Virus genome (UHGV): UHGV-0173641
Reading direction: 5' to 3' (one strand)
Length of the DNA: 23,184 nt
From: a virus
Shown here: positions 1 through 23,184 of the stretch, piece by piece
Layout of the letters: the number at the start of each line of letters is the position of its first letter
Numbering within the stretch: the stretch's first letter is position 1
Translations under genes and position numbers: made by a program
The notes under the pieces: generated by a model
What the model was told of the DNA's origin: nothing
What the model saw: the letters and a program-made list of their open reading frames with translations, nothing else
The model's database searches: none

Positions 1-236
1 CAAACGGCTAAATAAGTCGCGGGCATAAGGCATATTTTCATCAACAAGGATTTTTAACCCTTTTTCAGTCTCTGACAATCTAAGGCTCCTTTATCAACAA
101 ACGCCCATTTGCAAACTGCTGTTTAATCTGAAAAAACATTAATAATCATACAGATAGCAACATAACCATTTAGACGGGCAATACTGAAAAATTGTTATTC
201 AGTATCGCCCTTTAAGCCGTTTCAGGCTATATAAAA
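1..236. other. AT-rich region downstream of int; candidate att arm / prophage boundary (core not identified)
   Basis: P2-like phages place att immediately downstream of int. Region is visibly AT-rich and holds an 8-bp inverted repeat (atactgaa 181-188 / ttcagtat 198-205). No tRNA or tmRNA 3' end recognised by eye. Confidence 0.3.
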
Positions 237-1256
237 TTAATCCCCCGTGGACACTGCGTGGACACTTACGCCACCTTTCAGCGGATTAAGGGCCACCGCA
301 TCCTGCAGGTAATCCGGTGCAAAATGCGCATATGCCATTGTTTGCTGAATGGTTGCGTGGCCAAGAATCTTCTGAAGCGCAATAATGTTTCCTCCGTTCA
401 TCACAAAATGGCTGGCGAACGTATGCCGCAGCACATGTGCAGCCTGGCCTTTTGGTAAATCGGGCTTAACTCTTTTCAGCGCCAAGCAGAATTCCCGGTA
501 CTTCACCTCAAACAAGCCGCCTGTTTCTCTGGTTTTGATCGCCTCACAAACTGCCTGCGAAATTGGCACTGTTCTCTTTCGGCCATTTTTGGTTTCAAGA
601 AACGTTACACGGTTATGAACTATCTGTTCACCACGAAGCTTACAAGCTTCACTCCAGCGCGCCCCTGTGCTTAAACACAAAAGCGCAACACGCCAGTAGT
701 CGCCCTCCAATGTATCGAGCAATAGCGCTACTTCCTTCCGGGACAGGAAAGCCATTTCTCGCGGGGATACATAAAGAATAGAAATCCCCCTTACCGGATG
801 CTCTGCATCCCAGAGGCCTATTTTCTTCAGTACGGTAAACATTCCGGATAACCGATTCATATATCTGTTAGCAGATGACGGTTTCAATCCATCAGCTATC
901 TTTTGAGAACGCCACGCGATAATTTTCAGCTTATCAAGATCCACAGCCTGCATATCAGCGCCAAGCTCATTGATTATGTTGCGCAGTTGTTTTCGGTCTT
1001 CTTCCGCCTTACGCCTGTGCTGGCCGTGATACATCCACCACAACTCAAGCAAATCATTTAGCGTTCGACGATCACGGTAGCCCTGTATATATTCCCGCTT
1101 TTCAGCGTTCGCCATGATGTAGCGTTCAGTGGCCACCGCTACCGATTTTTTGTCAAATACCTTACGCACGCGCTTTCCCTTGCGTCCGTTCGGCCTGATG
1201 TCCAGCAAATAACGACCATCTTCGAGCTTCTTAATCGACATCGCGAAGCCCTCCAA
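237..1256 (-). CDS. int: Phage tyrosine integrase (P2-type site-specific recombinase)
   Basis: 339-aa ORF. C-terminal catalytic region (ARWSE...HVLRHTFASH...LGHATIQQTMAYAH) matches the tyrosine recombinase R..HxxR..Y pattern. Sits at the prophage end next to the repressor, as in P2. Confidence 0.9.
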   Translation of the reverse strand: MEGFAMSIKKLEDGRYLLDIRPNGRKGKRVRKVFDKKSVAVATERYIMANAEKREYIQGYRDRRTLNDLLELWWMYHGQHRRKAEEDRKQLRNIINELGADMQAVDLDKLKIIAWRSQKIADGLKPSSANRYMNRLSGMFTVLKKIGLWDAEHPVRGISILYVSPREMAFLSRKEVALLLDTLEGDYWRVALLCLSTGARWSEACKLRGEQIVHNRVTFLETKNGRKRTVPISQAVCEAIKTRETGGLFEVKYREFCLALKRVKPDLPKGQAAHVLRHTFASHFVMNGGNIIALQKILGHATIQQTMAYAHFAPDYLQDAVALNPLKGGVSVHAVSTGD

Positions 1257-1337
1257 TGAACCGCTCTACAATTTCTCCAGCCTCTTTCCAGCAATAATCA
1301 GACCAGACAAAAAGCAGGTCTAACCAGTTTTCTGGCC

Positions 1338-1658
1338 TCAGCGGGGTAATTTTTGTTTTGTTTCGGTTGAACTCTGATCGCCCTCCAAACTGGAGAAGCC
1401 ATCAAGAGAGAGAGCCGGAGAAATTTGCCCAACCTCCGGCATCGTTTCATCTGTTGATAACCAATAAGCATACTTCTTAAATTTTGGGTGTTTCGTAACC
1501 TTAAGTAAGGCCCCCTCTGTTACTTGCTTCCCCCTCACCTCATAGTTAGTTACCGTCCCATAAGGCAGCCCAACACAATCCGCAAACTCCTGGCGGGTCA
1601 TACCTTCTGCTTCACGAATCAGGCGAAATTTTTCACCCATGCTTGACAAAGATGCCAT
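1338..1658 (-). CDS. C: Immunity repressor, P2 C-type (small HTH repressor)
   Basis: Translation ...EKFRLIREAEGMTRQEFADCVGLPYGTVTNYE...ETMPEVGQISPALS resembles P2 C as I recall it (GVPYGTLSYYE, QIAPESGQIAPALA). Start chosen at the Met at 1658 (GGAGG about 10 nt upstream on the - strand; length ~106 aa, near P2 C at 99 aa). The ORF stays open to 1703 and a Met at 1640 is also possible. Confidence 0.8.
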   Translation of the reverse strand: MASLSSMGEKFRLIREAEGMTRQEFADCVGLPYGTVTNYEVRGKQVTEGALLKVTKHPKFKKYAYWLSTDETMPEVGQISPALSLDGFSSLEGDQSSTETKQKLPR

Positions 1659-1774
1659 ATCGGGCATATCCTCCATCGCAAACATGCCACATCGGGCACT
1701 CACACATAAAAAAGCTCAAATAAGCCTATATAAGCCATTTTGAGCCATTCGAACGAATTAAGGAGATTACCACA
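1641..1774. promoter_or_regulatory. C/cox lysis-lysogeny switch region with candidate divergent/face-to-face promoters and operator repeats
   Basis: Two direct repeats, gccatatcgggcatatc (1654-1670) and gccacatcgggcactc (1686-1701). Perfect TTGACA at 1643-1648 on the + strand; TATATAA-like box near 1727-1733. Lies between divergently transcribed repressor and cox. Confidence 0.45.
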
Positions 1775-2062
1775 ATGAGCGAATCAGAGCTTGAGGGGTT
1801 CATTCAGGTAGCACCATATCCACTTGAAGCGGTGCCATATCAACTATTCGCCAAGATGATTGGCCGCAAAGAATCAACCGTCAGAACCATGATTGACGCT
1901 GCAAAGCTACCAACGATTGACTTTGTAAAACCAGGTTCAGCAAAGACGCGAGCATCAGAAAACTGGGTATATCTGCCAGCATTTAACGCAGGTATGCGCA
2001 AAGCGTTTTTTGATCAGCCGAAAGAGCGCCGCGACGCATGGTTGCTCTGGCTGGGTCTTTGA
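1775..2062 (+). CDS. cox: Cox-like excisionase / early-promoter regulator
   Basis: 95-aa ORF; ...VPYQLFAKMIGRKESTVRTMID..LPTIDF...WVYLPAFNAGMRKAF...RRDAWLLWLGL resembles P2 Cox as I recall it (IPYQEFAKLIG...WVYLPAWNNG...RDGWLMWLGL). AGGAG upstream; divergent from the repressor. Confidence 0.8.
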   Translation: MSESELEGFIQVAPYPLEAVPYQLFAKMIGRKESTVRTMIDAAKLPTIDFVKPGSAKTRASENWVYLPAFNAGMRKAFFDQPKERRDAWLLWLGL

Positions 2063-2073
2063 CGAGGATTTTT

Positions 2074-2415
2074 ATGAGACAACAACGTAATTCACGCTTC
2101 CGCAACGGCGCAGAACGCCATGCTAACCGTTTCGCTACCAGCGCATCACGTAGCAGCTCTCGCTACAGCCTGAGCGAAACACACGCAACGCCGGATGGCT
2201 ACCCAGTAAAACAAATCGGCGAGCATACCTGGCTGATTGAGAAAGCTGGAATTGTGGTCCACAAATGCCCACGCAATCCGTTTACCGGAAACCGCATTTT
2301 TGCATTGAGCTGCGGCGACAATCACTTCGGGCAGGATTTCACATTATACGAAGCACTTCGCACGGTTGATCGTCTGCTTCGCGGGCAAAGTTTTATTAAA
2401 CAGGCTGATTTATAA
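2074..2415 (+). CDS. Hypothetical early-region protein (~113 aa)
   Basis: ORF with ATG at 2074 preceded by GAGG; same strand and tight spacing with the early operon. No family recognised. Confidence 0.5.
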   Translation: MRQQRNSRFRNGAERHANRFATSASRSSSRYSLSETHATPDGYPVKQIGEHTWLIEKAGIVVHKCPRNPFTGNRIFALSCGDNHFGQDFTLYEALRTVDRLLRGQSFIKQADL

Positions 2416-2425
2416 CAGGTGCTTT

Positions 2426-2704
2426 ATGACCAAAGAGCATGCACAAGGTGTATTTATCCGTTTTATTGATTTTCGCGGTGAACTGTTATTACGCGCATCA
2501 GCCATTGACGGAGTTGTTCCATCCGAAAAAAACGCAGCTACTTACGTTTATCTGAACGGTACGCGCCTGACTGTGGAGCTTCCGTACCAGACCGTACGAG
2601 AAATCATTAGCGAAGCTGAAAAGGCACGTCAGGTTAATGGCGATGAACCCTATATCGAAATTATTTGTATGGATTCAGAAACTGAAATTCAGAAAGCAGA
2701 TTAA
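2426..2704 (+). CDS. Hypothetical early-region protein (~92 aa)
   Basis: ORF starting at ATG 2426, 11 bp after the previous stop. No family recognised. Confidence 0.5.
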   Translation: MTKEHAQGVFIRFIDFRGELLLRASAIDGVVPSEKNAATYVYLNGTRLTVELPYQTVREIISEAEKARQVNGDEPYIEIICMDSETEIQKAD

Positions 2705-2715
2705 AGGGCGTTGCG

Positions 2716-2958
2716 ATGGGCAAAGAATATAAAACTCTCATTAACAAAGCACTTGAGCGTTTTTATTTTCGCTTAAGTGCATCAGGCGCTCATGCTGAAC
2801 GTGCAGCCCGTGACTCATTGACCAGGGCAATCCGGAGTCTGTATGACGTGGCTTTTTACGCTGATGATCTGGATGCACTTAACGAACTTTCCGAGCTGAT
2901 CTGTGCCGCAGAATGCGGGGAACATATTGAACCGTATCAGCTGGGGAATATCGCATGA
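2716..2958 (+). CDS. Hypothetical early-region protein (80 aa)
   Basis: ORF preceded by a weak SD; its stop overlaps the next start (ATGA at 2955-2958). Confidence 0.55.
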   Translation: MGKEYKTLINKALERFYFRLSASGAHAERAARDSLTRAIRSLYDVAFYADDLDALNELSELICAAECGEHIEPYQLGNIA

Positions 2959-3068
2959 GTATATTTATCTCATGGCCTGTTCTGATTATTTCGGTGGCCT
3001 GCGCCATTAGGATTATGCGAATTATTCATTCAGTAAAAAAGATTGAACGTTTTTTCACTGGTGAATAA
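2955..3068 (+). CDS. Small hydrophobic peptide (37 aa), predicted single transmembrane helix
   Basis: My translation: MSIFISWPVLIISVACAIRIMRIIHSVKKIERFFTGE. ATG overlaps the upstream stop (ATGA), suggesting translational coupling. Too short for the ORF track. Confidence 0.35.
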   Translation: MSIFISWPVLIISVACAIRIMRIIHSVKKIERFFTGE

Positions 3069-3161
3069 CGATACAAATAAAACATCAAATTAAATAAGAA
3101 AACGTGAAAACCATCCGTATTAACGGAGGTATTCGCACACGCAAATAACGGAGATACAAAA

Positions 3162-3572
3162 ATGCACGCAAAAGAAGAAGGTATCATCAGAGCACTGAGA
3201 GAAATTTCAAAGATGGAAAGCGAAGTAACGAAAAAAGCCGTAGCAAATAATCATATAGACGTCGCGACCCACACAATGATAGTCGCAAAAGTCACGGCAG
3301 AAGCCGCCAAAATCATCGAAGAACAGGGTGCGGAACTTACGCTTTTCAAAACTCAACCAGTCACCGGACTGGATTTATCTAACACCGGACGCCTTATTTA
3401 CACAATTGGCTCGGAGCCACAGCAATACACCATTATCGCCGGATTACAGGATAAATACTTGATCACTCCTCACCCCATAAGGGAATCAGAAATTCTGACA
3501 AATCTCCGCCTGATAGAGCGCTCTCAAGTCGCATTCATTGATGGCGCGCAACGTGCCGTATTTAACGCATAG
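3162..3572 (+). CDS. Hypothetical protein (136 aa) in an AT-rich islet; possible moron/accessory gene
   Basis: Clean ORF with GGAG about 9 nt upstream of the ATG, preceded by ~100 bp of visibly AT-rich non-coding DNA (3069-3161). No family recognised. Confidence 0.6.
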   Translation: MHAKEEGIIRALREISKMESEVTKKAVANNHIDVATHTMIVAKVTAEAAKIIEEQGAELTLFKTQPVTGLDLSNTGRLIYTIGSEPQQYTIIAGLQDKYLITPHPIRESEILTNLRLIERSQVAFIDGAQRAVFNA

Positions 3573-3595
3573 GGCTATTGGGCAAAGAGAGCGTA

Positions 3596-3799
3596 ATGGC
3601 AATTAAGCATTTTCCCGTCGTTCGCTTTACCTCCAGAGGACGCGAATACGAGGTCGACGAACGCCTGATTACCACTATCGACAAACATCGTTCGGAAAAG
3701 GATGCACACCACATCTACCTCACTGACGGCACTTATTTCTGCGCCACTAACGTGGCGCGGGTGAATCTTATCCGACAGGTACAGGAGCCACGCAGATGA
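3596..3799 (+). CDS. Hypothetical small protein (~67 aa)
   Basis: ORF frame 3578-3799; ATG at 3596 preferred (GAGAG 6-10 nt upstream), TTG at 3578 possible. Stop overlaps the next start (ATGA at 3796-3799). Confidence 0.5.
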   Translation: MAIKHFPVVRFTSRGREYEVDERLITTIDKHRSEKDAHHIYLTDGTYFCATNVARVNLIRQVQEPRR

Positions 3800-4062
3800 C
3801 CATTCTGGACTACATCGCTACCCATCCGGGTTGTAGCGGCGGAGAAATCGCAGCAGCACTGAATACTCCAACCACAGCCATTAATGCTGAGTTACGCCAA
3901 CTTTGGCGCGGCGGCTTAGTCATCAGAACAAACCGCAGCACAGGTGGTCGCGCTCGCAAAACTGGAGGCCAGGCTTCTTACCACGTAAACCCGATGCCGT
4001 TCGGGTGTAGCAATCCACTTACTCACATGTTTAACCAGCTACTGAAGGAAGCCAGAGCATGA
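3796..4062 (+). CDS. Hypothetical protein (88 aa), possible winged-helix DNA-binding fold
   Basis: ORF coupled to neighbours by ATGA overlaps at both ends. N-terminal segment (ILDYIATHPGCSGGEIAAALN...INAELRQLWRGGLV) looks wHTH-like; fold assignment is inference. Confidence 0.55.
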   Translation: MTILDYIATHPGCSGGEIAAALNTPTTAINAELRQLWRGGLVIRTNRSTGGRARKTGGQASYHVNPMPFGCSNPLTHMFNQLLKEARA

Positions 4063-4358
4063 GCACCATCAACCACCAGAAGCTACGCGAACTGGCATTT
4101 GCCCTGCAACGAATGGCAACGCCTCAAAAATTACTGGCATTTCGCGCAATGCTCTCGCCGTCTGCTGTGCTGGCACTGCTGGATGAGCTGGAGCACGCCA
4201 GAACCACGGCTCCTGCCATTCGCCTCACGCTCCATCATGAAATCACTGATTTCTGCGCGACATTGGAGGCGCCGGGCGAACCGGAAACGCCGGAAGCAAT
4301 ACAGCAAGAGCTGCTGCAACGCATTGACAAGGTTTTTGATTTTTTTCTGAACCAGTAA
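4059..4358 (+). CDS. Hypothetical protein (99 aa)
   Basis: ORF with ATGA coupling to the upstream gene; acidic, helical-looking sequence. Confidence 0.55.
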   Translation: MSTINHQKLRELAFALQRMATPQKLLAFRAMLSPSAVLALLDELEHARTTAPAIRLTLHHEITDFCATLEAPGEPETPEAIQQELLQRIDKVFDFFLNQ

Positions 4359-4479
4359 GAAACCAGAACATGCACACACAAAAAAACCGCTTGCCATGCC
4401 TCAATCGGTCAGGTTACATTTCCGCCGCACCTCATAAAACGGGTGCCGGGATTTCCACCCCGCTGACAACTACAGCGCA

Positions 4480-4503
4480 CAACCGCGCCAGCGGTTTTTT
4501 TGT
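4480..4503 (+). terminator. Candidate intrinsic terminator or attenuator inside the early operon
   Basis: aaccgc-gcca-gcggtt hairpin (6-bp stem, 4-nt loop) followed by a T7 run at 4494-4500, inside a ~320 bp non-coding gap. Confidence 0.45.
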
Positions 4504-4680
4504 GCGTACTGTATCGCCACGTCTTTTTCGCACACGAATTATGGTGGGGCGTACGGGGCCGACTTCGGTCGGGCCGGGTTCTGTAGTTGCCGGTTGTGGA
4601 AACCCTGTACGTCTCACCACCCCGAGTTTTCCACCTCTGGATGGTGAGTTTTCAAAACTTGCAACTACAGAGGCCACACC

Positions 4681-4911
4681 ATGGCAAACCGCAAACAGCA
4701 CCGCGCTATCGCGGAGCGTCGTCACATCCAGACTGAAATCAACCGCAGACTTTTCCGCGCATCACGCGTCGCGCAAATCATGCACATCAATATGCTGCAT
4801 GAGCGCAGCCACGCACTATCAAACATCTATTCCGCCGCTGTTTTCAGCTATCTGGCGGATGATCTGCACGAGCTTCAACAGCTCATCCAGCAGCAAAACA
4901 AACTCCATTAA
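4681..4911 (+). CDS. Hypothetical small basic protein (76 aa)
   Basis: ORF with GAGG ~8 nt upstream of the ATG; protein-like composition, unlike the overlapping 205-aa S/T/R-rich frame (4370-4987) that I reject. Confidence 0.45.
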   Translation: MANRKQHRAIAERRHIQTEINRRLFRASRVAQIMHINMLHERSHALSNIYSAAVFSYLADDLHELQQLIQQQNKLH

Positions 4912-4983
4912 TTCCTGTTCCGGGCCTTTCCTGCACCTTGCGGCGGGAGGCCTTCGCACATCTGTAACCAGAGGATTGCCGCA

Positions 4984-5349
4984 ATGATTCTCGCCAACGA
5001 CTTTCTTGAATACCTGCTCAACACAGAGCGTGATCTTGCCGTTCGCGTGCGTGAACGTTATGACATGTACCTGAAATCCCTGCCTGTACCGCAGCTCGCT
5101 GACGGAAAGATTGTTATTGATGGTCGCTACATGATTGACAGCCACGAGGGAAATTACAGGCTTTACCGCATTGAAGGTGGCACCCCGTACGTTATTGGCA
5201 TTTACCAGCGCCCATCCTCTGCAATCGTCGATGTGATTGCCGACAGCATCCGCATCACACATCGCCATGCCGACACAGAAGACACCGTGCTGGAAATTCA
5301 GCGGCTGGCTACAGTCTGCCGCGACACCCTGAATGGCATGACGAAGTAA
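4984..5349 (+). CDS. Hypothetical protein (121 aa) immediately upstream of replication gene A
   Basis: ORF with GAGG upstream; stop 6 bp before the A start. Occupies the position of a replication accessory gene (P2 B-like position) but no similarity recognised. Confidence 0.55.
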   Translation: MILANDFLEYLLNTERDLAVRVRERYDMYLKSLPVPQLADGKIVIDGRYMIDSHEGNYRLYRIEGGTPYVIGIYQRPSSAIVDVIADSIRITHRHADTEDTVLEIQRLATVCRDTLNGMTK

Positions 5350-5355
5350 ATCACT

Positions 5356-8178
5356 ATGACGGCAGAGTACATCAGGGACTGGCAACAACCGCGCCACGCA
5401 GTGGGGCGTGAAGGAACGGGGATCCCCGCTCCTGAATCCGCGCTTTCCTCCTGGCTGGATGCTTACCGGGCAGAGAACGAGCGCCGCCAGGAAATGGCTG
5501 ATGCGGCGTTCTCCGCCACGCCGCTGGGCAACCTGATTAATAAAAGCCTGGACGCACAGGAAAAACAGGACAAAACCATCACACTGGCAGGAGACGCCAG
5601 AAAACAGGCACGCGGCGCGGTGGATGAAGCCATGGCCTCGCTGCGCCTGCTGCCGTCCTATCTGCGCGATCCGCTTATTCGCCACCTCTCCTTCCTGCGC
5701 AAAAAACAGGAAGCCGATCGCCAGAAAGGCAAAAAGAGCTGGCAGGCTGAACGCTACGCGCGCGGAACCCTGCGCAAAATATTCGAACGTCTGGACCGCA
5801 CCGACCACCGCTGGCTGACACGGGGTTATCGCGCCCTTGCCGGACGCGAACGCCTGGACGATTTGCTTTACCTGCCGCAGCTCAACAAGCACCAGATACA
5901 GACGCTGGCCACCATGACGGCGGCGATGTTCAGCAGCACCTTCGAAAAACTCTGCAATGGCTTTGGCGCGACCGATGGCGAGCTGACCATGGATGTAACC
6001 CTGAAGGCGTATCAGATGCTGGCCCGCATGGCGTTACACCTGCACGCCATGCCTCCACATTATGACGCACTGACAACAGACAAAGACCGGAGGAACGAAC
6101 CGGACACGGAACTGCTGCCGGGCGCAATCCTTCGCCTGACCTGTGCGGAATGGTGGAAACGCAAACTGTGGCTGTTACGTTGCGAGTGGAGAGAAGAACA
6201 ACTCCGCGCCGCCTGTCTGGTTTCCAGAAAGACATCGCCCTATCTGAGCCAGGACGCGTTAAGCGAGTTTCGCGCACAGCGCGAGAAAACACGCGATTTC
6301 CTGAAAAGTTTCATGCTGGAAAACGAAGATGGGTTCACGATTGATCTCGAGACAGTGTATTACGCGGGAGTAAGTAACCCGGTTCACCGTAAGGCAGAAA
6401 TGATGGCCACCATGAAGGGGCTGGAACTTCTGGCCGAAGCCCGTGGCGACAAAGCGGTGTTTCTGACTGTCACCTGCCCGTCAAAATACCACGCCACAAC
6501 AGAGAACGGTCATCCGAATCCCAAATGGAACGGGGCCACCATGCGCGACTCCAGCGATTACCTGGTTAACACGTTTTTTGCGGCGGTCCGCAAGAAACTG
6601 AACCGCGACGGCCTGCGCTGGTATGGCATCCGCACGGTGGAGCCTCACCATGACGGCACCGTGCACTGGCATATGATGGTCTTTGCTCATCCGGAAGAAA
6701 TCGACAGCATCGTGGCCATCACCCGCGATATTGCCATTCAGGAAGACCGCCACGAGCTGGGCAATGATATTACTCCGCGCTTTAAGGCGGAGTATGTCGA
6801 CGGCTCAAAAGGCACACCAACCAGCTACATCGCGACCTACATCGGGAAAAACCTGGACAGCCGTGCCGTGGATGGCATCGACCCGAAAACGGGCAAGCCA
6901 CGCGTTGACCACGAAACCGGAAAATCAATGGCCGAGAGCGTGGAACGCGCCATCGGCTGGGCGCGCCTTCACCGGGTCCGCCAGTTCCAGTTCTTTGGCA
7001 TCCCCTCCCGCCAGGTATGGCGTGAACTGCGCCGCCTTGCCAGCCAGATGGCACGCAACCCGGAAGGCCCGCAACGGCTGAAGGATGACGCAATGGATGC
7101 GGTTCTTGCCGCCGCTGATGCCGGATGTTTTGCCACCTACATAGAGAAACAGGGCGGCGTACTTGTTCCACGCAAAGACTACCTGATTCGCACCGCCTAC
7201 GACCTCGCCGATGAGCTGAACGATTACGGCGAACAGAGCGTACAGATTTACGGGATCTGGTCACCACTCATCGGGGAATCCTCCCGTGTGTGCACGCATC
7301 CGGATAACTGGAAGCTGGTAAGACGCAAACCGGAAGCGAAAGACAGCGCCAGCGAAAATGGTTTTGACCTTCAGGGCGGCCCTGCCGCCCCTTGGACTCG
7401 TGGCAATAACTGTCCCCGTGTACAGGAAACGGACAACAACGGGACAGAACAGCCGGAAGAACGGCCAGCACCGTGGCCGCAGCTTCCTGACGGCGTTGAT
7501 GTGGATGAATGGATGCGCTCACTGAAACGGCACGAACGCCGGGCGCTGATGCGTTCGCTGCGTGACAAACAGGCAAAAAACAGCAGTGATGAAATGCAGA
7601 GCTGGACACAGAGCCGCAAACAGCAGCGGCCTTTGCCTGATAACCACGAATTACTCGCTAAAGAATGGCGGGAGTCTGCCGAATCTCTCGGCCTGCATAT
7701 CGGTGAACAGCAGATGCAGCACCTGTTACGGGGCGGCAGCCTGTACGTTGACGGCAGCATCATTGCACCGCAGGGATTTGAAATTGTACGCAAACCGGAT
7801 ACCCGCCCGGACAGCCGAATCACGCAGCTCTGGCAGCGCCTGAGCCGTAATCACGGCGTAAGCAGCACGGAGATCCGCCATAACCCGGTCGCCGGCTATC
7901 TGGAACAGCTGGGGGCATCAGACCCCGAAGCCGCCGCACGCCTGGCATCCACACTTCAGCAGGACCAGAACACCATGAAAACCCCCGTTACCGTGCTTTC
8001 TGACATGCTGCGCGCCATCCGTGACGCAGAGCACGCACAGAGAATCAGTGAAACCACTGAACGCGCCCGCCGCAAAGCAGACCTGCTGCGGGGTAGCCTG
8101 ACCAGTGGAAACAAAAAACAGACAGAAACGGGATTCACAAAACCCGTAAATGAGCAAAAAACGCGCCGCGATATATGA
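5356..8178 (+). CDS. A: Replication initiation endonuclease, P2 gpA-like rolling-circle initiator (940 aa)
   Basis: Large ORF in the P2 A position. Contains an H-x-H (HWH) and paired tyrosines (YIATYIGKN) consistent with the HUH rolling-circle motifs of this family. About 180 aa longer than P2 A as I recall it (761 aa), with a charged/low-complexity C-terminal third. Confidence 0.85.
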   Translation: MTAEYIRDWQQPRHAVGREGTGIPAPESALSSWLDAYRAENERRQEMADAAFSATPLGNLINKSLDAQEKQDKTITLAGDARKQARGAVDEAMASLRLLPSYLRDPLIRHLSFLRKKQEADRQKGKKSWQAERYARGTLRKIFERLDRTDHRWLTRGYRALAGRERLDDLLYLPQLNKHQIQTLATMTAAMFSSTFEKLCNGFGATDGELTMDVTLKAYQMLARMALHLHAMPPHYDALTTDKDRRNEPDTELLPGAILRLTCAEWWKRKLWLLRCEWREEQLRAACLVSRKTSPYLSQDALSEFRAQREKTRDFLKSFMLENEDGFTIDLETVYYAGVSNPVHRKAEMMATMKGLELLAEARGDKAVFLTVTCPSKYHATTENGHPNPKWNGATMRDSSDYLVNTFFAAVRKKLNRDGLRWYGIRTVEPHHDGTVHWHMMVFAHPEEIDSIVAITRDIAIQEDRHELGNDITPRFKAEYVDGSKGTPTSYIATYIGKNLDSRAVDGIDPKTGKPRVDHETGKSMAESVERAIGWARLHRVRQFQFFGIPSRQVWRELRRLASQMARNPEGPQRLKDDAMDAVLAAADAGCFATYIEKQGGVLVPRKDYLIRTAYDLADELNDYGEQSVQIYGIWSPLIGESSRVCTHPDNWKLVRRKPEAKDSASENGFDLQGGPAAPWTRGNNCPRVQETDNNGTEQPEERPAPWPQLPDGVDVDEWMRSLKRHERRALMRSLRDKQAKNSSDEMQSWTQSRKQQRPLPDNHELLAKEWRESAESLGLHIGEQQMQHLLRGGSLYVDGSIIAPQGFEIVRKPDTRPDSRITQLWQRLSRNHGVSSTEIRHNPVAGYLEQLGASDPEAAARLASTLQQDQNTMKTPVTVLSDMLRAIRDAEHAQRISETTERARRKADLLRGSLTSGNKKQTETGFTKPVNEQKTRRDI

Positions 8179-8226
8179 AGCGCGCATAAAACAGGCAAAA
8201 ACGGGATTTAAAAACCCCGTAAACGA
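8113..8226. repeat. Two ~41-bp direct repeats (8113-8153 and 8186-8226), each with an internal ACGGG...CCCGT dyad; candidate parC-like centromere/operator
   Basis: aaaaaacagacagaaacgggattcacaaaacccgtaaatga versus ataaaacaggcaaaaacgggatttaaaaaccccgtaaacga, about 34 of 41 identical by hand alignment, 73 bp start-to-start. Copy 1 lies in the last codons of A, copy 2 in the gap upstream of the ParM-like gene. Confidence 0.6.
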
Positions 8227-8254
8227 TTAATTAATCAACATAAGGAAAATCGAC

Positions 8255-9214
8255 ATGAAAATCTGTATCGACGACGGCTCCACCAACATCAAGCTGGCAT
8301 GGACTGAGAACGGCGAACGCCGCAACGCCATCAGCCCGAACAGCTTCAAATCGGAATGGTCTGCGCCGTTCGGTGGCATGCAGCCCGCAAACTACATGCT
8401 TGATGGCGTGCGCTATGGTTTTGATCCGGTCAGCGATCGATTTGTCCAGACGACCGACACGCAATACCAGTACAGCGATGTGAATGTAATTGCCATTCAT
8501 CACGCGCTGGTCAAATCAGGCATCACGCCACAGGAGGTGGATGTGGTTGTCACCCTGCCACTGAGCGAGTATTTCGACACAAACGCACAACCGGACATGG
8601 CCAACATCAACCGCAAAAAAGCGAACGTTATGCGCCCGGTGGAATACCAGAACGGCGAAGCATTCACTATCCGTAATGTACGGGTTATGCCTGAATCCAT
8701 TCCGGCTGGCTTTAAAGCACTGGCTGACATGAGTCCGTTTGAATCCCTGCTGATTGTGGATTTAGGCGGAACCACGCTGGATGTGGCAAAGGTTCAGGGA
8801 CAACTGGCAGGTATCAGCCAGGTGTTTTGCGATCCACACGTAGGCGTTTCCCTGATGGCCGATGCCGTACTGTCGGTGATGGCCACCAACGGTATGCGTA
8901 CCAGTCACCACATCGCCAATACCATTATCGAACATCGCCATGATGAAGCCTGGCTGCGCCAGCACATCCACAATGACGCGCATTACGGCAGCCTGATGGC
9001 GGTTATTCGTGAAAAGGAAGAAACACTGAAACAACGAGTGATCCGCGCGCTGGCGGGTTTTTCGGGTTACGGGCGGGTGATGGTTGTCGGTGGCGGGGCG
9101 GAGATTGTGGCACCCGCTATCCGCGAAGCCTGCGGAGTTAATGCGGCTTTCATCGCAGACGGGGTGCCACAGTTTGCTCTGGTCAATGGTTTGTACGCAA
9201 TGGACAAGGAGTAA
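8255..9214 (+). CDS. parM: ParM/StbA-like actin-type ATPase (type II plasmid partition family)
   Basis: 319 aa. N-terminus MKICIDDGSTNIKLAW and LIVDLGGTTLDVAK, plus SDVNVIAIHHAL, VMPESIPAG, MVVGGGAE and LVNGLY, match plasmid R1 ParM as I recall it (MLVFIDDGSTNIKLQW..., LIIDLGGTTLDIS, VMVIGGGAE). Strong AAGGA RBS. Confidence 0.88.
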   Translation: MKICIDDGSTNIKLAWTENGERRNAISPNSFKSEWSAPFGGMQPANYMLDGVRYGFDPVSDRFVQTTDTQYQYSDVNVIAIHHALVKSGITPQEVDVVVTLPLSEYFDTNAQPDMANINRKKANVMRPVEYQNGEAFTIRNVRVMPESIPAGFKALADMSPFESLLIVDLGGTTLDVAKVQGQLAGISQVFCDPHVGVSLMADAVLSVMATNGMRTSHHIANTIIEHRHDEAWLRQHIHNDAHYGSLMAVIREKEETLKQRVIRALAGFSGYGRVMVVGGGAEIVAPAIREACGVNAAFIADGVPQFALVNGLYAMDKE

Positions 9215-9218
9215 ACCC

Positions 9219-9530
9219 ATGACGACATCAACCTGGCGGATAAGTTTCTATCTGAAGCCCTCCGCTGTCAAGAACGAAGGCGAAGCATGCGCCTGGCTGG
9301 ACAGCCTTACACCAGAAGCCCGCAAAAGCGGCCAACGCGTGGCTTTTCTGGCCGGGCTGGCACTTCTGAAAATGAATCCGGCAGAGGCTTACCGACTGGC
9401 TGCATGGGCTGATGATGAAGTGTTATCAGTGACACAGACCAGGACAGAACGCCCCGCATCACAGCCAGTATCAACCGCACAGATAACCAGTCAGATGGCC
9501 GGAAATATCCGGGCGTTATTTCCTGAATAA
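9219..9530 (+). CDS. parR: ParR/StbB-like adaptor protein (small DNA-binding partner of ParM)
   Basis: 103 aa from ATG 9219, 4 bp after the parM stop, with AAGGAG upstream. ISFYLKPS...LDSLTPEARKSGQRVAFLAGLAL...NIRALFPE resembles R1 ParR as I recall it (IAFKLNPD...LDSIPQGERSRLNRAALTAGLAL...NILRSLFP). The longer ORF-track start at 9084 is rejected. Confidence 0.65.
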   Translation: MTTSTWRISFYLKPSAVKNEGEACAWLDSLTPEARKSGQRVAFLAGLALLKMNPAEAYRLAAWADDEVLSVTQTRTERPASQPVSTAQITSQMAGNIRALFPE

Positions 9531-9536
9531 CACAAC

Positions 9537-9558
9537 ATCAGGGCGAGTTCGCCCTGAT
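9537..9558. promoter_or_regulatory. Perfect 10-bp inverted repeat (atcagggcga-gt-tcgccctgat): candidate operator or terminator stem
   Basis: Palindrome between the parR-like stop (9530) and the GTG start at 9583. No T-run follows, so a protein-binding site or RNA stem is as likely as a terminator. Confidence 0.45.
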
Positions 9559-9582
9559 AACACTATCCAAAGGAGGCAAGCA

Positions 9583-10590
9583 GTGAGCATCATTCAGCGC
9601 TGCCGAGCAGAAAACACTTTTAATTTGGTTTCCATGTCTGGCGGGAAAGACTCACTGGCGCAATGTTTGTATGCCATAGAAAACGATATACAGCATGAGC
9701 GAGTGTTTGCTGATACGGGGCACGAACACCCACAAACGATGGAGTACCTTGACTATCTGGAACAAAAGCTGGGACCAATTCGCCGCGTAAAAGCCGACTT
9801 CACTCGCCAGATAGAAGGTAAGCGCAAATTCATTGCTGAAAAATGGCCAGTATCTCTTGTTGCAGAGTGCGGAATGACGCCTGATGAAGCAGCGGAACGT
9901 GTTGCTTGTGCGCTGGAAATCCTCCACCCAACCGGAAATCCATTTCTTGATCTGTGCATGTGGAAAGGTCGTTTCCCGAGCACTAAAGCGCGGTTCTGTA
10001 CATTCGAACTGAAACACGAACCAGTGCGCACTCAGGTGGTGCAACCTGCGCTTGATGAATATGACGAAGTTATCTCCTGGCAGGGTGTGCGTGCTCAGGA
10101 ATCGCCATCGAGGGCACGCCTGCAAGTGTGGGAGGAAGATGCGGACAATACCCCCGGATTGCATGTCTATCGTCCGATTTTCAACTGGCTACATGAGGAT
10201 GTTTTCGCTATTGCCAGGCGTCACGGGATTAAACCCAACCCGCTCTACCAACAAGGATGCAGCCGCGTTGGGTGTATGCCATGCATTCATGCCAGAAAAT
10301 CTGAACTGGCGGAAATTTTTCAGCGTTGGCCAGAGGAAATCGCCAGAGTGGCAGAGTGGGAACGATTAGTTGCAGCCTGCTCTCGCCGCGGCAACTCAAC
10401 GTTTTTCCCGTCAACTCATGACCCGCGCCGGGCAGAACGTCGCATAGATGTTGTTACCGTAGACAGCTACGGAATCGAAACCTATCGCGACTGGGCAATG
10501 ACAACCCGGGGCGGCGCTCAATTTGACCTGCTGGCGAGCACGAACGATAAGGCGGTGTGCAACAGTGTTTATGCGGGAGTATGCGAATGA
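9583..10590 (+). CDS. PAPS reductase-like / PP-loop ATP pyrophosphatase family protein (335 aa) with C-terminal Cys cluster
   Basis: N-terminal PP-loop SMSGGKDS (SGGxDS) typical of the PAPS reductase / DndC-like superfamily. Cysteine cluster CSRVGCMPC (Cx4Cx2C). GTG start with strong AAAGGAGG RBS. Last gene before the cos region. Confidence 0.8.
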   Translation: MSIIQRCRAENTFNLVSMSGGKDSLAQCLYAIENDIQHERVFADTGHEHPQTMEYLDYLEQKLGPIRRVKADFTRQIEGKRKFIAEKWPVSLVAECGMTPDEAAERVACALEILHPTGNPFLDLCMWKGRFPSTKARFCTFELKHEPVRTQVVQPALDEYDEVISWQGVRAQESPSRARLQVWEEDADNTPGLHVYRPIFNWLHEDVFAIARRHGIKPNPLYQQGCSRVGCMPCIHARKSELAEIFQRWPEEIARVAEWERLVAACSRRGNSTFFPSTHDPRRAERRIDVVTVDSYGIETYRDWAMTTRGGAQFDLLASTNDKAVCNSVYAGVCE

Positions 10591-10665
10591 ACAGCATGAA
10601 AATACTGTTACCCGACATCTGATTTTACTTCTTCAAATCAGGGCAATAATCACGCATCGCCCTGC

Positions 10666-10764
10666 TGCACAATAGTGCACAAATTTGCACAATTTTTTTG
10701 AACGACTTTTTGCCCTTCCGGCCCGCATGGCGGCTGGATCCGTCAGGGATCCGTGCGTGCACAA
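10666..10764. repeat. Phased TGCACAA repeats in the cos-proximal intergenic region; candidate terminase-binding (cosB-like) sites
   Basis: TGCACAA at 10666-10672, 10676-10682 and 10686-10692 (exact 10-bp phasing), plus a fourth copy at 10758-10764. Confidence 0.45.
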
Positions 10765-10779
10765 AAAACGCGCTTTTTC

Positions 10780-10810
10780 TGCGCGCAGGTGACGGGGGAA
10801 CAGCCCGCGT
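10780..10810 (+). other. Candidate cos site (cohesive-end region), degenerate P2-like
   Basis: ggtgacgggggaacagccc (10788-10806) matches about 13 of 19 positions of the P2 cohesive end as I recall it (GGCGAGGCGGGGAAAGCAC). Location (between the hotspot and the 3' end of Q) is where P2 cos lies. Tentative. Confidence 0.3.
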
Positions 10811-11062
10811 TTCAGGGGGCAAATAGCGTTCCCTTAACGATGTCGCAGCGACACGACAGAATGGCCGTATTTCTCACGCTGAGCGTGAAAAATACGTGAG
10901 GGATTCTGATTTGATGGGGTGAAAGGTAAGGCCGTCAAAATCGCACTGAGACGGCGAGAACATGCAGTCAACGCGGTGGGATTGCGTAAGAGTCTGACTG
11001 TCGATGATGGCAATCAGCAGGAAAGCGTCGTGAAATTATCTGACTGATACAGGAGCTGGAGA

Positions 11063-11091
11063 GCCGGGGCATAAATTTTTTATGCCCCGGC
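11063..11091. terminator. Bidirectional intrinsic terminator downstream of portal gene Q
   Basis: Palindrome gccggggcataaa-ttt-tttatgccccggc: GC-rich stem with A/T runs on both sides, 25 bp beyond the Q stop on the - strand. Confidence 0.65.
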
Positions 11092-11115
11092 GAAGCAGCA
11101 GACAAGCGAAGCGCG

Positions 11116-12162
11116 TCAGGATGTGGGCTGGGTGTCTAACAGTGCGTAAGGGTTAAAGCGGATCACCTCTTCGCCAAGCCAGTCATTGATGTGCTTCATG
11201 GCCTCCATGACGGGCATCAGCTCGTTAATTGCGTAAACCCGCGCGGCCTTCTCCACATCACCAAACGCACTTTTTTCGCCCGGCATCGCCCCCATCAGTT
11301 GCGGCGGAACGCGGTGCGCAGCCAGCACATCATCACGGGATGCCGCCTTAACATTCATGAACTCATCCTTTGCGGTGATCTGCTGGAACGGCAAAATTTG
11401 CACCCCCTCTTTGCCCCCGTTGGGCGCATGGATGAGCACGTTTTTAAACGCGCCACCACCACGCGCACCCTGTAACGTTTCTTTCAGGGAGTCCATGCTT
11501 TCGCGGTTTACCTGCGCTGCACCGATGTAGATGATGCACCCGGCGTGGGATCCATTGTCGTAGTACAGTTTTCTGAACATGTCCGCCGAATGAGACAGGC
11601 TGGCCGAGAGTAATGCGCCGAGATATTCCGGCATGCCGTAGATTTCCTGGTTAATATCCGGATTCATCAGGTGGCACACTTTGCCAGGGCGAAACTGAAA
11701 CGCATCCTTGCCATCCTGCACATACCACCATGATTCAAGATCACTTCCGCGTCGCATGTATTTCGCCAGGGCGTGCCGTAATTTAAGCGGTTCGCCGAGC
11801 ATATTGCTCCGAAGCTCAAGGAATGCGTTACCGAACACAAACCAGTCCAGCGCCAGCGCCGAGAAATCCTGCCGGGAAAGCAGCGGGTGCGGAATATAGC
11901 AACCGAGCAATACATTGCGCTTAAAGTAAAGCGCAGACTGATGCCAGGACGTTTGCCGGGCGGCTCTTGCCAGACCGTACCAGTCCACCGGGGTTTCATA
12001 CCACCGCCCGTTATCAGCACAGTACATATTGTCCAGCAAATCATGCCCGGTCAGGCGATAAGGACCATCAAATGTGAATGCACTGAGAGACGATTCTTTC
12101 CTGAGCGCATCAGCGAGATCAATGCGTGAACTCATGCGCACTTTTTTATTTTTTCTGCTCAT
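11116..12162 (-). CDS. Q: Portal protein (P2 gpQ-like)
   Basis: 348-aa ORF on the - strand directly downstream of the terminase ATPase with a 1-nt overlap; size and position match P2 Q (about 344 aa as I recall). Confidence 0.88.
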   Translation of the reverse strand: MSRKNKKVRMSSRIDLADALRKESSLSAFTFDGPYRLTGHDLLDNMYCADNGRWYETPVDWYGLARAARQTSWHQSALYFKRNVLLGCYIPHPLLSRQDFSALALDWFVFGNAFLELRSNMLGEPLKLRHALAKYMRRGSDLESWWYVQDGKDAFQFRPGKVCHLMNPDINQEIYGMPEYLGALLSASLSHSADMFRKLYYDNGSHAGCIIYIGAAQVNRESMDSLKETLQGARGGGAFKNVLIHAPNGGKEGVQILPFQQITAKDEFMNVKAASRDDVLAAHRVPPQLMGAMPGEKSAFGDVEKAARVYAINELMPVMEAMKHINDWLGEEVIRFNPYALLDTQPTS

Positions 12163-13913
12163 CAGAACTCCATAACCATGAAACGCTCGTTTTCTCCTTC
12201 GCCGCCAATTGGTTCGTTAATGACAGCAAGCATGGTTGCCCACGCAAGGTCGCCGTGGCTGATCCCCCTCGCGCGGTCCGTTTCGTAAGTGATAAAGCCG
12301 CCCGGTGTTTTCACCTTACGCACGGCGTTAAAGGCCGCGACCAGCTCGCGTTCGGCGCGATCGTATTCCCACCGCCCGGCACGCATTATTTGCAGCATTT
12401 TCAGTACCAGCGACCGTTTTGATGACAGCGTGAAGGTGTACGGAATAGCGGCAGGGAAAAACCGTTTCACTATCTGATAAACAGCCTCTCCGTTCCCGCC
12501 CGTTACATCAATGCCGATGTGTTCCACGTTGTAGCGACACGTGAACTCTTCAATGACTCTGGCCTGTTCTTCAAACTCCAGCCCCTGAACGCGTCGCGTC
12601 TCCACCGTTCGAAAACGGCCACCAGGAACAGCCGGAGGAACCACCACGGACACAGCGCCGCTGTCGCCGTTGCCACTGCTGCCGTTTGCGTCATACCCAA
12701 TCCATACCGGACGATTCCCCATCGGGCGGGGAGCAAAAGGTTTCCAGTCTTTCCAGTCGTCGTATCCGTCAACACCGCAGCCAATCAGGATATTCAGGTT
12801 AAATGCCGATTCCCCTTCGCGGACAAACTCACACATATAGAGATTGAGGAACTCGTCTTCGGTGTTTTCATCACGAATTTCGTCGATATCGGTGTGTTTC
12901 CAGCCGTGATTGACCACATCTTCCAGCGTGACAATTTGCCGCCATGTCCGGTCAGGGCAGATAAGCCCGTTATGCAGCGTTTTCCAGTCCACAGAAAAAC
13001 GCTGGCGTTTATGCGAGGCCTTTTTCTCGTTCCAGCGGTCGCCGTTCCAGTAGGCGTATGCCTCGTGCGTTTCGGTGGATGGCGTGGAGAAGTAGGTGCG
13101 CCGCAGTCCGCTGAGGGTTGCCATAGCGCCAGCCACCTTGCGCAGTTCAGCAAAGCGACTGACCCAGAAAAATTCATCAAAATAAAAATTGCCCGTATAG
13201 GACTGTGCCGACGCAGCAGAAGTGCCGAGAAAATGCAGCTCTGCGCCGTTGGAGAGGATGATTTTATCGCCCCCTTTCAGCTCCACATCAACTTCAGCCG
13301 CGGCCTTCTGAATAATGCTTTTAAACTGGAACGCCTGACGACGCGACGCAGACAAAAAAATCTGGTTACGCTGGTAAGGTTGCGCCACATCGTCACGCAG
13401 CGCCATCAGCAGTGCTTCCTGTGCAAAATACCAGGTCGCCCCAATCTGTCGGGATTTCAGGATCATCCTGTTACGTATCCCGGCTTCCCTGCAAAGGGTC
13501 AGGGAGTCAAACCAGCCCCGCTGATGCCACTCCAGCCTGCTGATGATTTTTTCCCGCAGTGCGGCAATCTGTTCCGGCGTGAAATGATTTTTGAGTTTTT
13601 TCGCCCGGCCTTTCTTTCCTGCGGCCATCACATCCGGCTGGCCATCATGCAGCTTTTTAAGCTGCCGGGTCAGCAGGTCTATTTCCTTAAAGTCACCGCC
13701 TGTTTTATTCTGTTTTTCAGTAAGCTGGATGAGGCGCGCATCGATGGACTGCGTGACACGCTGCACGGGTGGCGTTTCATCCCACTGGTCGCGTTTTTTC
13801 CACGCATAAATCGTGTTCGGGTTTATTCCCATCAGACGTGAGATTTCTGCGGGCGGATAACCCTGCCAGTAAAGTTGCCGCGCACGCTGGCGCACAAAAG
13901 CGTCCTGAATCAT
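12162..13913 (-). CDS. P: Terminase large (ATPase) subunit (P2 gpP-like)
   Basis: 583-aa ORF; N-terminus MIQDAFVRQRARQLYWQGYPPAEISRLMG is P2 P-like; divergent from the O-N-M-L operon as in P2. Confidence 0.88.
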   Translation of the reverse strand: MIQDAFVRQRARQLYWQGYPPAEISRLMGINPNTIYAWKKRDQWDETPPVQRVTQSIDARLIQLTEKQNKTGGDFKEIDLLTRQLKKLHDGQPDVMAAGKKGRAKKLKNHFTPEQIAALREKIISRLEWHQRGWFDSLTLCREAGIRNRMILKSRQIGATWYFAQEALLMALRDDVAQPYQRNQIFLSASRRQAFQFKSIIQKAAAEVDVELKGGDKIILSNGAELHFLGTSAASAQSYTGNFYFDEFFWVSRFAELRKVAGAMATLSGLRRTYFSTPSTETHEAYAYWNGDRWNEKKASHKRQRFSVDWKTLHNGLICPDRTWRQIVTLEDVVNHGWKHTDIDEIRDENTEDEFLNLYMCEFVREGESAFNLNILIGCGVDGYDDWKDWKPFAPRPMGNRPVWIGYDANGSSGNGDSGAVSVVVPPAVPGGRFRTVETRRVQGLEFEEQARVIEEFTCRYNVEHIGIDVTGGNGEAVYQIVKRFFPAAIPYTFTLSSKRSLVLKMLQIMRAGRWEYDRAERELVAAFNAVRKVKTPGGFITYETDRARGISHGDLAWATMLAVINEPIGGEGENERFMVMEF

Positions 13914-14067
13914 TGCTCCCCCTGAGTAATTACAGGAAGATTACCCGCGCGCGAAACCGTTCTCCTTAACCCCCTGTTCTGGCCGTTTTCTTACAACAAA
14001 AGCCCTTTGTATCAGCCTGTTACGCTTTGCCATCATGACTGAAGAACCAGTCAGAGGGGCAAAAACT
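13914..14067. promoter_or_regulatory. Divergent late-promoter region (P operon leftward, O operon rightward)
   Basis: 154-bp gap between divergent late operons, where P2 has its Ogr-activated late promoters. I could not find a clean TGT-N12-ACA activator site by eye; only a TACAA...TTGTA dyad. Confidence 0.35.
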
Positions 14068-14904
14068 ATGGCTAATGAAAAAAAGACATCCCGCAAAAAG
14101 TTTCGCGTGGCTGTCTCCGGATCAACTGTTGATGGCCGCGAAATCAGTCCGGTGCATCTGCGTGAAGCCGCCGAGAACTTCAACCCGGATGTTTACGCCG
14201 CCCGCGTGAACGTTGAGCACTATCTCTCGCCATGCCCGTCAAGCGAATTTTCCGCAATGGGCGATGTCACCGCGCTGAGTACGGAAGACATTACGGAAGG
14301 TCCGCTGGCCGGACGTACTGCGCTGTATGCAGAAATCGAACCGACCGAGCGCATGAAGCAGCTTGTCGCGGACGGCAAGAAAATCTATTCCAGTATCGAA
14401 CTGCACCCGCAGTTCTCCGTTAACGGGCGCGCCTATCTGGTCGGGCTGGCGATGACCGACACCCCGGCAAGCCTGGGCACTGAACGCCTGAAATTCACGG
14501 CACAGCAACGTCAGGCGGTGATGACGTTCAACAGTGTCCAGGGTGAAGCACCGCTTATCTCCGAAGCCATCGAGTCTGAAATCATCGAAATGGCAGAACA
14601 ACGCCAGGAAGAAGGCACCCAGTGGTTTAACCGCGTAATGGGGATTATTGGCCGTGGCCGCAAAGCGGATGACGCCAGTTTCTCCCGTATTCAGGAAGCG
14701 GTGGAAGGCGTCGCAACGTCACAGGCCGACATTATCGACCGTTTTAATGCGCTGGAAACCCGCCATCAGCAGGACAGCCAGAAAATCACGTCACTGACCA
14801 CAGAGCTGACAGCACTGAAGGAGAAACTGCGCACGCAGGACGGCGATCCGCAGAACCGGTTCACCGCAACGGGCGCAGCCTCCGACCAGCTGGCTGACTT
14901 CTGA
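14068..14904 (+). CDS. O: Capsid scaffolding protein (P2 gpO-like)
   Basis: Start at ATG 14068 (AGAGGGG upstream). MANEKKTSRKKFRVAVSGSTVDGREIS aligns with P2 O N-terminus as I recall it (MAKKVSKFFRIGVEGDTCDGRVIS). The ORF-track start at 14035 is an upstream extension. Confidence 0.85.
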   Translation: MANEKKTSRKKFRVAVSGSTVDGREISPVHLREAAENFNPDVYAARVNVEHYLSPCPSSEFSAMGDVTALSTEDITEGPLAGRTALYAEIEPTERMKQLVADGKKIYSSIELHPQFSVNGRAYLVGLAMTDTPASLGTERLKFTAQQRQAVMTFNSVQGEAPLISEAIESEIIEMAEQRQEEGTQWFNRVMGIIGRGRKADDASFSRIQEAVEGVATSQADIIDRFNALETRHQQDSQKITSLTTELTALKEKLRTQDGDPQNRFTATGAASDQLADF

Positions 14905-14926
14905 TAAGACAAAGGAGCAAATTTTT

Positions 14927-15979
14927 ATGAATCTGGTGATGTCAGATATTACCCGCAATAAGCTGGGTTGCTATATGGCGCAGCAGGCGTCGCTTAACAA
15001 TATCCCGGTTTCTGCGCTGGTATCGAGATTTACCGTGGAACCCGCGGTGCAGCAGCGTTTTGAAAACGCCTCAAAGGACAGCACAGAATTAACGAAAAGA
15101 ATTAACGTGATCGGCGTGACCGACCAGAAAGGCGAAAAAATCCTCCTGGACACCACAGGACCGATTGCGCGCACGAATACCAGTTATGACGGCACAAAAC
15201 GCCGTAACCCGAATAACGTGGTTAATCTGAAAAACCGCAAATACCAGTGCGAACAGGTGAACTACGACACGTTTATTTCGTATCCGCAGCTTGATGCCTG
15301 GTCGGCACACCCTGATTTTCAGTCCCGCATCAGCGCACAGATTGCCCGACAGGTGGCGCTTGACCGCATCATGATCGGTTTCAACGGCACGTCTCACGCG
15401 GATGAGTCCAACTTCAGCACCAACAAGCTGCTTCAGGACGTTAACGTGGGCTGGCTGGAGCACATCAGAACCGACGCCAGCGAACGCGTTATGAATGACG
15501 TGACGCTGACCTCCCGCAACATGGACAACACCGTGGCGCACGTGGGTAAGTATGCGAACGCTGATGCACTGGTACAGGACGCGCGTTCATCCCTGCTGGA
15601 TGAATGGCACAAGGAAGCTGACGACCTCGTGGTGATTATGGGGCGCAACCTGTTTAACTCGCTGCGTCTGCCCGTGCTGAACAGCATCAGCGGCCAGAAT
15701 CCCAATGCGGAATTACTTGCCGGGCAGCTCATCCTGTCATCGCGCACCATTGGCGGGCTGGGCGTGTTCCTTGCGCCGTTCTTCCCGGATGCAACGATGC
15801 TGATCACCTCGTTCAACAACCTGTCGATTTACTGGCAGAAAGGTTCAATGCGTCGTCTGATGAAAGACGAACCGGAATACAACCGTATCGCCACCTACCA
15901 GTCCATCAATGACGCTTATGTCGTTGAAGACTATGGCAAGTGCGCGATGGTCACTGGCCTGAAGTTCGCCGACAGCTAA
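14927..15979 (+). CDS. N: Major capsid protein (P2 gpN-like)
   Basis: 350 aa, AAGGAG RBS. Motifs KFTVEP, MIGFNG, VGWL, NLSIYW and YVVEDY match P2 N as I recall it. Confidence 0.9.
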   Translation: MNLVMSDITRNKLGCYMAQQASLNNIPVSALVSRFTVEPAVQQRFENASKDSTELTKRINVIGVTDQKGEKILLDTTGPIARTNTSYDGTKRRNPNNVVNLKNRKYQCEQVNYDTFISYPQLDAWSAHPDFQSRISAQIARQVALDRIMIGFNGTSHADESNFSTNKLLQDVNVGWLEHIRTDASERVMNDVTLTSRNMDNTVAHVGKYANADALVQDARSSLLDEWHKEADDLVVIMGRNLFNSLRLPVLNSISGQNPNAELLAGQLILSSRTIGGLGVFLAPFFPDATMLITSFNNLSIYWQKGSMRRLMKDEPEYNRIATYQSINDAYVVEDYGKCAMVTGLKFADS

Positions 15980-15988
15980 TCAACTCAC

Positions 15989-16007
15989 GGCGGGCATCAT
16001 GCCCGCC
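15989..16007 (+). other. Perfect 9-bp stem hairpin directly downstream of the major capsid gene
   Basis: ggcgggcat-c-atgcccgcc, 10 bp after the N stop. No T-run, so more likely an mRNA stability element or partial terminator. Confidence 0.4.
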
Positions 16008-16024
16008 TGTAACGGAGAGAAAAA

Positions 16025-16825
16025 ATGATTACTCCTGCACAGCAACACTGGCAGAACGTGATGGCACAGCGCGCAGGCCGGGCGAATGAAGGCGTGGACC
16101 ACGCCGCGCGTACCGCGCATGAAGAGGTGCTGTATCGTCTGCGTCTGGCACAGGCCCGGCTTAAGGGCGTACAGGCCAGAAGCGCGAAAGCCGCCATCAA
16201 AAAAGAGTTGTTGCCGGACTTTTCCGGCTGGATTGAGGGAACGCTGGAGGCTGACGGCGGGCAGCAGGACGAAGTGATTGCCACGCTGATGGTGTGGGCG
16301 ATTGACTGCGGCGATCTTCCGCTTGCGCTGCGTATTGGCGCGTATGTGGTCCGTCACAACCTCATCATGCCGGATAACTTTGGCCGTACTGCTGCCACAG
16401 TGCTGACCGAAGAAATCTGCAACCCGGTACTGACGCAGGCCGGGACGGATGCCGACGCGGATTTGTCCGCCTTTATCGAACCACTGGATACCCTCCGGGA
16501 GATTGTCACCGACCAGGACATGCCGGACGAAGTGCGCGCCAAATTATGCAAGGCGTGCGCCTTTGCCCGCCGTGGCCTGAGCGATGCGGACAGCATGGCC
16601 CTGTCACTGAAGCTGCTGCGCGAAGCAATGCACCTGAACCCGAACGCAGGTGTGAAACGCGAGATTGCAACCCTTTCCCGCGCCCTGAAAAAAGCCGATT
16701 CCGCAGCCGCACCAGAAGATGCCAGCACACCGCAGGCGCAGGACGAAAGCAGCAAAAGTAAAAAGACAACGCGGAAGCCTGCAACACGAAAAACCACCGC
16801 GACGCAGAAGGCGAAGCGCGGTTAA
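16025..16825 (+). CDS. M: Terminase small / endonuclease subunit (P2 gpM-like)
   Basis: 266 aa. MITPAQQHW..., DMPDEVRAKL and AGVKREI match P2 M as I recall it (MTSPAQRHM..., DMPDEVRAKL, AGVKKEIERL); K/R-rich C-terminal tail. Confidence 0.85.
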   Translation: MITPAQQHWQNVMAQRAGRANEGVDHAARTAHEEVLYRLRLAQARLKGVQARSAKAAIKKELLPDFSGWIEGTLEADGGQQDEVIATLMVWAIDCGDLPLALRIGAYVVRHNLIMPDNFGRTAATVLTEEICNPVLTQAGTDADADLSAFIEPLDTLREIVTDQDMPDEVRAKLCKACAFARRGLSDADSMALSLKLLREAMHLNPNAGVKREIATLSRALKKADSAAAPEDASTPQAQDESSKSKKTTRKPATRKTTATQKAKRG

Positions 16826-16841
16826 CGACTGACCCCGTCAG

Positions 16842-16914
16842 CGGGCGGCGTACGCGGTGTTCCGGTTTGACTCCGTGACCGTTTACACCGCGCACCCACC
16901 GCCCGATTTTTTTT
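16842..16914 (+). terminator. Long interrupted GC-rich hairpin followed by a T8 run between M and L
   Basis: Outer stem cgggcgg (16842-16848) / ccgcccg (16899-16905) and inner stem cgcggtg (16853-16859) / caccgcg (16886-16892), then tttttttt (16907-16914). Confidence 0.4.
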
Positions 16915-16928
16915 CAGGAGTGAACCCC

Positions 16929-17423
16929 ATGAGTATGGTTGCCAGAACCAACCCCGGACCCGCAGAGGACGACATCACCGATACCGATGATGGTGATACC
17001 CGTATTTCAGCGGGCGCATTCTGGCCGGATATTGTGCTGCGTGAGCTGCGTCTGGCGATACGACTACCGGGCCGTGTGACCACCTCCCGCCTGCTGCATA
17101 CCGCCACCGGGGCGGTGGCTCACGTTACCCGCGAGCTGGAAGCATGGCAGCAGGAACAGCAGGCGGCTGGCCATCAGACGCTGGCCGATGTTCCGGCACC
17201 CGTAATTAACGGAGAAAGCGTCAATCTCTGGCACTGGCGCAATGCTGTTTATACCGCCACACGCGCCCTGATTCTGGAGCGTTACCGCGATGCGGACACA
17301 ACGGACAAGGGCGACCGCCGGGCGGACGCACTGGATATACAGACATCAGATTTGTGGCGCGATGTGAGCTGGGCCATCTCTGACATTCTGTGCCGCCCGC
17401 GAATCTTTGCGGAGTTGTGCTGA
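16929..17423 (+). CDS. L: Head completion / capsid-stabilising protein (P2 gpL-like)
   Basis: Start at ATG 16929 (CAGGAG upstream), about 164 aa, close to P2 L. The ORF-track start at 16857 lies inside the upstream hairpin. Stop overlaps the start of X. Confidence 0.75.
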   Translation: MSMVARTNPGPAEDDITDTDDGDTRISAGAFWPDIVLRELRLAIRLPGRVTTSRLLHTATGAVAHVTRELEAWQQEQQAAGHQTLADVPAPVINGESVNLWHWRNAVYTATRALILERYRDADTTDKGDRRADALDIQTSDLWRDVSWAISDILCRPRIFAELC

Positions 17424-17623
17424 TGAAAGTGAAGGCACTGGAAGGCGACACCGTGGATTCGCTCTGTTTCCGGTACTACGGCACGACGCAGGGCGTCACC
17501 GAAAAGGTGCTGGATGCCAACCCCGGACTCTGTCAGCAGGTATTTCTGGACGCCGGGCAGGAAGTGGAGATGCCGGAGCCGGAGAAGAAGAAACGAGAAA
17601 TGATTCAGTTGTGGGGGGAGTAG
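17423..17623 (+). CDS. X: Tail protein X (LysM-like small tail protein)
   Basis: 66 aa from ATG 17423. MKVKALEGDTVDSLCFRYYGTTQGVTEKVLDANPGL resembles P2 X as I recall it (MKTFALQGDTLDAICVRYYGRTEGVVETVLAANPGL). Confidence 0.8.
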   Translation: MKVKALEGDTVDSLCFRYYGTTQGVTEKVLDANPGLCQQVFLDAGQEVEMPEPEKKKREMIQLWGE

Positions 17624-17625
17624 CA

Positions 17626-17949
17626 GTGAACACCATTCAAACAGGGATCACAGAGCAGGTTATTGCATGGCTCTTTGACCACCTGCCAACGGTGTATGCA
17701 GTAGGCGCGGCGGTCAGCATTTCCGCGCTGATGAGTCTTTATGACGGACGAACACTGGTTCAGACCGTAACGGGATCGCTGGCGTGCGGCGTTCTCGCCA
17801 TGGCCGTGGCCGGGTCGTTGCGCTTCTTCGGTTTTCCTGAAGATGCCGTGACGTTTATCGGCGCATCAATCGGTTTTATGGGGGCAGAGAAAGCACGCGA
17901 CAAGGTTATTGCGGCCTTTAATCGCAGGGTGAAGGAGAAGGACGAATGA
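17626..17949 (+). CDS. Holin (predicted, two hydrophobic segments)
   Basis: About 107 aa from GTG 17626 (GGGGGGAG upstream); hydrophobic segments VIAWLFDHLPTVYAVGAAVSISALM and GSLACGVLAMAVAGSL; directly upstream of the endolysin. Start uncertain. Confidence 0.6.
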   Translation: MNTIQTGITEQVIAWLFDHLPTVYAVGAAVSISALMSLYDGRTLVQTVTGSLACGVLAMAVAGSLRFFGFPEDAVTFIGASIGFMGAEKARDKVIAAFNRRVKEKDE

Positions 17950-18338
17950 GCAACACATTTAAATTCAGCAGCCGGAGCGAAAAGAATTTGCAGGGCGTAA
18001 ATCCTGATCTGGTGAAAGTGACCCGACGGGCACTGGAAATTTCGGAAGTGGATTTTGGTATCACCGAAGGGTTGCGCAGCCGTTACCGCCAGAAGCAACT
18101 TGTGGCCACGGGTAAGAGCCAGACCATGAACAGCCGCCACCTTACGGGGCATGCCGTGGATGTTGTGGCTTATATCGGCAGCCAGGTGTCATGGGAATGG
18201 CCGCTGTACGAAAAAATCGCAGCAGCATTCAGACAGGCCAGCCGGGAACTGAATATTCCGGTGGAATGGGGCGGCGACTGGAAGACCCTGAAAGACGGAC
18301 CGCATTTTCAGTTACCACACGGAGCCTATCCGGCATGA
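17946..18338 (+). CDS. Endolysin, peptidase M15-type (L-alanyl-D-glutamate / D-Ala-D-Ala peptidase family)
   Basis: 130 aa. SRHLTGHAVDVVAY with downstream W...GGDW and a final H fits the zinc-binding H-x6-D...H pattern of M15 peptidoglycan peptidases; sits in the lysis-cassette position. Confidence 0.8.
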   Translation: MSNTFKFSSRSEKNLQGVNPDLVKVTRRALEISEVDFGITEGLRSRYRQKQLVATGKSQTMNSRHLTGHAVDVVAYIGSQVSWEWPLYEKIAAAFRQASRELNIPVEWGGDWKTLKDGPHFQLPHGAYPA

Positions 18339-18742
18339 AGCTCTGGCCCACGCTGGGCGTCGCTTTCCTTCTGATTGCCGCATGGGGAACATCCATGCGT
18401 CTGTCGTGGTCGCTGGGCCGGGAGAACGCCAGAAACGAAGCGCAGGCCAGCACCCTGAAAAGTACCGTCGACACCCTGAATATCATCAGCGCCGGGGTAC
18501 AGGATATGCAGCAGGTGCTGGCACAACTCCGCGCGGAAAATCAGCAACGCAATCAGGACGGAGAGGCCAGACGTGAACAGCTACGCAACGATATTGCAAA
18601 AGATGAATGCGCCCACGCTTTGCCTGACGCTCGTTTTACTGACAGGTTGCGCAGGCACGCAGAACGCGCCACGGCCAGCGCCGTCAGTCCGGCTTATACC
18701 GCAGACGCTGACCATTCCGGTAACGCCGCCCCCCTTCCCTGA
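18335..18742 (+). CDS. lysB: i-spanin (Rz / LysB-like)
   Basis: About 135 aa from ATG 18335: N-terminal TM segment (LWPTLGVAFLLIAAWG) followed by a charged coiled-coil-like region; overlaps the endolysin stop. Confidence 0.65.
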   Translation: MKLWPTLGVAFLLIAAWGTSMRLSWSLGRENARNEAQASTLKSTVDTLNIISAGVQDMQQVLAQLRAENQQRNQDGEARREQLRNDIAKDECAHALPDARFTDRLRRHAERATASAVSPAYTADADHSGNAAPLP

Positions 18743-18893
18743 CCCTCCCACATGGGGAAATCTCGGTATATGGGGCGACCGCCTTCTGGATGCACTGGAA
18801 ACCTGTAACGCGGATAAACGGGCCATTGAATTACTGGAACAGCGCAGGCTGCAACGACTGAACAACGAGGACAACAACCATGCTGAAAACTGA
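18603..18893 (+). CDS. lysC: o-spanin lipoprotein (Rz1 / LysC-like), overlapping the i-spanin in the +1 frame
   Basis: MNAPTLCLTLVLLTGCAG has a signal peptide and lipobox (LTGC); Pro-rich body. 96 aa from ATG 18603, the length I recall for P2 LysC; GTG at 18573 is an alternative start. Confidence 0.6.
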   Translation: MNAPTLCLTLVLLTGCAGTQNAPRPAPSVRLIPQTLTIPVTPPPFPDPPTWGNLGIWGDRLLDALETCNADKRAIELLEQRRLQRLNNEDNNHAEN

Positions 18894-19347
18894 TTCCCTG
18901 CGTGAAGCCATGACCCGTTCATGCCGATGGTGTCAGGCCAACCCGGAAAAATTCACCATTTTCGTGGAGAGCGGCAACATTGAAACGACCGGAGAAACGC
19001 CCTCGTTTGTTTACCGCTATCAGATGGTGATGTTTGTCATGGATTACGTCGGGGAGCTGGACGACCTCACGCTGCCGCTACTGGCGTGGTTATCCGAAAA
19101 TCAGCCGCAATTGTTGCTCAATCCGGAGCGTAATCAGGACATCAAATTCTCCGCCGTTATCAATGACGATGACAGCGCCGATCTCCTGTTTACGCTCCCC
19201 CTGCGGGAACGCGTTCGCATCACGCGCAGCAGTCAGGGGACACCGCAGGCAGAACACCTGCCGGAGCCAAAACCCCGCCTGCCCTCTTCCGAAGGCGACT
19301 GGTCGCATGTATTCCAGGATGTGACGTGGGGTGAAAGCGATGGATAA
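18880..19347 (+). CDS. R: Tail completion protein (P2 gpR-like)
   Basis: 155 aa. MLKTDSLREAMT...LPLLAWLSENQP resembles P2 R as I recall it (MLKPDSLRRALT...VPVLAWLRENQP). Confidence 0.8.
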   Translation: MLKTDSLREAMTRSCRWCQANPEKFTIFVESGNIETTGETPSFVYRYQMVMFVMDYVGELDDLTLPLLAWLSENQPQLLLNPERNQDIKFSAVINDDDSADLLFTLPLRERVRITRSSQGTPQAEHLPEPKPRLPSSEGDWSHVFQDVTWGESDG

Positions 19348-19975
19348 GGCATTCACCCGCGTGGATGAAACCTTTGAGGCCATCCGCGACAGCCTGAATC
19401 AGCAGGCCATCAATAACATCGCCAGAAAGCTGGCACAGGATTTACGTCGCGCCCAGCAGGCACGTATCCGGTCACAGAAAGCGCCGGACGGGACCGCATG
19501 GACACCACGCAGACGCCGCGTAACCCGGATACAGGAACGCATTCGCTTTATCTGGAATAACGAAGCACGCACGCTGAAAAACTGGCATCACGACACGGGG
19601 AAATACGGGCGAACCATTACCGGGTGGGATGAGGATAAAAACAATATCCGCACGTTTTACCGGGATGACATCGACCGTTTTCTGGAAATACGCACCCGGC
19701 GCATCAACCAGGACAGTACAAAGCGCGTCCCCATGTTCGTAAAACTGCGCACCGCCCGCTACCTGAAAGCCCGTGCAGATGCTTCCGGTGTGGCGGTGGG
19801 TTACAGCGGCGTGGCCGCACGTATTGCACGCGTTCATCAGTTCGGTGAGCGCGATCAGGTTGCGCCGGGCATTTTCACCGATTACCCGGTACGTGAGCTG
19901 CTGGGTATCAGCCAGGCAGATGAGCGCCTGATTTATAACACGGTGCTGGGCCGGATTGCGGAGGCTGTACGGTGA
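19340..19975 (+). CDS. S: Tail completion / virion morphogenesis protein (P2 gpS-like)
   Basis: About 211 aa from ATG 19340, overlapping the R stop. Position between R and V plus ...YPVRELLGISQADERLI resembling the P2 S C-terminus. Longer than P2 S as I recall it. Confidence 0.7.
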   Translation: MDKAFTRVDETFEAIRDSLNQQAINNIARKLAQDLRRAQQARIRSQKAPDGTAWTPRRRRVTRIQERIRFIWNNEARTLKNWHHDTGKYGRTITGWDEDKNNIRTFYRDDIDRFLEIRTRRINQDSTKRVPMFVKLRTARYLKARADASGVAVGYSGVAARIARVHQFGERDQVAPGIFTDYPVRELLGISQADERLIYNTVLGRIAEAVR

Positions 19976-20553
19976 GCGCAGAACTCATGCGACTGCTGAG
20001 CAATATCATCCGCACCGGGATCATCTCTGAAGTTGATGAGAAGTCCTGGCGCGTGCGCGTTCGCAGCGGCGAACTGGAAACAGGCTGGTTGCGCTGGAAC
20101 ACCACGCGCGCGGGAGCCTTCAATGTGTGGCTGCCGCCATCACCAGGCGAACAGGTGGTAATTGCCTGCATTGGTGGCAACCCGGAAACCGCCATGATAA
20201 TTGGCAGCCTGTGGAGTGATGCCAGTCCGGCCCCCGGCAAAAGCCTGAAAGAAATCGTGATCAGCGCGCCGGACGGCGCGGTGTTCCGCTACGACGCGGA
20301 CGCAGGCGCACTGAGCGCCAGCGGCATGAAAACGGCCACTTTGCAGGCATCCGCCAGCGTGAAACTGGATACGCCCGTCGTGGAATGCACAAACCTTCTG
20401 AGAACGGCGACGCTTGACGTCACAAAAGGGGGAAAGATGAGCGGCAATATCACGCACAGCGGCGGCAATTTCACCTCAAACGGCATCACAGTGCATACGC
20501 ATAAGCACGGTGGCGTTAAAGGTGGCAGCGATTCGACAGGAGGCCCGCAGTGA
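19972..20553 (+). CDS. V: Baseplate assembly / spike protein V
   Basis: 193 aa, GTG start overlapping the S stop. ...IRTGII..., PDGAV and LHTHKHGG... match P2 V as I recall it. Confidence 0.85.
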   Translation: MSAELMRLLSNIIRTGIISEVDEKSWRVRVRSGELETGWLRWNTTRAGAFNVWLPPSPGEQVVIACIGGNPETAMIIGSLWSDASPAPGKSLKEIVISAPDGAVFRYDADAGALSASGMKTATLQASASVKLDTPVVECTNLLRTATLDVTKGGKMSGNITHSGGNFTSNGITVHTHKHGGVKGGSDSTGGPQ

Positions 20554-20900
20554 CAACCCGCTACACAGGAATGAACCCGGACGGGACGGGAAACCTGAAC
20601 GATATGGAGCACCTGAAACAGTCAGTCAGGGACATCCTGACCACCCCGCTGGCAAGCCGGGTTATGCGACGGGAATATGGCAGCCTTGTGCCTGATTTGA
20701 TTGACGAACCCATGAATAACACCACGCGTCTGCAATGCATGAGTGCTGCCGTGATTGCGCTGACACGATGGGAACCCCGCATTGCCCTGGATGCCATCGA
20801 CGTTGTCTGGAAGGCAGGAGGCCGCGCCGGGGTGACGCTGTCGGGCACTGTCATGCAGACCATGCAGAATGTTGAATTAACCATCACGCTGAGGGAGTAA
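20550..20900 (+). CDS. W: Baseplate wedge protein W (gp25-like)
   Basis: 116 aa. MTTRYTGMN...RVMRREYGSL...WEPRIAL resembles P2 W as I recall it (MTARYLGMN...RVMRRDYGSL...WEPRVTL). Confidence 0.85.
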   Translation: MTTRYTGMNPDGTGNLNDMEHLKQSVRDILTTPLASRVMRREYGSLVPDLIDEPMNNTTRLQCMSAAVIALTRWEPRIALDAIDVVWKAGGRAGVTLSGTVMQTMQNVELTITLRE

Positions 20901-20903
20901 ATC

Positions 20904-21800
20904 ATGCCCGCCGTTGACCTTTCCCAGTTACCGGAACCCGCCATCATCGCGGAGCCTGATTTTGAGGCAATTCTGGCTGACACAAAGACCATGATGATTG
21001 CGTCCTATCCTGCCGAACAGCGTGAAGCCGTCTCCGCCGCGCTGGAGCTGGAATCGGAACCCCTGAACGTTATCGCCCAGACAACAGCGTTTCGTGAAAT
21101 GCTGTTACGCCAGCGGGTCAATGAGGGTGCACGCGCCTGCATGCTAAGCCACAGCGCCGGGACAGACCTGGACAACCTCGCGGGCAATATGAACACAAAG
21201 CGCCTGGTTATCACTCCGGCAACGGATACCACCGACGCAGTGATGGAAAGTGACACCTCGCTGAGACTACGGGCGCAACGGGCATATGACGGTCTGAGTG
21301 TTGCTGGCCCTTCAGGTGCATACGAGTATTTTGCACGCAGCGCCAGCGGTCTGGTACGCGATGCGCGGGCCATCAGCCCGTCTCCGGCCAACGTGACGGT
21401 TTCCATACTGTCCACTGAGGGCGACGGCACAGCAACGGAGGCGTTGCTTAATACCGTTCGCGCCGTTCTGAATGCAGAGGATACCCGCCCGGTGGCCGAC
21501 CGCCTGACCGTACAGAGTGCCAGAATCGTGACATGGCGGCTGAATGCAAAACTGTACTTTTACCCCGGCCCGGAATCCGAACCTATTCTGGCCGCGGCTG
21601 AATCGTCGTTCAGGAAGTGGCTGGCTGAGCAGGGGCTTATCGGTCAGGACGTGGCGTTGTCCGCCATTGCTGCCGCACTGCATGTGCACGGTGTGCAACG
21701 CGTGGAGATAATCGAACCCACACAGAATATGGCCATCAGCGACATACAGGCGGCGCGCTGTGAGTCATTCACCATCAGCGAAGGTGGACGCAATGAGTAA
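20904..21800 (+). CDS. J: Baseplate protein J
   Basis: 298 aa ORF in the conserved V-W-J-I order; size matches P2 J (about 302 aa as I recall). Confidence 0.85.
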   Translation: MPAVDLSQLPEPAIIAEPDFEAILADTKTMMIASYPAEQREAVSAALELESEPLNVIAQTTAFREMLLRQRVNEGARACMLSHSAGTDLDNLAGNMNTKRLVITPATDTTDAVMESDTSLRLRAQRAYDGLSVAGPSGAYEYFARSASGLVRDARAISPSPANVTVSILSTEGDGTATEALLNTVRAVLNAEDTRPVADRLTVQSARIVTWRLNAKLYFYPGPESEPILAAAESSFRKWLAEQGLIGQDVALSAIAAALHVHGVQRVEIIEPTQNMAISDIQAARCESFTISEGGRNE

Positions 21801-22323
21801 TTCGTTGTTACCACCATCAGCCAGCAATTTCATGCGTTGTGCCGAAGCTGTCGGAACGCGCATTACAGGCATTCCGGTAGACCTCAACACGCTGTGGTCG
21901 CCGGACACCTGCCCGGTGCATCTGCTGCCTTATCTCGCCTGGGCATTTTCCGTTGACCGCTGGGATCGCAACTGGCCGGAAGAGACAAAGCGACAGGTTA
22001 TTCGTGATGCATGGCTGATACACCGACACAAGGGAACCATCAGCGCACTGCGCCGGGCCATTGAGCCGCTGGGATACCTCATTCGTGTGTCTGAGTGGTG
22101 GGAGTTCGGCGGAGAACCGGGAACATTTACCGTTGAAGTCGGCACACTGGACAGTGGCGTGACGGAGGAAATGTATCTGGAAATGGAGCGGTTGATTGCT
22201 GATGCCCGTCCGGTCAGCCGCCACATGACAGGGCTGAATATCATTCAGGAGATCCCGGGAGATATTTTCGCGGCGGCAGCAACTTACGACGGTGAAGTCA
22301 TTACCATTTATCCGGACGATTAA
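21793..22323 (+). CDS. I: Baseplate / tail protein I
   Basis: 176 aa from ATG 21793, overlapping the J stop. ...LWSPDTCPVHLLPYLAWAFSVDRWD matches P2 I as I recall it (LWNPDTCPANLLPWLAWAFSVDRWD). Confidence 0.85.
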   Translation: MSNSLLPPSASNFMRCAEAVGTRITGIPVDLNTLWSPDTCPVHLLPYLAWAFSVDRWDRNWPEETKRQVIRDAWLIHRHKGTISALRRAIEPLGYLIRVSEWWEFGGEPGTFTVEVGTLDSGVTEEMYLEMERLIADARPVSRHMTGLNIIQEIPGDIFAAAATYDGEVITIYPDD

Positions 22324-22325
22324 GC

Positions 22326-23184
22326 ATGAGTACCACAACACGTAAATTTAAAACCGTTATCACCAATACGGGTGCCAAAAAATTAGCTCAGGCAGCCGCG
22401 CCAGATGGTAAGCCTGTCCGCCTGACTCATATGGCCGTGGGCGACGGTGGCGGTACATTGCCCACACCAGACAGTAAGCAGACCCGTCTGGTGCATGAGG
22501 TGTGGCGACATACTGTTAATCGCGTCATCCTGGACGCAACACATCAGAACCGCATTATTGCAGAGCTGGTTATTCCTCCAGAAACGGGCGGATTCTGGAT
22601 CCGGGAAATTGGTGTATTTGATGAGCACGGCGATTTAATCGCGGTGGGCAATACTGCCGAAAGTTACAAGCCAGCCGTTGCCGAAGGGTCCGGTCGTGCA
22701 CAAACATTTCGCACCATTCTGACCGTATCCAGCACTGCCACCGTGGCGCTTACCGTGGATAACACCATGGTGATGGCCACAGTGGATTACGTGGATGACA
22801 AACTGAAAGAGCATGAACAGTCACGACGTCACCCGGACGCCTCGCTGACCGCAAAAGGCTTTGTTCAACTTAGCAGCGCCACCAATAGCACGTCTGAAAC
22901 GCTTGCGGCAACACCAAAGGCTGTTAAGGCAGCATATGACCTGGCTAATAGCAAATACACCGCACAGGACGCTACCACTGCGCGAAAAGGGATAGTTCAG
23001 CTCAGTAGCGCCACTAACAGCACATCTGAAACGCTGGCTGCGACGCCAAAAGCTGTTAAGGCGGTAATGGATGAAACAAATAAGAAAGCCCCATTAAACA
23101 GCCCGACGCTGACCGGAACGCCAACAACACCAACTGCGCGACAGGGAACTAATAATACCCAAATCGCAAGCACGGCTTTCGTTA
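22326..23184 (+). CDS. H: Tail fibre protein H, N-terminal part (truncated by window end)
   Basis: Begins at ATG 22326 and is still open at the window end. MAVGDGGG..., HEVWRH, AESYKPA..AEGSG and the duplicated QLSSATNSTSETLAATPKAVK motif closely match the P2 H N-terminal region as I recall it. Confidence 0.88.
   Translation, partial: MSTTTRKFKTVITNTGAKKLAQAAAPDGKPVRLTHMAVGDGGGTLPTPDSKQTRLVHEVWRHTVNRVILDATHQNRIIAELVIPPETGGFWIREIGVFDEHGDLIAVGNTAESYKPAVAEGSGRAQTFRTILTVSSTATVALTVDNTMVMATVDYVDDKLKEHEQSRRHPDASLTAKGFVQLSSATNSTSETLAATPKAVKAAYDLANSKYTAQDATTARKGIVQLSSATNSTSETLAATPKAVKAVMDETNKKAPLNSPTLTGTPTTPTARQGTNNTQIASTAFV

Follow-up and report, generated by a model that had tools for sequence, protein, structure and literature searches.

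Introduction

Morons are extra genes that stand between conserved phage genes, carry their own promoter and terminator, and are expressed in the lysogen. In P2-like phages, accessory and defence genes occupy hotspots at the old/tin and Z/fun positions. Small membrane peptides are known from the type I toxins (Hok, Ldr, TisB, Ibs and ShoB), which have fewer than 50 aa, one hydrophobic helix and a charged C-terminal tail, and membrane proteins also confer superinfection exclusion, e.g. T4 Imm, P22 Sie and HK97 gp15. Closer still to the genes described below are gp07 of phage P88, annotated as a "membrane protein" (YP_009113050.1), and the members of phrog_9338, of 136 to 138 aa, in vB_EcoM-569R5, vB_EcoM-705R2 and Shae_phiSM.

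In the present study, we analysed a window of 23,184 nt from the UHGV virus genome UHGV-0173641, to which all coordinates refer. A preliminary description had regarded the interval 2955-3572 as an AT-rich islet of acquired moron DNA, encoding a 37-aa peptide with the architecture of a toxin or exclusion factor and a 136-aa protein of no recognisable family. Like the lambdoid morons in the HK97/HK022 sense, the 136-aa gene is inserted between conserved genes, being present in some genomes and absent in close relatives. Unlike them, it has only a Shine-Dalgarno (SD) sequence of its own, is co-oriented within the early operon and has a composition like that of its neighbours. The peptide shares its small size, single hydrophobic helix and charged tail with the type I toxins; it differs from them in having no antisense RNA and no separate transcription unit and in being coupled to the upstream gene, and there is no sequence similarity between them. 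As for superinfection exclusion, the predicted position of the peptide gene in the Pe operon, with no promoter of its own detected, argues against its expression in the lysogen. Like the P2 hotspots, the site that holds the 136-aa gene is a fixed place between conserved genes for alternative cargo; unlike them, this site lies in an early lytic operon, its cargo is limited to one or two small genes with no assigned function, and no cargo protein searched against PADLOC gave a match.

The window peptide is 94.6% identical to P88 gp07 over 37/37 residues, with the same length, the same ATGA overlap with the DUF4754 gene and the same position in the early operon. The 37-mers named "prophage membrane protein" in RefSeq and UniRef, from P88-like prophages of E. 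coli, Shigella and Salmonella, are of the same type (about 95% identity), and a gp07-type 37-mer is carried by CP-933T of O157:H7 EDL933. From these gp07-type peptides, the window copy differs by two replacements, L8P and G19R. The 136-aa protein is likewise of the same kind as the phrog_9338 members named above. What the window holds is a new allele of hypothetical genes that had been annotated before, in a type of prophage that is very common. Among the papers found, none mentions DUF4754, the accessions or phrog_9338; according to its abstract, the paper on P88 concerns host range and receptor recognition, and the passages on CP-933T in two papers carry no gene-level information.

Sequences compared

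The sample used for the counts below comprises 91 sequences, namely the window, nine annotated or genome loci, the locus L091 and 80 IMG/VR loci. The IMG/VR loci were picked solely for DUF4754. L091 was fetched via P0090, a distant 122-aa homologue of the 136-aa protein that came from an exhaustive HMMER search; this locus starts inside the variable slot and hence is without the peptide gene. The left breakpoint of the slot was obtained by aligning the window with P88 and seven other relatives.

Results

Setting in the prophage

Megablast of 2700-3800 placed the window in a P88-like prophage (Xuanwuvirus, Peduoviridae, P2 family) of E. coli. The left flank is E. coli pdxB (99.6% identity), beside which the prophage is integrated. 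The surrounding region, again by megablast of 2700-3800, was found in 1359/5426 complete E. coli genomes. On the plus strand, the genes for Cox (PF10743), DUF4761, a 92-aa protein, DUF4754, the 37-aa peptide, the 136-aa protein, a 67-aa protein, a MarR-type wHTH protein and an Ead/Ea22-like protein follow one another, and downstream of these lie a 940-aa replication endonuclease gene and later the portal, terminase and capsid genes. The gene order of the region matches the RefSeq and GenBank annotations of relatives. Judged from this order and from the relatives, the interval with the 37-aa and 136-aa genes belongs to an early lytic operon that is headed by Cox, in a P2-family prophage. The features are as follows.

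237-1256, minus strand: integrase (open reading frame)
1338-1703, minus strand: HTH repressor, also labelled C (open reading frame)
2716-2958, plus strand: DUF4754 gene, 80 aa (Pfam PF15946, E 1.3e-53; phrog_2549)
2955-3068, plus strand: gene of the predicted 37-aa single-pass membrane peptide (open reading frame; ATGA overlap with the DUF4754 stop)
3069-3142, plus strand: conserved A-rich non-coding spacer, leader for whichever gene comes next (alignment, base counts)
3114-3127, plus strand: hairpin TCCGT-ATTA-ACGGA (alignment of 45 unique sequences)
3143-3582, plus strand: variable cassette, 440 nt, bounded by the spacer and by the 67-aa gene (alignments with P88 and other relatives)
3150-3153, plus strand: Shine-Dalgarno GGAG, 8 nt before the ATG of the 136-aa open reading frame (sequence)
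3162-3572, plus strand: 136-aa accessory protein (phrog_9338)
3596-3799, plus strand: 67-aa gene, conserved right border of the slot (phrog_3459, E 1.1e-45)

A variable slot between conserved genes

Homology with the cargo-less phage P88 and the seven other relatives runs without a break through the peptide gene and the spacer to 3142. Beyond this point, P88, P884B11, PhiR44_2, 520873, 503458 and Chuche pass at once to the 67-aa gene with its SD and start; in all six, this gene directly follows the spacer. On the right, the cassette ends at about 3582/3583, immediately ahead of the SD that serves the 67-aa gene. The variable unit is therefore 3143-3582, which corrects the boundary of the AT-rich islet proposed earlier.

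Among the 91 sequences, the slot is empty in 50, holds a gene of the 136/138-aa type in 35 and an 88-aa gene in five, and contains two genes in one. Carriers of the 136-aa gene include, besides the window, E. coli CFS3292 and the Citrobacter phage Shae_phiSM, and DNA of this type was detected in 836/5426 complete E. coli genomes. The 88-aa cargo (phrog_21900) is unrelated to the 136-aa protein, and its junction lies 9 nt further left; homology of this cargo to the helical hairpin of the 136-aa protein (see below) was considered and rejected at an hhalign probability of 5%. In E. albertii, the slot contains a 137-aa homologue together with a 110-aa gene of phrog_16975. In L091, the distant 122-aa homologue has the same context and is followed by a 111-aa gene of phrog_16975 and then by a 66-aa gene. 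The alternative 88-aa and 111-aa cargo proteins had no PADLOC match at E<=0.01. Neither cargo nor allele was linked to immunity type, and the states of the slot and the types of allele are spread over many immunity-repressor backgrounds.

The 136-aa cassette is thus optional and allele-rich, and the junctions around the slot are clean. The presence or absence among relatives that had been expected of the whole islet applies to this cassette (35/91 loci), and the peptide gene and the spacer are present in all loci that cover them.

The 136-aa protein

The ribosome-binding site reported earlier for this gene was confirmed (GGAG, listed above). The protein matches phrog_9338, a PHROG family with no assigned function, over its full length (E 7e-70, more exactly 7.1e-70), its residues 1-136 aligning with positions 1-138 of a 138-position profile, so that the description of it as a protein with no recognisable family holds for Pfam, NCBIfam and PADLOC (no match in any of them, at E<=1 in PADLOC) and fails for PHROG. 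All 24 members of the family alignment gave only scattered sub-threshold matches in Pfam, and searches of the PDB with the single sequence and with the profile gave nothing below E 0.03. The family is small. Exhaustive HMMER searching of 1.84 billion proteins returned 25 representatives at E<=0.001, all of this one family, and only 4/50,697 phage records contain a member. The close homologues (n=83) are 57-93% identical, and nearly all of those that are named belong to E. coli; the window allele shares 93% identity with the nearest 90%-cluster representative. Shigella and other Enterobacteriaceae contribute further cluster members.

An AF2 model built with more diverse homologues, an earlier model having been poor across the C-terminal half, has a mean pLDDT of 85.5 and predicts an α-helical hairpin (residues 3-64) and a five-stranded SH3-like β-barrel (residues 78-125). 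By inspection, neither a signal peptide nor a transmembrane (TM) segment was evident in the sequence or the model. Structure searches gave only generic matches for the helical hairpin and non-significant ones for the small barrel, and the likeness of the barrel to KOW/Tudor/Sm-type modules that bind nucleic acids or peptides is below significance.

Across the 35 loci with the gene, median identity is 71% in nucleotides and about 62% in amino acids, and the DUF4754 genes of the same loci are 95-100% identical in nucleotides (median 98%). The variation is modular, several types of N-terminal hairpin being recombined with more uniform C-terminal halves. Overall dN/dS is 0.43, with a peak of 0.86 at residues 26-40, which form the turn of the hairpin in the model; this pattern fits a hairpin tip whose selection is relaxed or diversifying. 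Values of dN/dS above 1 do not occur, and dS is high as well; the diversity therefore looks like that of old lineages shuffled by recombination and gives no proof of positive selection or of an arms race.

The same data bear on the view that the operon had this gene ancestrally, as a regulatory or replication-associated component, and lost it repeatedly, and that it is not an accessory gene driven by conflict. Homologues at the same position in E. albertii and L091, the constraint indicated by a dN/dS of 0.43 and the sub-significant resemblance to KOW/Tudor/Sm modules are in keeping with that view. Against it, P88, P884B11, PhiR44_2 and Chuche are isolated, fully functional phages that lack the gene, the slot can hold the unrelated 88-aa gene, and the alleles are independent of repressor type. 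On balance, we consider an ancestral component improbable.

A conserved gene for a probable coupled membrane peptide

The 37-aa open reading frame overlaps the DUF4754 stop by ATGA in 91/91 related loci without variation. Together with the spacer, it is present in 14/14 Xuanwuvirus records of the phage collection and in every examined locus that spans its position (reported as 91/91). The peptide gene and its leader are thus a core part of the P88-like phages. In sequence, the peptide has one hydrophobic segment at residues 3-21 (Kyte-Doolittle 19-mer mean 2.18 in the window and 2.68 in the family consensus), followed by the tail RIIHSVKKIERFFTGE, which is net positive with 4 K/R, 1 H and 2 D/E. 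The overlap, the hydrophobicity and the tail charges all uphold the translationally coupled peptide with one TM helix and a basic tail that had been described; the qualification concerns the window copy, whose two departures from the consensus, L8P and G19R, lie in the hydrophobic segment and are unique to the window within the sample. The exact window variant occurs on 58 NCBI contigs and the consensus on at least 1000, which indicates that the variant is a real lineage and not an error. In a crude, unweighted sum of insertion energies, the two replacements shift the value from -2.9 to +1.7 kcal/mol, and the peptide of the window itself may therefore be weakened.

Is the open reading frame a gene at all? 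It might be non-functional as a protein and kept for the delivery of ribosomes across the junction or as a regulatory element in RNA or DNA. One-base slips in a T5 run replace the last four residues in 7/91 loci (the product has 45 aa in six of them and 30 aa in the seventh), another copy is cut short at 25 aa, the two substitutions in the window are unfriendly to a helix, and the peptide matches nothing in Pfam, NCBIfam or PHROG; moreover, the next gene lies 93 nt downstream, so that coupling to it is not obvious. These observations favour a role other than that of a protein. Nevertheless, the variation is that of a coding sequence. Intact 37-mers make up 81/91 copies, and among 33 unique nucleotide versions the polymorphic sites fall on the three codon positions as 10/5/16, with a pooled pN/pS of 0.27. 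Scored against the consensus, the 25 synonymous sites show 18 variants and the 86 non-synonymous sites also show 18, a density ratio of 0.29 (non-synonymous/synonymous; Fisher p 4e-6) that indicates purifying selection on the peptide. Replacements in the TM segment are mostly hydrophobic for hydrophobic (L/F, V/I/A and A/V/I/T), and the E. albertii peptide is 81% identical as against 75% for its neighbour DUF4754. A non-functional reading frame is therefore decidedly unlikely, and the slips in the T5 run suggest instead that the extreme C-terminus of the peptide may be dispensable. Taken together, the open reading frame looks like a real, translationally coupled gene for a single-pass membrane peptide.

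The peptide had no match in PADLOC-DB v2 at E<=1 and is missing from the supplements of two small-protein surveys of O157/Enterobacteriaceae. The suggestion that it is a toxin or exclusion factor was drawn from its architecture only; with no antisense RNA and no family match, it has not been borne out.

The spacer and its hairpin

The 74-nt spacer contains 34 A (46%), as expected for an unstructured leader before a gene that initiates on its own. Mean column identity is 87% across 45 unique aligned sequences, and the most conserved block is formed by the final 39 nt (3104-3142), which include the hairpin. Its pairing is kept in 224/225 cells (99.6%), with a compensatory double change between CG and UA in 13/45 unique sequences and three single changes to GU, which are compatible with plus-strand RNA only. 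All cargo junctions lie 3-16 nt 3' of the hairpin. The hairpin might shield a processed 5' end, serve as a standby site or merely mark the end of a conserved recombination flank.

An SD-like GGAGG (3125-3129) is partly buried by the hairpin and has no usable start codon downstream. A short open reading frame linked to this motif was rejected, the only candidate start, GTG at 3104, being missing from P88-type sequences. An antisense RNA running from a promoter-like site at 3210-3183 to the minus-strand hairpin (3127-3114) was rejected as well: the number of promoter hits equals chance, the site is not common to the cargo-less relatives, and a minus-strand hairpin RNA is disfavoured by the GU variants, which would be AC mismatches on that strand.

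Expression signals

In a crude consensus scan, which may miss weak or non-σ70 promoters in the AT-rich spacer, no plus-strand σ70-like promoter site was found between 2770 and 4390. The promoter hits in the scanned region total the shuffle expectation, and the sole minus-strand match (3210-3183, 9/12) is within chance expectation. From 3572 to the isrK-type terminator at 4481-4496, no plus-strand terminator-like site was detected, and a weak hairpin inside an open reading frame is the sole plus-strand feature of this kind within 2770-4390. Rfam gave no match in 2900-3600 at E<=1. Thus, no promoter or terminator of their own was detected around either open reading frame, at variance with the autonomy of a moron. 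Most simply, both would be translated once infection or induction has given rise to the early transcript from Pe.

Composition of the AT-rich stretch

The sharp drop in composition noted in the preliminary description is real. In sliding 200-nt windows, the GC content of 2960-3160 is 0.343 against 0.541 for the whole window, the lowest within the prophage; only 0.13% of 200-nt windows reach so low a value, and the sole other dip of comparable depth is in the host flank (1-290). The dip covers the peptide gene and the spacer and does not extend over the 136-aa gene; the latter has a GC content of 0.456 and a GC3 of 0.45, and the four upstream early genes have GC3 values of 0.35-0.50. As for codon usage, the GC3 of the peptide gene (0.35) equals that of the conserved 92-aa gene and lies close to the 0.40 of DUF4754; throughout the left half of the operon, GC3 is lower than in the right half. 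The 37 residues of the peptide include 9 Ile, 4 Ser, 3 Phe and 2 Lys, and, if codons are used as in the other early genes, the amino acids alone predict a GC content of 0.43 as against 0.50-0.53 for the neighbours. The low GC content is therefore largely accounted for by coding rich in Ile, Phe, Ser and Lys, by the low GC3 common to the upstream early genes and by the A-rich leader, and a foreign origin is unnecessary to explain it, as far as composition tells.

In other words, the 136-aa gene resembles the flanking genes in composition, at variance with a moron, and the atypical DNA is the conserved part. The AT-rich half is kept in all relatives, including E. albertii with its 75%-identical DUF4754, and the half with the 136-aa gene is not. 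Presence in all the phage records and in all loci covering the position thus makes the AT-rich DNA the core and the compositionally ordinary DNA the accessory part. It is very unlikely that the whole AT-rich interval is an acquired moron, with a membrane toxin or exclusion factor and a lysogenic-conversion or defence protein: the GC dip, the TM-plus-basic-tail architecture, the patchy occurrence of the 136-aa gene and an AT-rich spacer that could in principle hide a promoter speak for it, and against it stand the retention of the AT-rich part in all relatives, the ATGA coupling of the peptide to a core early gene in 91/91 loci, the ordinary composition of the variable gene, the lack of promoter-like or terminator-like sites bracketing either gene, and the searches without an antisense RNA or a match in Rfam, PADLOC, Pfam or NCBIfam.

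Discussion

Herein, we propose that the interval combines a conserved micropeptide module with an exchangeable accessory slot in the early operon. Taken as a whole, with the functional suggestions made below, this account is rather probable; its structural and evolutionary description is held with high confidence, and the specific functions suggested for the two proteins are tentative and open to considerable doubt.

The conserved core module would consist of the peptide, a single-pass protein of the inner membrane translated by coupling to DUF4754, and of an A-rich leader that ends in an RNA hairpin. Directly 3' of the hairpin would lie the accessory slot, filled here by one allele of phrog_9338, a putatively soluble protein, and its alleles would be exchanged by recombination between the conserved flanks. 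Both genes would be made only when Pe fires, upon infection or induction, and not in the lysogen. According to the positive-inside rule, the peptide probably inserts N-out/C-in, and it may act on a membrane target during lytic growth, possibly in concert with DUF4754 or in stoichiometry with it. As for the 136-aa protein, it is probably dispensable and serves host takeover or counter-defence as a binder or inhibitor, and the variable tip of its helical hairpin may set target specificity. Since the structure searches gave only generic or non-significant matches, this binder or inhibitor role is deduced from architecture and context; in the searches of Pfam, NCBIfam, PHROG and PADLOC, neither the peptide nor the 136-aa protein matched a known toxin, defence or exclusion family.

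A bolder form of this hypothesis is that the slot is dedicated to cassette exchange and that the phrog_9338 proteins are early inhibitors of a variable host defence, satellite or phage protein. Target specificity would then be read by the hypervariable tip (residues of about 20-45), with a constant function left to the SH3-like barrel. This form is rather unlikely. If it is true, about 15% of complete E. coli genomes, O157:H7 among them, would harbour a new counter-defence family.

Conclusions

The interval is ordinary phage "dark matter", within the usual pattern of mosaic early regions in temperate phages. What the analysis usefully yields is a corrected boundary (3143-3582), evidence that the micropeptide gene is real and conserved, and an account of a small accessory slot. 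The lesson for reading composition is that low GC content here flags a conserved micropeptide gene and its leader, which corrects the tempting inference of imported DNA. Two abundant early proteins are thereby highlighted, a conserved 37-aa membrane peptide and an optional, allele-rich 136-aa protein, in a prophage type that a quarter of all complete E. coli genomes bear and to which CP-933T of O157:H7 belongs. If either of them acts in host takeover or in conflicts between phages or between phage and defence, this could easily be tested in existing strains.

Sequence features at the accessory-gene slot

Several features were observed in and beside the slot, the accessory-gene position that follows the membrane-peptide gene of the early operon.

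2976-2978 (codon 8) and 3009-3011 (codon 19), 37-aa peptide ORF: substitutions L8P and G19R, within the transmembrane segment
3049-3054, codons 32-34: T5 run in the peptide ORF, with one-base deletions in relatives
3114-3127, plus strand: small RNA hairpin, inside the conserved block 3104-3142
L017, L032, L059, L060 and L072 (related loci), ~190-460 nt past the peptide start: 88-aa helical protein, phrog_21900, alternative slot content
L010, 3364-3696, and L091, 429-764 (related loci): 110/111-aa protein, phrog_16975, alternative slot content

First, the hairpin buries an SD-like GGAGG that lacks a start codon, and its variants in the alignment of relatives comprise one compensatory exchange between CG and UA pairs together with GU wobbles. 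All of the slot cargo junctions lie just 3' of this hairpin. The phrog_16975 protein accompanies divergent homologues of the 136-aa slot protein in E. albertii and on a metagenomic contig, and PADLOC returned no match for either alternative slot protein.

Second, L8P and G19R were observed only in the window copy among the 91 sampled sequences, and exactly this peptide variant was found on 58 NCBI E. coli contigs. The function of the peptide may be impaired in this lineage. The T5 run has repeatedly lost one base, in L007 and L005 as well as in several IMG/VR loci, and the resulting peptide is 45 or 30 aa long; the peptide ORF of phage 503458 carries paired indels (-4/+1). These indels may represent genuine variants or homopolymer sequencing errors.

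RNA elements and further genes

Downstream in the early operon, two RNA families and a derepression gene were recognized.

4427-4501, plus strand: isrK Hfq-binding sRNA (Rfam, above the gathering score, 63.6 bits, E 1e-11)
4537-4624, plus strand: C4 antisense RNA (Rfam, above the gathering score, 80.5 bits, E 1e-14)
4681-4911, plus strand: 76-aa derepression-protein ORF (Pfam PF25738, 'Derepression protein family', E 1.2e-7)

Both RNA matches fall in the stretch that separates the Ead-like gene from the derepression-protein gene, and a terminator-like hairpin at 4481-4496 corresponds to the isrK end. The 205-aa ORF mechanically called across these RNAs (4370-4987) is probably spurious. The 76-aa ORF, a homologue of which is labelled 'derepression protein' in the P88 and EDL933 annotation, lies just 3' of the C4-like RNA, a layout resembling that of an antirepressor module controlled by an antisense RNA.

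Two further ORFs occupy the interval from replication gene A to the portal gene, a position at which P2-like phages carry variable cargo.

8255-9214, plus strand: 319-aa ORF, no match to PADLOC models
9583-10590, plus strand: neighbouring 335-aa ORF, with a match (best E 6e-25) to the PAPS-reductase-like SspD/BrxP/DndC models of PADLOC

The 335-aa ORF, with its 319-aa neighbour, is possible defence or DNA-modification cargo.

Mosaicism among related loci

This enterobacterial prophage region was also observed in L009, on a contig of 226 kb that bears a Firmicute label (NZ_JBQPOM010000071.1, Vagococcus sp. WN89Y), with a 96% identical DUF4754; the assembly is probably contaminated or mislabelled. 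The repressor and cox genes, ~900-1750 nt upstream of the peptide ORF, were compared in the 80 IMG/VR loci chosen for DUF4754 (L011-L090). Loci with 99% identical DUF4754 proteins differ in their immunity repressors, of which at least eight unrelated types were observed. Thus, the immunity region shows strong mosaicism when compared with the remainder of the early operon.

Follow-up and report, generated by a model that had tools for sequence, protein, structure and literature searches.

Two tandem RNA genes lie in a gap of the early operon

In the window (the whole 23,184-nt stretch of UHGV virus genome UHGV-0173641), position 4358 is the end of an ORF of the early operon and 4681 the start of the following gene that shows protein homology, leaving a 322-bp gap. 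The original prediction had placed in this gap a hairpin with a T-run at 4480-4503, a GC-rich TTCG hairpin at about 4556-4575 and an AGTTTT-C-AAAACT dyad at 4642-4654. All of these elements were found on the plus strand, confirming the observation: the first consists of the stem AACCGC/GCGGTT (4481-4496) with T7 at 4495-4501, the second is GGCCGACTTCGGTCGGGCC at 4557-4575, and the dyad is indeed perfect but was misplaced, its true position being 4647-4659. Matches to the segment occur in about a quarter of the complete E. coli genomes (1389 of 5426). The gap is unannotated in the one RefSeq record inspected; other records label it as hypothetical or as an 'ash family' protein, and in the P88 record a minus-strand ORF lies over it.

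Two RNAs, both belonging to curated Rfam families, were recognized in the gap, so that the small-RNA option among the earlier interpretations proved right, and no other RNA family, riboswitches and leaders included, matched 4200-5500 at a permissive Rfam threshold. The upstream RNA, its promoter and its elements are as follows.

4391..4420, plus strand: predicted internal sigma-70 promoter (promoter scan), −35 TTGCCA 4391-4396, 18-nt spacer, −10 TACATT 4415-4420
4427..4501, plus strand: IsrK/P4 seqA-like small RNA (Rfam RF01394, 63.6 bits versus a gathering score of 50, E = 1e-11)
4427-4446, plus strand: IsrK hairpin 1
4447-4462, plus strand: IsrK hairpin 2, with a1 in its loop
4452..4458, plus strand: a1 site TTTCCAC, complementary to a′
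4467..4475, plus strand: b1 site CAACTACAG, complementary to b′
4481-4496 (stem) and 4495-4501 (T7), plus strand: IsrK intrinsic terminator (terminator scan and fold prediction)

The predicted promoter puts the transcription start at ∼4427, the first base of the isrK match, and this geometry recurred in 14 of the 14 units listed, P4 PLE included: the −10 hexamer stops 6 nt ahead of isrK position 1. The promoter region is nearly invariant among P88-like phages, and P88 homology begins just upstream of it, at 4377. An own promoter with correctly placed hexamers and a Rho-independent terminator, as in the isrK class, were both predicted from the sequence. The folding z-score of isrK was −2.8, compensatory changes were found in 5 of the 6 pairs of hairpin 1 (RNAalifold), and b1 is single-stranded in the predicted fold. 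RNAs of the isrK/seqA class bind Hfq.

The second RNA, which contains the TTCG hairpin, matches the C4 family over the full length of the model, and is followed by further sites that reach the start of the next gene.

4537..4624, plus strand: C4/P4 CI-like antisense RNA (Rfam RF01695, full-length model match, 80.5 bits versus a gathering score of 45, E = 1.3e-14)
4542-4558 with 4603-4619, plus strand: C4 closing helix, 17 bp (predicted fold)
4559-4572, plus strand: C4 UUCG hairpin (predicted fold)
4573-4594, plus strand: C4 second hairpin, carrying b′ in its 12-nt loop
4579..4590 (core 4581-4589), plus strand: b′ recognition loop UUCUGUAGUUGC, with predicted duplexes of 12 nt (b2) and 9 nt (b1)
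4596..4602, plus strand: a′ recognition segment GUGGAAA, unpaired in C4, predicted to form 7-nt duplexes with a1 and a2
4613..4648, plus strand: predicted alternative hairpin, C4 closing-helix 3′ strand 4613-4619 with TGGTGAG 4642-4648, a2 in its loop
4628..4634, plus strand: a2 site TTTCCAC, complementary to a′
4647..4659, plus strand: dyad AGTTTT-C-AAAACT, in the A/T-rich spacer between the a2 hairpin and b2
4661..4672 (core 4662-4670), plus strand: b2 site GCAACTACAGAG, overlapping the Shine-Dalgarno AGAGG of the epsilon-like gene

The minimum-energy fold of C4 was identical to the Rfam fold (z = −3.4). When this fold was applied to 23 sequences, 99.8% of cells were paired, versus ∼40% (34-47%) for slid controls, and compensatory changes occurred at 14 of the 27 pairs; an invariant ACC directly follows the closing helix. 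The locus displays these traits of the C4 class: a long closing helix enclosing two hairpins with covariation, two unpaired segments complementary to sites up- and downstream, and a downstream site that overlaps the ribosome-binding site of the first ORF to be regulated, on the way to a putative antirepressor. C4 RNAs are processed by RNase P from a longer precursor, yielding a stable RNA that represses in trans. Covariation of the hairpins in relatives had been named earlier as a check, and both the C4 and the isrK folds showed compensatory changes. The alternative hairpin, which is mutually exclusive with folded C4, likewise had compensatory changes in 5 of its 7 pairs (RNAalifold, 14 units). 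When the whole leader (4427-4700) was folded, a z-score of −4.8 was obtained, with b′ predicted to pair with b2 and a′ with a2 in cis.

The pairing sites co-vary as triads

Four close relatives were near-identical apart from six patches that vary together. Scans with the epsilon-like protein gave 3 loci in genome contigs and 80 in viral contigs. Based on allele sites taken from alignment columns, we found 5 a-alleles and 10 b-alleles in 85 P88-like loci, which were reassorted with every triad intact, the three copies always changing jointly. Intact triads were found in 16/16 P88-like allele combinations and in 27/27 units (the 27 include the 16). Among these 27 diverse units the cognate pairing sum averaged 31.7 versus 22.5 for non-cognate combinations, and the best downstream b′ match ended 7-10 nt before a downstream ATG in 22. 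The a1 and b1 sites of isrK co-vary with a′ and b′ of C4, in keeping with isrK-class RNAs, which carry sequences complementary to the C4/CI RNA next to them. The patches tolerate G-U positions, and co-varying reverse complements with such tolerance are, at the level of sequence, the signature of a predicted RNA-RNA interaction. Both the identities of the two RNAs and the assignment of their putative pairing sites can be given with high confidence.

An epsilon-like gene follows the RNAs, and a 205-codon frame overlaps both

Two overlapping frames complete the locus.

4681..4911, plus strand: P4 epsilon derepression protein homologue, 76 aa (Pfam PF25738, 31.8 bits versus a cutoff of 27)
4370..4987, plus strand: eta-like read-through ORF ('Ash'), 205 codons, frame open (Pfam PF10554, 27.2 bits versus a cutoff of 26, marginal)

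The product of the first is 29% identical to P4 epsilon over 66 residues (BLASTP, E = 2e-8). Its gene is rich in C and poor in G (32.5% versus 19.5%) with substitutions enriched at third codon positions, and the Shine-Dalgarno AGAGG (4669-4673) precedes its ATG (4681) by 7 nt. The phage's own repressor is homologous to P2 C (PDB 2XCJ/2L49, E = 5e-16). The module is likely to control this putative antirepressor gene, as suggested by the b2 site over its Shine-Dalgarno. P88 was obtained via mitomycin C induction (PMC5285337), and Sp13, a P2-like prophage with an epsilon homologue, is mitomycin-inducible by an unknown route (PMC2669165). The link between the module and this inducibility of P88 and Sp13 is left unexplained, because no LexA box was found near it; the CTGT-N8-ACAG pattern occurs once in the window, inside gene A, which is no more than expected by chance.

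The second frame is the sole long one across the gap, as had been noted earlier, and its low-complexity product is rich in S, T, R and P. Its ATG at 4370 precedes the −35 hexamer at 4391, it spans both RNA genes, overlaps the whole epsilon-like gene out of frame (frame 1 versus frame 0), and ends with a stop at 4985-4987 that shares an ATGA with the gene starting at 4984; no obvious Shine-Dalgarno precedes it. It was open from ATG to ATGA in 53 of 54 relatives, and the same register was stop-free in 12 of 15 units. Among the stand-alone units, which no ORF enters from upstream, three of four have stops in this register, and since the fourth (L004) is open, the correlation of frame openness with operon embedding is imperfect. 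The 46 site alleles introduce no stop in this frame versus 8 and 9 in the other two (chance expectation ∼0.01). In the C-terminal half, openness is weakly beyond chance, with P ∼0.08 in two tests (synonymous resampling, P = 0.077; stops from 0 of 44 observed synonymous variants versus 2.4 expected). The 72-nt spacer holds a hairpin at ∼4922-4953, with a z-score of −0.77 and 27 of 72 columns varying.

As to what this frame encodes, the substitution analysis revealed no protein-level constraint in its C-terminal half: synonymous versus non-synonymous changes in the overlap were 175:207 in the epsilon frame and 76:303 in the 205-codon frame. The frame scores, marginally, against Phage_ASH over the RNA-encoding segment, and in every protein tested, P4 eta included, this domain is the translation of the isrK, C4 and a2/b2 DNA; P4 eta itself scores 82 bits over the same DNA. 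A start upstream of the internal promoter and a conserved register over isrK and C4, as in eta, were both found, whereas the frame is not in register with the regulated downstream gene. Probably the frame is a read-through ORF whose translation takes transcripts of the early promoter beyond the internal terminator, and for read-through translation of the eta kind as such we see about an even prospect. The original view was that the frame does not look like a protein; no protein-level purifying selection is seen where it is measurable, but the term 'non-coding' was too strong because the frame is kept open and passes the Pfam cutoff; the RNA reading still holds. Translation and protein-level conservation of this frame had been named as what would overturn the original prediction, and half of this was seen: the frame is kept open and passes the Phage_ASH cutoff, but it is not conserved as a protein.

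The module resembles the immunity regions of P4, P1, N15 and Gifsy-1

The closest parallel is P4, in which the Rfam isrK and C4 models match seqA and CI with the order and strand seen in the gap, with kil and epsilon downstream; IsrK and C4 have been described as equivalent to P4 seqA and CI (PMC3632133), and isrK was followed by C4 in 13 of 13 fetched loci. Both loci have a promoter, predicted in the case of the gap, directly 5′ of the first RNA, target sites on both sides of the C4/CI RNA with the downstream one covering a Shine-Dalgarno, a long Phage_ASH-matching ORF that starts upstream of the promoter and runs in the same register over the RNAs, and an epsilon homologue followed by a replication gene. 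As summarized in PMC10111431, transcripts of the internal constitutive promoter in the homologous P4 module are stopped short of the replication genes, and P4 eta, which includes CI, seqA and this promoter, prevents termination by being translated. Unlike the satellite P4, the carrier here is a complete P2-like phage, of the helper type. Between isrK and C4 lie 35 nt versus 107 nt in P4, and no kil-like ORF precedes epsilon, which is thus the first gene under control. The eta-like ORF, unlike P4 eta, is out of frame with the regulated gene, overlapping all of epsilon and ending where the following gene starts. A replication protein of the P2 gpA type stands in place of the alpha primase of P4. 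ORF121 showed no similarity to P4 orf151, and the P4 parallel therefore ends at epsilon.

The immI region of P1/P7, which was compared by description, shares with the gap the RF01695 RNA, a′ and b′ segments that recognize a and b sites on both sides, coverage of the ribosome-binding site of the first downstream ORF, an antirepressor as end target, and specificity alleles that differ among relatives (PMC12197685). The gap differs from P1 in having an epsilon-type antirepressor rather than Ant and in lacking an icd-like leader ORF. The N15 anti-immunity locus (CA RNA and antirepressor operon) likewise has an isrK + C4 pair before small ORFs and Ant. That module is stand-alone, not part of an early operon, and its read-through frame is closed by stops; it is reported to be under SOS control.

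In Gifsy-1 (isrK, orf45/STnc1160, anrP), IsrK governs antirepressor translation and prophage induction, and the locus runs from an RNA of the IsrK family, which has a promoter of its own and a terminator that leaks, through a processed stable RNA region to an antirepressor gene (PMC4825925). This order recurs in the gap, where the RNAs are predicted. Alternative RNA structures decide translation in Gifsy-1 (PMC4825925), as is predicted for the gap. Gifsy-1 is lambdoid and its antirepressor unrelated, and its IsrK was shown to activate translation in trans, a direction that is inferred for the gap.

Since the layout matches both P4 (seqA, CI, seqC, epsilon, replication gene) and P1 c4, the module is a further case of a known immunity type. 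That the two RNA genes are of known kinds and constitute a new instance of the P1/P4/N15 RNA immunity module is well supported, and the gap very probably holds an antisense-RNA control module of the P4/P1 type, carried within the early operon of a prophage that is P2-like (P88-type).

A model for the control of the antirepressor, and its alternatives

In a lysogen, the internal constitutive promoter (∼4391-4420) would produce short IsrK and some read-through transcript, the latter being processed to C4. By pairing with a2 and b2, whether in cis or in trans, C4 would block translation of the antirepressor, and the untranslated C-rich message would then be terminated before ORF121 and the replication gene A. 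C4 may act chiefly on translation, the mode of P1, or chiefly on termination, the mode of P4 and N15, and the sequence does not separate the two. IsrK could offer decoy or co-target copies of the sites, and because it carries these proposed sites, the IsrK:C4 balance would set antirepressor production. The antirepressor, once made, would inactivate the P2 C-type repressor and open the early promoter, whose transcripts would be translated right across the module as the 205-codon eta-like ORF. This translation, as for P4 eta, could override the internal terminator and the antisense pairing, and the ATGA overlap would then pass ribosomes to ORF121 and A.

We further propose, tentatively and with the balance tilting against it, that the 620-bp stretch is decoded according to the promoter in use and additionally holds an a × b address code. 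With the internal promoter in use, it would give the two regulatory RNAs and, if these permit, the epsilon-like antirepressor; with the early promoter in use, it would be a 205-codon pass-through ORF of which the act of translation, not the product, matters, erasing terminator and pairing, skipping the out-of-frame antirepressor gene and feeding ribosomes to the replication genes. The a (5) and b (10) alleles would decide which co-resident prophages or satellites silence each other's antirepressors.

A role mainly between elements, with C4 of the same locus acting in trans on incoming or co-resident elements of matching alleles, such as P4-like satellites, P88-like or lambdoid phages, and with the phage's own induction secondary, would draw on this same diversity, and it is the least remote of the alternatives although we regard it as unlikely. 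The reassortment of 5 × 10 alleles is typical of specificity determinants, some a-alleles are common to unrelated elements (e.g. YpM_39 and N15), a single E. coli genome has up to 5 matching places, such a role has been raised for lambdoid prophages (PMC3632133), and the heteroimmunity of P1/P7 depends on c4 (PMC12197685). Cognate targets are however present in cis in every unit, no b-allele was matched between P88-like and other element types in a small sample, and the idea is compatible with control of the phage's own antirepressor as the main function.

The remaining readings dispense with RNA-RNA control, and their probabilities are far lower. That the product of the segment is a real regulatory protein of the 'Ash family', 205 aa long, with the RNA matches and hairpins as by-products, would suit the frame being open in 53/54 relatives, the Phage_ASH score above cutoff, the ATGA overlap in a tightly packed operon, and the matches to 853 database proteins, many of them named 'ash family protein' among the 120 matches listed, and to PHROG families labelled transcriptional regulator or repressor. 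We nevertheless consider it improbable: the Pfam domain coincides exactly with isrK, C4 and a2/b2 in every protein tested, reverse-complement triads and stem compensations cannot arise from protein selection, the second codon position of the Ash frame is the one most often substituted in the epsilon overlap, with synonymous to non-synonymous counts of 76:303 versus 175:207 for epsilon, homologue identity (77-92% among the matches listed) is no higher than the DNA identity of the relatives (∼92-93% over 701 nt), the sequence is of low complexity and S/T/R/P-rich, and the 'repressor' labels derive from an obsolete P4 'cI gene product' CDS. A shade less probable still is a plain attenuator, in which the intrinsic terminator merely lowers early-promoter expression of gene A with neither a trans RNA nor antirepressor control. 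It was put forward in the original prediction, and a good predicted terminator does lie inside the operon upstream of A; it leaves unexplained, however, the second, larger conserved RNA, the six co-varying sites, the occlusion of the epsilon Shine-Dalgarno and the conserved promoter directly 5′ of the terminated RNA, and no riboswitch or leader family was matched. The notion of an attenuator of replication-gene expression was close in spirit, as the homologous P4 module illustrates, but the direct target is the epsilon-like gene at 4681. Finally, an operator-like cluster of protein-binding sites, to which the perfect 6-bp dyad just 5′ of the next ORF and the short repeated sequences might point, is scarcely credible: the patches consist of direct copies (a1 = a2, b1 = b2) and a single reverse complement, unpaired in a structured RNA and tolerant of G-U, and the dyad was kept in just 16 of 54 distinct relatives. 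Not being conserved, the dyad was rejected as an operator and is probably incidental. The earlier interpretation is in this way partly supported, in its small RNA and in the spirit of its attenuator, while its protein-binding cluster is not supported.

Implications of the antisense-RNA module

PMC2669165 did not settle how P2-like prophages are induced when their C repressor is without a self-cleavage motif. For some of them, such as P88 and O157 Sp13, an RNA switch acting on an antirepressor of the epsilon type would be a testable route of induction. A helper-type phage that shares immunity logic and an antirepressor homologue with the satellite P4 also bears on helper-satellite cross-talk, and the natural 5 × 10 co-varying alleles amount to a ready design table for orthogonal antisense regulators.

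Two predicted RNA genes in the early-operon gap

The window corresponds to the left end of a P2-like prophage. Among published phages, Escherichia phage P88 and other members of Xuanwuvirus/Peduoviridae are closest to it, with P88 sharing 99.4% identity from position 4377 on. It carries the following genes.

237-1256, minus strand: integrase
Repressor homologous to P2 C (PDB 2XCJ, E 5e-16)
1775-2062: Cox
After Cox: several small early genes in a row
5356-8178: gpA-type replication protein, 940 aa

The Pfam GPA domain spans only residues 179-503 of the 940-aa gpA-type protein. In a RefSeq relative, the genes downstream (the whole region being window 5356-10590) are annotated as encoding ParM, for plasmid segregation, and a partitioning/stability protein, an unusual cargo in an integrating P2-like prophage.

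In the early operon, 322 bp separate the ORF 4059-4358 from the next gene that has protein homologues (4681). Scanning the whole window with Rfam yielded exactly two matches above the gathering score, both on the operon strand and both inside this gap, and no further RNA family was found in 4200-5500 at a permissive threshold. The two RNAs and their associated elements are as follows.

Predicted features of the gap and the downstream gene
4391-4420, plus strand: promoter-like hexamers TTGCCA and TACATT with an 18-nt spacer, ending 6 nt before isrK position 1
4427-4501, plus strand: isrK (RF01394), 63.6 bits versus a gathering score of 50
4452-4458, plus strand: a1, TTTCCAC, in the loop of isrK hairpin 2, complementary to a'
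4467-4475, plus strand: b1, CAACTACAG, within isrK, complementary to b'
4537-4624, plus strand: C4 antisense RNA (RF01695), 80.5 bits versus a gathering score of 45
about 4578-4589, plus strand: b', unpaired 12-nt loop of C4
4596-4602, plus strand: a' (GUGGAAA), unpaired segment of C4
4628-4634, plus strand: a2, TTTCCAC, complementary to a'
4661-4672, plus strand: b2, GCAACTACAGAG, complementary to b' over 12 pairs including one G-U
4681-4911, plus strand: epsilon-like gene, Pfam Derepression family, 31.8 bits versus 27

The hairpin with a T-run that had been predicted originally was present (hairpin 4481-4496, T7 4495-4501), and it is with this terminator that the isrK match ends on its 3' side; the TTCG-loop hairpin was likewise found, at 4557-4575, as the first inner hairpin of C4. 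Both Rfam structures were reproduced by single-sequence folds (z-scores −2.8 for isrK and −3.4 for C4). The C4 fold was compared over 23 distinct sequences taken from P88-like and lambdoid phages, N15, P4, one Yersinia and one Hafnia phage: 99.8% of its cells were paired versus 34-47% in slid-register controls, and 14 of 27 pairs displayed double compensatory changes. For hairpin 1 of isrK, compensatory changes were seen in 5 of 6 pairs. The comparative support for the two predicted folds is strong.

Recognition sites co-vary among relatives

Comparison of relatives provided the decisive evidence for the putative recognition sites. Four close relatives were near-identical across the gap except for six site patches, which co-varied: the window and P88 carry TTTCCAC (a) and CAACTACAG (b), 569R5 carries TTCGCAG and CTACACAAG, and Citrobacter phiSM carries TTGGAAC and CAACCAAAG, while a' and b' are in each case exact reverse complements of the own phage's sites. 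The 85 P88-like loci comprised 54 distinct sequences, in which 5 alleles of a and 10 of b occurred in 16 combinations, with all triads, i.e. the three copies of one site, intact. Across 27 diverse isrK-C4 modules (units), the summed complementarity averaged 31.7 nt for cognate versus 22.5 nt for non-cognate combinations, and the best downstream b' match ended 7-10 nt ahead of a downstream ATG in 22 of the 27. Such a pattern is as expected of RNA-RNA recognition selected for distinct specificities; at the sequence level, isrK and C4 family membership and the existence and co-variation of the pairing sites are established.

TGGTGAG (4642-4648) is an alternative pairing partner for the 3' strand of the helix that closes C4 (4613-4619); the two would form a hairpin with a2 in its loop, for which compensatory changes were found in 5 of 7 pairs among 14 diverse units. 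This hairpin and folded C4 are mutually exclusive, similar to the alternative conformations of the Gifsy-1 leader (PMC4825925). In the whole-leader fold (4427-4700), b'-b2 and a'-a2 were paired in cis (z −4.8). The perfect dyad AGTTTT-C-AAAACT, also originally predicted, exists but lies at 4647-4659, five bases away from its predicted position, and its left arm touches the end of the a2-displaying hairpin; since only 16 of 54 relatives retain it, we regard the dyad as probably incidental. In the 72-nt spacer (4912-4983) between the epsilon-like gene and the following ORF121, a possible GC-rich hairpin lacking a T-run was seen at about 4922-4953; its fold did not stand out from those of shuffled sequences (z −0.77), and among relatives 27 of the 72 spacer columns were variable.

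The module precedes an epsilon-like, putative antirepressor gene

The protein encoded at 4681-4911 shares 29% identity with the P4 epsilon antirepressor (E 2e-8), and third codon positions of its gene are enriched for substitutions. The promoter geometry was identical in all 14 units printed, P4 PLE among them. P88 homology starts slightly upstream of this predicted promoter, so the mobile unit appears to consist of promoter, RNAs and antirepressor.

Both RNAs, in one order, were present in each of 13 fetched loci having either one, spaced by 21-35 nt but by 107 nt in P4. In the P4 genome, isrK matches the seqA region and C4 the CI RNA, with kil, epsilon, orf151 and alpha following directly downstream; the equivalence of IsrK/C4 with P4 seqA/CI has been stated (PMC3632133, PMC4825925, PMC10111431). 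The window's order of promoter, isrK, C4, epsilon homologue, small ORF and replication gene thereby parallels PLE, seqA, CI, (kil), epsilon, orf151 and alpha of P4, with ORF121 and P4 orf151 being unrelated.

In lambdoid phages (L005, L006, L007, L009, L010), the unit lies between a cII-like gene and Rha/antirepressor plus replication genes, and annotators have merged it into long ORFs named 'antirepressor', 'peptidase' or 'regulatory protein'; the gene that is really under control seems to begin with the ATG directly after b2 (MAT(I/V)P...). Two other Rfam matches were observed near isrK-C4 units outside the window: sRNA-Xcc1 (79.6 bits) at 2523-2606 of phage phi191 (L008), between the Rha and antirepressor genes, and ryfA (134.6 bits) at 149-447 of Yersinia phage vB_YpM_39 (L012), upstream of the isrK-C4 module.

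The 205-aa frame remains open but is not conserved as a protein

The original prediction would have been countered by a translated and protein-conserved 205-aa frame (4370-4987) across the gap. The frame does stay open in 53 of 54 close relatives, beginning with an ATG that precedes the promoter and running into the following gene by an ATGA overlap; protein conservation was not found. Where it overlaps epsilon, its substitutions fall mainly at the second codon position, and synonymous versus non-synonymous changes were 76:303 in this frame versus 175:207 in the epsilon frame. Its homologues share 77-92% protein identity, with relatives sharing ~92-93% DNA identity over 701 nt, and its product is low-complexity. 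These comparisons argue that the frame lacks conservation as a protein.

The frame stands out all the same. Among 46 distinct a/b site alleles, none introduced a stop in the 205-aa frame versus 8 and 9 in the other two frames (chance expectation ~0.01); its register relative to C4 was stop-free in 12 of 15 units, and differences in unit spacer length were mostly multiples of three. Of four stand-alone units, i.e. those with no co-directional ORF entering from upstream, three had stops in this register. The C-terminal half may be kept open by selection, with P about 0.08 in two tests. The one distinct P88-like sequence of 54 with a stop (L029, IMGVR_UViG_2537561977_000027; source contig 5.3 kb) also differs in hairpin 1 of isrK and has a lengthened b' loop; an error in sequencing or decay of this copy could account for it.

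The frame matched Pfam Phage_ASH (27.2 bits versus a cutoff of 26). In four other long ORFs, i.e. P4 eta (82 bits), ST64B Sb41, 1720a-02 'antirepressor' and Hafnia yong2 'Ash family protein', the ASH domain maps onto the DNA of isrK, C4 and a2/b2, so this family is the RNA module translated. [quoted passage not shown] Given this precedent and an openness without protein conservation, we read 4370-4987 as a probable eta-like pass-through ORF, although, unlike P4 eta, it overlaps the whole regulated gene in a different reading frame. Such an ORF would also explain how the operon tolerates a good terminator upstream of an essential replication gene.

A proposed model for lysogeny and derepression

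In the lysogen, the internal promoter would be constitutive, with the isrK terminator stopping most transcripts and the read-through ones providing C4. The Shine-Dalgarno AGAGG (4669-4673) of the ORF starting at 4681 is overlapped, and by sequence occluded, by b2; C4 paired to a2 and b2 would block epsilon translation, and the untranslated epsilon message, C-rich and G-poor (32.5% versus 19.5%), would then be terminated ahead of ORF121 and gene A. Control may be mainly translational (P1-like) or by termination (P4/N15-like), and the sequence fits either. IsrK could compete for C4 via a1 and b1, so that the IsrK:C4 ratio would set antirepressor output; in Gifsy-1, additional IsrK activates translation of the antirepressor and leads to prophage induction (PMC4825925). 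Once derepression sets in, the C repressor would be inactivated by the antirepressor, just as P2 C is by P4 epsilon (PMC2669165), and early-promoter transcripts would be translated through the module and thus be insensitive to it.

Distribution and annotation

The RNA families, triad logic, embedded ORF and antirepressor class are all already known, so the window module is a further case of a known type. Our literature search found no paper tying the RNA module to P2-like phages. For the P2-like prophage Sp13 an epsilon homologue was noted and mitomycin inducibility left unexplained (PMC2669165), and P88 was obtained via mitomycin induction (PMC5285337); neither paper mentions the RNAs. No LexA box was found near the module; any SOS link is putative.

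Of 5426 complete E. coli genomes, 1389 carry the segment. The gap was unannotated in the one RefSeq record inspected, and in other records carried a hypothetical protein, an 'ash family' protein or a minus-strand ORF on top. In P88 (KP063541), a hypothetical minus-strand GenBank CDS (5033-5221) lies over the isrK and C4 genes and is probably spurious, given the RNA evidence. In P4 (NC_001609), a 'cI gene product / transcriptional repressor' CDS (8168-8584) still covers the CI RNA region; several PHROG families matching the translated RNA module (window 4370-4987) are labelled transcriptional regulator or repressor, and a CDS of this kind may be where the labels came from. A P88-like module, with an epsilon protein 88% identical to that of the window, was also observed on a contig attributed to the Gram-positive 'Vagococcus sp. 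WN89Y' (NZ_JBQPOM010000071.1, L017), where contamination or mis-binning seems a likelier explanation than a genuine Vagococcus module.

Follow-up and report, generated by a model that had tools for sequence, protein, structure and literature searches.

A conserved pair of palindromes upstream of parMR is a candidate type II centromere of P88-like prophages

A pair of palindromic repeats lies directly upstream of parMR

The window analyzed here, that is, the whole 23,184-nt stretch of virus genome UHGV-0173641, corresponds to a prophage of the P88-like type (Xuanwuvirus, P2-like), in which A is followed by parM, parR, variable cargo, and portal. The features around the parM upstream region are the following.

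5356–8178, plus strand: gene A, replication endonuclease of 940 aa (Pfam Phage_GPA, E 9e-131)
8112–8153, unstranded: repeat copy 1, the reference copy, made up of an A-rich 17-mer, dyad 1, and TAAATGA
8128–8147, unstranded: dyad 1, ACGGGATT-CACA-AAACCCGT, proposed left ParR-binding block of parC
8154–8184, unstranded: 31-bp inter-repeat core, with a GC-rich dyad (CGCGC at 8162–8166, GCGCG at 8180–8184) and the stop codon of A (8176–8178)
8185–8226, unstranded: repeat copy 2, intergenic, 83% identical to copy 1
8201–8220, unstranded: dyad 2, ACGGGATT-TAAA-AACCCCGT, proposed as the right-hand ParR-binding block and perhaps an operator as well
8226–8231, plus strand: ATTAAT, candidate −10-like element, invariant in four clades, between dyad 2 and the ribosome-binding site
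8255–9214, plus strand: parM, actin-like partition ATPase (Pfam StbA_N, E 2.7e-82; ParM_N, E 8.6e-68)
9219–9530, plus strand: parR (StbB family), ribbon-helix-helix centromere-binding adaptor of 103 aa (Pfam Plasmid_stab_B, E 1.1e-22)
9536–9559, unstranded: GC-rich stem-loop of 10 bp just past parR, which probably terminates the par operon or marks its right end

An earlier note on this DNA had read the two genes downstream of A as a parM–parR pair, and both the Pfam and the PDB matches identify them as a genuine one. ParM matches R1 ParM (PDB 1MWK, E 1.3e-92) over residues 2–316, and parR starts 4 nt past the parM stop codon. As a single sequence, ParR yielded no match in PDB, and a profile of ten homologues was needed to reveal its relationship to pB171 ParR (PDB 2JD3, E 6.9e-18).

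A repeat search of the window detected two direct repeats of 42 nt each (8112–8153 and 8185–8226) with 83% identity, the starts of which are separated by 73 nt, whereas only 28 nt separate the end of the second copy from the parM ATG at 8255. These are essentially the 41-bp repeats that had been noticed before at 8113–8226. The ACGGG-N10-CCCGT dyad described within them is present in both copies, with the dyad centers likewise 73 bp apart, and it extends to an 8+4+8 palindrome. Indeed, the population consensus of both dyads in 93 related haplotypes is the 20-bp palindrome ACGGGATT-N4-AATCCCGT, in which the right arm AATCCCGT renders the 8-bp arms perfect; the two copies in the window depart slightly from it. 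The 25-nt motif AAACGGGATTYAMAAAMCCCGTAAA occurs at exactly two sites in the 23-kb window, even when 3 mismatches are allowed (expectation from shuffled sequences, 0.00), and is confined to the same two sites across the complete 35.8-kb P88 genome.

Apart from the 42-nt pair, the repeat search of the region only returned an A-rich 17-mer in three copies (at 8114, 8147, and 8187, with spacings of 33 and 40 nt), and no 11-bp tandem array such as that of plasmid relatives was found. AA dinucleotides recur with a periodicity of ~10.5 bp (Fourier power, p ~0.003–0.01), a weak signal because the mononucleotide-shuffle control does not preserve A-runs.

The dyad pair is inherited with parMR

About a quarter of the complete E. 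coli genomes (1373 of 5426), among them O157 Sakai Sp13 and UTI89, carry the prophage, and 1533 of the 1535 E. coli places are chromosomal. The idea of a phage-plasmid was discarded, as the "plasmid" copy NZ_CP110658 (ParM at least 95% identical) is an integrated prophage flanked by pheA, tyrA, and aroF.

The earlier note had proposed to look for the repeats in relatives that share A and lack parMR, and this comparison favored its view of the site. The E. coli prophages L187 and L188 carry an A gene that is 97% identical up to ~8066–8090, followed by other cargo, and neither of them has the dyads. Dyads and parMR are in turn kept behind a different upstream gene in L062, L082, and L190. L062 bears an unrelated 155-aa ORF upstream of both dyads and parMR, and its homology to the window begins at the left edge of copy 1. 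A scan of IMG/VR for CGGGATTNNNNAATCCCGTAA retrieved 79 loci, with the parM start 50–126 nt downstream in 76 and the other three incomplete; a locus devoid of parM was not found among the 76 assessable matches. No third gene is conserved alongside the mobile cassette of putative parC, parM, and parR. As judged from these sequence comparisons, the dyad pair is part of the parMR module and not of gene A.

Repeat copy 1 is nevertheless located within the last 22 codons of A (stop codon at 8176–8178). Homology of A to the parMR-less relatives stops at ~8066–8090 and homology to L062 starts at ~8113; the left edge of copy 1 thus coincides with a recombination junction and, by this pattern of homology, the last ~22 codons of A (8113–8178) are supplied by the par module. 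A dual constraint on this tail, as both coding sequence and site, had been suggested, and the variants do not bear it out. In the 93 haplotypes, the overlapped tail accumulates 4 synonymous and 14 non-synonymous variants, as opposed to 37 and 7 in parM, which is under purifying selection. The tail therefore evolves neutrally, and it differs in relatives with other cargo. Since, in addition, at least three unrelated upstream ORFs read into the site, the coding overlap is incidental, and conservation of the overlapped stretch reflects a constraint at the DNA level.

Dyad cores and spacing are conserved in four clades

Within the population of 93 haplotypes, the CGGGA and AA.CC cores show little or no variation, and variants of the N4 spacers occur in up to 34 of the 93. 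Polymorphism in this region peaks in the 31-bp core separating the two repeats, which shows no conservation in either Hafnia or Plesiomonas. Across four clades, GGGA..CCC is invariant and the two dyads are spaced by 72–73 bp. With respect to the parM ATG, the GGG-N10-CCC pair maps at about −125/−52 in the window, at −128/−55 in Hafnia L082 (ParM 62% identical), and at −131/−59 in Plesiomonas L085 (ParM 63% identical); in Hafnia L316 (ParM 94% and ParR 71% identical) its members lie 73 bp apart. By chance, a pair like this would turn up with a probability of 5e-6 per 240-nt upstream region. It is only the GGG-N10-CCC dyads that keep both their sequence and their position in all four clades; the A-rich flanks shift or disappear.

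Serratia- and Enterobacter-type phage ParMR loci display a different layout consisting of one long inverted repeat, with ATTTTTCTAT-like arms at the Serratia-type loci, so that not every phage ParMR locus has the dyad pair. With the Hafnia ParM as the seed, IMG/VR searches returned no relative, and with the Plesiomonas ParM they returned one. A scan of genome contigs for relatives uncovered 18 loci, mostly of plasmid type. In P0023 (L193), the upstream region is AT-rich and of another type, and the P0018 and P0174 contigs end inside parM, leaving no upstream DNA for comparison.

Transcription signals between A and parM

The earlier note placed an autoregulated promoter at the repeats. Scanning of positions 7900–9700 for sigma-70 consensus promoters found none, and only the invariant ATTAAT hints at a −10 element; positions 8227–8234 are invariant in the 93 haplotypes. 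The candidates picked by hand, namely ATTAAT at 8226–8231, which could be a weak −10 element, and TATATG in the core, have no convincing −35 element. No plus-strand terminator was found between A and parM, so that read-through from the early operon into parMR is possible.

A predicted parC made of two palindromes

The locus thus features ParM, a downstream ParR, and a repeat site upstream of parM that is co-inherited with parMR, all of them characteristic of type II (ParMRC) systems. We consider it probable that the dyad pair is the parC centromere of a phage-borne type II cassette, parC–parM–parR, which in P88-like prophages would have the replication gene A on one side and the variable cargo slot on the other. 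What stands of the parC-like site first proposed is the genuine parMR pair, the linkage of the repeats to it, and the preservation of dyads and spacing in four clades; the promoter and the dual constraint were not upheld, and the unusual character of the site was overstated.

In the proposed mechanism, each 20-bp palindrome would constitute one binding block for the ribbon-helix-helix ParR, its presumed ligand, most likely as two dimers arranged head to head, one per GGGAYT half-site. Separated by 73 bp, or about seven helical turns, both blocks would face the same side of the helix and, being set in phased A-tracts, could allow the formation of a compact ParR-DNA complex. Such a complex would capture the ends of ParM filaments, which may then push apart sister circular phage genomes, either excised or replicating. 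Dyad 2 may also let parMR transcription be repressed. As compared with the plasmid layout, each cluster of 11-bp iterons would have been replaced by one palindrome. We counted the chromosomal location of nearly all E. coli copies against a centromere, for it raises the question of when one would be needed.

A more speculative extension, on balance unlikely, is that this minimal palindromic type II centromere partitions the free phage circle after excision, in early replication, or in a carrier state. One centromere and one ParR DNA-reading head would be kept in all P88-like prophages, with the rest of ParR shuffled between allele families, which would amount to one shared partition specificity and possibly to an incompatibility or exclusion determinant, acting between co-infecting P88-like phages or against plasmids with the same site.

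Alternative explanations for the dyads

The palindromes could instead be operators of another dimeric regulator, that is, a phage or host helix-turn-helix protein controlling parMR, with the actual ParR contacts in the flanking A-rich 11-mers or elsewhere within the same 150 bp. Their 8-bp arms, variable 4-bp center, and half-site centers ~13 bp apart are typical of helix-turn-helix dimers and suit such a protein as well as they suit ParR. Moreover, the A-rich 11-mers CAGACAGAAAC, GAGCAAAAAAC, and CAGGCAAAAAC (reverse complements) resemble plasmid iterons and could be the true ParR contacts. The A-rich 17-mers at 8114, 8147, and 8187 likewise resemble the reverse complement of plasmid TTTTTCTC iterons, the Serratia-type loci have the ATTTTTCTAT-like arms mentioned above, and direct repeats are the reported target of every characterized ParR protein (PMC9426499). 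However, it is the GGG-N10-CCC dyads, and not the A-rich flanks, that are conserved across the four clades. A separate regulator would also have a regulon of one site pair, because the dyad is absent elsewhere in the P88 genome and the window, and no third conserved gene travels with parC, parM, and parR. We thus regard this explanation as unlikely. An operator belonging to a phage-wide regulon was rejected, the motif being found only twice in the full P88 genome.

Location of copy 1 inside the A ORF, with a recombination junction at its left edge, would also fit ori-associated sites of the A replication function or a functionless duplication at that junction. Either is extremely improbable. 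Relatives with the same A and devoid of parMR lack the repeats too, which led us to reject an ori or A-linked site, and the stretch of A conserved among distant P2-like phages is 7378–7421, ~700 nt upstream of the repeats. Similarly, a relic would not retain the GGGA/CCC cores and the 72–73 bp spacing where ParM is only 62–63% identical. The third possibility is that the dyads are minus-strand RNA hairpins or intrinsic terminators that insulate the early operon from antisense transcription. On that strand, dyad 2 has the appearance of a terminator (ACGGGGTTTTTAAATCCCGT followed by TTTTGCCTGT) and is the only dyad that passes the scan, T-runs also follow dyad 1 and the central GC dyad, and the whole region folds with −36.4 kcal/mol (z = −4.3). 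Nonetheless, such a strong fold is expected from two copies of one palindrome pairing together, and the single hairpins are weak (−6.3 to −9.8 kcal/mol, z −1.7 to −2.8). Neither Hafnia L082 nor Plesiomonas L085 keeps the T- and A-runs beside the dyads, and the population variants are consistent with neither strand, since some yield G-U pairs on the plus strand only and others on the minus strand only. Rfam 15 gave no relevant match in 7900–8500 at E ≤ 1. Finally, the genes on either side are plus-strand, and a far stronger stem-loop already follows parR at 9536–9559. The weak folds, the lack of an Rfam match, and the unconserved T-runs in other clades led us to reject the RNA reading as highly improbable.

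Comparison with known centromeres

In type II systems, parC is found upstream of parM in all cases, and the organization of its repeats differs widely (PMC2241845, PMC9426499). The P88-like site resembles R1 parC in its position directly upstream of parM–parR, in having two blocks that flank a short core within ~115–160 bp, and in its partners, a homologous ParM (1MWK) and a ParR of the StbB family. The R1-type arrangement of two blocks set apart around a core is found here with an offset of 73 bp. A-tract-rich DNA is common to both sites; R1 parC is strongly curved (PMC2241845), and the ~10.5-bp AA periodicity in the window is weak evidence of the same. R1 parC comprises 2 × 5 direct 11-bp iterons and a promoter-containing 39-bp core, and binds about one ParR dimer per iteron (PMC2241845). 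In contrast, each P88-like block is a single 20-bp palindrome without five tandem 11-bp iterons per side, the core measures 31 bp between repeats (53 bp between dyads) with no recognizable promoter, and the element is an integrated prophage instead of a plasmid.

The plasmid relatives L094, L095, and L097 (ParM ~50% identical) show the same 73-bp block offset, a similar distance to the parM ATG, and the same gene order. Their blocks consist of T-rich 11-bp direct iterons (of the TTTTTCTCT, ATTGTTCTCA, or TTTTTCTAT types), 2–3 or more in each, whereas those of the phages are GC-cored palindromes. In L094 at least, −35/−10-like hexamers are discernible by eye between the blocks, although the promoter scan did not list them. 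The "unusual architecture" attributed to the site is unusual only in relative terms: the parC sites published so far differ greatly from one another (PMC9426499, PMC4489591), and an arrangement in two blocks offset by 73 bp is also found in the plasmid relatives.

As in the pB171 system, the ParR of the window is a ribbon-helix-helix adaptor, to judge from the profile match to 2JD3. Centromeres with few repeats are those of pB171 (two of 10 bp), pCW3 (four of 17 bp), and pSK41 (20-bp repeats) (PMC9426499), but these are described as direct repeats and none of them as a palindrome pair about seven helical turns apart. Actin-like partition on normally integrated elements, as here, is exemplified by srpMRC of SXT/R391 ICEs and by AlpAC/alpS of prophage CGP3. 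Upstream of srpM, srpC contains 13-bp repeats in both direct and inverted orientation; it is a binding target of SrpR and stabilizes an unstable replicon (PMC4489591). AlpA binds to the alpS repeats, which are located in the promoter region of alpAC, and assists the replication and transport of the phage DNA (PMC5539076). However, neither SrpR nor AlpA is a StbB-family ParR, and their repeats differ in sequence and number from those of the P88-like site. A literature search on a P88-like parC found no publication.

Implications and ParR allele families

ParMRC is the textbook "mitotic spindle" of plasmids. To our knowledge, its centromeres have been characterized on only a handful of plasmids, all described as direct-repeat arrays; the candidate presented here, in an integrating P2-like prophage, would consist of two palindromes instead of iteron arrays. 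If ParR binds them, the recognition range of ribbon-helix-helix ParR proteins would widen to head-to-head binding on inverted half-sites, and two 20-bp sites would provide a very small defined centromere for structural and synthetic work. It would also become possible to test directly for what purpose an integrating phage requires a partition machine, by means of point mutations that spare A function. If ParR does not bind, the locus would be an ordinary operator pair. Either way, what is predicted here is one component of an already known system rather than a system of a new kind.

We also looked for covariation between ParR and parC, and none could be demonstrated. ParR falls into two divergent allele families, types I and II, whose N-terminal arm and beta-strand (MTTPTRRISFYLKP) are the same, and the loci of both types carry an identical consensus parC. 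The W6 residue unique to the ParR of the window is unlinked to its dyad variants, as L041 has the same variants together with the usual R6. A single parC for both ParR types fits recognition by the invariant beta-strand.

A repeated palindrome upstream of parM

The window is a P88-like prophage (Xuanwuvirus, Peduoviridae, P2-like); its identity to phage P88, and to 13 further phage records, is 96-97%. The pair of direct repeats described in the earlier note was recovered by a repeat search, which gave two 42-nt copies with 83% identity, 73 nt apart, each containing an imperfect 20-bp palindrome.

Features of the locus
5356-8178: A, replication endonuclease (Phage_GPA, E 9e-131)
8112-8153: copy 1, within the final 22 codons of the 940-aa ORF A (stop codon 8176-8178)
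8128-8147: dyad 1, in copy 1, ACGGGATT-CACA-AAACCCGT
8185-8226: copy 2, intergenic, ending 28 nt upstream of the ATG at 8255
8201-8220: dyad 2, in copy 2, ACGGGATT-TAAA-AACCCCGT
From 8255: parM (StbA_N, E 1e-82; ParM_N, E 1e-67; R1 ParM 1MWK, E 1e-92)
9219-9530: parR (Plasmid_stab_B, E 1e-22; ten-homologue profile matching pB171 ParR 2JD3, E 7e-18)
9583-10590: solitary PAPS-reductase-like gene after parR, in the variable cargo slot

The 23-kb window contains two matches, and no more, to a 25-nt degenerate motif spanning the dyad, where shuffled sequence would be expected to give none, and the complete P88 genome has the dyad at only these two places. Midway between the palindromes lies a GC-rich dyad (CGCGC...GCGCG, 8162-8184) that includes the A stop codon; nowhere else in the region is polymorphism as high (alternative haplotype GCCATAAAACATGAAGTGCGCG). 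Hafnia L082 and Plesiomonas have no such dyad; a central GC hairpin is also found in Serratia-type sites.

The repeats belong to parMR rather than to A

The E. coli prophages L187 and L188 carry an A gene 97% identical to that of the window up to ~8066-8090, followed by a KAP NTPase, or an AAA ATPase and an S8 peptidase, instead of parMR. Neither has the dyads, and the 3' ends of their A genes are unrelated in sequence; the outcome that the earlier note named as refuting, the same repeats in relatives devoid of parMR, was thus not seen in these two. The IMG/VR locus L062 has a shorter A and an unrelated 155-aa ORF, yet retains both copies and parMR, and the left boundary of copy 1 is exactly where its homology to the window starts. 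The ORF upstream of the site encodes a 167-aa protein in Hafnia L082 and is a 71-aa ORF in Enterobacter L190. Scanning IMG/VR for CGGGATTNNNNAATCCCGTAA returned 79 loci, with the parM start 50-126 nt downstream in 76 and contig ends cutting the other three; none lacked parM. Absent without parMR and retained behind other ORFs, the repeats thus form, as judged from these comparisons, the left-hand part of a parC-parM-parR cassette that is mobile, and whichever ORF is upstream simply reads into them.

The proposed mutual constraint between coding and site function at the end of A found no support. Among 93 related haplotypes, the overlapped tail (8113-8175) carries 4 synonymous and 14 non-synonymous variants, a count that looks roughly neutral, against synonymous to non-synonymous ratios of 37:7 for parM and 34:35 for the stretch of A before the tail. 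What the tail conserves is conserved as DNA. Comparison of A tails (window 8113-8178, L187 3590-3619, L188 3566-3621, L062 2860-2924) further revealed that the C-terminus depends on the adjoining cargo module: A has 940 residues here, against 926 or 927 in the relatives without parMR; in L062 the separate 155-aa ORF, not A, ends in the same parC-encoded tail.

Conservation of the palindrome pair

Consensus dyads across the E. coli population are perfect palindromes (ACGGGATT-N4-AATCCCGT), both right arms in the window being minority variants. The 93 haplotypes show little or no variation in the CGGGA and AA.CC cores. Within the dyads, polymorphism peaks in the N4 spacers (34/93), and the 31-bp inter-repeat core varies as well. 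A GGG-N10-CCC pair spaced by 72-73 bp recurs in the clades listed below; shuffling of the 240-nt upstream region produced such a pair in 5e-6 of shuffles.

GGG-N10-CCC pairs upstream of parM
Window: -125/-52
Hafnia L082: -128/-55; ParM 62% identical
Plesiomonas L085: -131/-59; ParM 63% identical
Hafnia L316: spacing 73 bp; ParM 94%, ParR 71% identical

Invariant columns of the four-clade alignment are essentially the two GGGA...CCC blocks, ATTAAT (window 8226-8231) and the ribosome-binding site.

A candidate parC made of two palindromes

The best-supported reading, a prediction for which the comparative evidence is good, is that the dyad pair is parC. A ribbon-helix-helix ParR dimer would sit on each palindrome, or, probably, two head-to-head dimers, one per GGGAYT half-site; the variability of the dyad centre speaks against base contacts at that point. 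With a spacing of 73 bp (~seven helical turns), both blocks would lie on one helix face, and A-tracts, for which evidence of phasing is weak, may add curvature as in R1. The ParR-parC complex would then cap filaments of ParM and move circular phage genomes apart, analogously to srpMRC of SXT/R391 (PMC4489591) and AlpAC of prophage CGP3 (PMC5539076), both carried by integrated elements.

E. coli has two ParR allele families that have diverged to ~45% positional identity (type I, window-like, 181 loci; type II, 54 loci; among L002-L273). Both share an identical N-terminal arm and beta-strand MTTPTRRISFYLKP, together with the same consensus parC and major ParM. This is compatible with the parC reading. 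ParR is mosaic in the E. coli P88-like population, and a recombination boundary appears to fall within parR (9219-9530). The window ParR carries W6 as a singleton, all others having R.

All characterised ParR proteins reportedly target direct repeats, among them two of 10 bp in pB171, 20 bp in pSK41 and four of 17 bp in pCW3 (PMC9426499). R1 parC, strongly curved and 159 bp long, has 2 x 5 11-bp iterons flanking a 39-bp core with the promoter (PMC2241845); SXT srpC holds SrpR-bound 13-bp repeats, both direct and inverted (PMC4489591). The closest plasmid ParM proteins are ~50% identical, and upstream of these plasmid relatives lie T-rich 11-bp direct iterons in two clusters. In plasmid loci L094 (3367-3462), L095 (3359-3461) and L097 (3376-3478), the clusters are offset by 73 bp start to start, the very spacing of the phage dyads, at a similar distance from parM. 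The phage site keeps the two-block geometry of its relatives, with a single palindrome in place of each iteron cluster.

Serratia-/Enterobacter-type P2-like phages (ParM 54-58% identical; L086 3870-3945, L091, L108, L109, L190 2870-2960) display a second phage-borne layout, in which a small GC hairpin is enclosed by a single long inverted repeat (GGGAAC.ATATAGAAAAAT ... ATTTTTCTGTTTCGTTCCC; arms of ~19 nt, 26-28 nt apart). The left flank CAGGCAAAAACGGGA of this site is shared with E. coli copy 2.

The dyad geometry would also suit a helix-turn-helix dimer, and a different regulator might bind the palindromes while ParR occupies A-rich 11-mers. We consider this unlikely, since the dyads are found at this site alone and are the sole element conserved across clades. 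That they act as minus-strand terminators or RNA hairpins is highly improbable: the hairpins are weak, T-runs are not conserved, Rfam yielded no match, and strong folding of the region as a whole is expected when one palindrome is present twice. That the repeats are an ori site linked to A, or a relic without function, has barely any probability, being contradicted by the relatives without parMR and by the deep conservation of the site.

As for the autoregulated promoter postulated in the earlier note, a scan of the locus found no consensus promoter and thus lent it no support. If ATTAAT were a weak -10, dyad 2 would lie at ~-38 to -18, where bound protein would block RNA polymerase; otherwise, transcription of the early operon would continue into parMR. 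At 9536-9559, 6 nt past the parR stop, is a GC-rich stem-loop of 10 bp (CATCAGGGCGAGTTCGCCCTGATA), terminator-like on the minus strand by scan score; it is probably where the par operon ends on the right.

Prevalence and gene neighbourhood

Searching with window 7500-8700 located the locus in 1373 of 5426 complete E. coli genomes, at up to three copies per genome; 1533 of 1535 places are chromosomal, including Sakai Sp13 and UTI89. The palindrome pair, a candidate new form of an already-known kind of element, the type II partition centromere, therefore resides in a very common E. coli prophage. One 'plasmid' copy, in Salmonella pS2122_1 (L314, NZ_CP110658), is an integrated prophage adjoining the chromosomal-type genes pheA, tyrA and aroF, which suggests a chromosome-plasmid hybrid or a misassembly.

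P88 shares the A-parM-parR block but has different cargo after it. The best PADLOC matches of the PAPS-reductase-domain gene (9583-10590) are SspD (E 6e-25), BrxP and DndC, and the portal gene comes next, on the other strand. In other relatives the same slot is filled by HicAB, a KAP NTPase, an AAA ATPase with an S8 peptidase, or a DUF3800 protein, a mix that fits a defence hotspot.

Within A, a 44-nt island (7378-7421) keeps ~91% identity across P2-like phages that differ widely elsewhere, among them Fels-2, SopEPhi, SEN8 and many Klebsiella phages. One record annotates the gene over it as 'nicking at origin of replication', and the island is a candidate ori or nick region.

What the first reader, a model, noticed from the sequence alone, without database searches (positions are those of the whole stretch)
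8179..10590. Three-gene cargo (ParM-like, ParR-like, PAPS-reductase-like) sits in the P2 tin/old defence hotspot
Gene order here is the canonical P2 order (int, C, cox, early genes, A, cargo, cos, Q, P, O...). The slot between A and cos is where P2 carries tin and old, and it is a documented hotspot where P2-like phages swap anti-phage systems. Instead of tin/old this element has an actin-like ParM homologue, a ParR-like adaptor and a PP-loop PAPS-reductase-like enzyme. I do not recognise this combination as a described defence system. It could be one new system, or a partition module plus an independent single-gene defence or DNA-modification enzyme.
Basis: partly seen in the sequence, partly recalled or inferred. 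Interest (0 to 1): 0.8.

Follow-up and report, generated by a model that had tools for sequence, protein, structure and literature searches.

The report
Partition module plus separate phage enzyme gene
The three genes are real but are not one new defence system: two form a plasmid-type partition module already known in about a quarter of E. coli P2-like prophages, and the third is a separately acquired copy of a known, uncharacterised phage 186 early gene that probably modifies nucleic acid.

Summary
ParM (8255-9214), ParR/StbB (9219-9530) and a PAPS-reductase-domain protein (9583-10590) lie between the replication gene A and the portal gene Q of a P88-like (Xuanwuvirus) P2-type prophage.

The "three-gene cargo" reading is not supported.
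- parM-parR, with two 42-nt repeats upstream (a candidate parC), is a fixed backbone module. It occurs at about 96% identity in 1316 of 5426 complete E. coli genomes. Rousset et al. 2022 already noted it in this hotspot.
- Homology to relatives breaks at 9530-9561 and resumes at 10635-10666. The variable cassette is therefore the PAPS-like gene alone.
- That gene is 82-84% identical in protein to the non-essential orf84 of phage 186. In 67 of the 68 E. coli genomes that carry the family, and in about 30 other Enterobacterales species, it lies immediately 5' of A in the early operon. It is never next to parMR there.

The protein has an invariant SGGKDS PP-loop and four conserved cysteines. Relatives are often adjacent to DNA methyltransferases. 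A fused relative in a Vibrio phage confers anti-Dnd activity.

The most likely function is a phage nucleic-acid modification or counter-defence enzyme, not a lysogen defence. This is a new member of known kinds and of modest interest.

The parts
5356..8178 (+). Replication endonuclease gene A (P88 type, 940 aa). It is the left landmark of the hotspot, and its last ~65 nt contain the first parC-like repeat.
   Evidence: PF05840 Phage_GPA on the 98% identical protein in L007. Annotated 'replication endonuclease' in NZ_CP136025 and P88.
8112..8153 (.). 42-nt direct repeat, copy 1, holding the palindrome ACGGGATT-N4-AAyCCCGT. Candidate parC / ParR operator half.
   Evidence: the repeat finder family D1. 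The motif occurs twice in the window against 0 expected by chance. In E. coli SWHEFF_58 the transplanted parMR cassette begins exactly at this repeat.
8185..8226 (.). 42-nt direct repeat, copy 2 (83% identical to copy 1, 73 nt start to start), in the A-parM intergenic region. Candidate parC / promoter-operator.
   Evidence: Conserved in P88, Chuche, no107 and SWHEFF_58.
8255..9214 (+). parM, an actin-like segregation ATPase of the R1 (type II) kind.
   Evidence: Pfam 2.7e-82 and 8.6e-68. PDB 1mwk at E 1.3e-92. 47-52% identical to IncF plasmid ParM.
9219..9530 (+). parR/stbB, the centromere-binding adaptor.
   Evidence: PF10784 4.5e-23. phrog_2515 3.5e-56. Annotated 'plasmid partitioning/stability family protein' in relatives.
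9536..9559 (.). Perfect 10-bp hairpin just after parR. It is the last element shared with P88 and marks the left edge of the variable slot.
   Evidence: scored as terminator-like on the - strand only. Backbone homology to P88 ends at 9561, and to phiSM and Chuche at 9530-9533.
9562..10634 (+). Variable single-gene cassette, which is the real 'cargo' of this element.
   Evidence: blastn against P88, phiSM and Chuche: homology stops at 9530-9561 and resumes at 10635-10666. Relatives carry other genes here.
9583..10590 (+). PAPS-reductase-like PP-loop ATP pyrophosphatase with conserved cysteines. Homologue of phage 186 orf84.
   Evidence: PF01507 1.6e-36. 82% identical in protein to 186 NP_052288 and 84% to Yersinia phage P37 gp06. 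Family-wide invariant S19GGKDS24, C139, C231, C234 and C334. pN 0.125 against saturated pS versus 186.
10675..10700 (+). First terminator-like hairpin plus T-run on the + strand after the cassette, inside the backbone shared with relatives. Probable end of an A-parM-parR-cargo transcript (inferred).
   Evidence: It lies to the right of the junction at 10635-10666.
11116..12162 (-). Portal gene Q, the right landmark of the hotspot.
   Evidence: PF04860 Phage_portal on the 99% identical protein in L007 and the annotation.

Best explanation
The interval holds two unrelated modules, one after the other.

(1) A type II partition cassette of the R1 kind. It consists of two 42-nt repeats with palindromes (candidate parC, 8112-8226), parM and parR. 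The cassette is a mobile unit among P2-like phages and has become a fixed backbone feature of the P88-like (Xuanwuvirus) lineage. By analogy with R1 (established knowledge), ParR would bind the repeats and ParM filaments would push copies of the circular phage genome apart. This would stabilise the genome whenever it is extrachromosomal. Nothing links the cassette to phage defence.

(2) A single-gene cassette (9562-10634) in the truly variable sub-slot after parR. It carries a member of the phage 186 orf84 family. This is a PP-loop ATP pyrophosphatase with four conserved cysteines: three are placed like the Fe-S ligands of APS reductase, and one lies on the flexible C-terminal tail. I infer DndC/SspD/TtuA-type chemistry, meaning ATP-dependent adenylation of a substrate followed by sulfur transfer. 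I infer that the substrate is phage nucleic acid, and that the biological role is self-modification or counter-defence during lytic growth, for example against phosphorothioate-dependent restriction.

In this lineage the gene has been moved from its usual place just 5' of A to the accessory slot 3' of parR. It is still co-oriented with A, and no + strand terminator precedes it.

Shown here: the gene identities, the module boundaries, the independent distribution, the purifying selection, the conserved motifs and the methyltransferase linkage. Inferred: the substrate, the sulfur chemistry, the expression pattern and the counter-defence role.
For: Decomposition into two modules:
- parMR occurs in 1316 of 5426 E. 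coli genomes, with the PAPS-like gene alongside it in only 1.
- Homology breakpoints lie at 9530-9561 and 10635-10666.
- Relatives carry other cargo after parR: P88, phiSM, Chuche, UTI89, 2015C-3121 and no107, plus a 60-genome spread sample.
- Rousset 2022 reports StbA + Plasmid_stab_B in about a quarter of P2-like hotspots, with variable companion genes.
- The parMR cassette, including both repeats and a 3' remnant of the P88-type A gene, is found transplanted into a different P2-like phage. Homology there starts at the first repeat.

Identity and usual context of the third gene:
- It is 82-84% identical in protein to 186 orf84 and P37 gp06. The 186 record annotates orf84 as 'unknown function; not essential' and as translationally coupled to A.
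- It lies immediately 5' of gpA in about 30 Enterobacterales species loci, none of which carries ParM or ParR. The same holds in 67 of 68 E. coli genomes.

Chemistry:
- SGGKDS, C139, C231xxC234 and C334 are 90-100% conserved across 113 diverse family representatives.
- Fold matches are APS/PAPS reductases, then the [4Fe-4S] sulfurtransferase TtuA.
- The best defence-library profiles are the phosphorothioation enzymes SspD, BrxP and DndC.

Link to nucleic-acid modification:
- A D12 Dam methyltransferase lies directly upstream in 17 Enterobacterales loci.
- C5 or D12 methyltransferases are adjacent in at least 8 distant betaproteobacterial loci.
- In phiE125 the order is methyltransferase gp56, PAPS-like gp57, ParB-like gp58.
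- A Vibrio phage PAPS-domain::Dam fusion, transferred together with one neighbouring gene, confers anti-Dnd activity (preprint 10.1101/2021.05.05.442762).
- PAPS reductases in Aca-regulated operons have been proposed as anti-defence genes (PMC13551039).

Selection: pN 0.125 against saturated synonymous sites versus 186, and dN/dS 0.16 within the hotspot lineage.
Against: - No biochemical or genetic function is known for any close member of this family. I found no paper on 186 orf84.
- The Vibrio precedent is a distant, shorter, fused PAPS domain. It was tested together with a second gene.
- A lone DndC-like protein lacks the DndD/DndE or SspB/SspC partners that known phosphorothioation systems need.
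- The window has no DNA methyltransferase, and neither 186 nor P37 has one adjacent. The methyltransferase linkage could simply reflect two accessory genes sharing one slot.
- Similarity to CysH-type profiles (65 bits) is of the same order as similarity to SspD (86 bits).
- The only complete E. coli genome with this arrangement carries the gene as a pseudogene, with a stop at codon 304. The gene is therefore dispensable there.
- For parMR, parC is only a candidate, and nearly all copies of the element are integrated: 1468 chromosomal places against 2 on plasmids. The benefit of a partition system is therefore unexplained.
Confidence: 0.6

Rival explanations
1. One new three-gene anti-phage system, in which ParM filaments and ParR position or activate the PP-loop enzyme on DNA.
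For: The three genes are adjacent, co-oriented and closely spaced, inside a documented defence hotspot. Partition-like proteins do recur beside PAPS-like genes elsewhere: ParB-like gp58 in phiE125, and phrog_424 has an N-terminal extension.
Against: The genes assort independently. 1316 E. coli genomes have parMR and only 1 of them has the third gene. 67 of 68 genomes with the PAPS-like family, and about 30 other species, lack parMR next to it. The homology breakpoints isolate the PAPS-like gene as its own cassette. Synonymous sites are saturated against the nearest non-hotspot relatives, while the backbone is 96-98% identical to its relatives, so the histories differ. ParM and ParR have no PADLOC hits. 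The recurring partner elsewhere is ParB-like, not ParR or ParM.
Confidence: 0.03
2. The PAPS-like gene is a stand-alone, prophage-expressed defence gene. It would be a degenerate Ssp/Dnd/BREX-4-type enzyme that marks host DNA or poisons incoming phage.
For: It sits in the gpA-gpQ hotspot, where many cargo genes are defences. Its best PADLOC profiles are SspD, BrxP and DndC.
Against: The hits are partial and far below family thresholds: TIGR03183 DndC scores 22 bits against a cut-off of 290. No partner or restriction genes are present in the window. The family's usual site is the early lytic operon, translationally coupled to A, which is not where lysogen-expressed defences sit. Other cargo in this P88-type sub-slot (Ead/Ea22, ClpX zinc finger, ASCH, XF1762) is typical early-gene accessory content, not defence systems.
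Confidence: 0.1
3. The PAPS-like gene is an auxiliary metabolic gene: a CysH-like (P)APS reductase that boosts sulfate assimilation in the host. This was proposed for the Burkholderia phage morons.
For: Pfam PAPS_reduct domain. The top fold matches are APS/PAPS reductases. The CxxC and tail-cysteine pattern resembles APS reductase. The suggestion appears in the literature for phiE125-type prophages (PMC2920897).
Against: The invariant canonical SGGKDS PP-loop is replaced in the aligned APS reductase 2goy by SFSGAEDV. From established knowledge, CysH and APS reductases lack the ATP-binding PP-loop. NCBIfam cysH, APS and PAPS reductase models score 40-65 bits against cut-offs of 154-254. The C-terminus is G-x-C-E, not ECGLH. 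The gene sits among replication and early genes and next to DNA methyltransferases.
Confidence: 0.07
4. The PAPS-like protein acts on RNA or on gene expression rather than on DNA. It could be a tRNA thiolase-like enzyme, an IbrA-like co-activator, or an accessory factor for expression or activity of the A protein.
For: TtuA tRNA sulfurtransferases are among the fold matches. The top NCBIfam hits are archaeal PRK13795 and PRK08557 proteins, and a PUA-PAPS-reductase fusion exists in a Sulfolobus virus. In 186, translation through orf84 is needed for A translation. The phi458 homologue is annotated as a transcriptional regulator.
Against: In this window the gene is separated from A by parMR yet remains under purifying selection (dN/dS 0.16 within the lineage). 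Coupling to A is therefore not its reason for existing. The recurring neighbours are DNA methyltransferases, not RNA enzymes. No IbrA-type model hit was returned.
Confidence: 0.15

Closest known systems
ParMRC type II partition system of plasmid R1/NR1 (stbA/stbB)
   Same: The ParM here is full length and matches R1 ParM structures at E 1.3e-92. ParR belongs to the same Pfam family as StbB (PF10784). The gene order is repeats, parM, parR.
   Different: It is carried by an integrating P2-like phage that is almost always chromosomal. The upstream repeats are two 42-nt units with palindromes; from memory, R1 has ten 11-bp iterons. ParM is only about 47-52% identical to plasmid ParM.
StbA + Plasmid_stab_B content of the E. 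coli P2-like gpA-gpQ hotspot (Rousset et al. 2022, PMC9122126)
   Same: Same locus, same two domains, and the same pattern of variable companion genes such as Ead_Ea22 and DUF4760.
   Different: I found no PAPS_reduct companion in the stored parts of their tables (the files are truncated). Among complete E. coli genomes this combination occurs once.
Phage 186 orf84 (NP_052288) and Yersinia phage P37 gp06
   Same: 82-84% protein identity over the full length, same size, and the same host phage family.
   Different: In 186 and P37 the gene lies immediately 5' of A and overlaps it, in the early operon. Here it lies 3' of A-parM-parR, in the hotspot. Nucleotide identity is only about 74% and is confined to the ORF.
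DndC / SspD / BrxP, the PAPS-reductase-family enzymes of DNA phosphorothioation systems
   Same: Same superfamily, with a PP-loop SGGKDS and conserved cysteines compatible with an Fe-S cluster. These are the best hits in the defence library.
   Different: The matches are partial and well below the family cut-offs. No cysteine desulfurase, DndD/DndE, SspB/SspC, BREX or restriction partner genes are present. This protein has a C-terminal tail cysteine (C334).
Vibrio phage 44E38.1 p0018, a PAPS-domain::Dam fusion (Piel et al. 2022; preprint 10.1101/2021.05.05.442762)
   Same: A phage-encoded PAPS-reductase-family domain functionally tied to a DNA methyltransferase. The orf84 family is often adjacent to Dam or C5 methyltransferases.
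   Different: p0018 has a short (~170 aa) PAPS domain fused to Dam and sits in a lytic podovirus. It is at best a distant relative; I did not have its sequence to compare. The window has no methyltransferase.
CysH / APS reductase
   Same: Same Pfam domain, and these are the best structural matches. The DTG, Arg-loop, NPLY and GCxPC motifs can be aligned.
   Different: The canonical ATP-binding PP-loop is retained here. Scores fall far below the curated cut-offs. The C-terminal motif and the genomic context both differ.

Membership tests
Type II (ParMRC) partition system | Actin-fold ParM ATPase | tested here: met
   Pfam StbA_N 2.7e-82 and ParM C-terminal domain 8.6e-68. R1 ParM PDB 1mwk at E 1.3e-92, residues 2-316.
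Type II (ParMRC) partition system | Small ParR/StbB adaptor encoded immediately downstream of parM | tested here: met
   PF10784 4.5e-23 (81 bits against a cut-off of 25). A 4-nt gap separates it from parM.
Type II (ParMRC) partition system | Repeated centromere (parC) upstream of parM that ParR binds | tested here: inconclusive
   Two 42-nt repeats with palindromes at 8112-8226. They are conserved and travel with the cassette. No binding data exist, and there are only two repeat units.
Type II (ParMRC) partition system | Stabilises an extrachromosomal replicon | not testable with these tools
   The element is chromosomal at 1468 of 1470 places in E. coli. One 34,461-bp circular record exists.
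P2-like gpA-gpQ variable hotspot cargo (Rousset 2022) | Located between replication gene A and portal gene Q | tested here: met
   A is at 5356-8178 and Q at 11116-12162.
P2-like gpA-gpQ variable hotspot cargo (Rousset 2022) | Content varies between otherwise near-identical relatives | tested here: met
   Met for 9562-10634 only. Not met for parM-parR within the P88-like lineage, where they are about 96% conserved in 1316 genomes.
Known anti-phage defence systems (PADLOC-DB v2) | Proteins match system models and the required partner genes are present | tested here: not met
   ParM and ParR have no hits. The third protein has only partial SspD, BrxP and DndC hits. No SspABC/E, DndADE/FGH or BREX genes are in the window.
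DndC (DNA phosphorothioation sulfurtransferase) | Scores above the TIGR03183 equivalog cut-off | tested here: not met
   22.1 bits against a cut-off of 290.4.
CysH / APS / PAPS reductase | Scores above the curated model cut-offs | tested here: not met
   PRK02090 65 bits against 154, TIGR00434 43 against 165, TIGR02055 52 against 235.
CysH / APS / PAPS reductase | Degenerate P-loop and a C-terminal ECGLH catalytic motif (feature recalled from established knowledge) | tested here: not met
   A canonical SGGKDS is 90-96% conserved and the C-terminus is G-x-C-E. The aligned APS reductase 2goy has SFSGAEDV at that position.
Phage 186 orf84 family (phrog_15238 / phrog_424) | Full-length, high-identity match to orf84 | tested here: met
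   81.7% identity over residues 3-335. phrog_15238 at 1e-112 and phrog_424 at 5e-83.
Phage 186 orf84 family (phrog_15238 / phrog_424) | Position immediately 5' of A in the early operon | tested here: not met
   Here the gene lies 3' of A-parM-parR. The pre-A slot of the window holds an Ash-family ORF and a 121-aa ORF. The usual position is documented.
PP-loop ATP pyrophosphatase superfamily | SGGxDS PP-loop motif in a Rossmann-like fold | tested here: met
   S19GGKDS24. In the AF2 model the N-terminal half has pLDDT around 90, and fold matches are to PP-loop enzymes.

The most novel reading that the evidence does not exclude
The orf84-family protein is a portable, single-gene nucleic-acid sulfur-modification enzyme. 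Using ATP and a host persulfide donor such as IscS, it would install a phosphorothioate or thio-base mark on replicating phage DNA, or hijack the host Dnd/Ssp machinery to do so, without dedicated DndD/DndE-type partners. This would let P2/186-like phages escape modification-dependent restriction. P2-like phages would shuttle the gene between the pre-A early slot and the A-Q hotspot.
Probability: 0.22. Interest if true: 0.65.

Novelty: new member of a known kind. Interest (0 to 1): 0.3.

Why it matters
As a candidate new defence system the finding does not hold. Its value is mainly corrective. It shows that position in the P2 hotspot does not by itself make genes a system, or a defence.

Two smaller points survive.

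First, the orf84 family is widespread in temperate phages: 377 clusters (50% identity) at E<=1e-30 in the representative search. It is under strong purifying selection, is repeatedly linked to DNA methyltransferases, and has no known function. It is present in phage 186, one of the best-studied model phages, so its role could be tested directly.

Second, it remains unexplained why an integrating phage lineage, present in about a quarter of E. coli genomes, keeps an intact R1-type partition module.

Tried and rejected
- cos site: the P2 cos consensus GGCGAGGCGGGGAAAGCAC has no match with up to 3 mismatches. blastn to the 186 right end showed nothing. cos was therefore not located.
- Promoters: the sigma-70 scan found none in 7900-11200. 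Expression had to be inferred from the absence of + strand terminators.
- Rfam found nothing in the interval.
- Structure: the AF2 model (pLDDT 74.9) has a C-terminal 60 residues of low confidence. Foldseek against PDB and BFVD returned only generic PP-loop and PAPS-reductase folds. The afdb50 library was unavailable.
- Sequence search of the PDB gave only weak CysH and APS reductase hits. ParR had no PDB relative.
- Literature: no paper on the function of 186 orf84. The IbrA/IbrB search returned only unrelated ophthalmology papers. The published Piel et al. 2022 paper is not held, so I used its preprint. The 2026 NAR survey of P2/P4 hotspots does not mention ParM, partition or PAPS. The Eganvirus paper does not mention the gene.
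- Fusions: long family members showed no clear extra Pfam domain, apart from one weak methyltransferase-like N-terminus (P0247, E 2.7e-4).
- Rejected: a functional ParR/ParM-PAPS pairing by analogy with ParB-PAPS pairs, because the genes assort independently.
- Rejected: plain CysH, because the PP-loop is retained and scores are below the cut-offs.

Full report
**What is there.** The window is a P2-type prophage. The gene order is int (237-1256, - strand), an HTH repressor, cox (PF10743), small early genes, A (5356-8178), the interval in question, then portal Q (11116-12162, - strand), terminase, scaffold and capsid. Three + strand ORFs fill the interval.
- ParM, 8255-9214: Pfam StbA_N 2.7e-82 and ParM C-terminal domain 8.6e-68. 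It matches R1 ParM structure 1mwk at E 1.3e-92.
- ParR/StbB, 9219-9530: PF10784 4.5e-23 and phrog_2515 3.5e-56.
- A PAPS_reduct-domain protein, 9583-10590: PF01507 1.6e-36. The GTG start follows an AAAGGAGG Shine-Dalgarno sequence and aligns with the ATG starts of homologues.

PADLOC finds nothing for ParM or ParR, and only partial SspD (6e-25), BrxP and DndC matches for the third protein.

**Which phage, and what is conserved.** megablast places the element in the P88-like group (genus Xuanwuvirus, Peduoviridae): P88, P884B11, Citrobacter phiSM and Chuche. The 2.6-kb query matches 1316 of 5426 complete E. coli genomes, nearly all at 90-99% identity. Only one genome (NZ_CP136025) covers more than 80% of the query. 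All the others cover the A-end/parM/parR part and then diverge.

blastn against P88, phiSM and Chuche puts the left break at 9530-9561, just after parR and a conserved 10-bp hairpin. The right break is at 10635-10666. The variable unit is therefore one gene.

Relatives fill this sub-slot with other content, or with nothing. Examples are Ead/Ea22-like genes, a ClpX-type zinc finger with XF1762, an ASCH-domain gene, an HTH + PIN pair, DUF4760 and a membrane protein.

Rousset et al. 2022 analysed exactly this gpA-gpQ locus. [quoted passage not shown] Their tables list StbA + Plasmid_stab_B with varying companions. I found no PAPS_reduct entry in the stored, truncated tables.

**The par module.**
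- Two 42-nt direct repeats lie upstream of parM, at 8112-8153 (inside the 3' end of A) and 8185-8226. Each holds a palindrome of the form ACGGGATT-N4-AATCCCGT (0 expected by chance).
- In E. coli SWHEFF_58 a different P2-like phage, with a shorter A gene, carries parM-parR preceded by a 3' remnant of the P88-type A gene. Homology to the window starts exactly at the first repeat. The repeats therefore travel with parMR and are the best parC/operator candidate.
- ParM is about 47-52% identical to IncF plasmid ParM.
- The element is chromosomal at 1468 of 1470 E. coli places. Among plasmid records it appears 11 times, once as a 34,461-bp circle.
- What the partition module does for an integrating phage is not settled. 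Stabilising the circular genome before integration or after excision is the obvious inference.

**The third gene.**
- tblastn shows it is 81.7% identical in protein to phage 186 orf84 (NP_052288) and 83.6% to Yersinia phage P37 gp06.
- The 186 record notes [quoted passage not shown].
- In 186, in P37 and in an E. coli Peduovirus prophage, the gene overlaps the start of A in the early operon.
- A scan of one genome per species returned 60 loci. In about 30 Enterobacterales prophages the order is int ... PAPS-like -> A ... portal, and none of these loci has ParM or ParR. Only the P88-like loci have the gene after parR.
- In complete E. coli genomes the family occurs in 68 of 5426. In 67 of these it is about 74% identical in nucleotides and abuts the replication endonuclease gene. 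One is the hotspot copy, and there it is a pseudogene with a stop at codon 304.
- Against 186, non-synonymous divergence is 0.125 while synonymous sites are saturated. Within the hotspot lineage dN/dS is 0.16. The gene is under purifying selection and was not recently copied from 186.

**What the protein looks like.**
- The representative search found 377 clusters at E<=1e-30, mostly stand-alone proteins of 300-380 aa.
- In an alignment of 113 of these, the following are 85-100% conserved: S19GGKDS24 (PP-loop), D44TGxE48, C139, K144, G168xRxxES..R177, N219PLY222, R228VGC231xPC234, and C334 at the penultimate position.
- The AF2 model (pLDDT 74.9) is confident over the Rossmann-like core. It is of low confidence at the CxxC loop and over the last 60 residues.
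- Foldseek returns APS/PAPS reductases first and then the [4Fe-4S] tRNA sulfurtransferase TtuA.
- Curated CysH, APS reductase and DndC models all score far below their cut-offs.
- The retained ATP-binding PP-loop argues against a plain (P)APS reductase. In the aligned APS reductase that segment reads SFSGAEDV.
- I read the protein as an ATP pyrophosphatase with a probable Fe-S site and a mobile tail cysteine. That is the chemistry of DndC, SspD and TtuA. This step is inference.

**Context that bears on function.**
- In 17 Enterobacterales P2-like loci a D12-class Dam methyltransferase (PF02086, 3.8e-69) lies directly upstream, giving the order dam - PAPS-like - A.
- In distant betaproteobacterial prophages the neighbours are C5 methyltransferases (PF00145) or D12 methyltransferases.
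- In Burkholderia phage phiE125 the order is methyltransferase gp56, PAPS-like gp57 ("similar to Phage 186 Orf84"), ParB-like gp58, next to the replication genes (see also PMC2920897).
- In Vibrio crassostreae phages, transferring a PAPS-domain::Dam fusion gene together with one neighbouring gene let a phage overcome the host Dnd system (preprint 10.1101/2021.05.05.442762). A 2026 survey cites this work and notes PAPS reductases in Aca-regulated operons as likely anti-defence genes (PMC13551039).
- The window itself has no methyltransferase.
- Taken together, the most likely role is phage-side nucleic-acid modification or counter-defence. I put this at roughly 45%. The two-module decomposition I put at about 90%.

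**Expression (inferred).**
- No sigma-70-like promoter was found in 7900-11200.
- No + strand terminator-like site lies between A and parM. A weak one lies inside the end of parR (9499-9512).
- The first hairpin with a T-run after the cassette is at 10675-10700, in the shared backbone.
- The cargo slot thus appears to lie inside an A-parM-parR-cargo transcription unit. That fits an early-gene function as well as it fits a lysogen-expressed one.

**Verdict.** The finding's observation stands. The "one new system" and "defence" readings do not. What is present is a known partition module that is backbone for this lineage, plus a relocated copy of a known but uncharacterised phage early gene. Novelty: new member of known kinds. 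Interest: modest (0.3), mainly because the orf84 family has no known function and could be tested directly in phage 186.

Noticed in passing
window 4427-4624: Rfam finds isrK (4427-4501, 63.6 bits) and a C4 antisense RNA (4537-4624, 80.5 bits) on the + strand, inside the ORF 4370-4987 that carries an Ash-family domain. This looks like a P1/P7-type C4-RNA immunity or antirepressor module in the early region of a P2-like phage.
   Followed up: no
window 3146-3582: A low-GC (0.41) stretch with a 136-aa ORF (3162-3572; phrog_9338, unknown function; no Pfam or PADLOC hit). It is absent from the closest relative L001 and replaced by other sequence in L007. This is a second small variable slot in the early operon.
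   Followed up: partly
window 237-1256 vs L001 7489-8463: The integrase is only 48% identical in protein to that of the otherwise 98% identical prophage in NZ_CP136025. The integration module has been swapped, so the attachment site probably differs.
   Followed up: no
window 11119-11141; L007 9548-10182: The sister prophage L007 has about 630 extra bases with a 174-aa ORF (no Pfam hit on record) inserted right next to the portal stop codon. A similar 525-nt ORF sits there in 2015C-3121. The gpA-gpQ region therefore has at least two separate insertion points.
   Followed up: no
L073 (E. coli SWHEFF_58) 1498-2918: The parMR cassette, with both upstream repeats and a 69-nt remnant of the P88-type A gene, is inserted in the hotspot of a different P2-like phage with a shorter A gene. 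This shows that the par module itself moves as a unit.
   Followed up: yes
L001 (NZ_CP136025) 15484-16488: The only complete E. coli genome with the same arrangement carries the PAPS-like gene as a pseudogene, with a nonsense codon at position 304 and otherwise 99.8% identical nucleotides.
   Followed up: yes
window 11063-11091: A perfect 13-bp inverted repeat with a 3-nt loop (GCCGGGGCATAAA/TTTATGCCCCGGC), flanked by T/A runs, just downstream of the portal gene. It is probably a bidirectional terminator separating the late operon from the hotspot.
   Followed up: no
plasmid record NZ_CP148288.1 (34,461 bp): A whole P88-like genome is deposited as a circular E. coli 'plasmid'. It may be an excised or replicating phage circle, or a true plasmid-state prophage, which bears on why the lineage keeps parMR.
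   Followed up: no
L076 (phage phiE125) 1853-4840: A methyltransferase (gp56), a PAPS-like protein (gp57) and a ParB-like protein (gp58) form a tight trio next to the replication genes. The PAPS-like family can therefore sit beside a partition-like (ParB-fold) protein in other phages, although not beside ParR or ParM.
   Followed up: partly

Follow-up and report, generated by a model that had tools for sequence, protein, structure and literature searches.

A plasmid R1-like parMR partition module in the backbone of integrative P88-like phages of the P2 family

Gene content and organization of the locus

We analysed a 23,184-nt stretch of the virus genome UHGV-0173641 (hereafter the window). 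Gene content and domain searches identify its element as an integrative P2-like prophage of the P88-like (Xuanwuvirus) type within the P2 family. Its relevant features are:

237-1256, minus strand: tyrosine integrase (domain match)
1775-2062: Cox
5356-8178, plus strand: gpA, P2-type rolling-circle replication endonuclease (Pfam Phage_GPA, E 9.1e-131)
8112-8153: repeat 1, candidate parC-like, A/C-rich, core AAACGGGATTCACAAAACCCGTAAA, inside the 3' coding end of gpA
8185-8226: repeat 2, candidate parC-like, core AAACGGGATTTAAAAACCCCGTAAA, in the 76-bp gpA-parM spacer
8255-9214, plus strand: parM, actin-fold ATPase, 319 aa (Pfam StbA_N, E 2.7e-82; ParM C-terminal domain, E 8.6e-68)
9219-9530, plus strand: parR (stbB), adaptor protein, 103 aa (Pfam Plasmid_stab_B, E 1.1e-22)
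9537-9558: hairpin, perfect 10-bp inverted repeat directly 3' of parR
11116-12162, minus strand: portal, a P2-like gene
12162-13913, minus strand: terminase, a P2-like gene
14927-15979: P2 capsid gene

The preliminary description had placed a partition module inside an integrative P2-like phage. This is borne out by the integrase, Cox, gpA, portal, terminase and capsid genes, and by a 99.7% identical copy of segment 8100-10700 that adjoins btuC in an E. coli chromosome. The gene directly 5' of parM, on the same strand, is gpA. The parM stop codon (9212-9214) and the next ATG (9219) are separated by 4 bp (ACCC) and, with the Plasmid_stab_B match of the second gene, the R1 par arrangement claimed earlier (a ParR-like gene 4 bp after parM) holds. 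Both genes are annotated in RefSeq and PHROGs (ParM as phrog_691, 'partition protein'), so the module as such is already known; NCBIfam has no model above cut-off for ParM or ParR.

In P2-type phages, gpA-initiated rolling-circle replication yields monomeric circles, and we take the gpA beside parMR to be a nicking initiator of this kind. It is the rolling-circle initiator of the window, in which no plasmid-type replication initiator was seen. The P2 ori nick sequence, taken as GCGCCTCGGAGTCCTGTCAA, gave no match at up to three mismatches.

ParM and ParR

The parM product is ∼50% identical to plasmid R1 ParM over its full length and aligns with it end to end (PDB 1mwk and others; E 1.3e-92, residues 2-316). 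The motifs DDGSTNIK, PESIPAG, DLGGTTLD and GGGAE align identically with R1 ParM, and the phosphate-1, phosphate-2 and adenosine motifs of the actin-fold ATPase are all kept. The stretches singled out in the preliminary description (IDDGSTNIKL, LIVDLGGTTLD and VVGGGAE) are present in the translation and coincide with these motifs.

ParR is 33% identical to an IncF ParR. Searched on its own against PDB sequences, ParR gave no match; a profile of ten ParRs (the window's and relatives) was required, and this matches pB171 ParR/StbB (PDB 2JD3) over the full length with E 4.3e-16. The comparison with ParM/StbA and ParR/StbB that had been proposed as a check thus returned strong Pfam and PDB matches, with the ATPase motifs aligned. 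As judged from its sequence, ParR is a small adaptor, encoded directly 3' of parM, with a predicted N-terminal ribbon-helix-helix DNA-binding domain; beyond this segment there appears to be a helical core and then a variable linker that leads to the C-terminal tail. In the tail, ..KKNIxAxFPE, N96 is invariant and F101 nearly so; it aligns with ..KKNAMKLIN at the C-terminus of the IncF ParR. At the other end, TRRISFYLKP is constant across both ParR allele families with one exception, the window's own copy, in which R6 of the conserved basic N-terminus is replaced by W, a change private to this copy. This suggests that the window's copy may be impaired.

Upstream repeats

Repeats 1 and 2 form a 42-nt direct repeat (35/42 identical, spacing 73 nt). 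A match of this quality was reached in 0 of 2000 dinucleotide shuffles, and the core has no third occurrence in the 23-kb window. The last ∼67 nt of gpA overlap repeat 1, whose ACGGGA begins 127 nt before the parM ATG. In four other lineages, including Serratia, an Enterobacter-type contig and Plesiomonas, related motifs precede the parM ATG by 125-133 nt; across the five lineages the distance is similar both where the site is coding and where it is intergenic. A comparable two-copy repeat in Plesiomonas (spacing 72 nt) straddles the gpA stop codon, and 5' of parM on an IncF R1-type plasmid there are two A/C-rich clusters of 43 nt each (spacing 94 nt). In most E. coli relatives repeat 2 carries three core substitutions (C, G and T), which by our reading would give the near-palindrome ACGGGATTCAGAATCCCCGT.

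The repeats are therefore best described as a candidate centromere, and the assignment is circumstantial. Within the E. coli group their conservation does not clearly exceed that of the flanks, a comparison in which a few misaligned sequences inflate the flank value; repeat 2 varies to a fair degree in this group and also resembles a minus-strand terminator. The upstream repeats do not co-vary with the ParR allele family. Furthermore, R1 parC consists of ten 11-bp iterons, whereas the phage candidate consists of two 42-nt copies.

R1-type parC holds the par promoter, which ParR autoregulates. Scanning 7900-9700 for promoters revealed no sigma-70 site, and the same scan was also negative for the parC region of an IncF R1-type plasmid. 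Because that region has a known promoter, the scan is uninformative. Co-transcription of parMR with gpA, which we had first read from the negative scan, was dropped for the same reason. At the Serratia and Enterobacter loci the promoter-scan matches overlap the start codon.

Distribution and phylogeny of the module

Module DNA is present in 1316 of the 5426 complete E. coli genomes (24%). In these, parMR places are chromosomal in 1468 cases and on a plasmid in two (1468/1470); for the neighbouring early region, 1727 of 1729 places are chromosomal. Phage-clade loci with enough flank all have an integrase or chromosomal flanks.

These counts bear on the proposal, made in the preliminary description and speculated on already by Rousset et al. 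2022 (PMC9122126), that ParMR reflects a plasmid-like lifestyle, i.e. that it keeps the phage as a low-copy episome, facultatively or stably. The module is indeed a plasmid-stability system by homology. One complete circular 'plasmid' record of 34,461 bp (NZ_CP148288.1) consists of a whole P88-like phage, its integrase, gpA and parMR included, and a 32-kb Plesiomonas contig with the module is about phage-sized. However, more than 99.8% of the parMR and early-region places in complete E. coli genomes are chromosomal, NZ_CP148288.1 is the sole phage-sized circular 'plasmid' record found, and a phage 99.9% identical to it sits on the chromosome of another strain; its own strain, Z1323PEC0009, is absent among the complete E. 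coli genome matches listed. Spontaneous excision can also produce a circular contig, and the window shows none of the plasmid-type initiators. A plasmid-like lifestyle as the normal state is thus disfavoured, and we regard the episome explanation as unlikely.

The phage ParMs form one clade (17 of 111 sequences). Members with known context all lie after gpA and before portal/terminase, and the genera represented are Escherichia, Salmonella, Citrobacter, Plesiomonas, Hafnia, Serratia and Enterobacter; this breadth is a lower bound, and the contig scan gave at least 18 loci. Outside the P2 context, the ParMs found on plasmids, in an ICE and in an integrated plasmid do not exceed 54% identity, and the plasmid collection has no record 60-95% identical to the window's ParM. 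An identity threshold nevertheless fails as a definition of 'phage-type' ParM: P0025, a ParM with 54% identity, falls outside the clade and adjoins an impB/mucB-like gene in a plasmid-like context. The P0025 case means that the clade, not a percentage, defines the phage-type group.

The ParM clade co-diverges with the phage backbone across genera, and most other P2-like phages have no module. According to Rousset et al. 2022 (PMC9122126), a putative partitioning system occurs in about one fourth of P2-like phages, a fraction that we read as lineage-specific rather than as the outcome of swapping. The best explanation is that the module is a vertically inherited backbone component of one P2-family lineage (P88-like/Xuanwuvirus and relatives).

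Selection and decay

The parM gene has a dN/dS of 0.05 over 69 alleles, versus 0.20 for the C-terminal third of gpA. Among these phages ParM is better conserved (54-63% identical) than gpA (29-55%) or portal (31-47%), and the module is under constraint as strong as that on a core phage gene. In ParR the constraint is region-specific: dN/dS is 0.15 in the N-terminal part, 0.66 in the linker and 0.03 in the C-terminal tail, i.e. a hypervariable linker lies between two conserved ends. This pattern fits what would be expected if DNA binding and ParM binding both matter.

The parM gene is intact in 85 of 85 close loci. Nonsense or frameshift mutations have made it a pseudogene in resident prophage lineages that are widespread, and in one of these the scaffold gene is shortened as well; in phage 503458, ParM is broken into four pieces. 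Such losses fit a function that is not needed for inheritance of the integrated copy. They also bear on two further explanations. Under the first, ParMR would be expressed from the integrated prophage and act on the chromosome (by separating sister copies of the prophage stretch or through an influence on local segregation), or ParR would be mainly a transcriptional regulator. The copy is chromosomal nearly everywhere and, if R1-type promoter and autoregulation hold here, the module could be on in lysogens. Loss of parM in widespread resident prophages nevertheless argues against a host-beneficial role, and a purely regulatory ParR would leave the strong constraint on the ParM ATPase unexplained; we consider this explanation highly improbable. 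Under the second, the module would be a relic of a plasmid or phage-plasmid ancestor without current function, as the pseudogenes and the lack of the module in most P2-like phages might suggest. This we hold to be the least probable explanation of all, given the low dN/dS of parM, the region-specific constraint on ParR and the retention of one position among phages with gpA proteins that share no more than 29-55% identity.

The downstream hairpin and variable cargo

The 61-nt stretch 9525-9585, which includes the hairpin, folds at -18 kcal/mol (z -3.5). The hairpin has no T-run on the plus strand, and a terminator role is putative. Homology to phages P88 and PhiR44_2 ends at query position 1459, i.e. 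window position 9558, the last base of the hairpin, and the cargo beyond it differs among 58 loci. The hairpin thus marks the end of the conserved backbone, which runs past parMR, so that parMR is not to be counted as hotspot 'cargo'. This is a caution for the mining of defence systems at the P2 gpA-portal locus, where parMR belongs to the backbone in this lineage.

The alternative is that parMR is cargo of the gpA-portal (old/tin) hotspot, with a role in defence, superinfection exclusion or plasmid incompatibility instead of segregation of the phage's own DNA. The position between gpA and portal is a described hotspot of antiviral systems, StbA and Plasmid_stab_B are listed among the arrangements there (PMC9122126), and only a fraction of P2-like phages carry the module. 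By contrast, PADLOC gave no family match for ParM or ParR, and the module stays constant within the clade, with ParM intact in all close loci, while the cargo after it varies. Co-divergence with the backbone across genera is also unlike swapped cargo, and the tail and N-terminus of ParR appear to be conserved as in a working partition adaptor. A defence or exclusion role, raised in the preliminary description, accordingly finds no backing here, and we judge a cargo function quite unlikely.

Proposed segregation of circular phage DNA

A partition system in an integrating phage poses a real puzzle. Among the three roles proposed at the outset, the plasmid-like lifestyle is disfavoured and defence or exclusion lacks support for the reasons given above, and segregation or positioning of replicating extrachromosomal genomes would fit best. 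We suggest that parMR is part of a functional type II (ParMRC-type) segregation machine that acts on extrachromosomal circular phage DNA, and give this reading a probability of roughly 0.55.

Gene identity, motifs, selection, clade structure, synteny, the repeat and chromosomal residence are shown above; what follows on ParR binding at the repeats, on filaments, on when the module is expressed and on its benefit is our inference. By homology with R1 and pB171, (i) ParR dimers would bind the two A/C-rich repeats (8112-8153 and 8185-8226); (ii) the conserved C-terminal tail of ParR would capture the ends of ATP-ParM filaments; and (iii) the growing filaments would push parC-bearing DNA molecules apart. 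The substrate would be the circular phage genome outside the chromosome, both after infection and before integration, and after excision. One or both of two benefits may follow. A phage copy could reach both daughter cells, which would prevent abortive lysogeny and prophage loss, in parallel with SrpMRC; or replicating circles could be spaced out for efficient replication or packaging, in parallel with AlpAC (both systems are compared below).

Several points speak for segregation: ParM and ParR are bona fide members of their families and under strong purifying selection, the repeat is significant and unique in the window, and SrpMRC and AlpAC are experimental precedents for ParM-like systems that serve integrative elements in their circular phase. 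Other points speak against it. Before integration, a lone circle that does not replicate offers ParMRC no second molecule to push it away from, and most other P2-like phages manage without the module. During a lytic cycle, which is brief, delivery to daughter cells may not matter.

A bolder version is that the module is a core life-cycle component that gives this P2-family lineage an actively segregated extrachromosomal phase, either facultatively, as a carrier or plasmid state, or as segregation of the monomer circles made by rolling-circle replication, so that both daughters become lysogens. We regard this as possible though doubtful; if true, the boundary that separates integrative phages from phage-plasmids would become less sharp, as happened for ICEs with SrpMRC.

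Comparison with known systems

The ParMRC systems of R1/NR1 and pB171 (parA/stb locus, type II) share with the phage module the same protein families, the order parC-like repeats, parM and parR, and A/C-rich repeat clusters 5' of parM. They differ in several respects. The R1 and pB171 systems are carried by low-copy plasmids, and the phage module by an integrating tailed phage (1468 chromosomal places versus 2). Phage ParM belongs to a clade separate from plasmid ParMs of the R1/pB171 type, and phage ParR (103 aa) is shorter, without the ∼20-residue middle segment of plasmid and other phage ParRs. The candidate centromere, with its two 42-nt units at 73-nt spacing that partly overlap the coding end of gpA, is also unlike that of R1/pB171.

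An actin-like ATPase with a DNA-binding adaptor on a normally integrated element is a trait that the phage module shares with two described systems, SrpMRC and AlpAC, both of which we compared by their published descriptions. In the SXT/R391 ICEs, which are normally integrated, the ParMRC-related module SrpMRC was shown to make loss of the excised element rarer; this plasmid-like form starts its replication at an origin nicked by the relaxase (Carraro, Poulin and Burrus 2015, PMC4489591). The published account gives SrpM and SrpR only a distant relationship to R1 ParMR; the phage module, by contrast, is a close R1 relative. Moreover, the host of SrpMRC is an ICE and that of the present module a phage, in which excision usually ends in lysis; and the stability effect is demonstrated for SrpMRC, while the phage module is known here from sequence.

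AlpAC/alpS of the integrated Corynebacterium glutamicum prophage CGP3 comprises an actin-like ATPase and a DNA-binding adaptor that binds upstream of the alpAC operon; the system is induced early, and phage DNA does not replicate efficiently without it (Donovan et al. 2015, PMC4446434). AlpAC differs from the phage module in its actin-like family, in its Gram-positive host and apparently in gene order, the ATPase gene being first in the phage module.

If the module does segregate or position phage circles, it would be (i) a tailed-phage counterpart of the SrpMRC of ICEs; and (ii) a second case, after AlpAC and in a Gram-negative host, of a prophage that uses its own actin. It would then bear on lysogenisation efficiency, prophage stability and spontaneous loss in E. 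coli and relatives. The occurrence of a partition module in P2-like phages, with the same lifestyle speculation, was noted earlier (Rousset et al. 2022, PMC9122126); we found no functional study of the P2-like phage parMR module in the literature, yet the module is very common in E. coli. New here are the counts in E. coli genomes, the phage ParM clade, the dN/dS pattern and the 42-nt repeat with relatives elsewhere.

A phage-borne ParM also occurs in the phage-plasmid D6, which is a P1-like plasmid prophage. Its 91-kb record is annotated with a 'StbA type plasmid stability protein', and its ParM, from a phage outside our tree, is 48% identical, i.e. at a plasmid-like level of identity.

Identity of the parMR genes and of the element that carries them

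The two genes form a parM–parR pair with the following domain matches:

8255–9214, +, parM: 319 aa; Pfam StbA_N (E 2.7e-82) and ParM C-terminal domain (E 8.6e-68), matched end to end
9219–9530, +, parR: 103 aa; Pfam Plasmid_stab_B (E 1.1e-22)

The crystallised ParM of plasmid R1 aligns with residues 2–316 of the window ParM (E 1.3e-92), and four motifs (i.e. DDGSTNIK, PESIPAG, DLGGTTLD and GGGAE) are identical in the two proteins. The parM stop codon (9212–9214) is separated from the parR ATG (9219) by four bases (ACCC). The window ParR shares 33% identity with an IncF plasmid ParR. A PDB search with the single ParR sequence returned no match, and a ten-sequence ParR profile matches the pB171 ParR/StbB structure (2JD3) from end to end (E 4.3e-16). 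Profile searches (Pfam and PDB) thus identify both genes, and the preliminary description was right in recognizing a ParM-like protein with actin-fold motifs followed 4 bp later by a ParR-like gene.

The same description placed the module within an integrative P2-like phage, which the gene content of the window confirms:

237–1256, −, tyrosine integrase
1775–2062, Cox
5356–8178, gpA, the P2 replication endonuclease
11116–12162, −, portal
12162–13913, −, terminase
14927–15979, P2 major capsid protein

A baseplate J protein is also encoded. A chromosomal prophage of E. coli GDSC2BY4G, adjoining btuC, is 99.7% identical to window 8100–10700, and the parMR part is 94–97% identical to phages P88, P884B11 (Xuanwuvirus), PhiSM of Citrobacter rodentium and others. 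On the basis of this gene set, the chromosomal copy and the identity to the P88 group, the element is a P88-like integrative P2-family prophage. Judged from gene offsets, the GDSC2BY4G prophage is seemingly not collinear with window 1–4900, and its integrase and early genes do not correspond in offset to the integrase and Cox of the window. This suggests a mosaic immunity/early region.

The module belongs to a familiar type, had been annotated before and has drawn comment in the literature. The RefSeq entries for the two genes read 'plasmid segregation protein ParM' and 'plasmid partitioning/stability family protein', and PHROGs titles both families (phrog_691 and phrog_2515) 'partition protein'. 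The PhiSM paper classes the gene as a 'fitness' factor (PMC6456863), and Rousset et al., whose tables include StbA + Plasmid_stab_B arrangements, mention a putative partitioning system in about a fourth of P2-like phages (PMC9122126).

Backbone position and hotspot cargo

Homology of the window to P88 or PhiR44_2 stops at 9558, where a perfect 10-bp hairpin that closely follows parR ends. Across 58 close loci, the interval between parR and the portal gene ranges from 991 to 3081 bp and holds more than 10 unrelated gene families. Serratia has HicAB among its cargo and Enterobacter a KAP NTPase; the cargo of the window is common only to the GDSC2BY4G prophage. Because homology ends at this point and gene content varies beyond it, parMR is part of the backbone rather than hotspot cargo, and the variable old/tin-type hotspot starts beyond it. 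The cargo gene next to the backbone in the window is the following:

9583–10590, +, PAPS-reductase/PP-loop protein gene: 335 aa; Pfam PAPS_reduct (1.6e-36), phrog_424 (5e-83)

Its product has partial PADLOC matches to SspD (6e-25), BrxP and DndC. As cargo of the P2 gpA–portal hotspot, the gene is a single-gene candidate for DNA modification or defence. It occurs at the same site in only one of 5426 complete E. coli genomes, where the annotation gives it as a pseudogene interrupted by an internal stop. The parMR genes adjoin this candidate on the backbone side of the boundary, and we consider it very unlikely that they themselves serve in defence or exclusion.

A phage-specific ParM clade

The best non-phage ParMs in the plasmid collection share ∼52% identity with the window ParM, and no record in that collection falls between 60% and 95%. 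Intermediates come from a large protein search: Plesiomonas (63%), Hafnia (62%), Serratia (57–58%) and Enterobacter (54%). Wherever their context is readable, parM–parR lies downstream of gpA and upstream of a P2-like portal/terminase. ParMs of 54% identity or less, outside the clade, come from ordinary plasmids, an integrated plasmid or an ICE, or lie next to impB/mucB-like genes. A neighbour-joining tree of 111 ParMs groups every P2-linked sequence in one clade of 17, which holds no sequence of known non-phage context. ParM is also better conserved between these phages (54–63%) than gpA (29–55%) or the portal (31–47%). Taken together, the identity gap among plasmid ParMs, the single clade, the gpA–portal context and the conservation of ParM show that the module is an old, vertically inherited backbone component of one P2-family lineage rather than one acquired recently from a known plasmid.

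Candidate centromere

A 42-nt direct repeat (35/42 positions identical, spacing 73 nt) lies upstream of parM:

8112–8153, repeat 1, inside the last codons of gpA
8185–8226, repeat 2

The best match in 2000 dinucleotide shuffles of the surrounding A-rich sequence was 28/42, short of the observed 35/42, and the 25-nt repeat core is absent from the rest of the window. The general layout is that of an IncF R1-type plasmid, which has two 43-nt A/C-rich clusters (spacing 94 nt) upstream of parM. Plesiomonas has a two-copy repeat as well (GCGGGACAACAAAAACCCG..., spacing 72 nt), straddling its gpA stop. In two Serratia loci and an Enterobacter-type contig, the 11-mer CAAAAACGGGA is located 125–127 nt ahead of the parM ATG, and a related ACGGGA/GCGGGA-initiated motif starts 127 nt (window) or 133 nt (Plesiomonas) upstream of it; the distance holds whether the position is coding or intergenic. 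The two repeats would probably be the ParR-binding site. The candidate has only two units, in the E. coli group its repeats show no clear excess of conservation over their flanks, and repeat 2 resembles a minus-strand terminator.

The IncF parC region contains the par promoter. A scan of window 7900–9700 found no promoter-like site for parMR, which is uninformative because the scan also misses the IncF promoter; parMR may form the distal part of the early operon or may have a ParR-controlled promoter of its own.

Besides CAAAAACGGGA, a Serratia locus (L002, 7888–7941) and an Enterobacter locus (L006, ∼6885–6945) carry, upstream of parM, a ∼13-nt inverted repeat (GAAATAGAAAAAT ... ATTTTTCTATTTC) around a GC-rich hairpin, a layout that differs from that of the window and may be a variant centromere or operator.

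Selection and integrity

ParM is an intact 319-aa open reading frame in 85/85 close relatives, a biased set, since it consists of the 80 top-ranking hits among 243 in IMG/VR and a few further loci. Constraint differs between and within the genes.

Pairwise Nei–Gojobori dN/dS
parM: 0.05 (69 alleles)
gpA, last 332 codons: 0.20 (64 alleles)
parR, codons 1–65: 0.15 (35 alleles)
parR linker, codons 66–92: 0.66 (28 alleles)
parR tail, codons 93–103: 0.03 (14 alleles)

The ParR N-terminus (MTTPTRRISFYLKP) is nearly invariant and the C-terminal motif ..NIxAxFPE is kept, with a hypervariable linker between them. Among distant phage and plasmid ParRs, the tail aligns with the extreme C-terminus of IncF ParR (..KKNAMKLIN), N96 being invariant and F101 nearly so; in R1 this extreme C-terminus is the ParM-binding peptide. 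The E. coli-type ParR is without a ∼20-residue middle segment that other phage and plasmid ParRs have. Because both ends are conserved, the tail matches that of IncF ParR and the linker varies, the pattern is what selection on an adaptor for DNA binding as well as ParM binding would leave. At the sequence level, each component that a working ParMRC system would require is either present or plausible.

Two ParR allele families in the helical core, VKNEGEACAWLDSLTPEARKSGQRV versus VKSEREACNYLDSLPASERSRAQRA (window 9273–9530; loci L041, L043, L050, L085 and others), accompany nearly identical parM and upstream DNA, and in several phages homology to the window stops at ∼9273. Together with the linker dN/dS, this points to recombination breakpoints within parR and to a linker under diversifying change. 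The window ParR has W for R at codon 6 (9234–9236; MTTSTWRISF), where all 85 other close copies, including the GDSC2BY4G prophage, have R (TRRISF). A conserved basic residue is thereby replaced just before the presumed DNA-binding strand; the change may weaken DNA binding, or it may reflect an error in sequencing.

In widespread E. coli prophage lineages (two lineages; L109–L112), parM is split (188+130 aa or 229+72 aa; protein clusters of 555 and 649 member sequences), and in phage 503458 it is broken into four pieces. L109 and L110 have a shortened GPO scaffold gene (171 aa) as well, suggesting general prophage decay there. That the module is a relic is extremely improbable.

Two IMG/VR loci (L050 and L105, 5321–5377) carry a duplicated 57-nt fragment of parM nt 274–330 (88% identity) downstream of parR.

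Residence and possible function

The parMR DNA is present in 1316/5426 complete E. coli genomes, at 1468 chromosomal places versus two on plasmids; the adjacent early region occupies 1727 versus two. The interpretation in the preliminary description is partly supported: its ParM/ParR identification stands, and a plasmid-like lifestyle, one of the options it raised, is disfavoured as the normal state. Eight records of the plasmid collection match at the DNA level, five of them at least 228 kb long. Another of the eight, NZ_CP148288.1 (L010; circular, 34,461 bp), was deposited as a plasmid of E. coli Z1323PEC0009 but comprises a complete P88-like phage, including the integrase, Cox, gpA, parMR and structural genes. 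A phage 99.9% identical to it sits in the chromosome of another strain, and the chromosome of Z1323PEC0009 was not found in the E. coli genome collection. The record could be an assembler-captured excised circle or a real episome. Among 50,697 phage records, ParM relatives are confined to 14 P88-like records and D6 (48% identity), a P1-like phage-plasmid. Stable plasmid carriage seems unlikely as the role of the module.

A ParMRC system needs parC-bearing molecules to push apart. The obvious substrate would be the circular extrachromosomal phage genome, which is present following infection or excision and which, in P2-type phages, gpA-initiated rolling-circle replication copies into monomeric circles. 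Two experimental precedents exist. In SXT/R391 ICEs, the excised, relaxase-replicated form is lost less often when SrpMRC is present (PMC4489591). In prophage CGP3, AlpAC is switched on early, and efficient replication of the phage DNA depends on it (PMC4446434). Since both precedents serve integrated elements in their excised or replicating phase, we favour segregation or positioning of extrachromosomal phage circles, with a probability of roughly 0.55. Action on the chromosome, where the prophage copies reside, or a purely regulatory role would be highly improbable; the remaining share of probability goes to none of these readings. We found no functional test of the module in the literature; it is common and strongly constrained, and the question that it raises can be addressed directly with standard assays.

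Two loci carry Firmicute labels: a 226-kb contig of Vagococcus sp. WN89Y (L012), with a 97% identical parM next to gpA and portal genes like those of the E. coli phages, and a Lachnospiraceae MAG contig with a 51% ParM (L026). Each appears to be enterobacterial sequence that was mis-binned into a Firmicute assembly or contaminates it.

What the first reader, a model, noticed from the sequence alone, without database searches (positions are those of the whole stretch)
9583..10590. PAPS-reductase-like PP-loop enzyme with Cx4Cx2C cluster as the last gene before cos
The SGGKDS PP-loop marks an ATP pyrophosphatase of the PAPS reductase / DndC-like superfamily, which includes DNA phosphorothioation enzymes (DndC, SspD) and a BREX-associated PAPS reductase. 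The C-terminal Cys cluster CSRVGCMPC suggests Fe-S or Zn binding. It has its own strong RBS and is separated from parR by a palindrome, so it may be an independent unit. Candidate roles are a DNA-modifying or nucleotide-activating enzyme for defence or anti-restriction.
Basis: partly seen in the sequence, partly recalled or inferred. Interest (0 to 1): 0.7.

Follow-up and report, generated by a model that had tools for sequence, protein, structure and literature searches.

The report
Phage PP-loop sulfur-enzyme-like cargo gene
This is an intact copy of a widespread but uncharacterised phage gene (the phage 186 orf84 family) for an ATP-using, probably iron-sulfur enzyme related to DNA-sulfur-modification enzymes, carried here as single-gene cargo in the variable slot of a P2-like prophage; its most likely role is helping phage DNA evade host restriction, but nobody has tested this.

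Summary
The ORF is real: 9583-10590 (+), 335 aa, GTG start, strong RBS, canonical PP-loop S19GGKDS24, Pfam PAPS_reduct E 1.6e-36. The window is a P88-like (P2-family) prophage. The gene is the only cargo-specific DNA (9562-10665) in the gpA-to-portal hotspot, after parM/parR.

It is not new as a gene. It is 82% identical to phage 186 orf84, which is non-essential and of unknown function. The family has at least 377 clusters at 50% identity.

It fails the curated cut-offs for CysH, APS reductase and DndC. The conserved set is C139, K144, C231-x2-C234 (the CxxC aligns with the Fe-S CxxC of APS reductase) plus a C-terminal pair, C326 and C334. C334 is the penultimate residue, on a low-confidence tail.

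Family members sit next to DNA methyltransferases more often than expected, and sometimes next to Mom or ParB-like genes. A Vibrio phage PAPS-domain::Dam fusion is reported to confer escape from Dnd.

Best reading: an early-expressed, ATP-dependent sulfurtransferase-like enzyme acting on phage DNA as counter-defence (confidence about 0.45). A defence role and a true sulfate-assimilation role remain possible. Interest is moderate.

The parts
9583..10590 (+). CDS of the PAPS-reductase-like PP-loop protein (335 aa, GTG start, TGA stop); orthologue of phage 186 orf84
9569..9576 (+). Shine-Dalgarno AAAGGAGG, 6 nt before the GTG; moves with the gene (homology to the L007 copy starts at 9568)
9637..9654 (+). 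PP-loop S19-G-G-K-D-S24 (canonical ATP-pyrophosphatase SGGxDS motif), over 93% conserved in 150 family representatives
9997..10014 (+). C139-T-F-E-L-K144: Cys and Lys invariant in all 150 representatives; followed by H-E-P-V, resembling the APS/PAPS reductase K-x-E-P segment
   Evidence: motif comparison with the aligned blocks (inference)
10273..10284 (+). C231-M-P-C234, conserved CxxC that aligns with the [4Fe-4S]-binding CxxC of APS reductases 2goy and 7lhr; C226 just upstream (10258-10260) is not conserved
10558..10587 (+). C-terminal tail C326...G332-V-C334-E335; both Cys about 98% conserved, protein nearly always ends at C-E; low-confidence (probably flexible) in the model
9562..10665 (+). 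Cargo-specific DNA: the only stretch between parR and the portal gene without homology to phage P88
9536..9559 (.). 10-bp-stem palindrome after parR; part of the conserved P88-like backbone; terminator-like only on the minus strand
8255..9530 (+). parM (8255-9214) and parR/StbB-like (9219-9530) partition genes directly upstream, same strand
5356..8178 (+). P2-type replication gene A, left anchor of the hotspot
10666..11115 (.). Conserved cos-proximal intergenic region shared with P88-like phages (cos itself not mapped; a 13/19 match to the P2 cohesive end, found by eye, lies at 10788-10806)
11116..12162 (-). Portal gene Q, right anchor of the hotspot

Best explanation
The gene encodes a phage-family enzyme with the PAPS/APS-reductase fold that uses ATP through a canonical PP-loop. 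ATP use is inferred from the motif: adenylyl transfer with release of pyrophosphate.

It probably holds a [4Fe-4S] cluster on C139, C231 and C234. It carries two further conserved cysteines (C326, C334) on a flexible C-terminal tail that could shuttle sulfur as a persulfide, presumably obtained from the host cysteine desulfurase IscS.

By analogy with DndC and SspD, I propose that it activates a position in nucleic acid, most likely replicating phage DNA, and transfers sulfur to it. It would act alone or together with the DNA methyltransferases that so often flank its homologues. The effect would be that the phage escapes modification-dependent host defences such as Dnd or Ssp. It would then be a counter-defence or self-modification gene, not a lysogen-protecting one.

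In this window it has been moved as a one-gene cassette (RBS plus ORF) into the cos-proximal variable slot of a P88-like prophage. It lies downstream of gpA-parM-parR on the same strand and is probably read from upstream promoters.

Shown here: fold, motifs, conservation, family membership, cassette boundaries and neighbourhood statistics. Inferred: ATP use, cluster binding, sulfur transfer, DNA as the target, and the counter-defence role.
For: - Canonical SGGKDS, unlike the degenerate loop of true reductases (SSSFGIQA in CysH and SFSGAED in APS reductase, as aligned).
- C231-x2-C234 aligns with the cluster CxxC of 2goy and 7lhr.
- C139 and K144 are invariant in 150 of 150 representatives, and C326 and C334 in about 98%.
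- DndC is described as a PP-loop enzyme with a 3-Cys 4Fe-4S cluster plus a sulfur-receiving Cys dyad (PMC10853773).
- Among defence-system models, SspD scores best (86.5 bits), then BrxP (46) and DndC (31).
- Neighbourhoods: Dam lies directly upstream in 14 of 34 scorable 186-like loci. In 44 distant loci, methyltransferases make up 11 of 165 ORFs within two genes against 6 of 344 further away (odds ratio 4.0, Fisher p 0.007). The Pfam counts agree: 14 methyltransferases plus 1 Mom among 133 adjacent ORFs, against 2 plus 1 displayed among 150 control ORFs.
- Individual examples: phage Rivra has a translationally coupled MTase-PAPS-MTase operon; phi644-2 and L016 have an adjacent ParB-like gene; P0247 carries a weak N-terminal methyltransferase-domain match ahead of its PAPS domain.
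- Published work: the Vibrio phage 44E38.1 PAPS::Dam fusion plus one neighbouring gene confers escape from host Dnd (bioRxiv 10.1101/2021.05.05.442762). PAPS reductases also occur in Aca-regulated anti-defence operons (PMC13551039).
- In phage 186 the gene lies in the early lytic operon just before gene A.
Against: - No biochemical or genetic test exists for this subfamily. 186 orf84 is annotated 'not essential, unknown function'.
- The window has no DndA/D/E or SspA/B/C partner, no methyltransferase and no ParB-like gene. The known phosphorothioation enzymes all work in multi-protein complexes (PMC12707154).
- The protein scores far below the DndC cut-off: 22 against 290 bits.
- The Cys/Lys pattern is equally that of an APS reductase, so sulfite production cannot be excluded.
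- The methyltransferase enrichment is modest, loci are not phylogenetically independent, and phage early regions are generally rich in such genes.
- The relation of the experimentally tested Vibrio PAPS domain to this subfamily was not established.
- pI is 6.1 and no recognisable DNA-binding domain was found.
- The one copy in 5,426 complete E. coli genomes carries a W304 stop.
Confidence: 0.45

Rival explanations
1. Lysogen-protecting anti-phage defence cargo. Expressed from the prophage, the enzyme modifies host and prophage DNA or depletes a metabolite, and so excludes superinfecting phages, like old and tin at the same P2 locus.
For: It sits in the gpA-gpQ cos-proximal hotspot, which Rousset et al. 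showed to be a reservoir of anti-phage systems (PMC9122126). Cargo at this slot varies between P88-like phages. The defence-system models SspD, BrxP and DndC all match.
Against: The hotspot also holds non-defence genes such as the partition system itself. The gene is not listed in that paper or its supplements. Most homologues lie in early lytic operons, next to replication, recombination and methylase genes. No restriction or effector partner and no own promoter were found. Modification-only modules give no defence by themselves. The only complete-genome copy is a pseudogene.
Confidence: 0.12
2. A genuine, divergent APS/PAPS reductase acting as an auxiliary metabolic gene. C334 on the tail attacks the sulfate of APS or PAPS, C326 resolves the thiosulfonate, and sulfite feeds cysteine synthesis during infection.
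For: The closest solved structures are APS and PAPS reductases. The Fe-S CxxC, the invariant K144 in a K-x-E-P context, the Arg-rich W-x-G-x-R-x-x-E-S-x-x-R loop and a Cys on a flexible C-terminal tail all mirror APS reductase. Databases annotate it as cysH or as an auxiliary metabolic gene.
Against: Scores are far below every curated reductase cut-off: 65 against 154, 52 against 235, and 43 against 165 bits. The canonical SGGKDS ATP-pyrophosphatase loop is not found in the aligned reductases. The ECGLH motif is absent, only one Cys of the CC pair is present, and there is an extra 80-residue C-terminal region. The neighbourhood is DNA metabolism, never sulfur metabolism. E. coli hosts already have cysH.
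Confidence: 0.12
3. An RNA-directed thiolase or modifier, for example of tRNA, that protects the phage translation apparatus from anticodon-targeting defences or tunes translation.
Against: They match less well than the reductases. No RNA-binding domain (THUMP, PUA, Zn ribbon) was detected. Neighbours are DNA-modifying enzymes, not tRNA genes.
Confidence: 0.08
4. Mainly a regulatory or structural role without catalysis: an IbrA-like co-activator of prophage genes, or simply an ORF whose translation is needed for a downstream gene, as noted for 186 gene A.
For: The 186 annotation says translation to the end of orf84 appears necessary for translation of A. The phi458 homologue is annotated as a transcriptional regulator.
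Against: Here the gene lies downstream of gene A and is followed by no gene on its strand. All catalytic motifs are under strong conservation across at least 377 clusters. The IbrA-type model PRK06850 scores 26 against 536 bits.
Confidence: 0.05

Closest known systems
Phage 186 orf84 (NP_052288) and its orthologues in Peduoviridae (Yersinia phage P37; record OU784746)
   Same: 82-84% identical over the full length, with the same motifs and the same C-terminal ...VCE end. Matches PHROG 15238 and 424.
   Different: In phage 186 the gene lies in the early operon immediately upstream of, and translationally coupled to, gene A. Here it lies after gpA-parM-parR in the cos-proximal hotspot of a P88-like phage. 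The function of orf84 is unknown.
DndC (phosphorothioation sulfurtransferase)
   Same: PAPS-reductase-fold PP-loop ATP pyrophosphatase. DndC is described as having a 3-Cys 4Fe-4S cluster plus a Cys dyad, a pattern that parallels C139/C231/C234 plus C326/C334.
   Different: Scores 22 bits against a cut-off of 290. Only residues 132-214 align. It is about 130 aa shorter, and no dndA/B/D/E genes are nearby.
SspD (single-strand PT system) and BrxP (BREX type 4)
   Same: Best-scoring defence-system models: SspD 86.5 bits, covering residues 125-263 including the CxxC, and BrxP 46 bits.
   Different: No SspA/B/C or BREX partners and no DUF4007 fusion. It is phage-borne and single-gene. No curated SspD threshold was available.
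Assimilatory APS reductase (P. aeruginosa 2goy, M. tuberculosis 7lhr) and CysH
   Different: Canonical SGGKDS in place of the degenerate loop. One Cys in place of the CC pair. No ECGLH motif. Extra helices at 74-113 and 239-305. Below all curated cut-offs.
Vibrio phage 44E38.1 p0018, a PAPS-domain::Dam fusion (Piel et al.)
   Same: A phage-encoded PAPS-reductase-domain protein linked to a DNA methylase. Together with one neighbouring gene it lets a phage escape host Dnd.
   Different: It is a fusion with a short (about 175 aa) PAPS domain. Sequence relatedness to this subfamily was not tested. Here there is no methylase in the window.
Lambda NinC-type and IncC-plasmid PAPS-reductase-family proteins
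   Same: The same superfamily on mobile elements, also of unknown function.
   Different: Only about 25% identity over the N-terminal core.

Membership tests
PAPS_reduct domain superfamily (Pfam PF01507) | Score above the Pfam gathering threshold | tested here: met
   126.3 bits against 22.5, residues 15-236
PP-loop ATP pyrophosphatases | SGGxDS motif at the end of the first strand | tested here: met
   S19GGKDS24 follows strand 12-18 in the model; over 93% conserved in the family
PP-loop ATP pyrophosphatases | ATP to AMP + PPi activity | not testable with these tools
   Needs purified protein
Phage 186 orf84 family (PHROG 15238/424) | Full-length homology with the conserved C139, K144, CxxC and C-terminal CxS...GxCE features | tested here: met
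   82% identity to NP_052288; PHROG E 1e-112 and 5e-83; conservation table
CysH / PAPS reductase | Curated NCBIfam cut-offs (NF002537 154 bits; TIGR00434 165; TIGR02057 254) | tested here: not met
   65.4, 43.3 and 40.4 bits
CysH / PAPS reductase | C-terminal ECGLH catalytic motif (recalled from the literature) | tested here: not met
   The sequence ends ...NSVYAGVCE; a penultimate Cys is present but in a different motif
APS reductase | Curated cut-off of TIGR02055 (235 bits) | tested here: not met
   51.9 bits
APS reductase | Four-Cys cluster site CC...CxxC | tested here: inconclusive
   The CxxC aligns. Only C139 of the pair is present (F138, T140). A fourth ligand might be C125, C326 or C334, or there may be none.
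DndC | TIGR03183 cut-off of 290 bits | tested here: not met
   22.1 bits
DndC | Operon with dndB/D/E (and dndA) | tested here: not met
   No such genes among the window ORFs
SspD | Match to the SspD profile | tested here: inconclusive
   PADLOC SspD 86.5 bits, E 6e-25, in two stretches; no curated cut-off is given
SspD | Neighbouring sspA/B/C (and sspE) | tested here: not met
   Absent from the window
BrxP (BREX type 4) | PAPS reductase fused to DUF4007 inside a BREX operon | tested here: not met
   Only 46 bits over part of a 779-position model; no extra domain; no BREX genes
P2-family cos-proximal hotspot cargo (Rousset et al. 2022) | Variable DNA between gpA and portal gpQ | tested here: met
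   gpA 5356-8178, portal 11116-12162; cargo-specific DNA 9562-10665
P2-family cos-proximal hotspot cargo (Rousset et al. 2022) | Anti-phage activity | not testable with these tools
   Needs phage challenge assays; not listed in that paper or its supplements
Phage anti-Dnd PAPS::Dam (Piel et al.) | PAPS domain fused to a Dam methylase | tested here: not met
   Single-domain protein. Many homologues do have an adjacent methylase, but this window has none.
IbrA-type (PRK06850 / DUF3440) | NF005316 cut-off of 536 bits; DUF3440 domain | tested here: not met
   26.3 bits; no DUF3440 hit

The most novel reading that the evidence does not exclude
The 186-orf84 family may be a self-sufficient, single-protein writer of a sulfur-containing DNA mark (a phosphorothioate or a thio-base), drawing sulfur from host IscS. 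Temperate phages and some plasmids would install the mark on their own replicating DNA to evade restriction. That would be a much simpler route to DNA sulfur modification than the multi-protein Dnd, Ssp and BREX-4 machineries. It would also mean that the many viral 'cysH auxiliary metabolic genes' in viromes are mis-annotated.
Probability: 0.15. Interest if true: 0.8.

Novelty: new member of a known kind. Interest (0 to 1): 0.4.

Why it matters
Genes of this family are very common in temperate phages. They are routinely annotated as cysH or PAPS reductase and counted as sulfur-metabolism auxiliary genes (for example). The sequence evidence here argues that they are ATP-using, Fe-S, DndC/SspD-like enzymes tied to DNA-modification modules.

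Phage 186 offers a classical, genetically tractable system: orf84 is non-essential. In it, the question of what these genes do, and whether a single protein can put sulfur into DNA or defeat Dnd/Ssp, becomes directly testable.

For this window specifically, the finding is an ordinary, rare cargo variant of a known hotspot.

Tried and rejected
- P2 cos 19-mer search in the window: no match at up to 3 mismatches, so cos was not mapped.
- AlphaFold-database Foldseek library: unavailable.
- BFVD viral fold search: only generic 'PAPS reductase' entries, nothing informative.
- Literature searches for a function of 186 orf84 or phage PAPS reductases: no direct study found. One search was wasted on the prefix 'IbrA' and one on 'PptA'.
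- The Rousset et al. text and supplements do not mention the gene.
- The family profile weakly hits PDB 21fy chain C 'PptA' (E 2e-5). I could not identify that protein or reproduce the hit with a truncated profile (E 0.6), so I dropped the lead.
- Fusion partners were searched in 10 long family members. Only one weak methyltransferase fusion (P0247) was found.
- A horizontally acquired composition signal was rejected: GC is 0.49-0.54, like the flanks.
- An independent transcription unit bounded by the palindrome was rejected, because the palindrome is backbone sequence and no promoter was found.
- Residue-level geometry of the cysteines in the model could not be checked, because coordinates are not exposed.

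Full report
**Observation**

An intact ORF runs from 9583 (GTG) to 10590 (TGA) on the + strand and encodes 335 aa. AAAGGAGG lies at 9569-9576, six bases before the start. Pfam places residues 15-236 in PAPS_reduct at E 1.6e-36. The gene is evolving under purifying selection, with 130 synonymous against 27 non-synonymous codon differences to the IMG/VR locus L008 homologue, which is 92% identical in protein sequence.

**Setting**

The window is a P88-like (Xuanwuvirus, P2-family) prophage. Its genes, in order, are:
- integrase (237-1256, minus strand)
- repressor
- cox
- early genes
- replication gene A (5356-8178)
- parM (8255-9214)
- parR/StbB-like (9219-9530)
- the gene in question
- a 525-bp gap
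- the convergent portal and terminase genes (11116-13913, minus strand)

The gpA-to-portal interval is the cos-proximal diversity hotspot of P2-like phages. About a quarter of those phages carry a partition system there (PMC9122126).

Homology to phage P88 runs to 9561 and resumes at 10666, so only 9562-10665 is cargo-specific. That stretch holds the RBS, the ORF and 75 bp. P88 and other relatives carry other small genes in the same place.

It has no T-run on the + strand, and no sigma-70-like promoter was found between 9200 and 11200. The gene is therefore an evolutionary cassette, but it has not been shown to be its own transcription unit.

The arrangement is rare. One of 5,426 complete E. 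coli genomes has it, and that copy carries a TGG-to-TGA change at codon 304. The exact protein occurs on four contigs, and a 99% variant on three. All of these contigs that are long enough to show neighbouring genes have the same parR-to-portal setting.

A 97.7% identical copy of just the RBS and ORF (9568-10590) sits in an unrelated prophage early region. There it lies between HD-domain and Ead/Ea22-like genes, which shows cassette exchange between phages.

**What it is related to**

The protein is 82% identical over its whole length to phage 186 orf84. In 186 that gene lies in the early lytic operon directly before gene A and is annotated 'unknown function; not essential'.

HMMER against 1.84 billion representatives finds 377 clusters at E below 1e-30 and 987 at E below 1e-10. 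Homologues of 43-50% identity occur in:
- temperate phages of Burkholderia, Stenotrophomonas, Serratia, Acidovorax and Agrobacterium
- a Pseudomonas plasmid

No paper assigning a function to this subfamily was found.

**Family tests**

The protein fails every curated equivalog cut-off:
- CysH: 65 against 154 bits
- APS reductase: 52 against 235 bits
- DndC: 22 against 290 bits
- the IbrA-type model: 26 against 536 bits

Among defence-system profiles, SspD scores best (86.5 bits), then BrxP (46) and DndC (31).

**Anatomy**

Conservation was measured across 150 representatives that are at most 50% identical to one another. The conserved features are:
- the PP-loop SGGKDS
- D44-T-G-x-E48
- C139 and K144, both in 150 of 150
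- W166-x-G-x-R-x-x-E-S-x-x-R177
- N219-P-L-Y
- G-x-x-R-V-G-C231-x-P-C234
- W304, T307-x-R-G-G311
- a C-terminal C326-x-S...G332-x-C334-E335, after which nearly all proteins stop

C231-x2-C234 aligns with the cluster-binding CxxC of the 2goy and 7lhr APS reductases. The segment C139-TFEL-K144-HEP resembles the reductases' K-x-E-P segment. That comparison is my inference from the aligned blocks.

The true reductases have a degenerate loop (SSSFGIQA, SFSGAED) where this protein has the canonical ATP-pyrophosphatase motif.

The overall pattern is a PP-loop, three cluster-type cysteines and a separate Cys pair. That is how DndC is described in PMC10853773.

**Neighbourhoods**

I analysed 79 IMG/VR loci.

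In the 186-like group:
- The order is small early genes, then often a Dam methylase, then the gene, then gene A.
- Dam lies directly upstream in 14 of 34 scorable loci.
- A methylase lies within two genes in 16 of 35 loci.

In the 44 more distant loci:
- Pfam finds 8 C5, 5 N6/N4 and 1 MT-A70 methylases plus 1 Mom among 133 ORFs within two genes.
- Among 150 control ORFs further away, the displayed Pfam families show 2 C5 methylases and 1 Mom.
- An HMM-based, position-resolved count gives 11 of 165 against 6 of 344 (odds ratio 4.0, Fisher p 0.007).

Individual cases also point to DNA modification:
- Agrobacterium phage Rivra has a translationally coupled methylase-PAPS-methylase block.
- phi644-2 and L016 have an adjacent ParB-like gene.
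- One family member has a weak N-terminal methyltransferase-domain match.

The loci are not phylogenetically independent, so these numbers are indicative only. The window itself contains no methylase, ParB-like gene or cysteine desulfurase.

**Published parallels**

Piel et al. moved two genes into a related Vibrio phage and thereby enabled it to infect a Dnd-carrying host. One of the two genes encodes a PAPS-domain::Dam fusion (bioRxiv 10.1101/2021.05.05.442762). A 2026 NAR paper notes PAPS reductases in Aca-regulated anti-defence operons and cites that result (PMC13551039). I could not retrieve the Vibrio protein to test how close its PAPS domain is to this subfamily.

**Interpretation**

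The most likely reading (about 0.45) is an ATP-dependent, Fe-S, DndC/SspD-like sulfurtransferase. It would be expressed with the early or replication genes and act on phage DNA as a counter-defence, using the host desulfurase.

The rivals are:
- a lysogen-expressed defence gene (0.12). The hotspot position supports this, but early-operon homologues, the absence of a partner gene and the absence of a promoter argue against it.
- a true APS/PAPS reductase auxiliary gene (0.12). The Cys/Lys/tail pattern fits, but the canonical PP-loop, the sub-threshold scores and the DNA-metabolism context do not.
- an RNA thiolase (0.08).
- a non-catalytic regulatory role (0.05).

**Novelty and verdict**

This is a new member of a known but functionally uncharacterised phage family, sitting in an unusual slot. 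It is not a new kind of system. Its value is as a pointer. The family is abundant, commonly mislabelled as a sulfur-assimilation gene, and testable in phage 186. Interest is 0.4.

Noticed in passing
NZ_CP136025.1 (locus L002 15053-16060), equivalent to window 9583-10590: The only copy of this gene-in-this-slot among 5,426 complete E. coli genomes differs by two bases. One of them turns W304 into a stop, removing the conserved C-terminal Cys tail.
   Followed up: yes
L007 5986-7008 (IMG/VR UViG_2778261087_000011): A 97.7% identical copy of just the RBS and ORF lies in an unrelated prophage early region (S24 repressor, DUF2303, HD-domain, then Ead/Ea22, DUF551, exonuclease). This indicates recent cassette exchange between different temperate phages.
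   Followed up: partly
L093 (IncC plasmid pNDM102337, record 3728-4843) and 1,476 PLSDB plasmids: Mostly conjugative plasmids (IncC in the one record inspected) carry a roughly 25%-identical PAPS-reductase-family gene. In that IncC record it lies close to the replication initiator gene and mobI. This may be another uncharacterised mobile-element use of the fold.
   Followed up: partly
L096 1550-4712 (Agrobacterium phage Rivra): Methyltransferase, PAPS-reductase-like gene (43% identical to the query) and DNA methyltransferase overlap by 4 nt each, suggesting a translationally coupled three-gene DNA-modification block.
   Followed up: partly
window 9536-9559: A 10-bp-stem hairpin after parR is conserved in P88. 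It scores as an intrinsic terminator only on the minus strand, where there is no obvious gene to terminate.
   Followed up: no
window 10788-10806: GGTGACGGGGGAACAGCCC matches the P2 cohesive-end 19-mer at 13 of 19 positions by eye. It is a possible cos core in the conserved region before the portal gene. The Xuanwuvirus P884B11 record ends at the equivalent of about window 10710 instead.
   Followed up: no
PDB 21fy chain C: A 270-aa chain named 'PptA' matches the family profile at E 2e-5 over the NPLY...CxPC region. I could not identify what it is.
   Followed up: partly
phage records MK770415, KC139512 and others: Lambda-type NinC proteins and Chi-like phage 'PAPS reductases' share weak N-terminal similarity (25-40% over 50-180 aa). 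Phages therefore carry several distinct PAPS-reductase-fold families of unknown function.
   Followed up: no
window 4059-4355 and 4370-4987: The early region here carries an Ead/Ea22-like fragment and a full-length Ash-family ORF. The near-identical prophage in NZ_CP136025 has an 'ash' pseudogene there. This is a second variable spot in the prophage.
   Followed up: no
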